Of a DNA stretch of 64,000 nucleotides, positions 1 through 64,000 are shown in pieces. The notes beneath the pieces were generated by a model that saw only the letters and a list, made by a program, of their open reading frames with translations, did not search any database and was not told the DNA's origin. The DNA comes from a virus (taxonomy: Duplodnaviria > Heunggongvirae > Uroviricota > Caudoviricetes > Crassvirales). The position numbers were made by a program, and so were the translations under genes. The DNA is taken from the IMG/VR virus record IMGVR_UViG_3300042691_023995, positions 1-64,000 of that record. One strand, given 5' to 3'. How positions within the stretch are numbered: the stretch's first letter is position 1; every line of letters starts with the position of its first letter.

Positions 1-200
1 TCTTTAACACCCTAATTTATCCAACTTACAGGTGTCATGGCTGTCCCTATTGCTAGGTTAGGAATAGTCATTCGTCCTCATGAGGTCAAGCTGACTGGCT
101 TAGGTGTTCTCCCTATACACCAATGTACGTTCCCATATGGCTATCACACCATTTCTCATCGTATTGGGCATACTATCTGTGGATTAGACAGAACGTAAGT

Positions 201-398
201 TTATAATCCTCTAAATGTCCCATCAGGGAAAGCATATTCTTCCCACTCGCCATTCACAGGCACCATAACACTATTGTCATACATATTAATGACAACAATA
301 CGTTCTCCCTTATCTAATAACTTATCTAATCCCTGTTCAGGAAACTCTCCTGTGTATTTGACACATGTCTTCTGTGTCTTGTTGATGATGATGTACAT
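201..398 (-). CDS. hypothetical small protein (65 aa)
   Basis: Complete ORF in the track; sits in the - strand block at the left edge. No recognisable motif. Confidence 0.35.
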   Translation of the reverse strand: MYIIINKTQKTCVKYTGEFPEQGLDKLLDKGERIVVINMYDNSVMVPVNGEWEEYAFPDGTFRGL

Positions 399-426
399 AA
401 CTGATTGATATTTAAATGATTAATAA

Positions 427-963
427 CTATTTATCTGCTTGTGCATCGTAATGCGCTTGTCTATCTTCCTCTGTATAGCCTGCTGAGTCATATTCTGGCT
501 CTTCATCATCAGCCCATACATATTCCACTGTCTCAATCTTCATCTGCTTTCTAACCACACCTCTTTCCTCATCCCATGCATACTGATCATTAATGTCATC
601 CACTTCTATGAACCACTTACAATCCTGTTGTAGTTCTTGAGCAAAGTTGGTTAACACATATTCCACAGACTTCCAATCTGAATAATAAGCACTAGGAAGA
701 TATCTTTCTCCTGCCATTCTTATTGTAGAAACCCAAATAAGTGGTTCTTCATGACCATCCTCAGCTACCATAATGTCAAATGTGGCACATAATGTAGGAT
801 AGGAACACTTGTCATTAGTATACCTAACAGCAAACATTTTTGCCATTGTAGGAATGTGAGCAAACTTGTATGGCTTACCGTGGAAGGAAACTTGACGATC
901 TCCAAAATAAAGGTGACCATCTTCAATTTTAACTCCATTAGGGAGAGCAAATTCTTTTGTCAT
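427..963 (-). CDS. hypothetical acidic protein (178 aa)
   Basis: Complete ORF with an acidic C-terminus; same - strand block. No recognisable motif. Confidence 0.45.
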   Translation of the reverse strand: MTKEFALPNGVKIEDGHLYFGDRQVSFHGKPYKFAHIPTMAKMFAVRYTNDKCSYPTLCATFDIMVAEDGHEEPLIWVSTIRMAGERYLPSAYYSDWKSVEYVLTNFAQELQQDCKWFIEVDDINDQYAWDEERGVVRKQMKIETVEYVWADDEEPEYDSAGYTEEDRQAHYDAQADK

Positions 964-1156
964 AACAATCGTTTAAATGGTTAATTAATGCTATATTTAT
1001 CCTCTAATAATTTGATTCTCTGTTCTACCAATTTACCTATTAAAAGTGTCTATGGGTCACACTGCCTCTCTCTAACTCACACTAAATCAATGAGTTATGA
1101 GTTGGAAGTAATGATGAGCCCACCCTAAGGAATGGTAATTCCCCACCCATATATAT

Positions 1157-1200
1157 AATAGAAGAAAGAATGTCCCCATTGAGAGGACATTCTTCTATTC
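1157..1200 (-). terminator. hairpin terminator candidate 3' of the - strand gene 1202..1627
   Basis: Inverted repeat aatagaagaaagaatgtcc / ggacattcttctattc (about 17-bp stem with one bulge, 9-nt loop) immediately after the - strand stop, followed by an A/T-rich stretch on the - strand. Confidence 0.4.
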
Positions 1201-1201
1201 A

Positions 1202-1627
1202 TTAGGCGTTCATCAAGCTGTTGATGAGTTCATCGCTTGCTGGTGCAACAGCAAGTGTTTCATAACGCTTGATTTGGGAGTTAACCCTTGCATCTTCAAG
1301 TTTCTCATCACGAAGAGAAGACCATTGCATCTTGTTAATGTAAGTGCTGAAATTGAGTGTATCAATTTCTGTGGCTGTTACATTACCATCATCATCAACT
1401 CTATCAATAGTTGATGTTCCAGGGATGAGTGTGATGCTTTTAACATTACCGCTCTTAAAATCGGTGTTAAAAGGATGGTCATCTGGTACAGAGAATACTA
1501 CATTGTTTCTCTGATAACGAGTGAAGGTCTTGCCATCTTTTGCTCTTTGACCTTTTTTGTACTTCAAGCCACTTTGTACAAAAGCAACTTCGTAAACACT
1601 TTCATCTTGCAACTTAATTGGTTCCAT
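1202..1627 (-). CDS. hypothetical protein (141 aa)
   Basis: Complete ORF; the hairpin terminator lies directly downstream on the - strand. Confidence 0.45.
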   Translation of the reverse strand: MEPIKLQDESVYEVAFVQSGLKYKKGQRAKDGKTFTRYQRNNVVFSVPDDHPFNTDFKSGNVKSITLIPGTSTIDRVDDDGNVTATEIDTLNFSTYINKMQWSSLRDEKLEDARVNSQIKRYETLAVAPASDELINSLMNA

Positions 1628-2109
1628 AATGCCCTTTCAGTTTTTTGTGTGGTGACTCCACATTTTACAGTTAATAATTATTAAGGAAAAGAACAGGGGG
1701 GCTATCCCGACTCTCCAAATTCTGCTGGGGGTTTCTGGATGGAATACCCTCCCCTCCCATGCACATAATAGGTTTTTGGTTCCACGTGGAACATGGGGGG
1801 ATTGTCAACCTATAGGCTTACATATGGGGGTGTTTTGTCAGCTTATAGGTTTACAAAAAAAATTTTGTTGGTTATATGGAGGATGTGTTATAACTTTGGG
1901 GCGGTGGGTGGGTTAGGTGATAGTTCCGTCCTATGGATATATGAGCAATTGGTGGTTTGAAGTGGTTGACGGATGTCTCTGAGCTAAGAATATAAGAATG
2001 GGGAAGGTGTATCTGGTTGAAAATAAGACATAATATAGCAATAGTATAAAAGATTGTATTTGACTATGTTATAAAGTCTTCCTATCTTTGTATCAACTAC
2101 ATTAACAAT
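1628..2109. promoter_or_regulatory. divergent intergenic regulatory region (bidirectional promoters / possible operator or origin-like sites)
   Basis: 480 bp without an ORF between the - strand block and the + strand block. At least seven G5-6 runs in an otherwise AT-rich genome. Perfect 14-bp palindrome gttccacgtggaac at about 1779-1792. Direct repeats cctataggcttaca / cttataggtttaca at about 1810-1854. Confidence 0.5.
2059..2090 (+). promoter_or_regulatory. Bacteroidota-type sigma-A promoter candidate (-33 TTTG at about 2059, -7 TAnnTTTG = tatctttg at 2083-2090)
   Basis: tatctttg fits the TAnnTTTG -7 consensus about 19 nt upstream of ATG 2110. A TTTG lies about 21 bp further upstream. Confidence 0.45.
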
Positions 2110-2454
2110 ATGAAGGTCATATTACAAAAGCTGAAGAAACAGGAGGAGGATAGCTATCTGGTAGCAGAGAGGTATTACACCATCCTGTCAGCTATTAATG
2201 ATCTTAAGCTGACACAAAGGGAAATACAGCTTTTGGCTTTTACGGCTATTAGGGGGAATATATCCTATGCCAATATAAGACAGGACTTCTGTGATAAGTA
2301 TGGCACCACCAACCCCTCTATAAACAACATCATTTCCAGGCTGAAGAAGATGGGGGTGCTGGTGAAGGATGGGACAAAGGTGAAGGTGAACCCCAAAATA
2401 CTATTAAACTTTGAAAACGATGTCACCCTTGAAATCAGACTTGTTCACAGATAA
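2110..2454 (+). CDS. small putative DNA-binding regulator (114 aa)
   Basis: First + strand gene after the promoter region. The segment ISRLKKMGVLVKDG is helix-turn/wing-like and basic. Confidence 0.35.
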   Translation: MKVILQKLKKQEEDSYLVAERYYTILSAINDLKLTQREIQLLAFTAIRGNISYANIRQDFCDKYGTTNPSINNIISRLKKMGVLVKDGTKVKVNPKILLNFENDVTLEIRLVHR

Positions 2455-2461
2455 TAAGCCC

Positions 2462-2878
2462 ATGAGCCTTCCTGTTAAGGATTGGATCATTAGAAAGCTG
2501 GCTGTGAAGATGATGCTGGGGGAGAAGACCATTGAGGCTGTTGTCAACCATCAGTTTCAGGAAGCTAACAAGGCGCTGACAAAGCATAAGAGTTTGGAGA
2601 TCAGTGGGTTTGGCAAGTTCTTCTTCAATGAGGGAAAAGCTGTCAAGCAGATGGCGAAGTTTGAAAGCCAGAAAGAGCTGTTCAGCAGGATTTTGGAGAA
2701 CGAGGTGTTGACGGACCAGAAAAGGAAGTCGATAGAGCTCAAGCTGCAAATAGCCCTAGATAACATAAGAGACTTAAAACCAAAGATGTATGTCGATGAT
2801 TTCCCAGATTTACGAGGGGTGGAGGAACAATTTGATACCCCCAGAGAAGATGAGGACAGCGATCATAGAGACGAGTAA
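2462..2878 (+). CDS. HU/IHF-like histone-like DNA-binding protein
   Basis: The segment LEISGFGKFFFNEGKA matches the HU/IHF beta-arm signature (I-x-GFGxF) and is preceded by a helical N-terminal region. The track ORF starts at TTG 2411 and overlaps the upstream gene; ATG 2462 just after the upstream stop is the more likely start. Confidence 0.6.
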   Translation: MSLPVKDWIIRKLAVKMMLGEKTIEAVVNHQFQEANKALTKHKSLEISGFGKFFFNEGKAVKQMAKFESQKELFSRILENEVLTDQKRKSIELKLQIALDNIRDLKPKMYVDDFPDLRGVEEQFDTPREDEDSDHRDE

Positions 2879-2885
2879 TGAAAGA

Positions 2886-3089
2886 ATGAGGATCTGTAAG
2901 CAGTGTGAGTTTCATTCAGCTAACAGAAAAGATTATAAAACCATCCGTCCTGATGCTCATTGTACCCATTGTGGGTGCACCCTGTCTGCAAAAACCAAAT
3001 GTTTATCATGTGAGTGTCCACTACAGAAGTGGATTGCTGTGGTTACGCAAGAACAAGAAGAGCAAATAAAAAAAGATGATGGAAAATAA
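2886..3089 (+). CDS. Cys-rich zinc-ribbon protein
   Basis: CKQC...CTHCGC...CLSCEC: four Cys pairs. ATG 2886 lies after the upstream stop; the track ORF 2790..3089 overlaps the upstream gene. Confidence 0.45.
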   Translation: MRICKQCEFHSANRKDYKTIRPDAHCTHCGCTLSAKTKCLSCECPLQKWIAVVTQEQEEQIKKDDGK

Positions 3090-3336
3090 AGAGGTTGTTT
3101 TAAAGAAGATTCCCCTGAGGGTGTTGATAGACATTCTTCAGGATGCCTGGAACAAGGGAGCTGACTACATCGATATTATTGGTGTGGCAGACGAGGTTCA
3201 GGACAATATAGCCATTGCTATAAAAGAAGAATATTTTAATACCAATCCAGAGGAAGAGTTTGAGGTGGATGTGGAGCTAGAAAAGCTGGATGAAGATAAA
3301 GACATTACTGACGAAGATTTAAACCAATTAATATGA
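3076..3336 (+). CDS. small acidic protein (86 aa)
   Basis: Complete ORF with a very acidic C-terminal half. Confidence 0.4.
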   Translation: MMENKEVVLKKIPLRVLIDILQDAWNKGADYIDIIGVADEVQDNIAIAIKEEYFNTNPEEEFEVDVELEKLDEDKDITDEDLNQLI

Positions 3337-3512
3337 ACCCTGTAGTAGAAGCATGGATTGTTATTGAGAAACTGGGAGCTCTTGTGGCTACACCAGGCAT
3401 CTCAGAAGATGTTAAAACTCTAGCTAACGAACAGATTGCTAAGCTTTTAAAGGATGTAGTTACACCTGGACTAAGCAAGCTCTCTGCTAGTTCGGCTGGA
3501 ATTATTGCCTAA
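3333..3512 (+). CDS. small ORF (59 aa), below the track cutoff
   Basis: ATGA overlap with the upstream stop; open frame MNPVVEAWIVIEKLGALVATPGISEDVKTL... ending in taa at about 3510-3512. Confidence 0.3.
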   Translation: MNPVVEAWIVIEKLGALVATPGISEDVKTLANEQIAKLLKDVVTPGLSKLSASSAGIIA

Positions 3513-3515
3513 ATT

Positions 3516-3803
3516 ATGCATATGGGAAAACCCAATGATTATTACAGAGTGCTTGCACTCCTCCAGCAATTACAAGTTAGCTATCCTAATTACAATATGG
3601 GTAGACATATAGCCACTGCGCTAGATGAGTATGGAGATGTGTGGGGACTTACAGATAGAGAGATATTGTTTGCTCTGGAGAAGTATAAGGCTGAGCTGGA
3701 TATGGATGTCCCACATACGGACGAGAGTGAGATAGACCAGATTATAAAGGAGGGGATGAATCTGGAGAATATACTAAAAGAAGAAGATGGCGAAGACTAT
3801 TAA
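3516..3803 (+). CDS. hypothetical protein (95 aa)
   Basis: Complete ORF. No motif. Confidence 0.4.
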   Translation: MHMGKPNDYYRVLALLQQLQVSYPNYNMGRHIATALDEYGDVWGLTDREILFALEKYKAELDMDVPHTDESEIDQIIKEGMNLENILKEEDGEDY

Positions 3804-4122
3804 AAAAACTACATACGTAAATGCTGAGCTTGATTGGGCAGAACAGCAGCTTTCCTCATGGAAGGCTTATGTGGATGCCAATCCCCTGCATGAACTTAAG
3901 GATAGAATTGAGTGGAAACCAACGGCTAAAGGAGGCATGCTTCCTATGGTGATCGCATCAATCGAAGCACAGGGTAAGTTTATACAGGAAACAATGAAGA
4001 ACTACTTAGCTCTTCTTGAGGTGGTGGAGAAACTACGTGAGAAAGAGGAAGCTAAAGTGGAAATCAGAGGTAATGGAGAACTAAGCTCCATGGCTGAAGA
4101 CTTCCTTAAGAGCAGAAGATAA
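3787..4122 (+). CDS. candidate small terminase subunit (position-based)
   Basis: 111-aa gene whose stop overlaps the terL start; helical/charged. The call rests on position only. Confidence 0.3.
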   Translation: MAKTIKKTTYVNAELDWAEQQLSSWKAYVDANPLHELKDRIEWKPTAKGGMLPMVIASIEAQGKFIQETMKNYLALLEVVEKLREKEEAKVEIRGNGELSSMAEDFLKSRR

Positions 4123-6149
4123 TGAACGAGCTTAAGAGCATAGACTACAAAGACTGGTTTATTAACCAGGGGCGTCTGCCTGACCGTGAGTCTGCAGAGT
4201 ATAAGCCGTTTTTTGACTTTCATAGAGAAATATGCTTGAACGGGTGCTTAATGAACGGGGTGTATATCAACCCATTCCTTTACTGGCACCTGAATGTTTG
4301 GCATACAGAGGTGGATGTTGTAGATGAAAGAGGACGCATCTTCCAGAAATATGCAAATCCCCTGTTACGTGATAACGAATGGATTGTGACAAATGAGATT
4401 GACAGGGCACAACAAGATAAAAAGGGCTTGGTGATACTAGGAATACGACGTTTTGCCAAGTCTGTTTTAGAGGCTTCTTACATAGGGTGGGGCGCAACAT
4501 TTGATGAAAACTCCCAGAATGTGATCGCTGGGTTAAATGCCCCCGACATAAAGCTGATCACAGATAAGCTGGACAAGGGCCTCAACTTCCTTCCTGAAGC
4601 ATGGAGATGGCAGAGAGTTGAGGACAACTGGAAAAACCAAGTCACCCTAGGTATTAAGACTCGTGGAGGAGAACGTATACCATTTTCTCAAATCCTCATC
4701 CGTAACTTGGATGAAGGTAATAACGAAGAAGCTATTGCAGGTACCAAACCTCGTAAACTAATCATTGACGAGATTGGTAAGGGCAACTTCCTCAGAGGCT
4801 TTCAGGCAGCTGTGCCAGGTTTCACCACACCTTATGGTTGGGGATGTTCTCCTCTACTTACAGGTACAGGTGGTGACATGAAGAAATTCATGGATGCCAA
4901 GAGCCTAATGTTTGACGTGGACAACTTCAACTTTCTCACTTATAACAATGAGAAAGATGACAGAAGGGTGCACGGACTTTTCATTTCCTATAAGTATAGG
5001 ATGGAAGCTAAGGAAGAATCCACACTTGGAGCATTCCTTGGACATTCAGAGGACAGCGATTTGAACAATGTCCCTATGCTTGTAAGTAATGAGGAGAAAG
5101 CAAAGGAGATAACAGAGAACAATCTCGAACGCCTTAAAAAGGCTGGAGATAGAGTGGCCTATCTGAAGGAAAAGATGTACTATCCTATGGAGGTGGATGA
5201 CATCTTCCTGAATGAGGACACAAATATATTTGACATAGAAGCAGCCAAGCGTCAAAAAGGTAGGTTGCTCATGCAGGGGCGTACAGGAACTCCTGTTATT
5301 CTGTTTCATGATGGTGAGAACATCAGCCATGAGTTTACAGATAAACAGCCCATAACCAACTTCCCCCTAAAGAACAGTGACTTGAAAGACGCTCCTGTTG
5401 TCATCTACGAATTTCCCATCGAAAATCCTCCATATGGACTTTATGTGGCTGGTGTGGACCCATATAGACAAGGTCAAGCTGCATATTCCACCTCTCTTGG
5501 TAGTGTGTACATTTATAAAAGAATGCATGACATAACAGGAGAGAAATATCAGGATATGTTCGTAGCTTCGTACTGCGCTAGACCTGAAAAGAAGGAAACA
5601 TGGGAAGAACAGGCTAGATTGCTCATCAAATATTACAATGCTAGAACGCTTTGTGAGAATGATGACATCTCCTTCATAGAATACATGAAAGCAAAGGGAG
5701 ATGCACACTATCTAGAGAAACAACCTGACTGGCTGAAAGAAGTGGTGCCTGGAACAACAGTGAAACGTGACTATGGTGTACACCGTTCTGCAGATAAGAT
5801 AAGAGACTACCTGCATAACTGTCTGAAGAAGTATATGGAGGCTGTGATATATCAGGAGAAGGATGAAGATGGAAAGGTGATTAAAGAAGTGACAGGTGTA
5901 TCAAAGATATTTGATCCCGTGCTGTTGGAAGAGATAATTCAGTATAACGATCAAGGTAACTTTGACCGTATTGTGGCTGCAGAACTTGCTATTGCTCAGG
6001 CTCTTAAGATGGACCCTGTGATGGGCAAGGTGGGAGGATCATCAGATCCTAGAGTGAGTGCGATATTCAAACCCAACAAGAAGAACGTATTGTTCACAGA
6101 ATCTCGTGGGTTATTTAATAAAAGGAAAAAAAGTAAACTATTTTTATAA
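4122..6149 (+). CDS. terL: terminase large subunit
   Basis: 675 aa. Deviant Walker A LGIRRFAKS (about 4438-4464). Walker B KLIIDEIGKG (about 4759-4779). C-terminal RNaseH-like nuclease motif YVAGVDPYRQG (about 5449-5466). Sits immediately upstream of the portal. Confidence 0.85.
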   Translation: MNELKSIDYKDWFINQGRLPDRESAEYKPFFDFHREICLNGCLMNGVYINPFLYWHLNVWHTEVDVVDERGRIFQKYANPLLRDNEWIVTNEIDRAQQDKKGLVILGIRRFAKSVLEASYIGWGATFDENSQNVIAGLNAPDIKLITDKLDKGLNFLPEAWRWQRVEDNWKNQVTLGIKTRGGERIPFSQILIRNLDEGNNEEAIAGTKPRKLIIDEIGKGNFLRGFQAAVPGFTTPYGWGCSPLLTGTGGDMKKFMDAKSLMFDVDNFNFLTYNNEKDDRRVHGLFISYKYRMEAKEESTLGAFLGHSEDSDLNNVPMLVSNEEKAKEITENNLERLKKAGDRVAYLKEKMYYPMEVDDIFLNEDTNIFDIEAAKRQKGRLLMQGRTGTPVILFHDGENISHEFTDKQPITNFPLKNSDLKDAPVVIYEFPIENPPYGLYVAGVDPYRQGQAAYSTSLGSVYIYKRMHDITGEKYQDMFVASYCARPEKKETWEEQARLLIKYYNARTLCENDDISFIEYMKAKGDAHYLEKQPDWLKEVVPGTTVKRDYGVHRSADKIRDYLHNCLKKYMEAVIYQEKDEDGKVIKEVTGVSKIFDPVLLEEIIQYNDQGNFDRIVAAELAIAQALKMDPVMGKVGGSSDPRVSAIFKPNKKNVLFTESRGLFNKRKKSKLFL

Positions 6150-8743
6150 TGGCTATCATTAGATATACCAAGGATGCTACGATTAGATATGCCTATCTAA
6201 ACATATTCCCTGATCAGTTCAAGACTGACAAGGAAAAGCAAGATGAGAGTTGGATAAAGAACACCATGGACTACTTTGCAAACAAGGCATATGCTGAGTA
6301 TGTAAAGAATCGTGACACCTTTGTCAAGAATTATGACTTAATGAAAGGCATCCTTCGCATGGAGGACTTCTATCAAGAACCTCAGGTGAGAAGTTTTACA
6401 GATATGATGACAGCTGATTTACAGCTTCCTGCATATGTAAAGATGTATTCCATCATAACCACTCCTGTTAACGAGCTGGTTGGCGAGATATCAAAACGTC
6501 CAGACACCTTCCGTGTTAAGGCATTTGATGATGACAGTAAAGCTGAAGAGCTACAGTTTAAGACAGAGATTCTTCAGCAATACGTTTTAAATGAGGCTAA
6601 ACAAAAAATCATACAGTCTGCTGCTCTAAGTGGAGAAGAAATTTCTGATGAGGAATTGCAGCAGATGAGTTTTGAACAAGTGAAAGAACAATTGGATGCT
6701 TACACATCTGTGGCTGAAAAATGGGCCAACCATGTTCTCACTTGTCAGAAAGCAGAGTTTAACTTAAAAGAAAAGTCAGAAGACGCCTTCCGTGATATGT
6801 TGATATCTGGAAGGGAGTTCTATCACATATATGAAGACAACTCAAAACTTGGATTTAATATTGAGGTGGCTAACCCAAAGAACACTTGGTTTCTTACAAC
6901 TCCTGATCGTAAGTGGATCTCTGATCCTACAGGTAGAGCTCAGGGGGCTTATGCCGCTGGTACAGTTCAGGTTATGGAGCTTTCAGAAATCATTGAGAGT
7001 ATTCCTGACCTCACCAAAGAAGAGATTGATCACTTACGTTCATCTCTTCAAGACTATGGATTGATTAATGTACGTGAGTCCAACCTTGGTAATCCTGATG
7101 CGATTCCTGGTATAGACTCTGTAATGTATGATACATATGATCCTCTTGTTCTTCAAACTCGTATGATTATTGAATCAGAGATGAAGGAGAACAATGATGG
7201 ATTAAAAGACTTCTTGGGACTTACATCTAACGTATCTTCCTTTGGATACAAATACGTTGTTGTTCGTTGTTACTGGATTAGTAAGAAGAAGATTGGTAAG
7301 CTCATCTATCTAGATGAATTGGGCAACGAACAGTCTGTTCTGGTAGACGAGAACTACAAATCTGGTACTGTTCCTACACAACAGAGTTTGGAGTGGGGAT
7401 GGATTAATCAGTGGTATCAGGGTACAAAGATTGGTCCAGACATCTATCACATCAAACCATTCAAGCTTCTTAACTATTGTCCCATCATTGGTACAACTTA
7501 TGAAGTGAAGAACACGGAGGCTAAATCTCTGGTGGATTTGATGAAGCCTTTCCAAGTGTTGTACAACGTTTGTATGAACCAGTTGTACAAATTGCTTGAG
7601 AAGGAAGTGGGTAAGGTGTATTTGACTTCCATCAGACATATTCCTGTTCCAAAGGATGGTGATGCTCAAGATGCATTAGACATCTGGGAAATGGAAGCAC
7701 GTAACAGGGGTGTTGTATTTATTGATGATAGCCCTGAGAACTTAAAGAGTCCTTCAAGCTTCAACCAGTTTAGGGATATTGACCTTACACGTACACAGGA
7801 GATTCAATCTCGTTATACACTTGCTCAACAAATGAAGAATGAATGTTGGGAACTAGTAGGTTTGTCTAAGCAACGTCTTGGTTCTGTATCAGCTAGTGAG
7901 TCTGCAACAGGAACTAACACAGCCATTCAACAATCCTATTCTCAGACAGAACCTTTGTTTGTAGCACATGAATATGTTCTTGGACAGCTATATCAAGCCA
8001 TCATTGATGCTGCCTTGTATGTAGAATCCAAGAAGCCTCAGTCTACACTCTCTTACATTACAAATGAAGGAGAGTCAGCATTTGTTTCTGTAAATGGTTC
8101 TGATTTAAGATTCCGTGATTTGAAAGTGTTCTTGACTAATCGTCCTGAGGATACACAAATGTTTAATGAGCTTCGTCAACTTGCTCAGGCTGTTATTCAG
8201 AACGGTGGAAGCTTGTACGATGTGATTGAGCTTTACAGCACCAAGTCTATGAGAGCCATGAAGAAGGTGTTCAAAGATTTGCGTGATAAACAAGATGCCA
8301 TCCAGCAACAGCAATTGCAACAAAAACAGCAAGAGCTTGATCAGCAACAACAACAAGTTGCAGCTCAATTGCAACAAGCTCAATTGCAACATGAACAACA
8401 AATTGCTCATGATGATTATCAGAAAGAGCTTGATAGAATCAATAAGAAAGAGATTGCTATAATTTCAGCCACAGGTTATGGAAAAGTGGCTTCCGAAGAT
8501 GCAAACTCTAATGCTGTTCCTGATGTGTTGGAAGTGAGCAGGCTTGCTAATGAAGAAACATCTGCAGCAAATCAACATCAGGCAAAGCTTATGGAAATAG
8601 CATCCAAAGAAAGACAGGCTGCTGAAAAGCTAGCTCTGGAAAGAGAGAAGCTTCAGGTGGATAGAGAAAACCAAAAGAATGACTTAGCCGTAGCTAAAGA
8701 AAATGCTAAAGGAAGAGCTAAGCAACCTAAATCCAATAAATAA
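6149..8743 (+). CDS. portal protein (864 aa) with a Gln-rich coiled-coil C-terminal extension
   Basis: Position directly after terL (ATGA overlap) and its size. The C-terminus QQQLQQKQQELDQQQQQVAAQLQQAQLQHEQQ (about 8290-8410) is followed by charged coiled-coil. Confidence 0.6.
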   Translation: MAIIRYTKDATIRYAYLNIFPDQFKTDKEKQDESWIKNTMDYFANKAYAEYVKNRDTFVKNYDLMKGILRMEDFYQEPQVRSFTDMMTADLQLPAYVKMYSIITTPVNELVGEISKRPDTFRVKAFDDDSKAEELQFKTEILQQYVLNEAKQKIIQSAALSGEEISDEELQQMSFEQVKEQLDAYTSVAEKWANHVLTCQKAEFNLKEKSEDAFRDMLISGREFYHIYEDNSKLGFNIEVANPKNTWFLTTPDRKWISDPTGRAQGAYAAGTVQVMELSEIIESIPDLTKEEIDHLRSSLQDYGLINVRESNLGNPDAIPGIDSVMYDTYDPLVLQTRMIIESEMKENNDGLKDFLGLTSNVSSFGYKYVVVRCYWISKKKIGKLIYLDELGNEQSVLVDENYKSGTVPTQQSLEWGWINQWYQGTKIGPDIYHIKPFKLLNYCPIIGTTYEVKNTEAKSLVDLMKPFQVLYNVCMNQLYKLLEKEVGKVYLTSIRHIPVPKDGDAQDALDIWEMEARNRGVVFIDDSPENLKSPSSFNQFRDIDLTRTQEIQSRYTLAQQMKNECWELVGLSKQRLGSVSASESATGTNTAIQQSYSQTEPLFVAHEYVLGQLYQAIIDAALYVESKKPQSTLSYITNEGESAFVSVNGSDLRFRDLKVFLTNRPEDTQMFNELRQLAQAVIQNGGSLYDVIELYSTKSMRAMKKVFKDLRDKQDAIQQQQLQQKQQELDQQQQQVAAQLQQAQLQHEQQIAHDDYQKELDRINKKEIAIISATGYGKVASEDANSNAVPDVLEVSRLANEETSAANQHQAKLMEIASKERQAAEKLALEREKLQVDRENQKNDLAVAKENAKGRAKQPKSNK

Positions 8744-9273
8744 TGTTTGATAGGCTAATAGACCTACTAACAGGCTGGTTTGAACAATTGCTTCCTTTCT
8801 TCATCGTAAGGGATTATGAGGAAGCAGTTGTTCTAAGGTTTGGTAGGTTCCACAAGGTGGCTAAACCTGGTTTCCACTGGCGCATCCCTTTTGTGGATGA
8901 GCCTATGGAACAGCATGTTGTGGTCACTACTATTAGCCTGGCTCCCCAGAGCTTATACACAAAAGACAAGCAGAACATTGTGGTGAAAGGTGTGATTAAG
9001 TATAGAATCTCTGATGTTCAAACCTTCCTTCTGGAAGTGTATGATGCTCAGGACGCTATATCAGATATGACCCAGTCTATCGTTAAGAACATCATCATGG
9101 ATAAAACCCTGGATGAATGCATAGATCCTGAGATAGACAACACCCTCACGAAGAAAGCTAGGGTGGAAGCTAAGAAGTGGGGAGTGGAAATCCAACAGGT
9201 AACCCTCACTGACCTAGCTCCAATTCGTTCTTTCAGGCTTATAAACGATACCATCGTAAACAAACTTGATTAG
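8743..9273 (+). CDS. SPFH / band-7 (stomatin-prohibitin-HflK/C) domain protein
   Basis: AVVLRFGRFHKVAKPGFHWRIPFVDE closely matches the SPFH core (compare HflK/C GVVLRFGKF...PGL.FK.PFID). The amphipathic N-terminus fits membrane association. 176 aa. Confidence 0.7.
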   Translation: MFDRLIDLLTGWFEQLLPFFIVRDYEEAVVLRFGRFHKVAKPGFHWRIPFVDEPMEQHVVVTTISLAPQSLYTKDKQNIVVKGVIKYRISDVQTFLLEVYDAQDAISDMTQSIVKNIIMDKTLDECIDPEIDNTLTKKARVEAKKWGVEIQQVTLTDLAPIRSFRLINDTIVNKLD

Positions 9274-9372
9274 AGTAAATTAGATTAATGCTATATTATC
9301 TACGAAAAACCCTCATATAGCAACATAACTCTTTGCTATTCAATTATATCTATCTATTTTTACAGGCGTATA

Positions 9373-9395
9373 AACCAAATTAAAATAAACTACAT
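9373..9395 (+). promoter_or_regulatory. conserved late leader motif, copy 1 (aaaccaaattaaaataaactacat, then ATGG)
   Basis: An almost identical 23-26 nt element recurs immediately upstream of ATG 12458. Confidence 0.4.
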
Positions 9396-10682
9396 ATGGC
9401 TGAGAACCTTGATAGTCCGTCATTCGGCAACTTTAGTATTGAAAATACTATGGAAATGGGACCTGGGGGAGCAGAATTGTTAAACGATCTGTTGTCTCCT
9501 GAGACTTCTACAAGCAACCCTGATGGTATTCAGGAGATTGTAAAGAATGTAGAAGATCCTGCCCCTGCTCCAAAACCTGATGTTCCTAAGGGAAAAGAAA
9601 TTGTCCCTAAAGAAGATGGTAAAGAACCTACAGGTCAAGACCTCATCTCAAGCTTCCTTGGTGATAACACTGATGAAGAAGAGGCTGAGGATACACAACC
9701 CACTGACAATCAACCAGTTAAAAAGAAAGCACCTGAAGCAAAACCTGCTGAAGCTGCTCCTGCTGATGAAGAAGAGAGCGAAGAGGGTGATGAGCAAGTG
9801 AGTCAATTTACAGCTCTTTCCCGTGATCTCTTTAAACTTGGTGTCTTTTCAAAAGATGAAGAAGAGGAAGATGTAAACATCTCCACTCCTGAAGAATTCC
9901 TTGAGCGCTTCCAAAATGAGAAGAAGAAAGGAGCTGTTGAAATGGTACAAAACTTCATTGGTCAGTTTGGTGAAGACTATCAACAAGCATTCGACGCTAT
10001 ATTCGTAAAAGGTGTTAGTCCTAAAGAATACTTTGGTACCTACAATAATGTAGTGAGCTTTTCTGAAATGGATCTGTCACAAGAGAACAATCAAGTGGCA
10101 GTGATAAAGCAAGCATTAGCTGACCAAGGTTTTGAGCCTGAGGACATTAACACAGAAGTTGAAAGACTTAAAAACTATGGTGATCTTGAGAGCGTAGCTA
10201 CAAAGCACCATAAAGTGTTGGTTAAAAAGGAAGCCGCAAAGCTCTCACAAATGGAGCAAAAGGCTGAACAAGAACTCCAACAAAAACAGGCAATTAAAAA
10301 CCAATACATCCAAAACGTTCAACAAGTTTTACAAGATAAGTTGAAATCTAAGGAGTTTGATGGAATCCCCATCAATCCCAAGTTGGCTAACGAACTACAA
10401 GACTTCCTACTGGTAGATAAGTACAAAACTCAGTCTGGTGAAACCCTGACTGATTTTGACAAGACCATCTTGGAATTGAAGAGACCTGAGAACCATGCAA
10501 CAAAAGTGAAGGTTGCTCTCTTGCTCAAAATCCTAGAAAAAGATCCCACCCTATCTACCATCCAAAAAACAGGCGTTTCAAAGAAATCAAACGAACTGTT
10601 TGGGGAAGTGGCTAGACAAGTGACTCGCACTAAGACAGCAAGTAGCTCTCAGCCTTCTAAACAAAATTCATGGTTCATTTAA
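9396..10682 (+). CDS. putative scaffolding protein
   Basis: 428 aa with a highly acidic, Pro/Glu/Asp/Lys-rich N-terminal half and a coiled-coil C-terminal half. Located between the portal region and the major capsid gene. Confidence 0.5.
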   Translation: MAENLDSPSFGNFSIENTMEMGPGGAELLNDLLSPETSTSNPDGIQEIVKNVEDPAPAPKPDVPKGKEIVPKEDGKEPTGQDLISSFLGDNTDEEEAEDTQPTDNQPVKKKAPEAKPAEAAPADEEESEEGDEQVSQFTALSRDLFKLGVFSKDEEEEDVNISTPEEFLERFQNEKKKGAVEMVQNFIGQFGEDYQQAFDAIFVKGVSPKEYFGTYNNVVSFSEMDLSQENNQVAVIKQALADQGFEPEDINTEVERLKNYGDLESVATKHHKVLVKKEAAKLSQMEQKAEQELQQKQAIKNQYIQNVQQVLQDKLKSKEFDGIPINPKLANELQDFLLVDKYKTQSGETLTDFDKTILELKRPENHATKVKVALLLKILEKDPTLSTIQKTGVSKKSNELFGEVARQVTRTKTASSSQPSKQNSWFI

Positions 10683-10709
10683 ATTTTCATTAAATAAAAG
10701 GATAACAAA

Positions 10710-12263
10710 ATGGCAATTCAAACAATCCCAGGTCTAACTGGCTTCACGTATGCTCGTGTCGCATCTATGGACAAGCGTGCTGTGGGTAAGCTAACTGACG
10801 CTAACCACCTGGAGAGCTTTCACTCAACTGAGCCTGCTGATTACGATAAGAAAATCATCAGTCTCTATACACAGAGCTCTCTTTACAGCAATGACTTCCT
10901 AGACATGATCAACAAAAGCACGCCTTATTACATTGATAATAATAGCGATGCTTGGAAATGGCAAGTAGCTGTTCCCTACAAATTCCCTAAGATTATCGAC
11001 ATCCCTGCTTCAACTCTTGAGTTGAGCAAGCCTGGTATCGATGGTCAAGAGTTCCAATTGGTAATTGACACAAACGAGTTCTCTAAGAACGCAATCGTTT
11101 CTGTTGGTTCTCGCCAATATGGTCCTCGCTTTTACGTTATTAAGGATCCAGTTCCTTGGAACATGGGCTTCCTTTATAGCTTCACTTTGGTTACAGACAA
11201 TCCAACTGTAGACTTCGTTAGCCCTACCTTCTTGCAAGTGGGTATCGAACTTGAGTTGGTTGATGCTGCAATTGGTGAGTTCGATCAAGATTTGTTAGGT
11301 CTTCCTCGTTTGGGTGAGCAAATCACAATGTTTGAATCTTTGGGTTCTGCATATGGTTTTGAGCACAAAATCACTGAGTGGGCTGATGACAAAATGATGC
11401 GTGACTCTGCAGGACGTCCTTTGGATATCCTTGTTTATGCACCTCAGCGTCGTAACCAACTTCCTTTGACTCGTAACGATGTTAAATGGGAGCCATTCAT
11501 TGAGTTCTGGATGCGTAAGTCTATGCTTGAGTTGAAAGTTAAGCGTATGATTTGGTCTCGTCCTGGTACTGTTAAGACTAACGGTAGCAAGCAAGAACTT
11601 AAGCGTACATCTGCTGGTGTTTATCACAGAATGCGTAATAACGGTAACTTGGTTCAGTACAACCGTGGAGAATTCACTGCAAACTTGATTCGTTCAGTGT
11701 TTGGTGATTTGTTCTATCGTCGTGTGGATGTTAAGGACCGTCGTGTTAAAATGTATACTAATGAAGCAGGTTTTGACGTGTTCCAACAAGCTTTGAAGAC
11801 AGACGCTTTGAACAGTGGTTTGACATTCATGGCTGATAGCGGAAACCGTTACATGCAAGGAGAAGGTCAACACATCACTTACAACTTTGCATTCGATGCA
11901 ATGGTTACTCGTGAGACTGGTCGTGTTGAATTGATTCACTTGAAAGAACTTGACCTGCCTCAATCTAACCTTGAATTTGGTCAGAACAAGAAGTCAACTC
12001 CTGTATTCATGGTGTTCGACGTATCTCCAATGTCTGATGGTTCTTTGGTTAATAACATCCGTGAAGTTCGTATGAAGGGTGCACCTTCTATGACTTGGGG
12101 TTATATCGATGGAACTCGCCACCACTTGGGCTTTGCTAAGTCTCAGGGTATGAGCTCTGCGAACAAATTCCCAGGATATGAAATCTGGATGAAGGATCGT
12201 TGTGATGTATTCATTGAAGACTTGTCTCGTACAGTCTTGATTGAGGAAATCCCACAATTCTAA
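10710..12263 (+). CDS. major capsid protein (candidate)
   Basis: 517 aa gene directly after the scaffold, with an A-rich leader and a multi-hairpin terminator region directly after it. The order portal - X - scaffold - MCP is canonical. Confidence 0.6.
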   Translation: MAIQTIPGLTGFTYARVASMDKRAVGKLTDANHLESFHSTEPADYDKKIISLYTQSSLYSNDFLDMINKSTPYYIDNNSDAWKWQVAVPYKFPKIIDIPASTLELSKPGIDGQEFQLVIDTNEFSKNAIVSVGSRQYGPRFYVIKDPVPWNMGFLYSFTLVTDNPTVDFVSPTFLQVGIELELVDAAIGEFDQDLLGLPRLGEQITMFESLGSAYGFEHKITEWADDKMMRDSAGRPLDILVYAPQRRNQLPLTRNDVKWEPFIEFWMRKSMLELKVKRMIWSRPGTVKTNGSKQELKRTSAGVYHRMRNNGNLVQYNRGEFTANLIRSVFGDLFYRRVDVKDRRVKMYTNEAGFDVFQQALKTDALNSGLTFMADSGNRYMQGEGQHITYNFAFDAMVTRETGRVELIHLKELDLPQSNLEFGQNKKSTPVFMVFDVSPMSDGSLVNNIREVRMKGAPSMTWGYIDGTRHHLGFAKSQGMSSANKFPGYEIWMKDRCDVFIEDLSRTVLIEEIPQF

Positions 12264-12269
12264 GGCCCC

Positions 12270-12430
12270 CCTGTAATCTCAGAATTACAGGTCTGCTTCC
12301 TCTGGAAGCGTACATATACCGAGAAGAGAATGCCCCCCACACTCCCATGTGGGGGAGCTCTTCTCAAATTACAGAGTGTTTGGATTGGGGAGTCTCCCAG
12401 TCGCTGGCCCTTCGGTGGGAACCACTCTGC
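12270..12430 (+). terminator. GC-rich multi-hairpin element after the MCP gene (terminator cluster or structured RNA)
   Basis: Hairpins cctgtaat/attacagg (12270-12291), gcttcc/ggaagc (12295-12309) and a compound hairpin gagaagag...cccccaca-ctccca-tgtggggg...ctcttctc (12321-12365). An outer pairing cagagtg/cactctg encloses about 50 nt (12372-12429). Confidence 0.5.
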
Positions 12431-12435
12431 AAATA

Positions 12436-12457
12436 AAACCAAATAAATAAACTACAT
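12436..12457 (+). promoter_or_regulatory. conserved late leader motif, copy 2 (aaaaccaaataaataaactacat, then ATGG)
   Basis: Near-identical to the 9373-9395 element, directly abutting the start codon. Confidence 0.4.
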
Positions 12458-13426
12458 ATGGGTAAGTTAGGTAAAATCTCAACAATTAAGAAGGAGTATA
12501 ATAACTCACAACTTCAGACAATGCAAGGTGGTCTTGCACTTAAAGGCTTAACACGTATTCCTGGAACAGGGGTGTTTAAATATCCCTACAAGGAGCTGGA
12601 TGGTCAATACAGAACAGGACTTGATCCTAATGCTGCATACATCCGTAGAATCTCTGATCCTCTAGAAAGAGAGATGGAGATTGAACGTGTTACAAAACTT
12701 AAAGACAAGTTACAAGCTGCACTTGGTGATATTGACTTAGGTCCTCGTTCTAGTTTCTGGAACTATGGATTGTCTACATCTACACAAGATAGTTTGCATG
12801 TTCAGCCTGTGAAATTGCTGGATGGTGATAACTTCTTCGATCTTGCTATTCCTCTTCAGGAATTAGCTTTCTCTTGGTTACGTGTTCATCCAACAATTGC
12901 AAGCTCATATCAAGCTTGGGAACGTGGTGAATATGCTGCTGAAACTCAGTTCTATGTAGCTGATGATGAAATCGAGAATGCTGTACTCTTCAAGAAGAAG
13001 CAACTTATCAATAAAGCTATTGTTAAGTTTGACAGTATGACTCCTGAGAAGAAGAGAAAAGTGGCACGTTTGTTGGGACTACCTGTAACTGATGATACTA
13101 AAGAGGAAGCAGTTTACAACCTTGTAGACAACGTCCTTAAACAAACCGAGTTTAAAAACGGTAAGTATCAAGGTCTGAATCCTGTTGAAGTGTTCACACG
13201 CTTTGCAGACATGAAAGACAACTTACTCCATATTAAAGACTTAGTGAAACAAGCAATTGCTCACTCTGTTTATAGAGCTAAGCCAAATGGTAAAATCTAT
13301 GAAGGTGAGTTTGAAATAGCTAAGGACGAAGATGATTTAATTAAACAACTTGCAGATGATGACAACCAAGACTTGCTCTTGACCCTCGAAGGTAAGTTGA
13401 AAACTAAGAAATTAGCTGCAGTATGA
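12458..13426 (+). CDS. virion structural protein (322 aa), possible head decoration/auxiliary head protein
   Basis: Follows the MCP gene and shares its leader motif with the scaffold gene. No motif. Confidence 0.4.
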   Translation: MGKLGKISTIKKEYNNSQLQTMQGGLALKGLTRIPGTGVFKYPYKELDGQYRTGLDPNAAYIRRISDPLEREMEIERVTKLKDKLQAALGDIDLGPRSSFWNYGLSTSTQDSLHVQPVKLLDGDNFFDLAIPLQELAFSWLRVHPTIASSYQAWERGEYAAETQFYVADDEIENAVLFKKKQLINKAIVKFDSMTPEKKRKVARLLGLPVTDDTKEEAVYNLVDNVLKQTEFKNGKYQGLNPVEVFTRFADMKDNLLHIKDLVKQAIAHSVYRAKPNGKIYEGEFEIAKDEDDLIKQLADDDNQDLLLTLEGKLKTKKLAAV

Positions 13427-14154
13427 TACCAGTAGACAGTTTGTTGTACAAGATAGACCAAAAACTAAATAAACTGTCAACCAACATTCACCAGCAAATA
13501 AACTTAGAAGATAAGATATTGGCTTTGAATGAAGCCCAAATAAAGCTGATAAAACAAAAGGTTGATGGTTTTAGTGTAATAAGTGGAATGGGACTCGACG
13601 CTTTCAAGAAGCGTTATGAGGACCTCCAAAGCTTGGTCATAACCTACAACCACCAGCCCCTTAAGTTGAAGCTTAAGAACAAAGAACTAAATCAATGGTT
13701 TGCCAATATACACCTACTTGATCCCAAGTATATGTTCTACATAGATGCATATGTAATTGCGGACAAAGGAGTGTGTAAGGACAGAAAGATCTGGATTAAC
13801 AGAGACTTGGCTAAACATGGTGACCTTCAGTTCATTCTGAATAACGACCATTACAAACCAAGCTTTGAATACCAAGAGACTTTCAACTTCCTTTCGACAG
13901 ATGAAATAAGCATCTTTACTGATGGCACGTTCACACCAAAGCATATCTACATGTCATACATGAGATATCCTGTTTACATAGACAAAACTGGTTATGTAAG
14001 ATTTGATGGAACTGACTCAACAGATCAAGACTGCGAACTTGAACTCTATCTAGAGGATGAATTGGTAGACTTAACCGTACAAAACCTGGCTATGTACACA
14101 GAGAACGCTGCTGCTGTTCAGAGTGCACAGTTCAGGATACAGACAAACGAATAA
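13423..14154 (+). CDS. structural protein (243 aa)
   Basis: ATGA overlap with the upstream gene. No motif. Confidence 0.4.
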   Translation: MIPVDSLLYKIDQKLNKLSTNIHQQINLEDKILALNEAQIKLIKQKVDGFSVISGMGLDAFKKRYEDLQSLVITYNHQPLKLKLKNKELNQWFANIHLLDPKYMFYIDAYVIADKGVCKDRKIWINRDLAKHGDLQFILNNDHYKPSFEYQETFNFLSTDEISIFTDGTFTPKHIYMSYMRYPVYIDKTGYVRFDGTDSTDQDCELELYLEDELVDLTVQNLAMYTENAAAVQSAQFRIQTNE

Positions 14155-14182
14155 ATTTTTTAATCACCTAAAATAAAGCAAA

Positions 14183-15355
14183 ATGGCTGATTTTTCATTA
14201 ACTACGCTCTTCGTAGTACCAGTAGGGCAAACTGCGCTCCCTAGCTCTGGATCTACGCAAGACTTAACAGCAGGTCAGGTAGGTATCTACAAAGCTGACT
14301 ACACTGTTGCCAACGCTGGTAACATTGCTGCTGCTCCTTACTTTTATATTGCGCAGGGCCGTACTAACACTTATCTGCAAGGCTCTAAGCGTTCTGATAA
14401 GATTAAAGGATGTCCTTCAGGTGCTGGTTGCAATAGCAACGTAACTGAATGGTATAAAGTGAACGGTTGTCCTACACCATTGACTCAGATCACTGATGTA
14501 GTTAACTGGAACGTACAGTGTGGTGACATTGTTACCTTGACACTTCGTGCTCACTCTAGCTATTTGGATACTTTGTATTTCAACGGTTTCACTCGTTCAG
14601 TGACTGTAAATGCTCCTTGTTGCAACTGTGGTGATAACCCATGTGACACTGTAGACATTCCTGCATTCATTGATGATGTTATCTACCATTTGAATTTGCA
14701 AGCTCCAGGTAACAACCCTGATAACATCACTTTCTCTGACTTCTATCAGTTCCAGAGAATTGGTAATGACCAAAACGCTTTCTTGCGTATCACTGGTAAG
14801 CCTCTTACCAAATATGGTCAGCCTTGTGATGTTGCAGCGTTTCCTTTCGAGTATGACAGAATGTGGTTCCGTACATTCGTATTCAGTGGACCTGCTACAA
14901 CTGCTGACTTCATTGTAGCTGATCCTTGTAACGTTGTTGCTGATCCTGTAATTGTACAGCGTTCTTCTTACGCTACTGGTACTTCTGCAGAGATTGCACA
15001 ATTGGAGAAAAACTTCTACAGCTACCAAGCTGGTTACTTGAAGCATCTCTACAGAATGAATGGTTACAATGAGAACTTTGAAAGCTGGGTGAGTGATGGT
15101 ACAACTTATACCACCTACTACATCAAGTTTAATGAGTATAACAAGTCTGAATACAGCTGGGGTGACTATATCAAAGAAGACAGCACTGTAATTATTGCTG
15201 TTGAAAAAGATAGTCTTGCTGAAGCTGCTATTGAGGCTGTTCTTGTAGCTGGTCTTGGTGCAGTGGCTGATGAGAATGGAGTTTGTGTAACAACTACTTC
15301 TACCACAACCACAGTATGGCCTTCTACTTCTACTACTACAACCTTGATTCCGTAA
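14183..15355 (+). CDS. structural protein (390 aa) with a Cys-rich region and a C-terminal poly-Thr tail (TTTSTTTTVWPSTSTTTTLIP)
   Basis: Complete ORF. Cys cluster CCNCGDNPCDT. Thr-rich C-terminus at about 15288-15355. Confidence 0.45.
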   Translation: MADFSLTTLFVVPVGQTALPSSGSTQDLTAGQVGIYKADYTVANAGNIAAAPYFYIAQGRTNTYLQGSKRSDKIKGCPSGAGCNSNVTEWYKVNGCPTPLTQITDVVNWNVQCGDIVTLTLRAHSSYLDTLYFNGFTRSVTVNAPCCNCGDNPCDTVDIPAFIDDVIYHLNLQAPGNNPDNITFSDFYQFQRIGNDQNAFLRITGKPLTKYGQPCDVAAFPFEYDRMWFRTFVFSGPATTADFIVADPCNVVADPVIVQRSSYATGTSAEIAQLEKNFYSYQAGYLKHLYRMNGYNENFESWVSDGTTYTTYYIKFNEYNKSEYSWGDYIKEDSTVIIAVEKDSLAEAAIEAVLVAGLGAVADENGVCVTTTSTTTTVWPSTSTTTTLIP

Positions 15356-15387
15356 TAGTAGGATAGTAACCTAGATTATATTAACCT

Positions 15388-15437
15388 AAGCCAGAGGTGA
15401 GAGGATACAAACTCAGATCCTCTGGCTTATTTATTTA
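15388..15437 (+). terminator. rho-independent terminator candidate
   Basis: Perfect 10-bp inverted repeat aagccagagg / cctctggctt (15388-15397 / 15419-15428) followed by atttatttag. Confidence 0.5.
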
Positions 15438-15444
15438 GAACAAC

Positions 15445-16008
15445 ATGCCAGATTTAAAATTAGATATATTAGTAATCCCTACATATAATGTAACCACATT
15501 GGGGGTTGCTGATGCTTCTACCTACCCAACTAATCCACCTGTTGTTTCTGGTGCTACAATTGAGATTACTGTTCCTGGATTTGGTACATTCTTTAAACCG
15601 TTCAGTGTTAACGACTTTAATATATTCACTACATCAAACTTGGGTATAACACCTCCAGGGATAGATCAACCTCTTCCTGATGGTGTGTATCGTTTGAAAT
15701 ATTCTGTTGCTCCTGCGTATAAAAACTTTGTAGAAAAGTCAATTATGCGCATTGAACAGCTACAAGAAAAGTTTGATGGTGCGTTTATGAAGTTGGATAT
15801 GATGGAATGTGATAGAGCTATAAAAACACAAGCGTTTGTAGACCTGAACACCATAAACTTCTTCATCCAGGGAGCTCTAGCTGCTGCAAATAACTGTGCT
15901 GATGTTGAAGCAACAAAGATGTACAATCAGGCAGATATGATGCTGAATAACTTTATTAAAAACAATTGTGGCTGTTCTGGAAACAACTACGTCATAAACT
16001 TCTACTAA
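15445..16008 (+). CDS. structural protein (187 aa)
   Basis: Complete ORF with a C-terminal Cys pair NNCGCSGN. Confidence 0.4.
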   Translation: MPDLKLDILVIPTYNVTTLGVADASTYPTNPPVVSGATIEITVPGFGTFFKPFSVNDFNIFTTSNLGITPPGIDQPLPDGVYRLKYSVAPAYKNFVEKSIMRIEQLQEKFDGAFMKLDMMECDRAIKTQAFVDLNTINFFIQGALAAANNCADVEATKMYNQADMMLNNFIKNNCGCSGNNYVINFY

Positions 16009-16009
16009 T

Positions 16010-16162
16010 ATGGCAGTATGTAAAAAATGTGGAGCTAAGGTTGGATGTGGATGTCAATTGATTAACGGTCTTTGTGCAGCATGTAACAGTGCTGTAAAAC
16101 AAGGAAGAAAACTTATAGGAAATGTTATCACCCAGGCTTACAAGTTGTCCAGAATGCGCTAG
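16010..16162 (+). CDS. small Cys-rich zinc-ribbon ORF (about 50 aa, below the track cutoff)
   Basis: MAVCKKCGAKVGCGCQLINGLCAACNSAVKQGRKLIGNVITQAYKLSRMR, with CxxC...CGC...CxxC. Overlaps the start of track ORF 16122. Confidence 0.3.
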   Translation: MAVCKKCGAKVGCGCQLINGLCAACNSAVKQGRKLIGNVITQAYKLSRMR

Positions 16163-16388
16163 TATTCCTGCACTCATTGCTACAATAGATTGCAAGCTAG
16201 CTGAACTAGGAAACAACTTATACAATAATGTTGTATTTATGTTGAACCAGCCTGTACCTGGAGGTGTGATGCTGGCCCTCATAAACTACAGAAGAATACT
16301 TGCTTACAAGTATTGTAACCCCGATTATGCTGCTCCATATACAGTGAATATGATAGCTAGCAGAGTTAAACTTTTAAAATATAAATAA
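16122..16388 (+). CDS. small protein (88 aa)
   Basis: Complete ORF; true start uncertain. Cys-containing N-terminus CPECAS. Confidence 0.3.
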   Translation: MLSPRLTSCPECASIPALIATIDCKLAELGNNLYNNVVFMLNQPVPGGVMLALINYRRILAYKYCNPDYAAPYTVNMIASRVKLLKYK

Positions 16389-17516
16389 ATGTCTAACAAT
16401 TGTTCAAATTGCTATAATGGTTGTGCAGAAACCATATCTGATCAATGTGTAAGATATACGGGTGTTGATGTTCCCGTTTTGGGAATTCAAACAGGAGATT
16501 CTCTCTCGTATGTTGAACAAGCTTTGATTACGTTCCTAGTTTCTACACTAGATGGTACAGGAATAAAGCTTGTTATTGATCCTCAAATCATCTGTGAGAT
16601 TGTAAACAAAAACCTTATAGAATGTGAAGATCTCACTCTTCCAAATGTAATACAAGCACTAATCAAAGCTATCTGTGAGTTAGACGAAAGACTTACTTCT
16701 CTTGAACTTGATTTTGCTGCTTTAGAGGGACCATATGATGTAGATTGTCTTGAAGGTGTGAACAGTGGTTCTGGAACCCATGACATTCTTCAGGCAGCAA
16801 TCTATAAAATATGTGGACTGGAAATTGACCTTACAGCTCTTGCTATTGATGTAGATACAAACTACGTTAAGTTGTCTGAGCTTAATGCCTTGATTGCAGC
16901 CTATCTTGCTAGCGTAGGAACAAGCACCAAGTTCTACAATCGTATGGTTCCATACACTGTTGTAGAATTTTATGGTGATCCTGCTGGTAAGTTTGATGTA
17001 ACAGGTGCTGGTACTGGTGACTGGGAAAAAATCTATTTGTGTAATGGTAACAATGGCACTCCTGATAAAAGAGGACGTGTACCAGTTGGTGCTACAACAG
17101 GAATGGGTGGTGGAGCTTTGAATCCTGCAGTTGATCCTGCTGTTTCTGGCAACCCTGCTTACACTCTGTTAGGAACCGCTGGTTCTAACACAGTGACTCT
17201 TTCAGCTACACAGATTCCTGCTCACTCTCACAGTGCTACAAATACTGTCACTGTTACCAACCACACTCACAATACTGTCTTAGTTGGAACTCAGGTGGGA
17301 CTTACATCTACCACTCCTATTGCACAAACTGCTACATATGGAGGCAATACAAGTTATAGCTTGTCAGGTGCTGTAGGTACACCAAATATAGGCGTTACTA
17401 GTGAGAACAAAAGTGATGTAACAGTGGATACTGTGATTGGATCTACAGGAGGCGGATTAGCCCATACAAACTACCAGCCTGGTCTGGGATGTTATTACAT
17501 TATGTACATTCCTTAA
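16389..17516 (+). CDS. tail fibre / tail-collar domain protein (MdpB-like)
   Basis: The segment WEKIYLCNGNNGTPDKRGRVPVGA matches the phage tail collar signature (LCDG...PDLRGRFP). The C-terminal LAHTNYQPGLGCYYIMYIP resembles the NMQPYL...nyiI ending of this family. Confidence 0.65.
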   Translation: MSNNCSNCYNGCAETISDQCVRYTGVDVPVLGIQTGDSLSYVEQALITFLVSTLDGTGIKLVIDPQIICEIVNKNLIECEDLTLPNVIQALIKAICELDERLTSLELDFAALEGPYDVDCLEGVNSGSGTHDILQAAIYKICGLEIDLTALAIDVDTNYVKLSELNALIAAYLASVGTSTKFYNRMVPYTVVEFYGDPAGKFDVTGAGTGDWEKIYLCNGNNGTPDKRGRVPVGATTGMGGGALNPAVDPAVSGNPAYTLLGTAGSNTVTLSATQIPAHSHSATNTVTVTNHTHNTVLVGTQVGLTSTTPIAQTATYGGNTSYSLSGAVGTPNIGVTSENKSDVTVDTVIGSTGGGLAHTNYQPGLGCYYIMYIP

Positions 17517-17530
17517 ACTTCTTACGTAAA

Positions 17531-17815
17531 ATGATATTCCTTCCAGAAAATCCTTGCTGTAATCCTATACCAGTAACAAACACTATTCCTTGCCCTGGAT
17601 CAAATCCTTGTGCATCAAATATAGTGTCCTCTGATTATGTTGGGTATAGTGGTCCTAATCTTCCCTGTACAACTATCCAAACCTGCAACACACTCACAGT
17701 GTCTTTGCAGAAGTTGGATGAACAAATCTGCATTCTTAAAAGCACTGTATATTCTTTACAGCAGCAGATTAATGCAATTAATGCCACTACCACTACAACA
17801 ACTACACTTATTTAA
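17531..17815 (+). CDS. small Cys/Pro-rich structural protein ending in ATTTTTTTLI
   Basis: ATG 17531 lies after the upstream stop; the track ORF from 17489 overlaps the upstream gene. Poly-Thr C-terminus. Confidence 0.4.
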   Translation: MIFLPENPCCNPIPVTNTIPCPGSNPCASNIVSSDYVGYSGPNLPCTTIQTCNTLTVSLQKLDEQICILKSTVYSLQQQINAINATTTTTTTLI

Positions 17816-17826
17816 ATCAATAACCC

Positions 17827-18663
17827 ATGACGGTATTAATAACATTAACAATAGCTGGAACTGATACAGGACCATTTGATCTCTACTCAGATGTAGATGG
17901 TTATGTATCAGCGTTTGAGACAGGAGTGAGTAAAGCAGCCTTAGAAGCTGGCTATTCCTCAGCTCTTGTTCCAAATGGCACAACAGTGATCAGAGTGAAG
18001 TCTACAGGAATTTGTACAAATTATGTAGACATTACAGTGACCACAACCACTACAACCACAACCAGCAGTACCACAACTACAACCACCACTACAGCTTTTG
18101 TATGTGCTGATTGTAAAACTTGGAACTATGTATCTGGAAACATTCCATTAGGAGGAGACATCATTCACTACTACAGCTGCTATGATGGCACCCCTCAAAC
18201 CAGAGTGTTGAGCTTTGGTGATCCTGATGGAGACTTCTGTAACTGTAATAGCGTAGATGCTCCATACACAGAGAATGGCACTATAATTACAGAGGTGGGA
18301 GTGTGTACAACCACCACTACTACCACCCTATTTACAAACTTGGTATTTGACTTGACAACTGGTATAGGTGGGTATACAATCGGTGGAATAGATGTAAACT
18401 TTGTAACACCAACCCTCACTGGAGGTACAGATGTTCCATTCAGCACAGATACACACTCATATAACACAAGTCAAACAGGCCCAAGCGAAGAGTTGAATAT
18501 ATTTGTTTCATCGTTCACTCTGAACGGTTGTATCACTGTAACTGACAGCTCATCAACGAGTTATCAACAGAATGTAAGCTCGTCTGGGACATACACTTTC
18601 TCAGGACTAGTTATTGACAACATAACACCTGTCCTTGTAGTATGTGCAGATAACGTATGCTAA
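17827..18663 (+). CDS. structural protein (278 aa) with two poly-Thr linkers and an N-terminal domain shared with the 27373 gene
   Basis: TVTTTTTTTTSSTTTTTTTTAF (about 18036-18096) and CTTTTTTLF (about 18307-18330). N-terminal 70 aa homologous to the N-terminus of ORF 27373..28236. Confidence 0.5.
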   Translation: MTVLITLTIAGTDTGPFDLYSDVDGYVSAFETGVSKAALEAGYSSALVPNGTTVIRVKSTGICTNYVDITVTTTTTTTTSSTTTTTTTTAFVCADCKTWNYVSGNIPLGGDIIHYYSCYDGTPQTRVLSFGDPDGDFCNCNSVDAPYTENGTIITEVGVCTTTTTTTLFTNLVFDLTTGIGGYTIGGIDVNFVTPTLTGGTDVPFSTDTHSYNTSQTGPSEELNIFVSSFTLNGCITVTDSSSTSYQQNVSSSGTYTFSGLVIDNITPVLVVCADNVC

Positions 18664-18673
18664 CTGACTAAAA

Positions 18674-18740
18674 AAGCCTTGTTTGTTGGTTTTCAAGGCT
18701 TCTCCCTGGGGTTTCAACCCTGGGGAGTTTTTATTTTATA
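18674..18740 (+). terminator. terminator candidate (two hairpins plus T-run)
   Basis: aagcctt / aaggctt stem (18674-18701), then ccctgggg tttcaa ccctgggg, then agtttttatttt. Confidence 0.45.
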
Positions 18741-18842
18741 ACAAAGTTAGTTAGTACCAATAATGAACTTCGTTAAAATAATTTGGAAAATATCAAAAAA
18801 CTTTCGTACCTTTAGGCCAATTTTAATCAAACAAAACCGTAA

Positions 18843-20093
18843 ATGCCTGAAAATCAATCTCTTCTGCAACAGCTGGAGCAGATGCTTCACTGGAAGAAAA
18901 GCAAAAAGTTTTATGCAGACAAACTAAACATTACAGAGAATGAAGTGGATGAGCTGTTGAAAGAATTAAAAGGTTCACAAGATGCTCAGAATGAGGCAGA
19001 GATAGCAAGCTATATTGGAGAACTGGAAGATGCAATTGTAAGGTTTTCCGAGGATATACAGAAGGGAACAGGTGAGGTGGTGTTCAACTCTAAGGAAGAA
19101 ATCAAGAGTTTGGACGAGTTGATTGAAAAGTGCAAGATTGATACAGACAAGTGGGAAATAACTAAATACGTACAAAACTACTGGGGAAATGCTGAACAGC
19201 CCCACTACCAAGTTAAAGCTTGGCTAGGAAAGAAGAAAGGTGAGCAGATATTCCAGGACAGCTTTGTTAGCTTCCTTGAGACATATGAACCTGTTTCTCC
19301 TGAAATAGTAGCTCCTAAGTTTGATTCATCCAAGAAAGAAGCATGTCTAATTATCAACAAGCAGGATTCCCATTTAAACAAGCTAGACGTAGGAGGAGAG
19401 AATGATATAGAACAGCGCTTCGGTGATTTCATCCAGAGGGTGGAAATAATCTTAAACCAAGCTGCTCTAGCTAACAATCTCACAGATATCAAATACATCA
19501 TTGGTTCTGATGAGTTCAACAGTGAGTTCACTAATACAACTACAAAGGGCACCCCACAACAAAACATCCTATCCTATCACGATTCTTTCCAAGCAATCTG
19601 TGATCATGAGGTGAGCGTGATAAACTTGCTTCTTCAAAGAGGTGGAGATGTGGAGGTGATATTTGTAGCTGGCAATCATGATGAATATGTAGGATGGCAT
19701 TTAGCCAGTTGGTTGAAAACCTACTTTAGAAACGAGGAGCGTGTGTTCTTTGACATCTCTCCAAGATATAGGAAGTACGTAAGTTATGGTAGCTCTGCAA
19801 TGATGTTTAATCACGGAGATGCTCTAAAGCCTGCTAAACTTGCGCACTTGTTCCCAATGGAGTTTAAACATGGATGGTCAGATCATGATAACTTCTACAT
19901 CTTTACAGGTGACAAACACCATGAGATGAGTTTAGATTTTAACGGTATTAAGTTCTATCAGCTTCCAGCTTTCTCCACAGCTAAAAGTAGCTGGGATGAT
20001 AAAAATGGATACACAATAAGCAAGGGAGAGGTGACAGGATTTTTGATAGACTACGATAACGGAATAACGAATATATTCAAACAGTATTTATAA
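18843..20093 (+). CDS. calcineurin-like metallophosphoesterase domain protein (C-terminal half), coiled-coil N-terminal half
   Basis: The compact motif series CDHEV - GGDVEV - VAGNHDE (about 19668-19686) and later FNHGD / GDKHHE fits the D-x-H ... GD ... GNH[DE] ... H ... H metallophosphoesterase signature. Confidence 0.5.
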   Translation: MPENQSLLQQLEQMLHWKKSKKFYADKLNITENEVDELLKELKGSQDAQNEAEIASYIGELEDAIVRFSEDIQKGTGEVVFNSKEEIKSLDELIEKCKIDTDKWEITKYVQNYWGNAEQPHYQVKAWLGKKKGEQIFQDSFVSFLETYEPVSPEIVAPKFDSSKKEACLIINKQDSHLNKLDVGGENDIEQRFGDFIQRVEIILNQAALANNLTDIKYIIGSDEFNSEFTNTTTKGTPQQNILSYHDSFQAICDHEVSVINLLLQRGGDVEVIFVAGNHDEYVGWHLASWLKTYFRNEERVFFDISPRYRKYVSYGSSAMMFNHGDALKPAKLAHLFPMEFKHGWSDHDNFYIFTGDKHHEMSLDFNGIKFYQLPAFSTAKSSWDDKNGYTISKGEVTGFLIDYDNGITNIFKQYL

Positions 20094-20821
20094 TGTCAAC
20101 TTTTAGGAAGTTAGTTTCAGATGTACGCTCTATGCACAAGTTGCTCTCCACGGACAACTTGATCACGGATAGAGCTGTTATGTCTGAAATTAAGAACAAT
20201 GCCTTCCTCCTGATAAAGCGTGAGACTAACTTGAGGAAGTTATGGGCAACCGATACAGTTTTTACTACCATCCCCTGCTTGGAGATGGTGGAAGTTCCTA
20301 TTTCTGAATGCTGTGATTACGCAGATCCTTGCACTGTAGCTAGAACTAAATTCAAGCTACCTCGTATTACTGAAGGTAACTATCAGTATGTGATTCAGGG
20401 TGTTTATTCTATAAACGCTATGAGTGGTCAAGGAAAGAAACTTAAGGAAATAACCATCAACCGATACGTAAACTTGCTCAAACTTCCCATCATTAAAAAG
20501 GAAGAATACTACTGGATTTCTAATGGATATTTGTATGTGAACAACCCTCTTTTGAAAGCAATCAGACTTGTTGCTCTTTTCGAGGAAGATGTTCCAAATG
20601 CAATTATGTATCCTGAATGTGGATGCGGAACTCCTGATTATACACCAGAGCAACTCTGTGTAAATCCATTAGACAAGGAGTCACCAGTTCCAGGCTATCT
20701 GGAAAAGCAAGTGTTAGAGCTCACTTCTCAAAAGCTTCTCTCTACGTATTTCAGATTGAAAACAGACATCACAAGTGATGGCGTTGATGGTCAAGCACCT
20801 AACGCCCCAAACTTGAGATGA
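20093..20821 (+). CDS. hypothetical structural protein (242 aa)
   Basis: ATGA overlap with the metallophosphoesterase gene. Confidence 0.4.
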   Translation: MSTFRKLVSDVRSMHKLLSTDNLITDRAVMSEIKNNAFLLIKRETNLRKLWATDTVFTTIPCLEMVEVPISECCDYADPCTVARTKFKLPRITEGNYQYVIQGVYSINAMSGQGKKLKEITINRYVNLLKLPIIKKEEYYWISNGYLYVNNPLLKAIRLVALFEEDVPNAIMYPECGCGTPDYTPEQLCVNPLDKESPVPGYLEKQVLELTSQKLLSTYFRLKTDITSDGVDGQAPNAPNLR

Positions 20822-20822
20822 T

Positions 20823-21302
20823 ATGAGAGTGAAAATAGACTGGCGAAGCGCTAGTAAAGATAACTACAACAGTTTCTGCAAGAAGCATCCCTCCATCAAA
20901 CTTACATTTGATGAATGGAGAAACATCATCTATTCCTACAACGAGGCTTTCAAAGAATACATCCTAGAGACAGGAGAAAGAGCAAAGCTTCCATTTGGAT
21001 TTGGTGAGTTCTCTGTCAACAAAAAGAAGCGTAGAAAGATGAAAGGAAAGGATGGAAAAGAGGACTTTGTTAATCTTCCTATAGACTGGAAGAAGACAAG
21101 AGAAAAGGGTAAGAGGATTTACAACTTCAACTTCCACACTGAGGGATATTTCTTTGGATGGGTGTGGTTCAAGAACACAGCTAGATTTAGACAATCAAAT
21201 CTGTGGTATTTCAAAGCTTCCAGAAACACATCTAGACTGCTGTCACACTATCTAAAAACGGATGATAAATACCAACATCTTTATCACGAATGGAAAAAGT
21301 AA
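20823..21302 (+). CDS. basic (Lys/Arg-rich) protein (159 aa)
   Basis: Complete ORF. KKKRRKMKGKDGKED cluster. Confidence 0.4.
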   Translation: MRVKIDWRSASKDNYNSFCKKHPSIKLTFDEWRNIIYSYNEAFKEYILETGERAKLPFGFGEFSVNKKKRRKMKGKDGKEDFVNLPIDWKKTREKGKRIYNFNFHTEGYFFGWVWFKNTARFRQSNLWYFKASRNTSRLLSHYLKTDDKYQHLYHEWKK

Positions 21303-21307
21303 AATAG

Positions 21308-22279
21308 ATGTCATACTATTACAAATATAATTTCATCAGCCCTGAGCCTGTGTATTCCACTGTTAAGGAGGAATTCAAAAGTTATTTTGATACAGGAGCT
21401 GTTGACGATTTAATGTTCCCTACCTACTTAGACAAGTGTCTAAGAAAGCTAGGTAGAACCACTTATGTGATTTCTCAGGAAATCCTACACATCTGTGACT
21501 ACGAAGCTAGACTTCCAGACAACTTCTATGCTGTTCGTGAAGCATGGCTTTGTACAGCTGTAAATGGCTATCCCTATCAACAGGCTAACTCTTTCTATTC
21601 ACAGGCTGCCAGTTCTACAACAATTCAGGTGAGCCCTGTAATTGTGTATGGTAACCCTTGTAATGAGGGTGGATGTGACAATCCTTTCTGCCCTAAGTGT
21701 ATGCCTGATTTGGTACAAGCTGTCTACAAGACAAACAACCAAGCCCCTGTGCTATATCGAAAGGAATATCTTCTCAAGCCTGGTAATATCTCCGCACAAG
21801 ATAACTGTGGTGTAGACTATACCAGCAATTGGGAATTCTATCAAGAGGCACCTCCTCTACGTGAGTTCACTCCAGGATCTGCTGGTTATGACTCATTTGA
21901 CATCAGAGACAATAAGTTTGTAACAAACTTCCGAAATGGTGTTGTACATCTTCTTTTCTATGCTACAGAATATGATGCTGGTGGAAATCAGCTAATTCCT
22001 GACAACTATCGTATCAGGGAGTTTATTGAGGCTTTCATCAAATACAAAGTGATTGAAACTCTCACCAATCAGACCAACGATGAGACTTTCAACCAGCTTC
22101 AAACCAAGCTAGCTTTCTATAAACAACAGGCTGATGAAGCATTCATCATGGCTGATATTGAGATTAAGAAGCAAGATCCTTGGACTAAGCAGCGTAGGAT
22201 TAAGAATGACTTGAACAGATTTAATATGTATGAACTCCCTAACCGTACTAACAGATATGGTTGGAGACGAAATAACTAA
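21308..22279 (+). CDS. Cys-rich structural protein (323 aa)
   Basis: Complete ORF. CNEGGCDNPFCPKC cluster. Confidence 0.4.
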   Translation: MSYYYKYNFISPEPVYSTVKEEFKSYFDTGAVDDLMFPTYLDKCLRKLGRTTYVISQEILHICDYEARLPDNFYAVREAWLCTAVNGYPYQQANSFYSQAASSTTIQVSPVIVYGNPCNEGGCDNPFCPKCMPDLVQAVYKTNNQAPVLYRKEYLLKPGNISAQDNCGVDYTSNWEFYQEAPPLREFTPGSAGYDSFDIRDNKFVTNFRNGVVHLLFYATEYDAGGNQLIPDNYRIREFIEAFIKYKVIETLTNQTNDETFNQLQTKLAFYKQQADEAFIMADIEIKKQDPWTKQRRIKNDLNRFNMYELPNRTNRYGWRRNN

Positions 22280-22284
22280 TACTA

Positions 22285-25200
22285 ATGGCTGAATTGGAAA
22301 AGGGCAATATTAAACAGGAGTACAATAATGCTACCACTGGTCTTAACATGGACCAAACTGTTAACCAGATCCAAAAGGGTAGGTTAACTTATGCATTGAA
22401 TGCTGCTGTTGAAAACTTTGATGCTAATTCTGTAAACTATCAGAATGAGCCAGGGAACGAACTTTGTGTTACGTTCCCTTCTGGCTTTATACTTATAGGT
22501 ACCCACTTCATCCAAGAGAAGAACAAACACATATTCTTCATCACTAATCCAGAAACTGGCGGAAGTCAGATTGGATATATGGAGAACAATGATTGTGTGT
22601 ATCGTGTGATTGTAAATGCTCCCTGTCTTAACTTTAACATTGACCATCCCATTCATAAGGTGGCGCATAAGATTACTAATTGCACCACTGAAATATATTG
22701 GACAGATGGATTTAATCCTAGGAGATACCTAGATATTGATGATGTACCAAAAGTTCTAAAATCTGGAACTCCTTTCTGCGATCCAGAATATACAGACGAT
22801 CTAGACTGTAATCAACTTAAGCTTCAACCCAACTTTAAGATTCCTCAACTGGAGGTAACTGATGTTACAAGCACAGGTAATCTGATTGCTGGTACATATC
22901 AGTTTGCTATACAATACTCTGATCCTCAGGGTAATCCGTACACTTCCTACTATTCCATCACTAACCCAACACCAATCGCTGATCCATTCATTACATCAGT
23001 GAACTTCAACTATCCTGTTGGGAAATCTATCATCCTCAATATAAGCAATCTTGAGGACACTGGACTATACCAGTATTTCAACCTGGCAGTGATTAAGACA
23101 GTGAATGACATCACTTCTGTAGAACTGGTGGGCACCTACTATATTGACAACCTCCAGAAACAAATCACATACACTGGTCAGAACGTTACACAGATTCGTT
23201 TGACCATCAATGATATATTTGAGAAGTTCCCTTATTATGACGTTGCACAAGACCTCACAAATGCGCAAGATGTTTTAATCTGGGACAATCTTACATCTAT
23301 TGATCGTATCAACTATCAAAGCATTGCTAATCAGATTCCTCTGCTATGGGAAACTTATCGTATCCCTGCCACAGAAAACTATGCAGACGAACTGAATGCC
23401 ACCAATCTCAGAGGTTATCTAAGAGATGAGGTGTATGCTTTTGAAATAGTATTCTTGCTTAAGAATGGTAAGCAAACTGATGGATTCCACATTCCTGGTA
23501 GAATCAAAGGTCCTGCAGAGAACTTGCAACCTGATGTTCCAGATACCAACCCAGACTTTATAGGCGTTCCTGATTACACATCTGGAGGAGTAGGATATTC
23601 CCCATATTGGAAAATCTACAACACAGGATCTGTAATTGGTACAAGTCCTGGTTATTCACCAGCTCCTGACTACAAAGGACCATACCAATATGGTCAATTT
23701 GCATATTGGGAGTCTACAGACACCTATCCTTGTAACAAAGATGTATGGGGTGATTTAGCTGGCCAACCAATCAGACATCACAAGTTTCCTGATATTAATG
23801 TAAGCCCTGCTTACGAATCAAAGATATTCACAGGACCTGGTGGAATGGTGATGGGTAATGATGCAGTGTTCCCTATTGGTGTACGTATTGACGTACAACA
23901 GGTATCTGCTCTCATTCAGTCTTCTAGTCTTACAGATGATCAGAAGAGTGATATTGTGGCATTTAAGATTGTTCGTGCTGATCGTGGCACTAATAAGTCT
24001 ATCATTGCTAAGGGTATTCTTAGGAATGTAAATACATACGAGAGAGAAGAAGAGATTTACTACTATCCTAACTACCCATACAACGATCTTAACGCAGATC
24101 CATTCCTTAATACAACAAACAATGCCTATTCACAAATCTGTGATGGGTATAATGTATTTATAGACACACTTGCTGTAGATCCTGCTGGAGGACCTGACTT
24201 TGCAGAAATAGAATGGACAGATTGTAATACAAACAAACTTACAAAGAAGAAGGTTCTTGCCATTGGTGTCTATCCATTTTGCTCAATTGGTAAACCTAGA
24301 ATCCTTGGACCTGCAACAGGTAAAGTGGGACTTTCTACATATGAAGTGTGGACTGCCCAGGTTTGTAACACAAGTCCTTTTGGATTTGCACAAGGTGGTA
24401 GAATTGAGTGGGATGATATCTACACTGGTATAACCACAGATTGGGTATCTGGATGGCCCACATTCCCAACACTTACATTATATGTAGTTCCTGGAACTGT
24501 TCCTGTACAAATTGAAGGACCTGGTGAAATATGTTTCAATGGTCCTACACTTGTGACAGGACCTGATTGTAAAGGAGAAAATCCTCAACCAGGATTTACA
24601 GAGAAATACAGACAGATATTCAACTCTCCTGAAACTTCATTTGGACAGCCATTCTTGGGTGATATTCTAAAGCTTGAGAGTGTGATGTTTGGTAGAGGCA
24701 AGGCTCACTTTGTTGAGGTGAAGGATAATGCTAAGTATAAGCTCTTAACAGAAGAAGCTCAGCGTGATGCTCTTGAAAGTGCTGAAGACTTAGGAGATAT
24801 CACCACACCGTTTAACGCCACTGCTATGTTTACAGCATATCAGGCGTATTTGACAATATATGTAAACGGTATCACAAGAAAGAACTATGCCTACTCTTTC
24901 AACTCTATAGCTGATTATAACTATGGAGTGGGAGTTCCTGATAACCTTGGCATCAAGCAAAGAACTCTAGACATTGCTAGATATTTGATTCCTGGTGTTT
25001 TGAACGTTGGTGATATACATAATATCAACAACTTCCAAAGAGAATCATCTGTCTACCTAAGAACTGACCTAACTAAGACAGCTCTTCCTTTCCCAGACCA
25101 GAGCCCTAATATGCTATCTGGAGGAAATCCTATAGTGACAGACATTTCGAGATTTACCATCTCTGAAAAAAACAAATGTCAAGCTCCTGCTAGGGAAGAA

Positions 25201-27360
25201 GACATATCTGTTGTTTCCTACTATGCATCTCTTAAGAATGTGTTTGTCAATCAGTACGGACAGATCTATTCTTATGACACTGTAGACACTGGTTTCCAAG
25301 CACTTGTAGATGACATCACTCCTAATGTATCAACTATATTTGGTGGTGATACATTCATCAGCAGATTTGCTTTCAAGACCAAACTTCCATTCTTCATAGA
25401 TAATCGTGTAAATGCTCCTGATGATAGTGATATATTCTACGATGAGATTGGTAATATAGCCTATCCAAAATACTGGCACTCAGCACGTTCCATCCTGAAA
25501 GATTATGCAATCACAGGTGTGGGCGTACTATCAAACATCATATCTTACAAAGCTCACAACTTTGACTGTCCAAACAGTCAATTTGTAGCTCCTGGACAAC
25601 CTAAGGATAGCAATCCTGGAAGAACCTATTACGATGGATATTTCTATCTGTTTGCATATGGTATTCCTAACTTCTATTGTGAGAGCTCTTACAACGTAGA
25701 TTTACGTCAGGCATTCAACAATAGAGAAGGTGACTTCTGGCCTCACGTGAGCACAGGTATTCCTGATGACTGGGTGCAGCAGAGCTTTGTTCCTATTATT
25801 CAGGACAACACCTACTACTATAATGTAACCTATTCTAAACAGAACAGGGAGAACACATTTACCCATTTGCCTATCGACTGGGACAAACCTTGCTATACAT
25901 ACTATCCATTCAGAGCTATCTATTCTGATTCTCAGAACATTGATTCTGATAACAGAGTGAATAGCTGGTTGATTTACAGAGCCATATCTTACTATGATTT
26001 CCCACAGAACTATGGAAATCTGATATCTCTAGACGGAATCCAGAACAGAGCTGTTCTTGCTCGCTTTGAGAACAAGACACTCATGTACAACAACCTTCTT
26101 ACGATAGATACAAGTAACCCTCAGGCTGCATACGTAGGTAATCCTATGCTGTTCAGAGGAGCACCTCCAATTGACTTTGCAGAAACTGATTTAGGATATG
26201 TAGGAAGTCAAAACAAGATGTTGTTGAAGATCCCACAAGGACAAGTGACTGCAGATGCTAAACGTGGTCAAATCTTCCTCATTAGTGGTACACAGGCTGT
26301 GGACATATCTGGATTTGGTTCAGGAGTAAACAGGTTCCTTACAGACCACTTAGCGTTTGAAATCTTACGTTACTTCCCCAAGGTAAACACTGATAACAAC
26401 TATGCAGGTATTGGTTTGCATGGTGTATATGATAGTAAGTATGACCGTGTGTTAATCACTAAGCTTGATTACATTCCAAAAAGAAATGATATTGTATATG
26501 ATGAGGTTACAAAAGAGTTCTATATAGTTAAAACTGTTAACGGTTTAACTATTAAAACTCCTGTAAACTTAACTGACCAAGAATACTTCTGTAACAAGAG
26601 TTGGACATTATCCTTCAACTTTAATACTAAGAGCTGGATAAGTTTCCATACATATCTGCCTAACTGGTATATTGGAGAGAACAACTTCTTCTATTCTGGT
26701 ATTAATGGATGCTGTGAAGACTTTGAGGTGATTGCTGGTATACCTGGACCTGTTCCAACCACCACTACTACTTCTAGTACATCTACCACATCTACCAGTT
26801 CTACTACTACAACCACTACAACACGTGATTGTCGTCTTGAAGGAGAAGTTGAGATTACAGATTGTCCTCTTGATGGAACAGCTATTGTAACTGTACCTGC
26901 TCCAAATCCTCCTTGTGAAAGACCTCAAGGATTAACTCAAGAGGCGTTCTTTACAGGATATGATATAATTATTCCGCCAAGCAACACTGTATCTACAGGA
27001 AGTGCAACAGACGCATGTGATGCTGTAAACTACCTGAATACATTCGGTGGAAGCTATGTGAATGTTATTCCTACATACGTCCTAGTAGAATACCAAGGAT
27101 TGTACATAGGATCTGATGTATACATATTCAACGGTACAACAGACTGTGAGACTATTCCTGATGGCTGGTATTTCACAGGAGCATCTCAGGCAGTGAATAC
27201 AGTGTTCCATGTGGTGGGTGGTGAAATCTCAATGATTGTTGTTTGTCAACCTACAACAACTACAACATCAACTAGTAGCACAACAACTACTACAACCACT
27301 ACAATAGTTCCTGTTGATTGTATATTTGGTGGAACAGCAGAGGAAACAGCACCTTTATAA
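22285..27360 (+). CDS. very large structural (tail/tailspike-like) protein (1691 aa) with a C-terminal module delimited by two poly-Thr linkers
   Basis: Complete ORF. Thr/Ser linkers at about 26752-26826 and 27250-27312 bracket a roughly 140-aa Cys-containing module. Confidence 0.55.
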   Translation: MAELEKGNIKQEYNNATTGLNMDQTVNQIQKGRLTYALNAAVENFDANSVNYQNEPGNELCVTFPSGFILIGTHFIQEKNKHIFFITNPETGGSQIGYMENNDCVYRVIVNAPCLNFNIDHPIHKVAHKITNCTTEIYWTDGFNPRRYLDIDDVPKVLKSGTPFCDPEYTDDLDCNQLKLQPNFKIPQLEVTDVTSTGNLIAGTYQFAIQYSDPQGNPYTSYYSITNPTPIADPFITSVNFNYPVGKSIILNISNLEDTGLYQYFNLAVIKTVNDITSVELVGTYYIDNLQKQITYTGQNVTQIRLTINDIFEKFPYYDVAQDLTNAQDVLIWDNLTSIDRINYQSIANQIPLLWETYRIPATENYADELNATNLRGYLRDEVYAFEIVFLLKNGKQTDGFHIPGRIKGPAENLQPDVPDTNPDFIGVPDYTSGGVGYSPYWKIYNTGSVIGTSPGYSPAPDYKGPYQYGQFAYWESTDTYPCNKDVWGDLAGQPIRHHKFPDINVSPAYESKIFTGPGGMVMGNDAVFPIGVRIDVQQVSALIQSSSLTDDQKSDIVAFKIVRADRGTNKSIIAKGILRNVNTYEREEEIYYYPNYPYNDLNADPFLNTTNNAYSQICDGYNVFIDTLAVDPAGGPDFAEIEWTDCNTNKLTKKKVLAIGVYPFCSIGKPRILGPATGKVGLSTYEVWTAQVCNTSPFGFAQGGRIEWDDIYTGITTDWVSGWPTFPTLTLYVVPGTVPVQIEGPGEICFNGPTLVTGPDCKGENPQPGFTEKYRQIFNSPETSFGQPFLGDILKLESVMFGRGKAHFVEVKDNAKYKLLTEEAQRDALESAEDLGDITTPFNATAMFTAYQAYLTIYVNGITRKNYAYSFNSIADYNYGVGVPDNLGIKQRTLDIARYLIPGVLNVGDIHNINNFQRESSVYLRTDLTKTALPFPDQSPNMLSGGNPIVTDISRFTISEKNKCQAPAREEDISVVSYYASLKNVFVNQYGQIYSYDTVDTGFQALVDDITPNVSTIFGGDTFISRFAFKTKLPFFIDNRVNAPDDSDIFYDEIGNIAYPKYWHSARSILKDYAITGVGVLSNIISYKAHNFDCPNSQFVAPGQPKDSNPGRTYYDGYFYLFAYGIPNFYCESSYNVDLRQAFNNREGDFWPHVSTGIPDDWVQQSFVPIIQDNTYYYNVTYSKQNRENTFTHLPIDWDKPCYTYYPFRAIYSDSQNIDSDNRVNSWLIYRAISYYDFPQNYGNLISLDGIQNRAVLARFENKTLMYNNLLTIDTSNPQAAYVGNPMLFRGAPPIDFAETDLGYVGSQNKMLLKIPQGQVTADAKRGQIFLISGTQAVDISGFGSGVNRFLTDHLAFEILRYFPKVNTDNNYAGIGLHGVYDSKYDRVLITKLDYIPKRNDIVYDEVTKEFYIVKTVNGLTIKTPVNLTDQEYFCNKSWTLSFNFNTKSWISFHTYLPNWYIGENNFFYSGINGCCEDFEVIAGIPGPVPTTTTTSSTSTTSTSSTTTTTTTRDCRLEGEVEITDCPLDGTAIVTVPAPNPPCERPQGLTQEAFFTGYDIIIPPSNTVSTGSATDACDAVNYLNTFGGSYVNVIPTYVLVEYQGLYIGSDVYIFNGTTDCETIPDGWYFTGASQAVNTVFHVVGGEISMIVVCQPTTTTTSTSSTTTTTTTTIVPVDCIFGGTAEETAPL

Positions 27361-27372
27361 AAGAAAATATAA

Positions 27373-28236
27373 ATGGCAAAGACAATCATCATAAAGTTAA
27401 CTAGCTCAGGTCCTTCAATAGGTCCATTCACAATCTCTGATGAGTTTGGAAACGTTATTGCAACTAACGTTTCTAAAGCTGATTTGATTGCTGGAGTGAG
27501 CTATAGCGTAGGTGATGATGTTAATATTGTTGTAATAGAATCCACTGGTAAGTGTAAGAGCAAGAAGAGTTTCCCAGTTGGTGTAGTGACACCTAATGAT
27601 TTGGCATTCGATGGATACAAACAAATCAAAACTGCTTGTATCTGGAGGCACCTGACTAACCCAGAGATATACAATACATTCTATGGAAACATAGAACCTT
27701 ATATCATCGAGTATCCTTTTGCCTACCAATACTACGATGAAATCCTTCAGAGTGTACAGGATTACACTAAGTCATACAAATACCTTCCTACAGACGATGG
27801 TATTTTCAACGACAACAGAAGGATAGCTACTAATAACTACTTCAACAAGGCTGTTCTATATAACGATCAGCAGTCCACTGGTATACTTGAGTTGGTTCCT
27901 AAACCAATCAACAACCTGAAGGAATACATGAAGTATCCTATATATAGCACTGATAGTAAGACAATTACATTCACAAAGAGTGATAACTTCTATCAGTATA
28001 ACACATTCTGGTCATTGGTTAGAGATAAGGCTGTACCTCTGTTTGTAAAGAGCTGTGAATCTCTATCTATAGACAAGCTTGTGAATCAACCTAATATGGA
28101 CTACGGCAAGAGATCTTTCAAGAAAGAACCTCTAAGAGCTAAGGATCTAAAGGTGAGACACATTCTGGACAATAGTTCAGAAACTCATTTGGTTTCCCAG
28201 TTTATTTACACACCTGCTCAAATCTCTTACAAATAA
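27373..28236 (+). CDS. structural protein (287 aa) sharing its N-terminal domain with ORF 17827
   Basis: SSGPSIGPFTISDEFGNVIATNVSKADLIAGVSYSV...VVIESTGKC aligns with the N-terminus of the 17827 protein. Confidence 0.45.
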   Translation: MAKTIIIKLTSSGPSIGPFTISDEFGNVIATNVSKADLIAGVSYSVGDDVNIVVIESTGKCKSKKSFPVGVVTPNDLAFDGYKQIKTACIWRHLTNPEIYNTFYGNIEPYIIEYPFAYQYYDEILQSVQDYTKSYKYLPTDDGIFNDNRRIATNNYFNKAVLYNDQQSTGILELVPKPINNLKEYMKYPIYSTDSKTITFTKSDNFYQYNTFWSLVRDKAVPLFVKSCESLSIDKLVNQPNMDYGKRSFKKEPLRAKDLKVRHILDNSSETHLVSQFIYTPAQISYK

Positions 28237-29141
28237 TGGCAAAGAAACTCACATCAGCAAAAGCAAAGGAAATCCTACACGACAAGAGCGTGCATGGGCA
28301 TCCTTTGACAGACAAGCAAAGAAGATTCTTCGGTGCTATAGCTGGAGGTGCTAAGCCTTACAAAGCTGAGGAAGGTGGATGGTTGGATAAGTATGAACAA
28401 GGAGGATTGGTATTGAAGCAAAAGAAACAAGATAACTACGGTAAAAAAGGCAACTATAACGACTATACAATATCCACTCCCCCAGGATTTGTAGGTATGG
28501 GTAATAACCTCAAAGGTCGCAACTACAGTCCTGCGTGGGGTGGACAGTTTCAAGATGGTGGTAATTTGATGCCTGCTATGGCTGGAGCTAACCAAACTGT
28601 TCCTATGGCTCAATTGGGAGACAGTGTTAAACCCATCCCAATGCAATTAGCAATGGGAGGAAGTCTTCCTGGTGCTGTTGGGTTCACGTACGCACGCACG
28701 GTGGGAGCTGCTCCTGACAATGGTCCATATGCTAAGAAGACAAAGGCTAGTGCACAGAATGGACAGGAGATGAAATACTACCAAGCAGGACTAGATTTCA
28801 AACCTAAGACTATTAGTCAAGATGGGTCTGTTATAGATCCTGAAGGATACTGGAACCCAGACAACTGGGGTAAATCAGTTATCATCCCATCCACAGATAT
28901 CACTATGAAGGGTGTGGATCAACCACTAATTGGTGTATCTGACACAGGAGATGTACAATATATGGAGCCTGGAGAGGATTATGAATTTGATGGTGAATAT
29001 GTAACAGAATATCCTGTAGCTAAGGGAGGAATTAGTGTGAATAATGCTGATGCTCAACCTATTAAAAAGTTAGATCAATTACTTAACTTTACAAACTATA
29101 ACAAACCAACCAAGGGCGGCTGGTTAGATAAATATAATTGA
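28236..29141 (+). CDS. structural protein (301 aa) with a terminal GGWLDKY repeat
   Basis: GGWLDKY occurs near the N-terminus (EEGGWLDKYEQGG) and again at the extreme C-terminus (TKGGWLDKYN). Confidence 0.45.
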   Translation: MAKKLTSAKAKEILHDKSVHGHPLTDKQRRFFGAIAGGAKPYKAEEGGWLDKYEQGGLVLKQKKQDNYGKKGNYNDYTISTPPGFVGMGNNLKGRNYSPAWGGQFQDGGNLMPAMAGANQTVPMAQLGDSVKPIPMQLAMGGSLPGAVGFTYARTVGAAPDNGPYAKKTKASAQNGQEMKYYQAGLDFKPKTISQDGSVIDPEGYWNPDNWGKSVIIPSTDITMKGVDQPLIGVSDTGDVQYMEPGEDYEFDGEYVTEYPVAKGGISVNNADAQPIKKLDQLLNFTNYNKPTKGGWLDKYN

Positions 29142-29142
29142 T

Positions 29143-32100
29143 ATGAAAAAACAGATGCTTAAAATCGCTGGTGTCAAGTCTGAGAAGGAGTTCTACAAGA
29201 AGTTTCCTACAGAAAAAGATTTTATGGCTAAGCATGGTAAAGCTTTCAAGAAAGCTCAAATCGGTTCATATATCGGTGGTGAATCAGATGCAGGTTTCCA
29301 ACCTGTTAACTTCCAAGAGATGTATGATGCTGTTGACTATGGTGTTACAGGATCTACAGATCAAATGCGTAAGGATGAACAGCTTAGACAAGCACAGATT
29401 AAAGCTGCCCAAGAGGAATCTGGCAAAGGAGGTGGTGGAGGACTTGGTAATATTGCCAATGTTCTTCAGAGCGAAGAGCTTATGACTGCCCTTAGTAGCG
29501 CAGCTGGTGCTGCTAGAAAAGGTAAGAAGATTAAGAAAGCACAGCCTGGAGAAGTGATTGAATCAGACACTCCTGGTGGAATGGGAAGACCTTTGCCTCC
29601 TGAGCTGAGACAAGATGAGTTTGATATAGAAGAGAAACCAGGAGGAGACTTTCTTAAACAAATATCTAAGTATGCAGGTCCTGCAGGTAAGATAGTTGAA
29701 GGTATTCAACAGTTGAAAGAAGAGAAGAAGGCTCTACAAAGAGCTCAGCAGATGCAGGGAGTGAGTGATGTTGTAAGACAAGCTGCTAATACACGCCCTG
29801 AAGAAACCAAACGTAGATATGTTCGTCCTGAGGATATTACAAATACAGGAGAGGAGTTCTTCCCAATATATGGCGTAGGTACAAATGTGCTTGCAAAAGA
29901 TGGAGCTTCTGTTGGTGGTGGAGAAATCATGAACACGTTTGCTCCTAATACACTTTACGATGATCTTGGATATGAACCTTTGAATGAGAGCGAAAGACTT
30001 AAGCAATTCTACTATGGTGGCAAAATGAGAACAGCTCAGACTGGTCTAGAAGCATTTGCTCAAGCTGGTGGAGGAGACATGGCTAGTCAACTAATTACTG
30101 GTATCACTGGTGAAAACGCTGGTGGTAACATCGGTGGAACTATTGGTAAGACAGCAGGAATGTTTTTTGGACCAGTTGGAAGTATGGTAGGTCAAGCAGC
30201 TGGTCAACTTATTGGATCTGCTTTAGATAGAAAACCACAACAAATTAAAAAGGCAAAAGAAGCTACACAGAGAAACATTAAAGCTACTGCTCTTCAATCA
30301 GGGTTCCAAGGTGGACAAGCACAATATACATCATTCATGCAGGATGGTGGTACAACATCTCCTTATGAGTGGGTTAGTCATACATGGCAACCTCAGGTGA
30401 TAGCTACCTTTGGAGAACACAAAGTGAGCCAATTGCTTAGACCTCCAAAGGATGCTGATATGCTCAGAGCTGGTGGTCATCTTAAAGAATACACTCCTCC
30501 TAGTGCAAGAGCTATGTCTACAGAAAGACCTAACTTCCAAATGGGTGGAGAGCTCCAAACACATTGGGGTGGATATGCTGAGCCTATGTCTCAGAATCCT
30601 TATTTACCTGGAACAGGAGAAACCGTTATGTTCAGAGGACAATCCCACGATGAGTCTGATGGAAGAGGAAATACAGGTATTGGTATCACCTATGGTGGTA
30701 ACCCTGTAGAGGTGGAGAGAGGTGAGCCTATGTTTGAATTGCAAGAAGGTGGTGAGATAGATCCTGCAACAGGAGAACCTAAAAAGTCAGGTGTTGTACT
30801 TGGTAATATCAAGATTACAAAAGCTTTTGCAGATATGCTAGGCGATACTAAAGCTGAAGGTATGAAGTTTAAGACTTATGGTGCTGATCTATCTAAACAA
30901 GAAAATAAACAGAACAAGTTGATTGAGAAGGCGTTAGATAGAATTGATAACATGAATGTTGAAACATCTATTGATAAGATTGCAGCTGACACTGCTATGA
31001 TAGATATATATGGTGGAAATGCTAAACTTAAAGACTTGGCAGATAAGAAAATAAACGCAGCCTCTCTTCAGAATGCTATTAATGATACAAAGGAAGAAGG
31101 ATTTCTAAAGATTACAGATAGAGGTGATGTAAGAGCTGAGAAGGGTGCTAAGATTCCAAAAGCCCAAACTGGTGAAGATGTTCCAAAAATAGACGAGAAA
31201 AGCTATGATTATCTAAAAGGTCTATATGAGTCTGCCAAACAAGAAGAGGGTAAAAAAGGTGGAGGTCCTGCTACCTTAAGATTCCAACAGGAATATCATA
31301 AGCTTGCAAAACCTTTTGCTGAAAGAATTATAGCCAGTGAACCTTTAACTAGATTTGGAAAGAAAAAGGGATATCCTGTCACTGATGTAAGAAGTAATGA
31401 AGATTCTATCTTTGGAAAGAGGACAAAACAATACATGGCTGCTCTAGATGAAGCTGAGAAACAAAAACCTGTTGTCCCTGTTGAAGAAGGTAAACCTGGT
31501 CCAAAAGTAGAACCTATAAAACCTGTTACAGAAAAAACAACTGAGGACACTATTGATGTGGAAGAGGATAAGACTAAGCGTAACTACTGGATGGATATAT
31601 TCAACCAGGTGGCTCCTTATCTGAGACCAAGTGATGTTGAAGACCTTGATCCTAACCAATTGGCTGGTGAGATGTATGCTCTTGCTACCAACCAGGTTCA
31701 GCCTGTGTATGCCCAGACATTCACTCCTCAGCTCACAGTTCCTTATGATATCTCTCTTCAGGACATTCTGAACGAAAACAGAGCAACTACAAGAGCACAA
31801 CAGAGACTTGTTGGATACAATCCTGCTCTGCAAAGTCAGCTTAGCGCACAAGAATACTCTGCTAATCAGAGAGTGCTTGGTGAGCAGTTCCGTATGAATC
31901 AAGCATTTAAGAACCAGATTTACAAAGAGAATAGGGATAAGCTTGACCAAGCAAACCTTGCAAATTTGCAAATCCTTGATACTCAGGCACAAAGACAAGC
32001 TGAGGCTTTGTCTAAGACCAAGGCTACCACACAGGCTGCTCTCAACTCTATTGCTAGCAAGTATGCTCAGAACAAGCTGGAGAACAGAACCTTGGCTACC

Positions 32101-32316
32101 TACGAGAATCTGTACAACTATCGCTACGATCCTAGATTCAGGGCTATCAATATGAACCCTCTGGCTCAGTTTAACATTCCCCAACTTGCAGATTACACTC
32201 CTGAGGAACTTCGTGCTATGGCTCTTCTTAGAGAAAAAGAGAGCAAAACCACCAAGAAATCCTCTGAGGAGAAGAAAAGAAATGGCGGTATTGCCAAAGC
32301 ATTTAAAAATCTCTAA
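29143..32316 (+). CDS. Gly-zipper / Lys-rich large internal protein (tape-measure-like or ejection protein), 1057 aa
   Basis: GGGGGLGNIANVL and ITGITGENAGGNIGGTIGKTAGMFFGPVGSMVGQAAGQLIGSAL (GxxxG zipper). Repeated KAQxGE motifs. C-terminal coiled coil. Confidence 0.5.
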   Translation: MKKQMLKIAGVKSEKEFYKKFPTEKDFMAKHGKAFKKAQIGSYIGGESDAGFQPVNFQEMYDAVDYGVTGSTDQMRKDEQLRQAQIKAAQEESGKGGGGGLGNIANVLQSEELMTALSSAAGAARKGKKIKKAQPGEVIESDTPGGMGRPLPPELRQDEFDIEEKPGGDFLKQISKYAGPAGKIVEGIQQLKEEKKALQRAQQMQGVSDVVRQAANTRPEETKRRYVRPEDITNTGEEFFPIYGVGTNVLAKDGASVGGGEIMNTFAPNTLYDDLGYEPLNESERLKQFYYGGKMRTAQTGLEAFAQAGGGDMASQLITGITGENAGGNIGGTIGKTAGMFFGPVGSMVGQAAGQLIGSALDRKPQQIKKAKEATQRNIKATALQSGFQGGQAQYTSFMQDGGTTSPYEWVSHTWQPQVIATFGEHKVSQLLRPPKDADMLRAGGHLKEYTPPSARAMSTERPNFQMGGELQTHWGGYAEPMSQNPYLPGTGETVMFRGQSHDESDGRGNTGIGITYGGNPVEVERGEPMFELQEGGEIDPATGEPKKSGVVLGNIKITKAFADMLGDTKAEGMKFKTYGADLSKQENKQNKLIEKALDRIDNMNVETSIDKIAADTAMIDIYGGNAKLKDLADKKINAASLQNAINDTKEEGFLKITDRGDVRAEKGAKIPKAQTGEDVPKIDEKSYDYLKGLYESAKQEEGKKGGGPATLRFQQEYHKLAKPFAERIIASEPLTRFGKKKGYPVTDVRSNEDSIFGKRTKQYMAALDEAEKQKPVVPVEEGKPGPKVEPIKPVTEKTTEDTIDVEEDKTKRNYWMDIFNQVAPYLRPSDVEDLDPNQLAGEMYALATNQVQPVYAQTFTPQLTVPYDISLQDILNENRATTRAQQRLVGYNPALQSQLSAQEYSANQRVLGEQFRMNQAFKNQIYKENRDKLDQANLANLQILDTQAQRQAEALSKTKATTQAALNSIASKYAQNKLENRTLATYENLYNYRYDPRFRAINMNPLAQFNIPQLADYTPEELRAMALLREKESKTTKKSSEEKKRNGGIAKAFKNL

Positions 32317-32380
32317 CTAATTCAGTTAGAGAGAATTACCAAAATCTGTTAGTGCTCTTGGAAATTATAATTCTTTCTAT

Positions 32381-32388
32381 TACATTTG
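32381..32388 (+). promoter_or_regulatory. -7 box tacatttg (TAnnTTTG) upstream of the giant-protein operon
   Basis: Perfect TAnnTTTG about 14 nt before ATG 32403, preceded by a hairpin tctctaac-taattca-gttagaga at the upstream stop. Confidence 0.4.
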
Positions 32389-32402
32389 TAACTTAATACT
32401 CT

Positions 32403-35066
32403 ATGGCCTCTTATACAGACATAATACCCCAGTTTAACCCCTATATCCAGCAGCTTCCTGTGGAGGCTATGGTGCAGGTGGGTATGGAGAAACAGAAGCG
32501 CTATGATGAGGGGGTCCAAAAGATTCAGTCTCAGATAGATAGTGTAGCTGGCTTGGACATATACCATCCTTCAGATAGAATGTATTTGCAGTCTAAACTG
32601 AATGAACTTGGTAACAATCTTAGAACTGTGGCCGCTGGTGATTTCTCCAACTATCAGCTTGTCAACTCTGTAGGAGGTATGACTACCCAGATTGTTAAAG
32701 ACAAAAATGTACAGAATGCTGTACGTTCTACACAACAGATTAGGAAGCAACAAACTTTGATGGACCAGGCTAGGGAGAAAGGTACCCTCCATAGAAACAA
32801 TGAGATTTTCTTCAACGACCAGGTGATCTCCTATCTGAATAACAATAAAGTGGGACAGGTATTTGGTGAGAACTATCAACCGTACACTGACTACCAGAAA
32901 AAGTGGTTGGAAGTCCAAAAGAGTCTTGGTATAAAGGAAACACAAACAGATCTTCCATTTGTAATGCAAGATGGTAAGATAGTCATTGACCCAAAGACCA
33001 AGAAGCCTATGGTCAATGATTACATGGTAAGGGAAACCTTCAAAGGTGTTGATGCTCAAAGACTTAAGGAAGCCATCATGGCAGCTATGGATGATAATGA
33101 CTATGCACAGATGAAGATTGATGCATATGTTAGCTACAAGGGATACACACCTGATATGCTTATTAAGGAAGCTGATAGCACTTATAGGTCTAACAAAGAG
33201 GAGTTGACAAAGACTATAGACAATCTAACCATCCTGAAAACTCAGAATGTTGGAAATCAACAGATGACCAAGGATATAGATGTTCAACTTGAACAATATA
33301 AAAAACAGCTGAAGAATACAGAAGATCAGTATAGAGATGTAATAGCAGGAATTCAGGCAAATCCTGAGGGATACAAACAGAAGCTATTTGCAATGAATTC
33401 TATAAACAACTTTGCTAATAGTTTCTCAAACATATCCCATATTCAAAATATTGTAGATAGTCCCATCAAAAAACAAATGAATGAGGACAGAGCCTACAAC
33501 TTCAAGGTGGTTGAGTTTAACACAAAGAATGCTCAGTGGCAGAAAGAGTTTGGTTTAAAAGTAGCTACAGAATCTAGACTTGCAAATAAAGAAGCATTTG
33601 ACCAAGCACTAGCCTTATATAAAGAAGGATTGGGTCCTAATCCTCTTGGTCCAACTACAGCTAAATATGTTGGAGCTCCTCCTACAGATAAAGAGATATT
33701 GGATGGAATGGTAGAAAGCTTTAAACAAGGAGCTGACATAGACCAACTGAATAATGACAAGAATGCATTAAAGGTGAATTGGGCAAAGAACCAGCCTTCT
33801 AAAGCAGACTATGCAAAACAGAAAGGAATAGATCTTAAAAACTATACAGACGCACAATATAGAGCTGATTTAGATAAACAATTCAACAGTGACTTAGCTG
33901 CATATAATTCAAACAAGAACTCTGTAGATGCTCCTACAAGAAAAATCCTTGGTCAGTATTCTGAGCTGGATAGATTGTATAAGCTTAAGGTTAATGCAAT
34001 AAATGATGCAACTGAAAAAGCAAACGCACTTCATCCTGAAGTGACTGAAGAGGCAAATAAGCTATCTAACAATAAGGTGAGCTTTTTGGATTATACATTT
34101 AAAGATGGAAAACCTGGAGTGTATAACATACTAACAAAAAGTGCAAGAGAGATATACGAAGATATTCAATCTGGAAAAGCCACATTAAGAGTGGACAAAG
34201 CTCCTGGAGGATATATTGTACTTAGATATCCTGGTTCAAATATTACATATGAAATATCTAAGAAAGGTGGATTCTTTGGTTCTGACAAGGTGGGAGGAAA
34301 ACAAACAAGAGAATTGCTTTTGTCTGTTCATGATACATACAACAGAGTAGGACAGTCTATTAAAAATAGAGATGCAGACTTTGCAAAAATACTTGGTGAA
34401 ACTATCAACTCTGTAGCTCCAGTATCATCATTGCTTCCAAAGGGAGCAACAAGCACTCTTCTACCTTTGATAGAGGATAAACTAGGAAGAGAGCAAAAAG
34501 GACAGACAGAGGAACTAGCTGGCTTTGTAAAAGGTAAGGATTTTAACTTTGACACTGTAAAAGAACTAGCTCTAAATCCTGACACTAAGGTGACTCATAC
34601 TACCTGGGGAGATAATGTATTCATTACAATGACTGGAATGCTAGGTAAAAATCTTGCAACTCAGAAGTTTAAGATTTCAAAGTCTGACTTTGCTACAATG
34701 TATCCAAATCTTGTTGACAATACAAATATGGATTTCTGGCAATCAGCAGCAGCAAATGGTAGCACCAACTACAAATATCACGTTGCTAAGAGCGCTTTGA
34801 TGAATCCAGATGATGCTTTCACTTCTGGCACTTACGATATTCCATCTAAGAAATACATAGTGAAGGGTGATATCTTCTTTGATCAAACTGACAAAAACAA
34901 CACCACCCCTGTTGTTTATGTAAAAAGTAAAAAGACAGGAAAGGTTGTTCCTATTCCTGGCGAGGTGTTTTCTACTTTTTCAGGTTCTGAAAAATCAATG
35001 TATCAAGTGAATGATCTGTTGATAGAGAACTACTTTAAAAATAATAATCTAGATGCCGATTTTTAA
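32403..35066 (+). CDS. large Lys/Gln/Asn-rich internal virion protein (887 aa)
   Basis: Complete ORF; its stop overlaps the start of the 3978-aa gene. Confidence 0.5.
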   Translation: MASYTDIIPQFNPYIQQLPVEAMVQVGMEKQKRYDEGVQKIQSQIDSVAGLDIYHPSDRMYLQSKLNELGNNLRTVAAGDFSNYQLVNSVGGMTTQIVKDKNVQNAVRSTQQIRKQQTLMDQAREKGTLHRNNEIFFNDQVISYLNNNKVGQVFGENYQPYTDYQKKWLEVQKSLGIKETQTDLPFVMQDGKIVIDPKTKKPMVNDYMVRETFKGVDAQRLKEAIMAAMDDNDYAQMKIDAYVSYKGYTPDMLIKEADSTYRSNKEELTKTIDNLTILKTQNVGNQQMTKDIDVQLEQYKKQLKNTEDQYRDVIAGIQANPEGYKQKLFAMNSINNFANSFSNISHIQNIVDSPIKKQMNEDRAYNFKVVEFNTKNAQWQKEFGLKVATESRLANKEAFDQALALYKEGLGPNPLGPTTAKYVGAPPTDKEILDGMVESFKQGADIDQLNNDKNALKVNWAKNQPSKADYAKQKGIDLKNYTDAQYRADLDKQFNSDLAAYNSNKNSVDAPTRKILGQYSELDRLYKLKVNAINDATEKANALHPEVTEEANKLSNNKVSFLDYTFKDGKPGVYNILTKSAREIYEDIQSGKATLRVDKAPGGYIVLRYPGSNITYEISKKGGFFGSDKVGGKQTRELLLSVHDTYNRVGQSIKNRDADFAKILGETINSVAPVSSLLPKGATSTLLPLIEDKLGREQKGQTEELAGFVKGKDFNFDTVKELALNPDTKVTHTTWGDNVFITMTGMLGKNLATQKFKISKSDFATMYPNLVDNTNMDFWQSAAANGSTNYKYHVAKSALMNPDDAFTSGTYDIPSKKYIVKGDIFFDQTDKNNTTPVVYVKSKKTGKVVPIPGEVFSTFSGSEKSMYQVNDLLIENYFKNNNLDADF

Positions 35067-38000
35067 TAAAGATTTACCAGCTTTTGATAAGCCACTTGAA
35101 GGATTTCCCAAAGAGCAAGAAGTCTATAAGGGAAAGGTGTTGCCTGACACCCTGCATCCTGCTGTCCCAAATCTAGATTCAGACTTTGGACAGGTGGGTA
35201 CTGGAGATGTTCAAGACCTATTCAGAATGAACTCTGTCCAATCAGGACCTATATTCGGATCTACAATAAGTGAGCTTTCTAGAAACAAGAGGTATGATTA
35301 TTATAAGCCAGGAACAAACTATGAAGATTTATATGCAAGAGTACAACCCTGGTACAAGCAGATTGGTAACGGTCTTGTAAAAGGGGGTGCCTTTATGGTG
35401 GGCACCTTTGCACAATCATTCAATAGTATTCCAGAAACAATAAACGCTGTAGCAAAAAAAGATTTATCTGAGCTTGCTGGAAAAGACTCTTATGTTAGTC
35501 CTATAGATGATTGGTATAGAAATCTAGAAGATCTCTATCCCAACTACTATTCAGACTATGAGAAAGCACATCCTTTTAAAAGCATCCTAGGTAGTGGCTT
35601 TGCTAACACCTTTGGAGACAAGTTTGTTAAGAACCTTGGATTCATGGGTGGTGCTATTGCTGGTGCTGTAGTGCAGGATTTTGCCATAGGTGCTCTTACA
35701 CAAGGACTTGGTGAAATTCCTTTGCTATCTAACCAGATAGGAAAAGCAGCTCTTTACATGAATAAAATCCTATCCTCAGAAAGCAGGGTGGGAAGAGCAT
35801 TGGGTGCTAGTGAAAAGGGTATACTTACATCGTTTCTAGATAGCGGTGTGCAAGCTGGTAGAACAGCTGAGCAGCTCAATAGAATGGAAACATTGGCTCA
35901 ATTGGCTGCTTCTAGAAAGATTAACAATCAGTTTAGATATGGACTTAATCTGTGGACATCTGCTCTCACTGAGGCAGGAATTGAGTCAAGAGATGGATAC
36001 AGAACATTGAAGACTGATCTGATTGATCAATACAAGCTTGACAACTATGGATTAGAACCCACTGGAAAAGACCTGAAAGATATTGAGGATATTGCTACAT
36101 CTGCTATGAATGCTAGGGAAATAGGAAACCTTGGCATCCTCCTTGTATCAAACGCTATACAGTTTGAAAACATATTAAGACCTTTCTCTTCAGCAAGAGT
36201 AGGTGTAACCTCTCCTATATTCCAGGAAATTGCTGGTAAGCGCATTGCTCTTCAAGATGGACTAATGGGTGGCTATTCAGAAATAGTGCCTAAGTCTACA
36301 TTTGGAAAGATAGTTAGAGACATCAAACCATATGCACCTGAACTGTTTACAGAAGGTGTGTTTGAAGAGGGTGGACAGTTTGCAATAGAAAGAGGTACGT
36401 ACGACTATTACAATAAGAAGTATTTTGATCAGAAAAATAACAAATCAAGAAACGACTTAGCTGAATTCATTGATTCTATAGGAACTGGACTAGTTGACCA
36501 ATTCAGAACAACAGCTGGTTGGGAGAACATGTTCCTAGGAGCTTTGACAGCAGGACTCACTGGTAAAGCAAAGAGTGTATATAGTAACATAAAAGGTACA
36601 GGATCAAAAGCTCAGATAGCTGCTGAGATTAACAATCTCAACTCTAGCCAGCTCATGGGTGTATTTGAGAACAACTTTGAAAATGCTGCTCAACAGCTTA
36701 AGGCTTCTAAAGACATGGAAGCTGCTGTTAAGAAGAGAGATATATTTGAATACAAGAATGCTCAGTTTAGAGCTTTGTTCTCTTGGGCAAATGCCAGAAT
36801 GCAGGGCAACAGATATGGTCTTCTAGAGGAAGAAATTAAACTTGCCAAAGAACTTCCTAATGAGCAATTCAAACAAATGTTTGGATTTGATGCTACGGCA
36901 GACAACAGACAGGTTGTAAATGCATACCTGTCATTGGTTCAAGAGGAAGCTAATAAGATTAAGAGAAACTACGACAAGATCAATGAGTTCTTTGTAAACC
37001 CTTACAAGTATATTAGAACTCCTAAGACTGATGAGGAAATAACTGAAAGCGAGAACTACAGGAAGTATGAGAACTATAAGACAGCAATGACTTATTTCCC
37101 ATCCTTGATTGATCATGCTGACAGAAGAACCGATGAGATACAGAAAGAACTGATTGACATCAATCCTCTATTGTCTGTAGATATAGTTAAGAAACTTGGT
37201 AGTGTTGACTCGCTATTAGACTTGGCTAAAGAATATGAGAAAGAGGCTACAACATCTCTTGGTCTAATTAGTGACATCACCACTCCTGAGGAAAGAAAGA
37301 AACTGGAGAGAAGAGCTAAGACACTTAGAAACCTAGCAGAAAAAATATATGGTGTTACAGACACCTACTATTTAGTAGCAAAAGATGAGATGTCTAAAGA
37401 TGTTCTTTCTAGGAAGGAAAATCTACCAGGCGACTATCTTAAGCTATTTGACAACCTAGTAAACTTTGAGATTAACGGAAGAGACCCTCTAAGAACTGAT
37501 AAGAACATCAAACATCCTCTGGATGTAGAAAAGGCTATCTCTCTAGCTGTAGATCTTAACAGACTGGCTGAGATGAAGAAAGATGCAGGAGATGCATTTG
37601 ATATTCTATCTAATCCTGAGAAAGGGTTTGACGAGTTTAACAAGGTGGATGAGAACAGACTTCCTCCTAAACATTCTCCTGAGTCAGAACTCACTCCTGG
37701 TAGAGAGTATGAAACTTCAAATCTTGGTAAGTATAGAACCAGGAAGATTGCTGATGGAAGATACCAAGTGATTAGTCCAGACAAGACTATTGTATCTACA
37801 CATCCTTCAAAAGAAGAAGCATCTGCCACTACTAAGTATTTGAATGAAAATCTAAGCAGCCTACTTAAGGTGACTGTGGTTAGAGATAATGGAGATGGCA
37901 CTATCAGAATCACTGACTCTAATGGTGACATTCAAGATATTCCTAAAGCAGATATATTAAAATACACTCCTCTTGAAACCCAAGAGGAAAAGATAGCTAA

Positions 38001-41000
38001 GCAGAAAGAGCAAATAGCTAATGAGCAGAAAGACCTAGAGGCAGATTCTGGAAACGTAAACACAGGAAACCCTGCAGAACCTTACGGTAAAGAAAGTGCT
38101 CTTCCTGATATAAAGATATTGTTCAGCTCAAGCACTACAGAATCTGAAGGTAGTGATGATCCTAACTGGCAGAAGAATGCTGCTCTGTCTCCTATTCACA
38201 TTAAGAATTCTAGAGAGTTTTTAAACAAGGCACAGGGTTTTGCTAATAGAGCAAACCTAAGAGCCATCCTTATCACTCCTCTATTGGAGAAAGCATATGG
38301 ATTAGAGGGACTCACTCAAATCTCCTATGGTGTCAGAAATGAGGACCTAGCAACACAAGAACAAAAAGACAAGTTCTTAAAAGACACTACAGATTTAAAC
38401 AATGGATTCATTGCCCAAGTGTTTGTAGAACAAGTAGGTAGTGATCTATACTTTATTGATAAAACTGGAAACAAACTTGGTAAGTTTGGAGAGCAATTAG
38501 ATGAAACCAAACTTGGTAATGTTGTTTTCCAGACAATGCGTAGAGCTGCTCTTAAAGATAGTCAGGGTGGTACAAAAGCAAGAAGTGGACAGGAGGAAGA
38601 AGCTAAAGTATATCTAGAAGCTTGGAAAAAAGAAAGAGCAAACATATTTGCTACAGATCCTAACGCCTCTCCTACAGTTTATGAGTTCAACATATCTAGA
38701 GGTATACCTATAGATGGTGATACTCCTAATCATGTAGCAGGCACACTGATTACATCTGATCCTAAGGAAGAAAGACAAGTTCTTAAGGGTCAATCAATTA
38801 TACAGATTCCAACAACCAAGACTATCACATTCAAAGGAAGAGCTATAAACTTCCCTAATGGCAGACCAGTTCTTGTATATGGTGACAATGTTGCCTTCTT
38901 GAACAATGTGAAGTTGGATGGCAAGAGAGCTCAGGTGATATATGCTGTTATTGAGAAGATGGCTAATGACATCACTCAGAGAGCTAATGCTGGAAAGAAG
39001 ATTGTATTCAGTAAGACAAAAGAAGCCAAGTTCCTGCAGAACATTCTCTATTGGAGAACAGGAGATACAAAAGAGGGTTCTAATCAGATAAACATTTCTG
39101 AGGATGGAACCACAATATCTTTTGCTGGTAAGTCATTCCCTATTGCTAAACTGGCTGAGAATAAGAAGGAATTAATTGAGGCCATCAGTAACTCCTACCA
39201 CAATACAAACAACAAGAGCTTGTCTGAGGAAATGTTCAGCAAGTCCTTTACAGAGTTCTACATTGAGAAGGGAGAACTCAAGTCTCGTGATTGGGCTAAC
39301 TACCAGTCCTACTTGTTGTCCTCTACATTCCCAGATGGATCTAAGAGAGCTGCAGCTGACACCCCTCTTACAACTAAAATAGCTATTCCTCTTTCTGAGA
39401 TTCCTTATACACATAAGCAGAAATACTCAACTCTTATAGGACTTGAGCTTCCTATTGGTGTAATAAACAAACCTGCTGCAGAAGCTAAAGAAACTGTTGT
39501 AGAAGCTCCTAAAGGTAAGTTTGATTACAACGGAACAAAAGAGAACACCACTCCTATTCTGAGCTTTGGTAATGTATCCTTCACTGTTAAGGAAGGAGAA
39601 GATCCTCAGTTCTTGGTAGACAGCGAGGAGTTTAAGAAGACACAAGATAACCTTGTTAAGAAACTAAGACAAAACTCCCCAGAGGCAGATGAGGAATCAT
39701 TGGTTAAACAAGCCAATGGTGTCATCCTCAGTGTTGTTAGAAAGGAAGTGGATAATGATCTAAAGACTGCTACAGTTGAGGAAGTTGTTCCCACTGCTGA
39801 GGAAGTAAAACCTACTGAGGAAGTAAAACCTGTTGAAGAGAAAAAAGAAGAAGAACCTAAGAAGACACAGTTTGATCCTAAGAAGACAAAGAAGAGAGGA
39901 AACCTATTCAGAGCTGTAAGTGAGACTGATGAGTCTGAGAGAATGACTGAGGCTGATATTGAAGCCTTTAAGAAATGGCATGCTGAGAAGGTACCTCAAA
40001 TCCCTTATGAGATTCTTGGACAGATGGTAACCATCAATCCTAATAGAAAGGCATGGGGTGTGTTTGAAAATGGTGTGGCTAAGTTTGTACGTGGTGGATT
40101 GAGAGCTACAGAATACCATGAGATATTTCATGGCATATGGAGAGGATTGCTAAACGCTGATGAAAGAGCTGCTATTGTAAAAGAGTTTAATGCTAAAGAG
40201 GGTAGCTTCAAAGACAGGCTTAGTGGTAAGACTATCAACTTTGCTGATGCTACAGAAGAGCAAGTGGAAGATAGACTAGCTGATGACTTCAGTGATTACA
40301 GAAAAGGTAAGCTTGCTGCTAGAACTTTAGGAGATGCTATCCGTGAGTTCTTCAAAAGAATCATGGATTTCTTCAAGTCCTTTGTAGCCAAACCTACATT
40401 AAAGGACCAACTGTTTGATAATATTGAGCAAGGTAGATTCAAAGATAGAGAGCTTGCACCTGAGGTTAAGAACCTAGGCCCAGCTTACAGAGCTGCAGAA
40501 GGTCTTAACGAACAGCAGACTAACGAGTTTGTTCAGGATATGACAGCCCTATCTTCTGCCATGATCTTTGGAAATGGAAAGATAGGTGCAATTGATAAGT
40601 CAGCCATCTATGATATTAGAAAGATAACCAGCAAGCAAGTGTTTGATGAGATTAAAAACATCTACACTGAGCAGGGCTGGATGGATCAACTTAGTGAAAA
40701 CACCTGGAATGATCTGGTTGAAAAGACTAAGCGCTCCCTAAAAGCCAACCTTAAGGTTTCCTTTAATGAGGAAGACTTGGTGAACATCAACGATGAGCAA
40801 AGTAATAACAGAGACTATGCTCCAGAACCATTCTCTACAGACTATAAGAAGTCTGCTCCTGTTGGAATAAAGTTCACATCTTCTACTATTCCTAAGACCA
40901 AAGCAATGAGTCAGGAGGGTAGAACATCTCTCACTCTTCCTGATCTAAAAGATACTAATAATCTTTATTCACTGGTTCCTTATGGACAAGTGTTCTCCAC

Positions 41001-44000
41001 TGTAATCAACGCCCTCCATAATACAAGCATTGGTAAAATAGCTGGAAAACTTCTAAAACTAAGCCAGAAAGACTCTGACTATGTTAGATTCTTCCAAAGG
41101 GTGGGAGGAGATCTGGAAACAGGAACTCTTCCATTTGGAGACTTCAAGTATGATGATTGGAGATTGTTTATAGAATTGGTACAGGTGTATACAAAACAAA
41201 AGCCTGATGCTAGGATAGAATACATACAAGGAAATCAGGTGTATTCTGGTTCTGCGCTTGTAACAGGTATTGTCAACACCACTGTTAAAGGATGGATACA
41301 GAACATCAGAAACCTGGCTAAAGATCCAGACTCAATCATTAAATATGATAGTATAGATAAATCCTACACAATTGAGGATATATCAGATGTAAAGATTGAC
41401 AGCCCTAAAGAACAATTGGAGTTCCTTGCAAAGCTGGGAGTAACATTCTCTAAGGATGCATATGACCGTCTTAGCAAAGATATTAAAGAGAACAAGTTCC
41501 CAACAGCTGTAAGCTCTATTAAGAACACCCTGCTTAAGGATAAGCAGATCATGAATGTTCAGAAGAAAACTCTGGACATCGGAGGTCCTCTAAATACATT
41601 GGCTGAGTTCCTGGTAGGTGCTACTAATCCTATTCAGGCAAGCACCCGTACAAACATCACAGGTAACCAAGCTAACTCATTTGCAGATAGCAACGCTCCT
41701 TCTGTGTTTGAAACCACATTCAATGAGGTGGGAAGTATACAGGAGCTGTTCCAAATCAGACCTGAGCTACAAGATGTGTTCTCTAAAGGATCACAAGTGC
41801 TCAAACTTGGTGGACTGTTCTTTGATGAAGACGGTAAGAGAACTAACTTAAAGATTAAGTTGGGATATATCGAAGGAAGAAACAACAATGACACCTCTTC
41901 AGGAAAGTCAGTTGGTAATCTTACAGAGGGAGAAAAGCTTTCTTTGGAGATTAACCAGAACCTGAATGGTCAGTTCTATGTACTGATTCCTGCAGATAGC
42001 TCTACAGAATGGATGATGAATCTAGGAAACAATGTAGAGTTTGCTGAATTTGAAACAGGAGAGGCATGGGACAAGGTGAATAACATATTCAAGGATTATC
42101 TATTTGATGACGTAGCTCTTGCCCTAGATGCTGATAACAGAAAAGATATTAGAAACCTTGGAGACAGAGCAAGAGATCTTCGCTTCTTTGGAGAGATTCT
42201 CTCTGAGAAATACGCTTCTGCCATCCAGGAAATGATTGATGATGAGAGATCACTTAGTGATATCCAAACATACATCAATGAGAACTTTAAGGATAGAGAG
42301 GTTGAAGACCCAGTGGGTAACAAGAAAATTGTTCTTGGTATAGAGTCTGACATCAAAGCTTTCATAAATGGTTCAGCACAAGAAACCATAGAAAACCTGA
42401 AAAACACAGGTGAGCTTTCTTTCACAGATGAAGGTTTTCTTAAATATGAATCTCTTGATGGCAACTTTGCTAGCAGAGAAAGTTTAAAAAAGAATGAGCT
42501 AAGTGAGGAAGATGTTACAAACATTATAATGTTTGCTAATACCAACCAGATCATTAGCAACTTTGAGTATCACAAGATATTGTTTGGTGATCCTTATCAG
42601 TTTGCTATTAAGGATAATCAGCTAGATGAGACTAAGCGTATTAAGAGCTTCCTCTCTCCAAGAAGAATGACTGTTGATCTTGTGGAGTTTAACTCATTCC
42701 TTAATGATAATGTGAACAATGCTGATGGAATAAAGCTTGATCCTAAAGATCCAGGCTACCACACCTTCAAGTCTTACACAAAGACTATTACATTGAATGA
42801 TGTGAAGGTGGCTAGTTCACTGGCTAATAATCCTAATCTTTCTAAGGAAGTGAGAAAAGCCTTCCTTGATATCACTGAGGCTGACGCTTCTTCTATTCTT
42901 GAGCTAGGCACATATAGAGAGGTTAAGATTAAGAACTCTCAGTGGCCTAAGGAAGCAGAAGATTGGTATCAATGGCAGATGGCTTATACCAGACAGAACA
43001 TGCCTGGATATGAATACACTAATCCTGTTCTTGAGGAACATGACAAAGCATTGGTAGCTACTCCTGAGCCTAGTTTCGTAATAGAGGTGCTGAAGCCAAT
43101 TGTATCTGGTGTAAAGAACAACAAGAACAGAATTGAGCTTGTGCTTGATAAGTTCTCCCAAATGCCCATCTACTATAAGGCTGTACAGGGAACTAGTCTT
43201 GAAGATGTATATCTGAGAATGATTAATCCTGATAACCAAATAGGTTATGCTATCATGGTGTCTGGTAGAAAGGTGGGTGCTCAGAAATTGTATGAGCTAT
43301 ACAAAGGTGGCAAACTAAACAGTGATGCTTTCTCTGAGGAAGACATTGTTGAGGTGCCTTGGAAGATATATGGTATACAGGTGGAGAATAGTTATGAAGG
43401 TCCTGGTTACCAAACTAGAGGTAGTCAGCTTACAAAGATATCTACCCTTGACCTATATGCATACGGTGAACCTATTGGTGCTAATGCTGAGAGAAAAGAA
43501 GCTATTAGAGCTGCTGTAAATAAGAACAAAGACATCCTTAGTAGATACCATAAGAATAAATATGAAGGTTTCCTTAAGAAAGCTGGACTAGAAGACTTGG
43601 AAGGTGTGTACAGAATTGTAGACAGAGCTGCTCTTGCTAAGGCTCTGCAGGATGAGATGTTCAAAAGAACTCTGTCTGAGAATGTAGTGGATAGTATACA
43701 ACTTGATGAAAACAACGAGTTCATCATTCCTTTTGAGGCTTCTCCTGCATATGTTCAGATTAGAAACATCATCTATTCTTTCATAGATAAGGCTATCGGT
43801 TCTCCTAAAATGTCAGGTGGTCCATATGTACAGGTGCCTGTAACAGGATGGGAAAGTGCTTCTAAGGGAAGAGGTCTGGCTGTAAAGACAAAAGATGGCT
43901 ACAAAAAGATAAGCAGAGAAGAGTATGAGGCTATGGAGGATAAGAAAGGTGTAATCCTTACAGAGGACACTCTTAAGATATATGAGGATGAGAAGGGTAA

Positions 44001-46989
44001 GAGATATTGTGAGGTGATGATTCCTCACTGGTTCAGAGATTTGGGCAAGCTGTCTAAGAAGACAGATGCTGAAATCCTGCAATATCTGAACACTCCTGAA
44101 GGAAGAAAGATACTAACAGGTGTTGGTTTCCGTATTCCTACACAGGCGCTAAGCTCTGCAGAAGTGTTTGTTGTGAAGGGCTTCCTTCCTAAGGCTATGG
44201 GTAAGACGGTGGTTGTTCCATCAGCCATCACTACAAAAGCTGGATCTGACTTTGATATAGATAAACTCAACATGTATCTGAAAGCCACCTATATTGATAG
44301 GAATGGTAATCTCAAACTTGTCACTCTTGAGGGTGATGAGGCAAGTACAAGAGCTTTCTATACAAAGGTGTTCAATGATTCATTAGCTGGAAAACAAATG
44401 TACAAGACTGAGCTGTTGGAAGCTGCACAGATCTTATCATACAACCTTGATGATCCTAAGAATCTTGTAGAGAAATATGCTAATACATTAAACATTGTTC
44501 TTGAAGGAGTTACTGACTCATCTGACTATGAGCAGGCTATAATAGATGATATTAATGAGCTTGGAGATGAAAACATTCAGAAGGGTCTGAGAGAGAAGTT
44601 TGTAGATGAGATGTATACAAAAGCTCTTGAAAATGAATACTATGAGAGCCTAGAAGAACTGCTTACACTCCCTGAGAACTTCAGCAGATTGGTGAATCCT
44701 GTAACTGATGGTGGTCTGAAGAAGCTAGCTGGAAAGATAGATGCATTGAAAGGATATGATGAAGCAGCTGTTAAGAACAAGCTTCTTAATAGAAACTTCC
44801 TGAGCAATCTAAGGAATGCATTCATCACTGGTAAGAAGTGGGTGGGTATTGTGGCTACAAACATCACAGGACACTCTCTTGCACAGAAGTCTAAGATTAT
44901 AATTGATCCAGTTAGATTTGAAAATGTTAAGAATAGAGACGAGAGAAACATTCTTAAATACAATGGTGGACAGATCCTCCTTGATCATAACACTATAGAA
45001 GTGGATGGTAAGACATATGCTTCTATCTCAGGAATCTATGATGCTAAGAATGAAGGATACATCTCTGATGGTTTATCTGGATATGCTACAGCTGTTGTGG
45101 ACGTTGCTAAAGACCCATACATCTTGAGAATCATTAAGAGCGATCTTTTGATAAGCACATTCATGTTCCTCAGAAGAGTAGGTGTTCCTAATGAGCAGCT
45201 GGCAATGTTCATGAACCAGCCAATCATAGATGAGTATATTAAGCTCTTAGATAAGAAGAAGTCAAAAACTCTATTTGATTCAAGATATATAAATGAGATA
45301 CAGGAGTTTTTCCCTCATCTTAAACAAGACATAACTAATACGTTTGATAAGGATGGTCTTGAAGAAAACATCAAAACCTACTACAGTGAAAAACAGTTGA
45401 GTCCACGTAAGAACGGTGAGCAGATAGCTATTCTTAAAGAGTTCTTGAAATATGCTAAGATGGCTGACTTCAGCTTCAATCTTACACAGGCTTCCAACTA
45501 TGACACTACTAAATTCAGAAATGCAGAGAACCTCTCTAACAAACAATACAAGCAGGAATTCGCAGAGAATTATAACATATTCTCTTCTGTGGATGATCTT
45601 TTAAGAAATACACACATTGGAGAGCAAGCCATGTACCTCAACAAGAGTGTAGATGCTGCTGCTGAATACCTTGTTCTTGATAAGCCTGAGTTCATGGAGA
45701 TCACAGATGAGCTTATGGAGCCTTATTACAGAGATCAATACTTAGGTAATGAAGATCGTAATAAGGTGGGTAATAAGATGAAATCTGCTCTTCTTGACTT
45801 CATCATCCAGACAAGAACAGATGTTGCTGCTAATCTATACAGAGACTTGGTAGAAACTTCCACCTCTGTAGCAAACATGCTCACTGAGGCTAAGAAGCAA
45901 TTCCCTAACGTAAAGATTATCAATGACTTAGAGGTGGATAGCTCAGGTAGAATTGGAGGTGCACAAACCATCAAACTGAGAGTGAATGATAGATCTAAGG
46001 ATAGTGAAGACATGTACACAGGAATGATGAGAGAGCTTAGAGATGATCCTCGTACAAACGCTCTGTATAATGGAATAGTGAAACTATCCATCCTACAGGG
46101 TACACAGATGTCTCCTATCTCCATCAAGAACATCATACCTGTAGAAGACTATGCTGCTAAGATAACTCCCATTATTGCTGGTCTGAAGGCTGATGAGTCA
46201 ATTAAAGCCTTTGCAAAAAGTTATGAGTTCCAAAGGAATGAGTTTGCTGATGATAAGGTGGTACCAATTGTAAATCCTAGATTTAGAGAGGTAGAGCAGG
46301 TTGAATATAACGAAGATGCTCCTAGAAGATTCCAGGCTGCCTTTGTAAAGATTAACACAGTGAAGGGTCCTATCGTGGTTCCTGGTCAATTCCCAACCAT
46401 CCAAGGTTTGGGTGTTAAAACCATGCAAAGACAGCTGTTGTTCTTGAATGAGAAGTATGATGCTAAGGGTAGCAACTATGATGTGGTGAAGGTTCCTAGA
46501 GCGCTTCCTATCAACAAGAAGAAGCTAGATGAGGGTAAGTTTGATATAGCCACTGGCTTAGAAATCACTAACCAAACTTACGCTGAGAAGATAAAGAATG
46601 GTGACACATCTCTTCAGAACTACTATGGCTATCAGAAGGTGAAGAATGTAGATGGTTCTCCTGTAATTGCTGGACGTGATAGAGACGGAAATGCAATTTA
46701 TGTCTATAAATTTATTAACTTGCATGGGGATGGTAACTACACCACTGAGTATTATGGAGATGGAAGACCTTCCGTTTTCAACAATGGAACTCAGAAGAAC
46801 ATCATAAATGTAAACGGATCAAAGGTGAGTGGTGAGATTTCAGATGCTGCAATAGTTGACTACTTCATGGAGAATGCATATTCAGACATCATGAAACTGC
46901 AAGCTGCAGATCCTGTAGTTAATAAACAAATTGAACCAGAGGGACTTCCTCCAATTGATGACGAGAATCAAAATAGTTGCAAATCATGA
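35053..46989 (+). CDS. giant 3978-aa virion protein; candidate ejected multidomain protein with an RNA-polymerase-like GSDFDID motif and an HExxH motif
   Basis: Complete ORF. N-terminal Gly-zipper hydrophobic segments. HEIFHGIW at about 40118-40132. KAGSDFDIDKLNMY at about 44240-44262, resembling the DxDGD metal site of two-barrel/QDE-1-like polymerases. Confidence 0.55.
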   Translation: MPIFNKDLPAFDKPLEGFPKEQEVYKGKVLPDTLHPAVPNLDSDFGQVGTGDVQDLFRMNSVQSGPIFGSTISELSRNKRYDYYKPGTNYEDLYARVQPWYKQIGNGLVKGGAFMVGTFAQSFNSIPETINAVAKKDLSELAGKDSYVSPIDDWYRNLEDLYPNYYSDYEKAHPFKSILGSGFANTFGDKFVKNLGFMGGAIAGAVVQDFAIGALTQGLGEIPLLSNQIGKAALYMNKILSSESRVGRALGASEKGILTSFLDSGVQAGRTAEQLNRMETLAQLAASRKINNQFRYGLNLWTSALTEAGIESRDGYRTLKTDLIDQYKLDNYGLEPTGKDLKDIEDIATSAMNAREIGNLGILLVSNAIQFENILRPFSSARVGVTSPIFQEIAGKRIALQDGLMGGYSEIVPKSTFGKIVRDIKPYAPELFTEGVFEEGGQFAIERGTYDYYNKKYFDQKNNKSRNDLAEFIDSIGTGLVDQFRTTAGWENMFLGALTAGLTGKAKSVYSNIKGTGSKAQIAAEINNLNSSQLMGVFENNFENAAQQLKASKDMEAAVKKRDIFEYKNAQFRALFSWANARMQGNRYGLLEEEIKLAKELPNEQFKQMFGFDATADNRQVVNAYLSLVQEEANKIKRNYDKINEFFVNPYKYIRTPKTDEEITESENYRKYENYKTAMTYFPSLIDHADRRTDEIQKELIDINPLLSVDIVKKLGSVDSLLDLAKEYEKEATTSLGLISDITTPEERKKLERRAKTLRNLAEKIYGVTDTYYLVAKDEMSKDVLSRKENLPGDYLKLFDNLVNFEINGRDPLRTDKNIKHPLDVEKAISLAVDLNRLAEMKKDAGDAFDILSNPEKGFDEFNKVDENRLPPKHSPESELTPGREYETSNLGKYRTRKIADGRYQVISPDKTIVSTHPSKEEASATTKYLNENLSSLLKVTVVRDNGDGTIRITDSNGDIQDIPKADILKYTPLETQEEKIAKQKEQIANEQKDLEADSGNVNTGNPAEPYGKESALPDIKILFSSSTTESEGSDDPNWQKNAALSPIHIKNSREFLNKAQGFANRANLRAILITPLLEKAYGLEGLTQISYGVRNEDLATQEQKDKFLKDTTDLNNGFIAQVFVEQVGSDLYFIDKTGNKLGKFGEQLDETKLGNVVFQTMRRAALKDSQGGTKARSGQEEEAKVYLEAWKKERANIFATDPNASPTVYEFNISRGIPIDGDTPNHVAGTLITSDPKEERQVLKGQSIIQIPTTKTITFKGRAINFPNGRPVLVYGDNVAFLNNVKLDGKRAQVIYAVIEKMANDITQRANAGKKIVFSKTKEAKFLQNILYWRTGDTKEGSNQINISEDGTTISFAGKSFPIAKLAENKKELIEAISNSYHNTNNKSLSEEMFSKSFTEFYIEKGELKSRDWANYQSYLLSSTFPDGSKRAAADTPLTTKIAIPLSEIPYTHKQKYSTLIGLELPIGVINKPAAEAKETVVEAPKGKFDYNGTKENTTPILSFGNVSFTVKEGEDPQFLVDSEEFKKTQDNLVKKLRQNSPEADEESLVKQANGVILSVVRKEVDNDLKTATVEEVVPTAEEVKPTEEVKPVEEKKEEEPKKTQFDPKKTKKRGNLFRAVSETDESERMTEADIEAFKKWHAEKVPQIPYEILGQMVTINPNRKAWGVFENGVAKFVRGGLRATEYHEIFHGIWRGLLNADERAAIVKEFNAKEGSFKDRLSGKTINFADATEEQVEDRLADDFSDYRKGKLAARTLGDAIREFFKRIMDFFKSFVAKPTLKDQLFDNIEQGRFKDRELAPEVKNLGPAYRAAEGLNEQQTNEFVQDMTALSSAMIFGNGKIGAIDKSAIYDIRKITSKQVFDEIKNIYTEQGWMDQLSENTWNDLVEKTKRSLKANLKVSFNEEDLVNINDEQSNNRDYAPEPFSTDYKKSAPVGIKFTSSTIPKTKAMSQEGRTSLTLPDLKDTNNLYSLVPYGQVFSTVINALHNTSIGKIAGKLLKLSQKDSDYVRFFQRVGGDLETGTLPFGDFKYDDWRLFIELVQVYTKQKPDARIEYIQGNQVYSGSALVTGIVNTTVKGWIQNIRNLAKDPDSIIKYDSIDKSYTIEDISDVKIDSPKEQLEFLAKLGVTFSKDAYDRLSKDIKENKFPTAVSSIKNTLLKDKQIMNVQKKTLDIGGPLNTLAEFLVGATNPIQASTRTNITGNQANSFADSNAPSVFETTFNEVGSIQELFQIRPELQDVFSKGSQVLKLGGLFFDEDGKRTNLKIKLGYIEGRNNNDTSSGKSVGNLTEGEKLSLEINQNLNGQFYVLIPADSSTEWMMNLGNNVEFAEFETGEAWDKVNNIFKDYLFDDVALALDADNRKDIRNLGDRARDLRFFGEILSEKYASAIQEMIDDERSLSDIQTYINENFKDREVEDPVGNKKIVLGIESDIKAFINGSAQETIENLKNTGELSFTDEGFLKYESLDGNFASRESLKKNELSEEDVTNIIMFANTNQIISNFEYHKILFGDPYQFAIKDNQLDETKRIKSFLSPRRMTVDLVEFNSFLNDNVNNADGIKLDPKDPGYHTFKSYTKTITLNDVKVASSLANNPNLSKEVRKAFLDITEADASSILELGTYREVKIKNSQWPKEAEDWYQWQMAYTRQNMPGYEYTNPVLEEHDKALVATPEPSFVIEVLKPIVSGVKNNKNRIELVLDKFSQMPIYYKAVQGTSLEDVYLRMINPDNQIGYAIMVSGRKVGAQKLYELYKGGKLNSDAFSEEDIVEVPWKIYGIQVENSYEGPGYQTRGSQLTKISTLDLYAYGEPIGANAERKEAIRAAVNKNKDILSRYHKNKYEGFLKKAGLEDLEGVYRIVDRAALAKALQDEMFKRTLSENVVDSIQLDENNEFIIPFEASPAYVQIRNIIYSFIDKAIGSPKMSGGPYVQVPVTGWESASKGRGLAVKTKDGYKKISREEYEAMEDKKGVILTEDTLKIYEDEKGKRYCEVMIPHWFRDLGKLSKKTDAEILQYLNTPEGRKILTGVGFRIPTQALSSAEVFVVKGFLPKAMGKTVVVPSAITTKAGSDFDIDKLNMYLKATYIDRNGNLKLVTLEGDEASTRAFYTKVFNDSLAGKQMYKTELLEAAQILSYNLDDPKNLVEKYANTLNIVLEGVTDSSDYEQAIIDDINELGDENIQKGLREKFVDEMYTKALENEYYESLEELLTLPENFSRLVNPVTDGGLKKLAGKIDALKGYDEAAVKNKLLNRNFLSNLRNAFITGKKWVGIVATNITGHSLAQKSKIIIDPVRFENVKNRDERNILKYNGGQILLDHNTIEVDGKTYASISGIYDAKNEGYISDGLSGYATAVVDVAKDPYILRIIKSDLLISTFMFLRRVGVPNEQLAMFMNQPIIDEYIKLLDKKKSKTLFDSRYINEIQEFFPHLKQDITNTFDKDGLEENIKTYYSEKQLSPRKNGEQIAILKEFLKYAKMADFSFNLTQASNYDTTKFRNAENLSNKQYKQEFAENYNIFSSVDDLLRNTHIGEQAMYLNKSVDAAAEYLVLDKPEFMEITDELMEPYYRDQYLGNEDRNKVGNKMKSALLDFIIQTRTDVAANLYRDLVETSTSVANMLTEAKKQFPNVKIINDLEVDSSGRIGGAQTIKLRVNDRSKDSEDMYTGMMRELRDDPRTNALYNGIVKLSILQGTQMSPISIKNIIPVEDYAAKITPIIAGLKADESIKAFAKSYEFQRNEFADDKVVPIVNPRFREVEQVEYNEDAPRRFQAAFVKINTVKGPIVVPGQFPTIQGLGVKTMQRQLLFLNEKYDAKGSNYDVVKVPRALPINKKKLDEGKFDIATGLEITNQTYAEKIKNGDTSLQNYYGYQKVKNVDGSPVIAGRDRDGNAIYVYKFINLHGDGNYTTEYYGDGRPSVFNNGTQKNIINVNGSKVSGEISDAAIVDYFMENAYSDIMKLQAADPVVNKQIEPEGLPPIDDENQNSCKS

Positions 46990-49900
46990 GTAAATGCGCA
47001 TTAGATATAAGGAAAGATATCGTTGCTACTGTTGGTAGAAAGCTTACAGAGAAGGGAGCTATTGTGCAAGGAGATGTAGGATATTTCCCAAATCCTTCTA
47101 GGGCTGGAGCTGCTATCAATGATATTAACTCTGAGTTCAAGACTAGTATTGTAAAAGAAAGTGAGAAAGGATCGTTCCTAATTGAACCATCTGATGATCT
47201 TATTAATAGATATTTTGAACAATACAAAAGACAGGAAGAAGGTGAAGCTGGACAATTGCAAGAAGAAGAAAGACTTAGAGGTGGATATACAGAAGAACAG
47301 CGTGGTGAGTTCTTTCAGTTAGAACAAACTGAAACATCAGCAGCATCTCCTGCTACAATAGCTAAGATAAAAGACTTCCTTGAAAGAATTGGTGTGAATG
47401 TTAAGGAGTATGACAGCATAGTTGTAAATGGTGTCAAGCAAGATGCTAATGCTGCAGCCCTAATTACACAGAAGCTCATTCAGATTGTTCAGGGTAAGGA
47501 GGGTGTTGCTCTTCCTGAAGAAGCTATGCACTTTGCTTTGGAGATCATAAAGCAAACAAACCCAGCGCTTTATAACAAGCTGCTCAAAGAGATTAACAAC
47601 TATCAGTTTTATAAACAGATATTGGCTGACTATGGTGCACATCCTCTATACCAAACTGCTGATGGAAAACCTGACATCAGAAAGTTAAAAGACGAAGCTA
47701 TTGCTAAGGTGTTAGCTGAGACAGTGATTAACCAGAACGAGGGTTCTGTAGAGAATCCTGAACACCTAGCAAAGGTGGAAAGCTGGTGGTCACAGATTGT
47801 AGAATGGCTTAAAAACCTATTCAACATAAAGAGTGGATTTGATCAAGCAGCCCTTGCTGTGCTTTCTGGGGAAGAGATTGGCACTGTAGAAGATATTAGA
47901 GCAGAAGAGGGAGCAGCCTATTTACAAAAGACCAAGCAGGAAGATAGCATCGATAGATTGAAAGCTATGGATAGCAGACTATCTATCAAAGATGTTGAAG
48001 AAGAGGGTAAAAAAGAACCTAGGTATTTCTTAGATGGCGTTACAAAGATATTGAAAAGGGTGTCTGATGATGTAAAAGATTGGTACTCAAGAAGATTCTC
48101 AAACAATGAAATCACCAAAACTGAGAAAGACAAGGCAATCGATGATATAAAAAGAGACAAAGGAACTAAAGGACACAGTGATCAAGACTATTTGATAAGA
48201 GGATTGAACGATGGTAGAGGTGGTATATTGGTTGATGAGAATGGCTATCTTAGACAAGATCCTTTAGACGATAGTGGATATGTTCCTCAGATGGACCCTA
48301 ATGATCCTGAGAGAGTTATATATGAAACGCTAAAAGAGAATCTACGTGAGAGACTTGCATCCTTTGGAGAAAGTACAAGGTTTCTTTCTGAGATAAAAAT
48401 ATATGATCCAAAGACTAACAAGGCTGGTACAATTGACCTAGTTGCCATCACTAAAGATGGTAAGGTGAATATAATAGACTGGAAGTTTATGGATTTAAAC
48501 GTTGATGTATATGAGGATGTTCCTTGGTACAAGATAGCTGCTTGGAAGAATCAGATGGATCAGTATAAAACCATGCTAATCAATGCTTATGGTTTTAAAT
48601 CTCAAGACTTTGGACAAACCAGAATGATTCCTATCAGGACAGTTTATTCTGGTGGTACACTCCTAGGAATAGAAATAGGTGCTGTAGATCCAAAAGATAT
48701 CACAGATGCATACCTGATGCCTGTTGGACTAGAAGAAGAAGCAACAGGAAACGAACAGATAGATGCACTGTTGAAGAAACTGAACGCTGCCTATAGAACT
48801 CTTTCTGAGAAGAAAGCACTTCCTTCAGAGAAGAAAGAAAAGGCTGTGCAGTTGAATACCCTGATGTCAGCCATCAGACAACTTCAGATAAGACAAAACA
48901 TTGAACCGCTTTTGGAAGAAGCTAAGTTGCTTAACAACTACATCCAGAAGGTAATCAATCGATTTGAAACAGAATGGAAGGATAAAGAAAGAATAACACC
49001 AGAAGAAGAAGCACAGAGAAGTGCATTCTTAAAGGAGATAAGAGATGCTGAGAAGATGCTTGGTACATACACTAGCTTGGATGTTGACCTTTCAGACCTA
49101 TTCTTATCAGGAGGTTCTGAGAATGAGAAGCTTGAGACTGAGGTGGCTAAGACTGTTAGAGTGGCTAGAGCCTTAGGTGACAAGCTTAATAGAACTAAGA
49201 CAGCTTTCGTAAGAGATGTTGTAGGTAGAAGTGAGAAGGTTGAGGACATTATAAAGGAAGAGAAGGAGATAGGTATTGTAGCAAGATGGTTCTCAGATAC
49301 AGCCTCTTTACAGCTCAACTCTGCAAAGGTGCTATTTAGAAAATCTAACAGAGCGCTTGCAAAAGCTTCTATGGATTCTGTAGACCTGGCAAGAGAACTT
49401 CAAGAGATTGAGGGTAGATATAAGAAATGGGCCACTGCTAAAGGTCTTAATAAGAAAGACTACTTCAATATCATCAAGAAGAAGGGTAAGAATGAACTTA
49501 TCGATGAGTTTAATCCTGAGTTCTACAAAGAACTTAAGTCTAGAATAGATAGGAAAGATCCTGATCTATTTAACTGGGTTAAGGAAAACATTGATATCAA
49601 AGCTTATAACGACTTCCTTGATGAGCAAATCAAAAAGGAAACAGAAGAGATTAATCAGAAGTATAAGGACAGAATGGAGTTTGACAGAGCTACAGGAAAC
49701 TTCTATCTGTCTGAAGAACAGGAAAGAAAGAAGGAGTGGGAGCTGAACAAGATGAAGAAAGCCTATAACACTTCTTCAACAACAAGTGCTGGCTGGTTAC
49801 AATATAACTTCATCAAGAGATTTCCAAAGGTGGAGAAGTGGCAGTCTCAAGAATGGAAAGAGTTGTTTAAGAAAGATGCTGCTGGTAACTATGTGAATAA

Positions 49901-52001
49901 ACCTGCTGTGGACTTATACAACTACATCAGGAAAGTTAATGACGACTATAGATCTATTGGATATTTAGGAAGAGGAGAAGAAAGGGTGTTCTTACCATGG
50001 GTGAGAAAGAGTTTAGTGGAAACACTTATGTCTGGTGGCAGGGTGAATCTATTTGAACAGTTCCTAAAGTCTATATCTGTTGATCCAAATTCAGAAGTGG
50101 GTCTTGGTAAAATGGACCAGTACACTGGTAAACCAATTGACGAGATTCCTAAATACTTCACTACAGAGATTAAGGAGGACGTGAGTGAGGACTTATTCAG
50201 GAACCTGGCTCTATATAACACCATGGCTCTTAGATATAAGTATCTTTCAGAGATTGAAGAGCAGGCTTTGGGTTTGGTTGACATAGAGCAAAACAAAGGA
50301 TCAATTGCCACTTCTTGGTTCTCAAAGACCCAATACGACAAGAAAACTGGAAAGCTCATCACTGTTCCAAATAATAGCAAGAACACTGAGCTTATTGATA
50401 GCATGGTGAAGGGTATCATCTATGGACAGAAATATCTGAAGAATGATACGTTTGACCAGGCTCTTGGAAAGCTAACCAACGTTGGTGAAACGATAAACAA
50501 AAAACTTGGTGTGAAGATATTCCCAGAAGGATTAGAGGGAAGAATCATATCAATGAATAAATCTATTGATACACTGAACAAAACATTCAGTCTCCAAGCT
50601 ATGGGTCTGAACCCTCTGTCAGCCACTTCCAACTTGTTTGGTGGCACATCTCAGTCAATTATTAATAGTGGAAAATACTTTACAAAGGGAGACTATCTCG
50701 CTGCTGAAGCAAAGGTGAATGCTAAATGGCTCAACTTTATATCCACTGAGGAAAAGAAAAAGATTATCGGTGCCCTAGATTACTTCCTTCCTCTTACAGA
50801 AGACTTCTCTAGGGATATTGCTAATGAACTGTCTTTGGGTAAGTTGAGTCCTGATGGGATACAGAACTTCCTCATGAGCCTCATGAGAAACTCAGACAAG
50901 CACGTACAAACTGTTAACTTCCTTGCTTACATAGGTAACTCTATTGTAGTGGATGGACAGGTGGTAAATGCTAGGGAATACCTACGCACCACTCCTGAAT
51001 ACTCAGATATGTATTCTGGTACAACAGAGGAAAGACAAGAAAGAGAGAAACGCTTTGAGAAGGATGTTGAGAAGCTTGTAGAAGAAAAGGGAGTGATGAA
51101 GGTAGGACAAGTGGTTGATAATAAGTTTACTATACCTGGCGTAGATAGAAAATCTGAATCAGTGATTGAGCTCAGAAGGAAGATACAACAAGTGAGCAAG
51201 GATGCTCTTGGTAACATGACAGATGACGCTAGGAGAATGATTGACATGAACATATATGGAAATTCTTTCATGTTGTTCAAAAAATGGATTCCAAGACTGG
51301 TGGATGTTAGGTTTGGTGACCTGAAATACAACTCAGCTTCTGATGCTTATGAATGGGGTAGGATGCGTGTTGCGTTTAGCATGCTATCTCTTGACGTTAT
51401 TAAAAGCATAAAGAGGCTAAGAAACTCTCTTGTAGGTAACCAGGCTGGTGTGGATGATATGAGACAGATGTTTGAGAAGAAGAAGGAGGAATATGAGACA
51501 GAAACAGGTAAAGAGCTGGATATGACAGAAACCGAGTTTGTAGACTTGGTAAGAAGAAGTATACAGTCTCAGATGATTGATCTTATGTTCTACCTCACAC
51601 TGATAGGATTGTTCATGGCTCTGAAGGCAAATGCCCCAGATGAGGATGAGGATGAGGTGGTTAGAAACAGATATAGGTTTATCATGAGGGCTACAGACAA
51701 GCTTAAGGATGAGATTGCCTATTTCTACAATCCAGCCAACTTCTCAGCCCTTGTGGCAGGGGGTATATTCCCAGCCATCAGCCAGCTTGACAACTATGGG
51801 AAGTTCTTAAGCAACTTCATGAAGGAAATGTTTGGGGTGATTGTGGGTGACCAGGAGATGAGAGATGACGCTTTTGCTATAAAATACCTTATGAAATCCT
51901 TCCCAATTACAAATCAGCTGTCCCAATATCTCCCTGTGTTTGTTCCAGATGTAGCTAAAGACCTAGGAATTAAAATGCAGTCAAGATCAGGTATAAGGTA
52001 A
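46977..52001 (+). CDS. giant 1674-aa virion protein with a PD-(D/E)xK-like nuclease motif
   Basis: Its start overlaps the upstream stop. SEIKIYDPKTNKAGTIDLVAITKDGKVNIIDWKF (about 48400-48490) fits an E...hhD...hh(D/E)xK nuclease motif. Confidence 0.5.
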   Translation: MQIMSKCALDIRKDIVATVGRKLTEKGAIVQGDVGYFPNPSRAGAAINDINSEFKTSIVKESEKGSFLIEPSDDLINRYFEQYKRQEEGEAGQLQEEERLRGGYTEEQRGEFFQLEQTETSAASPATIAKIKDFLERIGVNVKEYDSIVVNGVKQDANAAALITQKLIQIVQGKEGVALPEEAMHFALEIIKQTNPALYNKLLKEINNYQFYKQILADYGAHPLYQTADGKPDIRKLKDEAIAKVLAETVINQNEGSVENPEHLAKVESWWSQIVEWLKNLFNIKSGFDQAALAVLSGEEIGTVEDIRAEEGAAYLQKTKQEDSIDRLKAMDSRLSIKDVEEEGKKEPRYFLDGVTKILKRVSDDVKDWYSRRFSNNEITKTEKDKAIDDIKRDKGTKGHSDQDYLIRGLNDGRGGILVDENGYLRQDPLDDSGYVPQMDPNDPERVIYETLKENLRERLASFGESTRFLSEIKIYDPKTNKAGTIDLVAITKDGKVNIIDWKFMDLNVDVYEDVPWYKIAAWKNQMDQYKTMLINAYGFKSQDFGQTRMIPIRTVYSGGTLLGIEIGAVDPKDITDAYLMPVGLEEEATGNEQIDALLKKLNAAYRTLSEKKALPSEKKEKAVQLNTLMSAIRQLQIRQNIEPLLEEAKLLNNYIQKVINRFETEWKDKERITPEEEAQRSAFLKEIRDAEKMLGTYTSLDVDLSDLFLSGGSENEKLETEVAKTVRVARALGDKLNRTKTAFVRDVVGRSEKVEDIIKEEKEIGIVARWFSDTASLQLNSAKVLFRKSNRALAKASMDSVDLARELQEIEGRYKKWATAKGLNKKDYFNIIKKKGKNELIDEFNPEFYKELKSRIDRKDPDLFNWVKENIDIKAYNDFLDEQIKKETEEINQKYKDRMEFDRATGNFYLSEEQERKKEWELNKMKKAYNTSSTTSAGWLQYNFIKRFPKVEKWQSQEWKELFKKDAAGNYVNKPAVDLYNYIRKVNDDYRSIGYLGRGEERVFLPWVRKSLVETLMSGGRVNLFEQFLKSISVDPNSEVGLGKMDQYTGKPIDEIPKYFTTEIKEDVSEDLFRNLALYNTMALRYKYLSEIEEQALGLVDIEQNKGSIATSWFSKTQYDKKTGKLITVPNNSKNTELIDSMVKGIIYGQKYLKNDTFDQALGKLTNVGETINKKLGVKIFPEGLEGRIISMNKSIDTLNKTFSLQAMGLNPLSATSNLFGGTSQSIINSGKYFTKGDYLAAEAKVNAKWLNFISTEEKKKIIGALDYFLPLTEDFSRDIANELSLGKLSPDGIQNFLMSLMRNSDKHVQTVNFLAYIGNSIVVDGQVVNAREYLRTTPEYSDMYSGTTEERQEREKRFEKDVEKLVEEKGVMKVGQVVDNKFTIPGVDRKSESVIELRRKIQQVSKDALGNMTDDARRMIDMNIYGNSFMLFKKWIPRLVDVRFGDLKYNSASDAYEWGRMRVAFSMLSLDVIKSIKRLRNSLVGNQAGVDDMRQMFEKKKEEYETETGKELDMTETEFVDLVRRSIQSQMIDLMFYLTLIGLFMALKANAPDEDEDEVVRNRYRFIMRATDKLKDEIAYFYNPANFSALVAGGIFPAISQLDNYGKFLSNFMKEMFGVIVGDQEMRDDAFAIKYLMKSFPITNQLSQYLPVFVPDVAKDLGIKMQSRSGIR

Positions 52002-52057
52002 CGCTATATTATATCGTTTATTTCCTCATAACTCATTGAAAATACATTAATAACAAC

Positions 52058-52065
52058 TAATTTTG
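52058..52065 (+). promoter_or_regulatory. -7 box taattttg (TAnnTTTG) upstream of the fibre operon
   Basis: Perfect consensus 5 nt before ATG 52071, implying a leaderless or very short-leader transcript. Confidence 0.3.
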
Positions 52066-52070
52066 CTTAT

Positions 52071-52466
52071 ATGCGAACTGCTGCAATTTGCCCAACATGT
52101 CCCTCATATGAGAACGCTTTGTGCGTGCTCTATAACGGAGAATATCTGACCAATATCGACGTAAACCCTTTAGACTCTCTAGAGGTAGCCCTTGGCAAGA
52201 TAAATGATAACCTCGTGCCTGTATCAGGAACAGGAGCTCCCACAGCTGGAGCTATCTATTTAGGACAGCTCTATGTAAGAACCACCGTGGCTCCAAACCT
52301 CTACTTCGCTAAGTCAACAGGTACAGGTGCTTTGGACTGGAGGATTCTCCTTTCTATTCCATATACAGGAGCCCCTGAATATGCTGATAACGCTGCTGCC
52401 ATAGCTGGTGGTTTAACAGATGGTCAAGTCTACCGTACAGGTGACGTATTGAAAATCGTACATTAA
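52071..52466 (+). CDS. small protein (131 aa) immediately upstream of the mega-fibre
   Basis: Complete ORF, Gly/Ala/Thr-rich with an N-terminal CPTCP...C motif. The fibre gene starts 9 nt after its stop. Confidence 0.45.
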   Translation: MRTAAICPTCPSYENALCVLYNGEYLTNIDVNPLDSLEVALGKINDNLVPVSGTGAPTAGAIYLGQLYVRTTVAPNLYFAKSTGTGALDWRILLSIPYTGAPEYADNAAAIAGGLTDGQVYRTGDVLKIVH

Positions 52467-52474
52467 TTTAGAAC

Positions 52475-55400
52475 ATGAACGTACTTCCTAATATACTAAG
52501 TTATGGAAGTTCAGGTTCATCTGGTACATCAGGTGAAGCTGTTCCCCATATACCAGACTTTTTAGAAAGCTTTCCCCAGCAGGTTGAGACACCTGAACCA
52601 ATCGATCCTACGGTTGGTAAGCCTTCCTTTTTGTCTAAACTGTATAATAGCCCACAGTATCAGACTCCTGATCCTGAGAATACGTCTATAAATTATAGTG
52701 AGAGTTTCTTCAATACACCTCTCCTTTCTAATATTGTTGGCTCTGAATCCTCTGAGGGTGATGGCCAATCATTCATAAATAAGCTCTTTGGTACAACCCA
52801 TTGTGAGCCTAAGTTCACATCCGCCCCTGTGGTATGTGCAGCTAACCCATGTCCTATCACATTGAACGCCACCTGTGTGTTCTATGAAGGACCCAATTTG
52901 ATCTATACAGGAATTAACACTAATGACAACCTCCAGACAGCTCTTGAGAAGATAGAGGCAGCTATTGCTGACGAACTTGCAGGTAGCTCTGGTACAAGCG
53001 GTACGTCAGGCACCTCAGGAACATCTGGCACATCAGGTAGCTCTGGAACCTCAGGAACTGACGGTAGTGGGGGAAGCAGTGGTACATCTGGCACTAGCGG
53101 TATAGACGGAACAAGTGGCACAGCAGGAACTAGTGGCACTTCTGGTACCACTGGTACATCTGGAAGTAGTGGAACTAGTGGAACAGATGGAAGTGGAGGT
53201 AGTAGTGGTACATCAGGGACTAGTGGAACCTCTGGGACATCTGGCACATCTGGTACTACAGGAACCTCTGGTACTACGGGTACAAGTGGCACCTCTGGTA
53301 CAGATGGTAGCGGTGGCACCTCAGGCACTTCTGGCACTTCTGGGACCAGTGGTACAACTGGCACCTCAGGGACAAGTGGAACTACAGGAACTAGTGGTAG
53401 TAGTGGAACTAGCGCTACATCAGGTACATCTGGGACATCAGGAACCTCTGGAAGTTCAGGTACAACTGGCACTAGTGGAACGTCTGGAACAACAGGTACC
53501 TCTGGTAGCTCAGGCACTACAGGCACGTCTGGTACCTCAGGTACTTCTGCAACAAGTGGTACGAGCGGCACCAGTGGTACAGATGGAACAGGAGGCACAA
53601 GCGGTACATCTGGTACATCAGCCACTAGTGGAACTAGTGGTACAACAGGAACCAGTGGGTCAAGTGGCACCAGTGGAACTTCAGGAACATCAGGAACTGA
53701 TGGTAGTGATGGTAGTTCTGGTACATCAGGAACATCTGGTACAGCTGGAACTAGTGCAACATCTGGTACTTCTGGCTCTTCTGGAACTGCAGGAACCTCT
53801 GCAACTAGCGGAACATCAGGCACTTCTGGTACGTCAGCCACTGATGGAACAGGGGGAACTAGTGGTACGTCAGGTACATCTGCCACCTCTGGATCATCAG
53901 GATCTTCTGGAACTGATGGAACAGGAGGTACATCTGGATCGAGTGGTACAAGTGCAACCAGTGGTTCATCTGGAACCTCTGGAACTTCTGGTAGTAGTGG
54001 AACAACAGGTACATCAGGCACTAGCGGTACAAGTGGTACGTCTGCTACAGACGGTACAGGAGGTACAAGTGGAACAAGTGGAACGTCAGGAAGTAGTGGA
54101 ACCACGGGTACATCTGGTACTACAGGTACGTCAGGCACAAGTGGAACCAGTGGTACAAATGGTTCACCTGGAACATCTGGTACATCTGCAACATCAGGAA
54201 CTAGTGGTTCAAGTGCTACATCAGGCACATCTGGAACTAGTGGAACAACTGGTACATCAGGAAGCTCTGGCTTGAGTGGAGATAGATATGCCACTACATC
54301 AAGCACAACATATACATTACAAGCAGCTGGTAATACAGGCACAATCACTGTAGGAACAGGACTAGCCTATACAGTGGCTCAGTCTATTATAATTGCCTAC
54401 AATGCAACAAATTACCAAGAGGCTGAGGTGACATCGTACAACTCTGGTACAGGTAGTTTATCATTCACCACCATTACACAGGTGGGAAGTGGAACATATA
54501 GTTCATGGTTTGTAAACCTAGATGGTGCAACAGGAGGAGATGGTTCTAACGGTACATCTGGTACAAGTGGAACATCTGCTACATCTGGCACTTCAGGCAC
54601 TACAGGAACTTCAGGCACTAGCGGTAGTTCAGGAACTACAGGTACATCTGGTACGTCTGGAACTCCTGGTACATCAGGAACCAGTGCTACTAGTGGAACC
54701 TCAGGAACTACAGGTACTTCGGGCACAACAGGTACTAGTGGCACATCAGGCTCATCAGGCACCTCAGGTACTGATGGATCTGGAGGAACAAGTGGAACCA
54801 GCGGCACCACAGGCACATCTGGCTCAAGTGGAAGTAGTGGATCTTCAGGAAGCAGTGGTTCTAGTGGAACATCTGCCACTTCTGGAACATCTGGTACCTC
54901 TGGCACAAATGGTAGTGCAGGCAGTAGTGGAAGTAGTGGGTCCTCAGGATCAAGCGGTAGTGCTGGAACGAGTGGTACAGCAGGTAGTCCTGGTACGTCT
55001 GGTACTAGTGGTAGTTCAGGCACATCTGGTACAGCAGGTACAACAGGAACTTCTGGAACCTCAGGTACAACAGGTACCTCTGGAACTAGTGGATTAACAG
55101 GAACTTCTGGTACATCAGGGGTGAATGGTACTAGTGGAACATCTGGAACCTCAGGGTCTAGTGGCACTGCTGGTAGCTCAGGTACAGCTGGTAGCTCAGG
55201 AACTAGTGGAACTGCAGGTACATCTGGAACCAATGGTTCTCCAGGTACCAGTGGTACAAGTGGGTCTAGCGGTTCCTCTGGATCATCAGGAACAACAGGC
55301 ACTTCAGGTTCTAGTGGTACAAGTGGAACATCAGGCTCTAGTGGTACGTCTGTAGCTGTAGCTGGTACACAGGAATACATTGTTAAGTTTACATCAGCCA

Positions 55401-58400
55401 CAACAATTGGAAACAGTGCCACATGTCAAAAGGCTAGTGGTGACCTCTGTGTCAACCTAGCAGGTGGTATTGGTGTGGATGTTGGTAAGGGTGGTGGATC
55501 TATTGCTACAAACACAGCAGTGGGTAACAGTGCTCTGTCAAGCAACACCACTGGTGCAGGGAACGTTGCTGTTGGATATTTTGCTCTAAGATGTAACACT
55601 ACAGCTAATAATAACATTGCTATTGGTAAAAATGCTTTATGTGCTAATGTATCATCAACTGATCTTACAGCAGTTGGAGATGCGGCACTTAAAGCAAACA
55701 CAGGTGCTTATAATTCAGCTTTTGGTGCTGCTGCTTTGTATAAAAATACAACAGGAACTAGTAATACAGCCATTGGTTTAAGAGCACTACAAGAAAATAT
55801 TACAGGCAGTAATAACACTGCTGTTGGTAGGTTAGCTCTATTCTGTAACACGGCATCAAATAATACAGCAGTAGGTACTTGTGCACTAAGAAGCAATACC
55901 ACTGGTATTTATAATACAGCTCTTGGAACAAATGCACTCAAATCTAACACTACAGGTGGAAGAAACGTTGGTATTGGTCTTAACGCTTTGATTAGTAACA
56001 TTACAGGTGCTCATAACATAGCTGTTGGATATGTTGCTTTAGGTTGTAATGTTTCAGGCAACAATAACATAGCTCTTGGTAGTTTAGCTTTACAATATAA
56101 TACAGCCTCCAACAACACTGCTATAGGATTTTTTGCATTAAGAGCTAATACTACAGGTAATTACAACACAGCTATTGGTAGAAATGCGTTAAAGGCTAAT
56201 ACTATAGGTAGATATATTGTGGCTTTGGGAGATAGTGCCTTATATTCAAACACAACAGGTGAACGAAATACCGCTGTAGGATATGGTACTTTAGTATGTA
56301 ATACTGTCGGAGCTAACAATACAGCTCTTGGATTCCAAGCACTCCGTCAAAATACGGCTTCCAATAACACAGCCGTTGGTTTCTGTGCTTTAAGAAGTAA
56401 CACCACTGGTGTATATAATACTGCATTAGGTTTTCAATCTTTAGCATCTAATACAACAGGTAATAGTAATACTGCAGTTGGTTTACAATCACTTTTATAC
56501 AATACTAGTGGTGTTCAAAATACAGCTGTAGGTAGAAGTACACTATTCTGTAATACTACAGGAAGTAATAACGTAGCTTTAGGTCAGGCTGCTCTTAGAC
56601 TTAACACTATAGGTAATAGAAACATAGCCATAGGTAGAGCTGCTATGGAAGCCAATACTACTGGTGCGGATAACGTAGCTGTAGGACATTATGCTCTTAT
56701 AGCTAATAGTGTTGGTACAAACAACGTAGCTATTGGTAGAAATGCTTTGTATTGTAATACCGCATCAAATAACACAGCAGTTGGATTTAGTGCTTTACGT
56801 AGTAATACTACTGGTACAAACAACGTAGCAGTAGGTTATTGTGCATTAAGAAATAATACAATTGGCACAGGAAATAATGCATTTGGACATGGTTCACTAA
56901 TCTGCAACACAACAGGAGCTAATAATGTTGCTGTTGGTACATCTTCTTTAGGTAGAAATACAATTGGTACAGACAATACTGGTATTGGTGTAAATACTCT
57001 TTTATATAATACAACAGGTATAAACAACACAGCTGTTGGTAGAAGTGCTCTTCAAACAAATACTACAGGAACTCTTAATACAGCAGTAGGTGTTAATTCA
57101 TTGTTAGTTAATACTGTAGGTTCAGTAAATGTTGCTGTTGGTGTAGGTGCTTTACAATCTAATATATCTGGTAATAACAATATCTCAATAGGTGTTAACT
57201 CCCTTGTAACAAATCAGGTAGGTAGCTCTAACGTAGCTGTGGGTAGAGATGCTTTGTTTTCTAATACAGCATCAAACAATACAGCTATAGGCCACTATTC
57301 TTTAAGATGTAATACTACTGGTACACCTAATACAGCTGTTGGTGCTAATGCTCTTGCTTCAAATACAATTGGAGATATTAATACAGCAATAGGTGTAAAT
57401 GCTTTAAATTCTAATACAACAGGAAGAGGAAACGTCGCTGTAGGTCACACAGCATCCAATTCAAATGTTGTTGGTTCTTATAACACTTCAGTAGGTGTAA
57501 GTGCATTAAGATGTAATACTGCATCAACCAATACTGCAATTGGATTTTATTCTATGAGAAATAACTCCACAGGAACTGTCAATACAGCTCTTGGAGTACA
57601 ATCATTAGCATATAATACAACTGGTGCTAGAAACGTAGCAATAGGACATCAGGCACTTTTCAGTAATGTAGTAGGAGTAAACAATACATCGGTAGGTTAT
57701 TTAGCTCTACTTTGCAGCACTGCATCAAACAACACAGCCGTAGGTTATTGCTCTCTTAGAAGCAATACTACTGGTACATCAAATGTTTCTGTAGGTGGGT
57801 TTTCAACAAGATTAAATACCACTGGTGTACACAACTCTGCTTTAGGATTTGCTGCTCTTGAAACAAATGTAACAGGAAATTATAATGTTGCCGTTGGATA
57901 TAGATCATTAAACCAAAACAAAGCTAGCAACAACACAGCAGTTGGATTTAATTCTTTAAGATTTAACACTACAGGTGCGTCAAACGTAGCTGTTGGTAAA
58001 AATGCGTTAGTAAGTAATACTACTGGTGCGCAGAATGTTGCAATGGGGTATAATGCCTTACTTGCAAACACCTCAGGTGGTAGCAATACTGCTTTGGGAA
58101 TGAAAGCATTGTATTCTAACACAGTATCAAACAATACAGCTGTTGGTCGATATGCAATGTGTGCTAATACAACAGGCACCCAAAACACAGGTCTTGGATT
58201 TGGTGCATTAAAAACTAACACTACAGGTAATACAAACACAGCTGTTGGATATAACGCTTTAACATACAACACAACAGGAGGTCTTAACACAGCAATGGGT
58301 GTGTTGGCTCTTGAAAAGAATACAACTGGGTGCTATAATATAGCAATAGGACCATCTGCTCTTAGAAACAATACTACAGGTGCTAGTAACGTTATTATAG

Positions 58401-61400
58401 GTAGAGATGCTGGGTATGCTAACACAATAGGATGTGCTAATACAGCAGTGGGTACTAACTCTTTAAAATGTAATACAACAGGAGGCAGAAACTCTGCATT
58501 AGGATCTGGTGCCTTAAATGCCAATACAACAGGATGCTTTAACACAGCTGTTGGTTTTAACTCTTTAACAGCAAACACAGTAGGAAGTTTAAATACAGCC
58601 CACGGTGTTCAGGCATTAAAATCTAACACCACAGGAAATAGAAATACAGCTTTAGGTTTAAATGCATTATATGCAAACAACGGTAGTTACAACGTAGCAG
58701 TTGGTACCTATTCAACACAAAATACAACAACAGGTTCTTGTAACGTAGCTGTGGGTTATGCAACGTTAGTTGCTAATACAACAGGTATTAGAAACGTAGC
58801 AATAGGTGTTTGTGCTTTAAGTGCAAACCAAGCATCTTCAATTGTTGCTGTGGGACCTAATGCCTTAAGATGTAATACAACAGGAGCAGGAAATACAGCA
58901 CTTGGTAATCAGGCATTGTTTGCTAACACAACAGGAGCAAATAATACTGCTGTTGGACAGAATGCAATGTTATGTAATACTACTGGAGGTGGTAACTCTG
59001 CACTTGGTGATTACGCATTAAGGAGTAACACAACTGGTAATAATAACGTAGCAATTGGTAGATTAGCAGCATCATGCAATACTGTTGGTTCTTATAACAT
59101 AGCAATAGGTAGAGACTCTTCACAAAATAATGTATCAGGAAGTAATAATATTGGTATTGGTTTCCAAGCATTACTACAGAACACAGCGTCAAATAATACT
59201 GCTCTAGGATATAGAGCATTAAGAAGCAACACTACTGGTGCTTATAATGTAGCAGTAGGTGCATGCTCATCAATGTACAACACCACAGGTGGTATAAACA
59301 GTGCATTTGGTTTTAGAGCAATGCTTAGAAACACCACTGGTATTCAAAATAATGCATTTGGTTTCTTAGCGCTTTGTAACAGCAATGGTAACTATAATAA
59401 CGCATTTGGTGTTTGTGCTCTAAGACAAAACACGACAGGTGCTCGTAATACAGCTGTGGGCCATAGATCCATGAACTATAACACAACAGGTAGTTATAAC
59501 ACAGCCATGGGTATGTGTTCTTTGTTGTGTAACACCACAGGTTCTAGTAATGTTGCTTTAGGATTTGCCTCATTACAATGTAACTTAACAGGTACAGACA
59601 ACGTTGCAGTTGGTGTTAATTCGTTATTTAAGAATTGTTCTAATAATAATGTTGCAGTTGGTGCTGCGGCTATGTTGGAAAACACAACTGGTACAAACAA
59701 TGTTGCAATTAGTACCAGTGCGTTGAGGAATAATACAACAGGAGTAAGCAATGTTGCTATAGGATTTTATTCTCAAAGAGTTAGTGTTGCTTCTAACAAC
59801 ACTTCAGTGGGCGTTAGTACACTGAGATGTAACACAACAGGTACTAATAACGTAGCACTTGGAATTTCAGCGTTGTATTCAAATACAACAGGTGTTTCAA
59901 ATGTTGCTATAGGATCTGTTTCTTTGGCAGGCAATACAATAGGTCAACACAACGTAAGCATTGGTAGAGTAGCTCTTAGAAATAATAGTACAGGTAATAG
60001 TAACGTCGCTCTTGGTAGCTATGCTCTTTATGCAAATGTTACAGGTTGCAATAACATAGCCATGGGTTATTTGTCTTTAGCTTGTAATACTGCTTCTAAC
60101 AATACAGCAGTGGGATATGCATCATTAAGATTTAATACCTCTGGTACAGACAATGCAGCATTAGGTCAATGTGCATTGATTTTCAATACTACGGGTGCAC
60201 AAAATACAGCTGTTGGTAAACAAGCTATGATGTACAACAACGTAGGTTGTAGAAACACAGCAGTGGGTACTTTTGCATTGTTTAGAACAAGGTGTAGCAA
60301 TCAAGTGGCTGTAGGATATGGTGCTTTAAGATATAACATAACAGGTGTTGGTAATACAGCAGTGGGTTATACCGCAGGAAGAAATAACGTATGTGGAAAC
60401 AATAATACATCATTAGGAAATTCAGCATTAACTTCTAATACAGCATCATATAATACAGGTATAGGAGCTCAGGCATTAACAAGTAATACAACAGGTGGTA
60501 ACAATACAGCTGTTGGTATGCAATCAATGTTGCTTAATACAACAGGGTATCGAAACACAGCATTAGGTGTAAGAGCATTATGTGCTAATACTACAGCAAA
60601 CAGTAATACTGCACTAGGGTATAGTGCACTAAGAAAAAATATAACAGGCGCAGATAACACCGCTGTAGGAGGATATGCTCTTGCATGTAACACATCAGGA
60701 CGTCAAAACGTAGCTATTGGTAAGGATTCATCTAGATACAATCAAACAGGTATTTATAATACATCTCTAGGTGTAGCCTCTTTACAATCAAATACAGCAG
60801 GTAGTCGTAACACTGCTATTGGTTATCAAGCTTTATTATTGAATACAGCTTCTAACAATACAGCAGTGGGATATCGTTCCTTGAGGAATAATACTACAGG
60901 CTATTGTAATACGGCTGTAGGTAGATTTGCTTTATTTGCTAATACAACAGGCTTTAGAAACAATGCTTTTGGATCAAGAGCACTCTATTCCAATACTACA
61001 GGTGTTAGAAATGTGGCAATGGGTGATAGAGCTCTGGCAGCAAATACAATAGGTTTAAGTAATAGCTCCTTTGGAACTTATGCTCTCTATACTAACACAA
61101 CAGGATCTCTTAACGTAGCTGTAGGAAGCCAAGCATTATTTTATAATCTAGTTGGCTCAGCTAACACTGCTGTTGGAGCTGATGCGCTATTGTGTAACAA
61201 AGCATCAGGTAACACAGCCGTTGGTTTTTGTGCCTTAAGAACTAATACTACTGGTGCTCAGAATGTAGCTGTGGGGTACGGAGCATTGAGATTAAATACC
61301 ACAGGTCAGTATAACACTGCTTTAGGATATCACGCTTTACGTAATAGCACAGGATCACAGAACAATGTTGGTTTAGGAATGCATGCAGGATGTGCTATTA

Positions 61401-64000
61401 CTACAGGTAGTAATAATATTGCAATTGGTAGGGACGCTTTATCTACTGGCCAAACCATGAACAACAACGTTGCTGTAGGTAGAGATGCGCTACTTTTAAA
61501 TACAGCAGACCACAATACCGCAGTAGGATTCTGCGCACTTAGAAGTAATACGACAGGTAATAGAAATACCGCTGTTGGTAGATATACTTTAAGATCTAAT
61601 ACAACTGGTAAATACAACGTAGGTGTAGGTGTTAATGCACTAGAATCAAATGCAGTGGGAGATAATAATACTGCTGTTGGTATGTTTGCACTTACAGCTA
61701 ACACAGCATCAAACAACACAGCGGTTGGTTTCTGTTCTCTTAGGAGTAATACTACAGGAGGTAATAATACAGCTGTTGGTAGATACTCACTAAGAACAAA
61801 CACTGTAGGCTACAATAATACTGCTCTAGGTGTTAATTCACTACAATGTAATGTATCAGGTAGATGGAATACAGCAGTTGGTTTTGTATCATTAAATTTA
61901 AACACTACAGGTATAGACAATACAGCATTAGGTGGAAACTCACTATATGCTAATACAACAGGAAACAGTAATACAGCGCTAGGTACCAACGCTTTGTGTG
62001 CTAATACAACAGGTGGATTCAATGTTGCTGTTGGACAGTCTGCATTAAGAGTAAATACTGCATCTAATAATACGGCTGTAGGTAGTTGTGCCTTAAGATA
62101 TAATACCACTGGTACACAAAACGTAGCTCTTGGATTTGAAGCTCTACTATTAAATGTAGGTGCTAATAACAATACAGCTGTAGGAGCAGTGGCTATGAGA
62201 AGAAATACCAGCGGTGCTTACAATACAGCTATGGGTAGGGCTGCTCTTTATGCTAACACAATAGGAACTAGTAACGTTGCCATTGGATATAGATCATTAT
62301 TTTCTAATACCACTGGAGATCATAATGTTGGTGTTGGAACTAACTCATTAAGATATAATACTACAGGAGGTTGTAACGTAGCATTAGGTAGTACAGCATT
62401 GAGAAATAATACAACTGGTATTCGTAATACGGCTGTAGGTTGTGGTGCTATGTATGGAAACACAGGAGGACAAGCAAATGTAGCTGTTGGATTTAATGCT
62501 AATCAAGCTAACAACACAGGTGGAAGTAACACAGCTATTGGATTTAATTCACTGGCTAATAATAAAGCAGGTAGCAATACAGCTGTAGGTGCTAGTTCAC
62601 TTTATAATAACACTACTGGATTTAATAACACAGCTGTAGGACTTAATGCTTTAGTATCAAACACAACGGGATATAATAACGCTGCACTTGGTGTACAATC
62701 ACTTCAGTGCAATACAACAGGAAGACGTAATGTTGCGGTGGGTCCAAATGCACTATTCTGTAATACAACAGGACAAAATAACACAGGTTTAGGTTATAGA
62801 TCTGGACAAAATAACCAAACTGGTACAGGAAACGTATCTGTTGGATATTATTCATTAACAGCCAATACAGCTTCAAATAATACAGCATTAGGTGCAAGTG
62901 CGTTAAGAGCCAACACCACTGGTGCTAATAACACAGCTTTAGGTTATGTTGCGTTAAGGAATAATACTACAGGAGCATCTAACGTAGCAATTGGATTTAG
63001 AGCACTTTGTGGCAATACAACAGGTGTAGCTAATATATCCATAGGTGTTCAATCCATGCTATATAATGCAGGTGGCACTGCAAACATAGCTGTAGGATCA
63101 CAAGCATTGTATAAGAACAATGGTTCTAATAACACTGCGGTTGGTCATGAAGCAATGAAATGTAACACAACAGGTAATAGTAATACTGCTGTTGGATCTA
63201 ACGCACTGTTTAAGAATACCACTGGTGTTTACAACACAGCGCTTGGAGGTAATGCTTTACAATGTAACACAACTGGTTGTAGGAACGTTGCTCTAGGTTT
63301 AAATACAATGAGATTTAACCTAACAGGATACCAAAATATAGGAATAGGTGTAAATGCTCTGTTGAACAGCTCATCAAACTCTTGTGACATTGGTATAGGT
63401 GATGGTGCTTTGTGTTCTAATACATATGGTGGTGGAAACGTAGGTGTTGGTATGTTGGCACTGAGCAGCCACAACTGGTACATCAAATCTCACAACGTTG
63501 CTATTGGTACCAGGGCATTGAAAGCAAACACCATTGGTAGCAATAATACAGCTGTAGGAGGATATGCTCTATATAAGAACACTAATGCAGGTGAGAATGC
63601 TGCGTTTGGTTACTTGTCTATGGCGTGCAACACCACAGGTAGTAGCAATGCAGGATTGGGAACCCAAACACTAAAATCCAATACTACAGGTGTTTGTAAT
63701 ACAGCTGTAGGTACAAGAAGCTTATATCAAAACACCATAGGTACTTGCAATACAGCTGTAGGAACATGGGCCCTCTTTAACAACACTACAGGAAGATGTC
63801 ACGTGGCTGTTGGATTTATAGCCAACTGTGCTATAAATGCGAACATCACTAACACTATTGCTGTAGGTACATGTTCTGCTACATCTGCTACAACAGGTCA
63901 CACTGTTTGGGGTAATAGTGGTAACAACGTTTGTAACTGCGTATATGCAGCTTGGTCAAACGTATCTGACTGTCGTGATAAGACCAATGTTGAAACTCTT
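52475..64000 (+). CDS. giant repeat fibre protein, at least 3842 aa and 3'-truncated by the window edge: N-terminal domain, two collagen-like GXY blocks, about 160 x 17-aa beta-solenoid-type repeats and the start of a C-terminal S74-like chaperone domain
   Basis: ATG 52475 is preceded by an in-frame tag at 52469-71. Hand translation of the frame with codon starts at positions equal to 2 mod 3 is open to base 64000, spot-checked at 52.5-53.0, 54.2-54.5, 59.0 and 63.9 kb. Absent from the ORF track only because there is no stop in the window; the track shows its antisense and off-frame shadows instead. Confidence 0.85.
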   Translation, partial: MNVLPNILSYGSSGSSGTSGEAVPHIPDFLESFPQQVETPEPIDPTVGKPSFLSKLYNSPQYQTPDPENTSINYSESFFNTPLLSNIVGSESSEGDGQSFINKLFGTTHCEPKFTSAPVVCAANPCPITLNATCVFYEGPNLIYTGINTNDNLQTALEKIEAAIADELAGSSGTSGTSGTSGTSGTSGSSGTSGTDGSGGSSGTSGTSGIDGTSGTAGTSGTSGTTGTSGSSGTSGTDGSGGSSGTSGTSGTSGTSGTSGTTGTSGTTGTSGTSGTDGSGGTSGTSGTSGTSGTTGTSGTSGTTGTSGSSGTSATSGTSGTSGTSGSSGTTGTSGTSGTTGTSGSSGTTGTSGTSGTSATSGTSGTSGTDGTGGTSGTSGTSATSGTSGTTGTSGSSGTSGTSGTSGTDGSDGSSGTSGTSGTAGTSATSGTSGSSGTAGTSATSGTSGTSGTSATDGTGGTSGTSGTSATSGSSGSSGTDGTGGTSGSSGTSATSGSSGTSGTSGSSGTTGTSGTSGTSGTSATDGTGGTSGTSGTSGSSGTTGTSGTTGTSGTSGTSGTNGSPGTSGTSATSGTSGSSATSGTSGTSGTTGTSGSSGLSGDRYATTSSTTYTLQAAGNTGTITVGTGLAYTVAQSIIIAYNATNYQEAEVTSYNSGTGSLSFTTITQVGSGTYSSWFVNLDGATGGDGSNGTSGTSGTSATSGTSGTTGTSGTSGSSGTTGTSGTSGTPGTSGTSATSGTSGTTGTSGTTGTSGTSGSSGTSGTDGSGGTSGTSGTTGTSGSSGSSGSSGSSGSSGTSATSGTSGTSGTNGSAGSSGSSGSSGSSGSAGTSGTAGSPGTSGTSGSSGTSGTAGTTGTSGTSGTTGTSGTSGLTGTSGTSGVNGTSGTSGTSGSSGTAGSSGTAGSSGTSGTAGTSGTNGSPGTSGTSGSSGSSGSSGTTGTSGSSGTSGTSGSSGTSVAVAGTQEYIVKFTSATTIGNSATCQKASGDLCVNLAGGIGVDVGKGGGSIATNTAVGNSALSSNTTGAGNVAVGYFALRCNTTANNNIAIGKNALCANVSSTDLTAVGDAALKANTGAYNSAFGAAALYKNTTGTSNTAIGLRALQENITGSNNTAVGRLALFCNTASNNTAVGTCALRSNTTGIYNTALGTNALKSNTTGGRNVGIGLNALISNITGAHNIAVGYVALGCNVSGNNNIALGSLALQYNTASNNTAIGFFALRANTTGNYNTAIGRNALKANTIGRYIVALGDSALYSNTTGERNTAVGYGTLVCNTVGANNTALGFQALRQNTASNNTAVGFCALRSNTTGVYNTALGFQSLASNTTGNSNTAVGLQSLLYNTSGVQNTAVGRSTLFCNTTGSNNVALGQAALRLNTIGNRNIAIGRAAMEANTTGADNVAVGHYALIANSVGTNNVAIGRNALYCNTASNNTAVGFSALRSNTTGTNNVAVGYCALRNNTIGTGNNAFGHGSLICNTTGANNVAVGTSSLGRNTIGTDNTGIGVNTLLYNTTGINNTAVGRSALQTNTTGTLNTAVGVNSLLVNTVGSVNVAVGVGALQSNISGNNNISIGVNSLVTNQVGSSNVAVGRDALFSNTASNNTAIGHYSLRCNTTGTPNTAVGANALASNTIGDINTAIGVNALNSNTTGRGNVAVGHTASNSNVVGSYNTSVGVSALRCNTASTNTAIGFYSMRNNSTGTVNTALGVQSLAYNTTGARNVAIGHQALFSNVVGVNNTSVGYLALLCSTASNNTAVGYCSLRSNTTGTSNVSVGGFSTRLNTTGVHNSALGFAALETNVTGNYNVAVGYRSLNQNKASNNTAVGFNSLRFNTTGASNVAVGKNALVSNTTGAQNVAMGYNALLANTSGGSNTALGMKALYSNTVSNNTAVGRYAMCANTTGTQNTGLGFGALKTNTTGNTNTAVGYNALTYNTTGGLNTAMGVLALEKNTTGCYNIAIGPSALRNNTTGASNVIIGRDAGYANTIGCANTAVGTNSLKCNTTGGRNSALGSGALNANTTGCFNTAVGFNSLTANTVGSLNTAHGVQALKSNTTGNRNTALGLNALYANNGSYNVAVGTYSTQNTTTGSCNVAVGYATLVANTTGIRNVAIGVCALSANQASSIVAVGPNALRCNTTGAGNTALGNQALFANTTGANNTAVGQNAMLCNTTGGGNSALGDYALRSNTTGNNNVAIGRLAASCNTVGSYNIAIGRDSSQNNVSGSNNIGIGFQALLQNTASNNTALGYRALRSNTTGAYNVAVGACSSMYNTTGGINSAFGFRAMLRNTTGIQNNAFGFLALCNSNGNYNNAFGVCALRQNTTGARNTAVGHRSMNYNTTGSYNTAMGMCSLLCNTTGSSNVALGFASLQCNLTGTDNVAVGVNSLFKNCSNNNVAVGAAAMLENTTGTNNVAISTSALRNNTTGVSNVAIGFYSQRVSVASNNTSVGVSTLRCNTTGTNNVALGISALYSNTTGVSNVAIGSVSLAGNTIGQHNVSIGRVALRNNSTGNSNVALGSYALYANVTGCNNIAMGYLSLACNTASNNTAVGYASLRFNTSGTDNAALGQCALIFNTTGAQNTAVGKQAMMYNNVGCRNTAVGTFALFRTRCSNQVAVGYGALRYNITGVGNTAVGYTAGRNNVCGNNNTSLGNSALTSNTASYNTGIGAQALTSNTTGGNNTAVGMQSMLLNTTGYRNTALGVRALCANTTANSNTALGYSALRKNITGADNTAVGGYALACNTSGRQNVAIGKDSSRYNQTGIYNTSLGVASLQSNTAGSRNTAIGYQALLLNTASNNTAVGYRSLRNNTTGYCNTAVGRFALFANTTGFRNNAFGSRALYSNTTGVRNVAMGDRALAANTIGLSNSSFGTYALYTNTTGSLNVAVGSQALFYNLVGSANTAVGADALLCNKASGNTAVGFCALRTNTTGAQNVAVGYGALRLNTTGQYNTALGYHALRNSTGSQNNVGLGMHAGCAITTGSNNIAIGRDALSTGQTMNNNVAVGRDALLLNTADHNTAVGFCALRSNTTGNRNTAVGRYTLRSNTTGKYNVGVGVNALESNAVGDNNTAVGMFALTANTASNNTAVGFCSLRSNTTGGNNTAVGRYSLRTNTVGYNNTALGVNSLQCNVSGRWNTAVGFVSLNLNTTGIDNTALGGNSLYANTTGNSNTALGTNALCANTTGGFNVAVGQSALRVNTASNNTAVGSCALRYNTTGTQNVALGFEALLLNVGANNNTAVGAVAMRRNTSGAYNTAMGRAALYANTIGTSNVAIGYRSLFSNTTGDHNVGVGTNSLRYNTTGGCNVALGSTALRNNTTGIRNTAVGCGAMYGNTGGQANVAVGFNANQANNTGGSNTAIGFNSLANNKAGSNTAVGASSLYNNTTGFNNTAVGLNALVSNTTGYNNAALGVQSLQCNTTGRRNVAVGPNALFCNTTGQNNTGLGYRSGQNNQTGTGNVSVGYYSLTANTASNNTALGASALRANTTGANNTALGYVALRNNTTGASNVAIGFRALCGNTTGVANISIGVQSMLYNAGGTANIAVGSQALYKNNGSNNTAVGHEAMKCNTTGNSNTAVGSNALFKNTTGVYNTALGGNALQCNTTGCRNVALGLNTMRFNLTGYQNIGIGVNALLNSSSNSCDIGIGDGALCSNTYGGGNVGVGMLALSSHNWYIKSHNVAIGTRALKANTIGSNNTAVGGYALYKNTNAGENAAFGYLSMACNTTGSSNAGLGTQTLKSNTTGVCNTAVGTRSLYQNTIGTCNTAVGTWALFNNTTGRCHVAVGFIANCAINANITNTIAVGTCSATSATTGHTVWGNSGNNVCNCVYAAWSNVSDCRDKTNVETL
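52982..54280 (+). repeat. collagen-like block 1: about 144 Gly-X-Y triplets, mainly GTS/GSS/GTT/GTD, with rare Gly-to-Ala breaks
   Basis: Continuous ggt-aca/agc triplets with Gly every third codon. Recurring GTDGSGG punctuation. Confidence 0.85.
54524..55351 (+). repeat. collagen-like block 2: about 90 Gly-X-Y triplets including a GSSGSSGSS run
   Basis: Same periodicity, separated from block 1 by a roughly 85-aa non-collagenous insert (DRYATTSSTTYTLQAAGNTGTITVGTGLAYTV...SWFVNLD). Confidence 0.85.
55511..63900 (+). repeat. coding tandem array of about 160 diverged 51-bp / 17-aa units, consensus N-[TV]-A-[VLI]-G-x-x-[AS]-L-x-x-N-T-[TA]-G-x-x (YadA-head / Hep_Hag-like)
   Basis: Units are diverged at the nucleotide level but conserved at the protein level. 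A marker unit NTASNNTAVGxxALRxNTTG recurs about every 10 units (about 16 times). Confidence 0.85.

Follow-up and report, generated by a model that had tools for sequence, protein, structure and literature searches.

A 165-unit array of 17-residue repeats in the probable distal shaft of a giant collagen-like fibre from an uncultured Crassvirales phage

Known β-roll, S74 and collagen-like proteins, and the fibre gene

The closest structurally described systems are the heads of trimeric autotransporters such as YadA (1P9H), BpaC (7O23), UspA1 (3PR7) and BoaA (3S6L). In the solved β-roll heads a layer has 14 residues (15 in UspA1) with one invariant glycine and rises by 4.8 Å, and while BpaC has 42 layers, the largest structure solved comprises 20 (PMC9543794). 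A second set of systems are the fibres and spikes with a Peptidase_S74 chaperone, e.g., the K1F endosialidase, the long tail fibre of phage S16 (6F45) and MYRF (7DC3). Those that have been studied structurally carry a triple β-helix or other folds in the shaft. The 17-residue repeat consensus analysed here is found, together with an S74 end, in Pelagibacter phage HTVC111P (gp52), Roseobacter phages CRP-1/7, Prochlorococcus phage P-SSM2 and N4-like phages, where the proteins are annotated as tail fibres, as well as in SPO1-like phages, with 35–45% identity over the 423-aa query for all these phage proteins, and in Bacteroidota 'tail fiber domain-containing proteins'; these phage and Bacteroidota proteins have 450–1,100 residues and roughly 20–35 units, usually without collagen. 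Collagen-like tail fibres of phages and prophages and the bacterial Scl/Lcl adhesins, in turn, share with the protein described below long GXY tracts that adjoin a trimerising C-terminal part.

The fibre gene lies in a stretch of 64,000 nucleotides (hereafter the window), which covers positions 1 to 64,000 of IMGVR_UViG_3300042691_023995, a Crassvirales virus. It occupies positions 52475–64000 on the + strand, starting at the ATG at 52475, in a single frame (that of 52472) that is still open when the window end cuts it, after 3,842 codons; since the product is called as 3,951 residues on near-identical JGI/ENA contigs (e.g., Ga0315903_10000522 and k141_376314), the gene is expected to end ~330 bp past the window. 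These contigs are 99.98–99.995% identical to the window and gap-free as compared up to position 62466, and in three independent assemblies the array is identical without gaps over the fetched extent (to window positions 61722–62466). A megablast of positions 1–20000 against GenBank phages gave no match, and for the window end no exact match was present in viral or metagenome collections. The protein is built, in this order, of an N-terminal anchor, two proline-poor collagen-like tracts, the array, which makes up most of the 3,951 residues, and a C-terminal Peptidase_S74 chaperone. The original prediction had overlooked this context, namely the collagen tracts 5' and the S74 chaperone 3' of the array.

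With autotransporter heads the array shares a conserved Gly-containing strand-turn motif per layer and a long tandem arrangement of layers, and it is Asn/Thr-rich, like the hydrophilic core of BpaC (PMC9543794). It differs from them in its 17 (or 16) residues per layer, and the 17-residue register originally described is real and unlike the 14- or 15-residue layers of the solved heads; its 165 layers also outnumber the 42 of BpaC and the 20 of the largest structure solved (PMC9543794). The fibre has none of the neck, stalk, β-barrel anchor or type Vc secretion of autotransporters and ends instead in a phage S74 chaperone. Compared with the S74 fibres and spikes, it has the same SDxRxK start and S74 consensus, as seen in the family alignment and in the related locus L020, but a 17-residue β-roll as the shaft ahead of the chaperone. 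In contrast to the shorter phage and Bacteroidota proteins, it combines 165 uninterrupted units with ~710 collagen-like residues. The fibre follows a common and known design and is unusually long for it. Its repeats are known from many phage tail fibres, and its array serves as a gauge of how far one β-roll layer can be iterated: 165 times without interruption, over a predicted ~80 nm, about four times as many layers as the 42 in BpaC.

Modules of the fibre and its probable role

The N-terminal region (aa 1–169; 52475–52981, all modules being on the + strand) contains a Cys-rich module, VVCAANPCPITLNATCVFYEGPNLIYTGINTNDNLQTALEKIEAAIADE (about 52829–52975), which is conserved at the start of fibre ORFs in 50 viral contigs at 42–98% identity. 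The region had no match in Pfam, PHROG or GenBank phages, and the 17 database matches of the anchor are all fragmentary; it is presumed to be the virion-attachment domain. It is followed by collagen-like tract 1 (aa 170–604; 52982–54286), where X is mostly Thr and Y mostly Ser, and tract 2 (aa 684–959; 54524–55351), ~710 collagen-like residues overall, which match Pfam Collagen (PF01391) in 8 stretches at E = 1.8e-79 and NCBIfam SclB at 1e-77, below the SclB cut-off. Unlike in other collagen-like proteins, the triplets are almost solely G-T-S or G-S-S: in runs of at least 5, the two tracts have 210 GXY triplets with Thr at X in 155, Ser at Y in 151 and only 4 prolines, and there are several Gly-to-Ala breaks. 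A collagen triple helix commonly owes its stability to Pro/Hyp or charge pairs, and its stability is uncertain in tracts nearly devoid of proline. Gene callers at times assign the collagen-like region to the opposite strand, which truncates the fibre gene.

Between the tracts lies a non-collagen insert, or 'knob' (~aa 600–690; 54272–54544), that runs from LSGDRYATTSS to VNLDGATGGDG, matches nothing in Pfam or PHROG, and recurs between collagen tracts three times in the related locus L024 and a single time in both L007 and L010. The linker from collagen to the array (VAVAGTQEYIVKFTSATTIGNSATCQKASGDLCVNLAGGIGVDVGKGGGSIAT; 55352–55510) is conserved in L024 and L020, immediately 5' of their own 17-residue arrays. 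Downstream of the array, a C-terminal shaft cap (TCSATSATTGHTVWGNSGNNVCNCVYAAWSNV; 63905–63964) aligns with L020 and precedes the predicted cleavage site, after which the first 12 residues of Peptidase_S74, SDCRDKTNVETL (63965–64000), are still in the window and ~109 more lie beyond it. The S74 assignment is made via homologues: the corresponding L020 C-terminus starts SDCRDKTNIQTL and matches PF13884 (7.4e-12) from exactly that Ser, the family alignment has the consensus SDxRxK...GFIAQEV...LVKAxQEL, the family profile matches the solved S74 domains of 6f45 (1.7e-13) and MYRF 7dc3 (2.6e-11), and most of the 120 homologues listed carry PF13884. The chaperone would join the three chains and is predicted to be released by autocleavage behind Ser3831 (S|DCRDK).

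Taken together with the fold described below, these modules suggest that the array probably forms the distal shaft of a giant fibre on the virion of an uncultured phage. This fibre would be a homotrimer and most likely acts as a tail fibre or in host adhesion. We infer the trimer from the fold class and from the collagen and S74 modules, two obligate-trimer modules that flank the array. Upstream on the same strand lie genes for the large terminase (4e-86), portal (4e-93) and major head protein (4e-31) and for tail and virion structural proteins, and the fibre gene closes the tail/virion module. The last 423 residues of the fibre match PHROG 23837, 6002 and 4636 (E 9e-64, 3e-56 and 2e-49; range 1e-64 to 2e-49), annotated as 'tail spike protein' and 'virion structural protein'. 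The N-terminal half would form a long, proline-poor collagen-like stalk held to the virion by the small Cys-rich module. At the rise of collagen, roughly 0.29 nm per residue, the ~710 collagen-like residues would add ~200 nm to the length of the array. For the array itself, 165 layers of 4.8 Å each (PMC9543794) predict a rod of ~79 nm. The six variable positions of each layer may then create an extended, almost uncharged face, rich in Asn and Thr, that could bind multivalently to a polymer on the host surface.

A fibre of ~280 nm would be long for a receptor probe, and the same protein with the same fold could instead be attached to the capsid, as a head fibre or a general 'whisker' by which the virion adheres to particles, mucus or sheath material, and would then not be the main tail fibre for receptor binding. 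The crAss-type phage crAss001 has trimeric and dimeric head fibres besides its tail fibres (PMC10172136), the terminase of the window is distantly related to the crAss-type lineage, and in Pfam, PHROG or GenBank phages the N-terminal anchor has no match with a known location. We nevertheless consider a head fibre rather unlikely, given that the proteins of isolated phages with the same repeat and S74 end carry tail-fibre or spike annotations, that the gene closes the tail/virion module, and that the distal array is exchanged among close relatives, the usual signature of host-range determinants.

This exchange is directly visible in the related locus L007, which shares 98% of the N-terminus and is 95% identical in DNA up to window position 54024, but carries an array with a 15-residue period that matches LbR_Ice_bind (6e-12). 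Arrays of the 15-residue type are found in L007, L010, L011, L017, L023, L047 and L038, and those of the 17-residue type in L020 (about 50 units) and L024 (at least 109–111). The former (Pfam LbR_Ice_bind, the grass antifreeze β roll) take the same place in the fibre architecture, with an S74 end and a similar array size (about 2,000–2,350 aa), but have the consensus xSxVGGGxxNTASGx and go undetected by the 17-residue PSSM. The distal array is thus exchanged as a module between close relatives, as expected of a host-range determinant, which supports the reading as a tail or host-adhesion fibre. In this uncultured phage group, with collagen-plus-β-roll fibres of 3,000–4,000 residues, the swapping of array types offers a natural system for host-range exchange in very long fibres.

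More widely, the 17-residue repeat family comprises 49,453 clusters at E ≤ 1e-3, and in a library of 1.84 billion proteins the 150 best representatives include no contiguous array longer than ~64 units. Collagen and this roll are also combined in Caudovirales proteins in BFVD, where models with the 17-residue roll include proteins named 'Collagen triple helix repeat' and 'Intramolecular chaperone auto-processing domain'. The literature on β-roll tail fibres and giant collagen-like fibres yielded nothing specific. A conserved linkage between fibre and glycosyltransferase genes was considered and not established, as HTVC111P gp53 is weakly GT9-like and the ORF after the L020 fibre, which has no Pfam match and is present in only 2 fetched loci, is unrelated to gp53.

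Fold of the repeat unit

The array unit has the consensus N[TV]A[VLI]GxxALxxNTTGxx. Across 165 units the strongest columns are G5 (164), N1 (159) and N12 (154), followed by A3 (140), L9 (136), G15 (129), T13 (123) and T14 (94), with T/V2, V/L/I4 and A/S8 completing the pattern; each unit therefore has two conserved glycines, G5 and G15, and the six most variable columns are 6, 7, 10, 11, 16 and 17. The array contains 160 N-x-S/T sites. In a monomer model, which folds confidently on its own, the units form a left-handed parallel β-roll, and in structure comparisons autotransporter heads score clearly above LbH-type folds, with 23–27% identity. Each unit is predicted to make one layer of a YadA/BpaC-type roll, ~165 layers in all, with a short strand at T2-A3-V4, a second at about x11-N12, turns at Gly5 and Gly15, and Asn1/Asn12 and Thr13/14 as invariant or nearly invariant positions.

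The resemblance to YadA and Hep_Hag repeats claimed at the outset holds for the left-handed β-roll of the model but did not extend to the sequence families: Pfam YadA_head and Hep_Hag had no match at E ≤ 1 in four fibre segments, nor at E ≤ 0.01 in five homologues, and an NCBIfam scan of the array likewise brought up no relevant family. Common descent with autotransporter heads, as against convergence, is for this reason unproven. A PDB search with a single sequence gave no match, a profile search matched the S74 part only, and we found no solved structure of the 17-residue form. Many homologues are assigned to PF26696, a family outside the Pfam set scanned here. With no solved structure and no match in that set, solving the trimer for just a few layers would provide an annotation for tens of thousands of proteins, the repeats being found in many phage tail fibres and Bacteroidota surface proteins.

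That the monomer folds confidently alone, and that homologues weakly match LbH_EIF2B and GlmU, would also fit an independent monomeric β-solenoid (a hexapeptide-type left-handed β-helix, or an antifreeze- or curli-like form) with an enzymatic or an ice- or polysaccharide-binding role. This is very improbable for an array to which autotransporter heads score clearly higher, which sits between two trimer-forming modules and for which Pfam and NCBIfam scans found no catalytic domain or motif. The stacked core of aromatic and Cys residues that had been proposed is not supported: Phe, Tyr and Cys fall in the six most variable columns (8–30% occupancy where commonest), strings of the GFCALR/GYCALR type number 6 in the array, and Cys is unpaired between layers. 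A disulfide ladder was likewise rejected, as no pair of Cys columns co-occurs more often than expected, whether in the same layer or in neighbouring ones.

Anatomy and age of the array

The array (55511–63904; aa 1013–3810) is made of ~165 head-to-tail units, in line with the ~160 tandem repeats first counted. By regular expression there are 137 units of 17, 27 of 16 and one of 19 residues, and by the spacing of PSSM matches 135 of 17, 27 of 16 and one of 18; the PSSM chain has 164–166 contiguous units, against 2 isolated matches in the shuffle. At a lag of 17 residues, protein identity is 0.39, versus 0.10 ± 0.006 in shuffles, and the expected 51-bp periodicity is present in the DNA, with an identity of 0.50 versus 0.31 at other in-frame lags.

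A regular higher-order repeat was rejected. The strongest secondary autocorrelation lags are 84, 101 and 67 residues, followed by 168, while the signal at multiples of 17 falls to background by 170, both because the 16-residue units displace the register. With the units aligned, identity is flat over unit lags (0.43–0.46; shuffles 0.449 ± 0.006), without a peak at lag 10, self-BLASTN offsets are scattered and codon identity is equal at every lag; neither the 10-unit (510-bp) period nor growth by blocks of that size, both put forward originally, is supported by these data or by the modal short-unit spacing of 4–5 units. The marker NTASNNTAVG[FY]xALRSNTTG, said to recur ~16 times at ~170 residues, occurs twice in its strict form and 15 times in a loose one, 84–421 residues apart (mean ~167).

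All 27 of the 16-residue units are spaced 3–11 units apart (mean 5.7, modal 4–5), more evenly than by chance (P about 5e-5), and similar under-dispersion is seen in L024 (P 0.004) and in the unrelated homologue P0147 (P 0.008). In the window, a short layer comes after a degenerate layer and before a particularly canonical one. The even spacing in all three arrays would fit the idea that the 17-residue unit represents a structurally uncharacterised class of trimeric β-roll in which 16-residue 'skip' layers are stutters that reset twist or register and allow very long rods, possibly far beyond any known adhesin head in length. Against this, one homologue has 62 layers and no short unit, and an old duplication of 5-unit blocks could yield the same spacing; we regard the skip layers as a possible but doubtful reading.

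Pairwise DNA identity between units averages 53%, with a maximum of 85%, and Tandem Repeats Finder, with copies less than ~70% alike, reported no 51-bp array. Codon identity at shared residues is 0.44–0.47 at every lag, where independent codon draws give 0.448; synonymous sites are thus saturated, and the array is old and kept by selection on the protein, as originally proposed, rather than a recent slippage product. The array is under purifying selection. Recent slippage, a hypervariable contingency locus or an assembly artefact can practically be dismissed: although the fibre gene is split by a 178-bp deletion (window positions 58255–58432) in one assembly, L004, and array lengths differ widely among related phages, synonymous sites are saturated between units at every lag, the best internal DNA matches reach just 64–80% identity at scattered offsets, and three other assemblies are gap-free at 99.98–99.995% identity. 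Near the distal end of the array, three degenerate units, including the lone 19-residue one (NVGVGMLALSSHNWYIKSH; 63335–63493), form the lowest-confidence stretch of the array model (pLDDT 58–68 at model residues 210–260).

Repeat unit and domain order of the fibre protein

The array spans window positions 55511-63904 on the plus strand, where regular-expression segmentation delimits 165 units, 137 of them 17 residues long, 27 of 16 residues and one of 19. A position-specific matrix made from the units recovers 164-166 contiguous copies, compared with two isolated matches in shuffled residues, at spacings that correspond to 135 units of 17 residues, 27 of 16 and one of 18. The consensus is N-[T/V]-A-[V/L/I]-G-x-x-[A/S]-L-x-x-N-T-T-G-x-x, with N1, G5, L9 and N12 near-invariant and columns 6, 7, 10, 11, 16 and 17 variable. 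In autocorrelation, protein identity is 0.39 at lag 17 (shuffles, 0.10 ± 0.006), and the proposed 51-bp periodicity appears as a DNA identity of 0.50, where the remaining in-frame lags give 0.31. Segmentation, matrix chain and lag signals together confirm the coordinates, unit length and unit count of the original prediction, and the repeat is real and statistically overwhelming. Asn makes up 16% of the array, Thr, Gly and Ala 13% each, and Lys, Asp and Glu together 2.2%; 160 N-x-S/T sites occur within it, mostly at N12-T13-T14.

The array belongs to one open plus-strand frame of 3,843 codons, running from just past a stop at 52469-52471 to the window end, with ATG 52475 as start codon. Near-identical contigs carry a 3,951-aa call of this gene, so about 109 residues lie outside the window. 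An N-terminal region (aa 1-169), closed by a Cys-rich module with conserved counterparts on 50 viral contigs, is followed by collagen-like G-X-Y tracts (aa 170-604 and 684-959; Pfam Collagen, 1.8e-79) separated by a small insert (about aa 600-690), a neck (aa 960-1012), the translated array (aa 1013-3810 from the ATG, window 55511 to about 63904), a short cap and SDCRDKTNVETL at 63965-64000, all on the plus strand. The collagen-like tracts hold 210 triplets, counted over runs of five or more, with Thr almost always at X, Ser almost always at Y and only four prolines. At the C-terminal side, SDCRDKTNIQTL, the counterpart of SDCRDKTNVETL in the viral locus L020, opens a Peptidase_S74 domain (PF13884, 7.4e-12) in a complete ORF; the S74 consensus closes the alignment of 80 homologues, and a profile from this alignment matches solved S74 domains (6f45, 1.7e-13; MYRF, 2.6e-11).

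Several smaller features accompany this architecture. The N-terminus begins MNVLPNIL… and continues with a low-complexity, Pro-rich stretch of ~115 aa before the Cys-rich module; because this module directly follows MNV/MDV in most relatives, window 52475-52828 represents an N-terminal insertion. An ~85-aa module (LSGDR[YF]ATTSS…VNLDGATGGDG) breaks the collagen tracts once here (54272-54544) and occurs three times in the ORF of the viral locus L024 (aa about 385-470, 705-790 and 1175-1260), in both without a family match. The collagen-like tracts (52001-56000) have a G+C content of 46-47%, the array (56001-64000) 36-39% and the rest of the window about 39-41%; the contrast between tracts and array arises from the codons that each repeat type uses. 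Opposite the collagen-like tracts lie spurious long minus-strand ORFs (52903-54348, 481 aa; 54412-55422, 336 aa); in two public assemblies (L004 and L005) the gene caller took these and put the fibre start only near the array, so that the 3,951-aa gene is truncated there, while other assemblies call it whole.

Predicted fold and proposed fibre

The final 423 visible residues were modelled with AlphaFold2 from an 81-sequence alignment; mean pLDDT is 85.3, with most layers above 90, two 16-aa layers among them, and a dip across three degenerate units near 63335-63493. In each modelled layer, positions 2-4 form a strand of three residues, and a second, short strand lies around positions 11-12. 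In the BpaC-type beta-roll, a layer takes 14 residues (15 in UspA1) and rises 4.8 Å, and BpaC itself has 42 layers, 20 of them in the largest solved structure, around a core unusually rich in Thr and Asn (PMC9543794). The array is similarly Asn/Thr-rich, but its 17-residue layer differs in length from those of the BpaC and UspA1 heads, and the HMM comparison suggested at the outset gave no match of the units to Pfam YadA_head or Hep_Hag. The model thus supports the proposed YadA/Hep_Hag-like roll at the level of structure, not of family membership. A stacked aromatic/Cys core, also put forward originally, is unlikely: these residues occupy variable columns, at 8-30% where commonest, and the Cys positions are unpaired. 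No experimental structure of the 17-residue form was found.

A first search returned at least 8,000 candidate homologues, mostly Bacteroidota 'tail fiber domain-containing proteins' of 450-740 aa with PF13884, and when all 1.84 billion representatives were scanned, 49,453 clusters matched at E <= 1e-3. The array is a new, extreme example of a known, very common phage fibre module: the repeat family is present in annotated tail fibres of isolated phages, such as gp52 of Pelagibacter phage HTVC111P, which like the window fibre combines 17-aa units with an S74 end, and it is matched by PHROG 'tail spike' and 'virion structural' families and by many BFVD models, some with collagen too. We consider a homotrimeric virion fibre most likely; a head fibre or general adhesion whisker is a clearly less probable alternative.

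Proteins of the S74 family nucleate trimer folding from a C-terminal domain that is then cleaved. In the homotrimeric fibre, this domain would act likewise and be cut off after Ser3831, and three 165-layer beta-rolls side by side would form a rod of ~79 nm (165 x 4.8 Å). The collagen-like half may add a thin stalk of up to about 200 nm more, if triple-helical, the N-terminal module would dock on the virion, and an exposed binding surface could be formed by the variable positions, where F/Y, R, C, N and S are frequent. That the modelled roll is instead a monomeric solenoid with another role, in a protein with an S74 end, seems very improbable.

Age and higher-order organisation of the array

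Conserved residues use the full range of synonymous codons (Leu9: TTA 61, CTT 24, TTG 20, CTA 19, CTG 7, CTC 5), and in pairwise DNA comparison units are on average 53% identical. Where units share an amino acid, codon identity is 0.44-0.47 at all lags 1-80, as expected from independent draws (0.448), which implies that silent sites are saturated while the protein consensus is retained. Judged by its codons, this is an old array kept by purifying selection, as originally proposed, and no trace of its growth path is left. A recent or artefactual array is scarcely conceivable, assembly artefact being ruled out by contigs of three independent JGI/ENA assemblies that are gap-free and 99.98-99.995% identical to the window over the fetched part of the array, up to window 61722-62466.

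One assembly, L004 (JGI 3300008266), lacks 178 bp inside the array (window 58255-58432; L004 15360), which shifts the frame and splits the fibre gene into calls of 937 aa and 739 aa. Its sister L005 is continuous across the first part of the interval and ends at window 58417; the gap reflects either faulty assembly of the repeats or a rare variant with a broken gene.

The array had further been described as built of 10-unit, 510-bp blocks, with a marker (NTASNNTAVG[FY]xALRSNTTG) recurring about 16 times at ~170 aa. Such blocks are not borne out: identity between aligned units is flat across unit lags (0.43-0.46; shuffles, 0.449 ± 0.006), with no peak at lag 10, and self-BLASTN of the array yields only 64-80% identical stretches at scattered offsets. 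The marker occurs twice in its strict form; a loose form occurs 15 times, and its mean spacing of about 167 aa explains the impression of 'about 170 aa', but individual spacings range from 84 to 421 aa. Secondary autocorrelation is strongest at lags of 84, 101 and 67 aa, followed by 168 aa, and the signal at exact multiples of 17 has decayed to background by 170 aa, because the 27 units one residue short (…NTAS-N for …NTTGxx) shift the register (84 = 4 x 17 + 16).

The array does contain a weaker organisation: a loose super-repeat that varies in length, most often 4-5 units. Successive short units are separated by 3-11 units (mean 5.65, SD 2.2, minimum 3); over 20,000 random placements, the observed SD was reached in a fraction of 5e-5 and the minimum spacing never. 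The most canonical unit is the one following a short unit (z = +5.3; NTAVG[FY]xALRxNTTG) and the most degenerate the one preceding it (z = -2.3). Short-unit spacing is likewise under-dispersed in L024 (P 0.004) and in the unrelated homologue P0147 (P 0.008), and the homologue P0122 has 62 units, none of them short.

Relatives, module exchange and phage context

Scored with the same matrix, the best 150 representatives reach at most ~64 units in one contiguous array (P0132) and at most 118 in total, in separate blocks (P0121). With the same N-terminal anchor as the window fibre, L020, whose 2,927-aa ORF is complete, carries about 50 units and L024 at least 109-111 up to the locus end. No uninterrupted array longer than the 165 units of the window was seen in this comparison, which is no census: the window's own protein is missing from the library matches, so that other giants may be missing too.

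The closest relative, locus L007, matches the fibre at 98% identity in the N-terminus and at 95% in DNA up to window 54024; beyond the shared part it continues with an unrelated array of 15-aa period (xSxVGGGxxNTASGx; Pfam LbR_Ice_bind, 6e-12) and its own S74 end. Between window 54024-55511 and L007 11541-12570, identity falls from 95% to 80% to none within the second collagen tract and neck. This interval marks a recombination boundary at which the 17-aa and 15-aa arrays were exchanged. Arrays of 15-aa period and similar size occur on six further contigs; giant collagen-plus-beta-roll fibres are thus typical of this phage group, and their distal array is exchangeable. Downstream of the homologous fibre genes, HTVC111P has a weakly GT9-like glycosyltransferase gene (L057 4659-5540) and L020 an ORF of 220 aa, unrelated to it, that contains a DSD motif and lacks a Pfam match (18806-19468); no conserved downstream linkage was found between the two.

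The window covers a phage structural module whose genes, all on the plus strand, encode the large terminase, the portal, the major head protein, tail proteins and a number of very large virion proteins. Its terminase is 40% identical to that of Leptolyngbya phage Lbo-JY46, also the only match of the major head protein (26%), 33% to those of Cellulophaga phages phi17:2 and phi4:1, and 27-28% to those of crAss-type phages; window 1-20000 has no near-identical GenBank phage. ARAGORN finds no tRNA or tmRNA genes in the whole window. Directly upstream of the fibre gene lie two more giant ORFs, 35053-46989 (+, 3,978 aa) and 46977-52001 (+, 1,674 aa), without Pfam or PHROG match, and an ORF of a DNA-repair exonuclease family (PHROG 704, 1.7e-48) is located at 18843-20093 (+), amid the head and tail structural genes.
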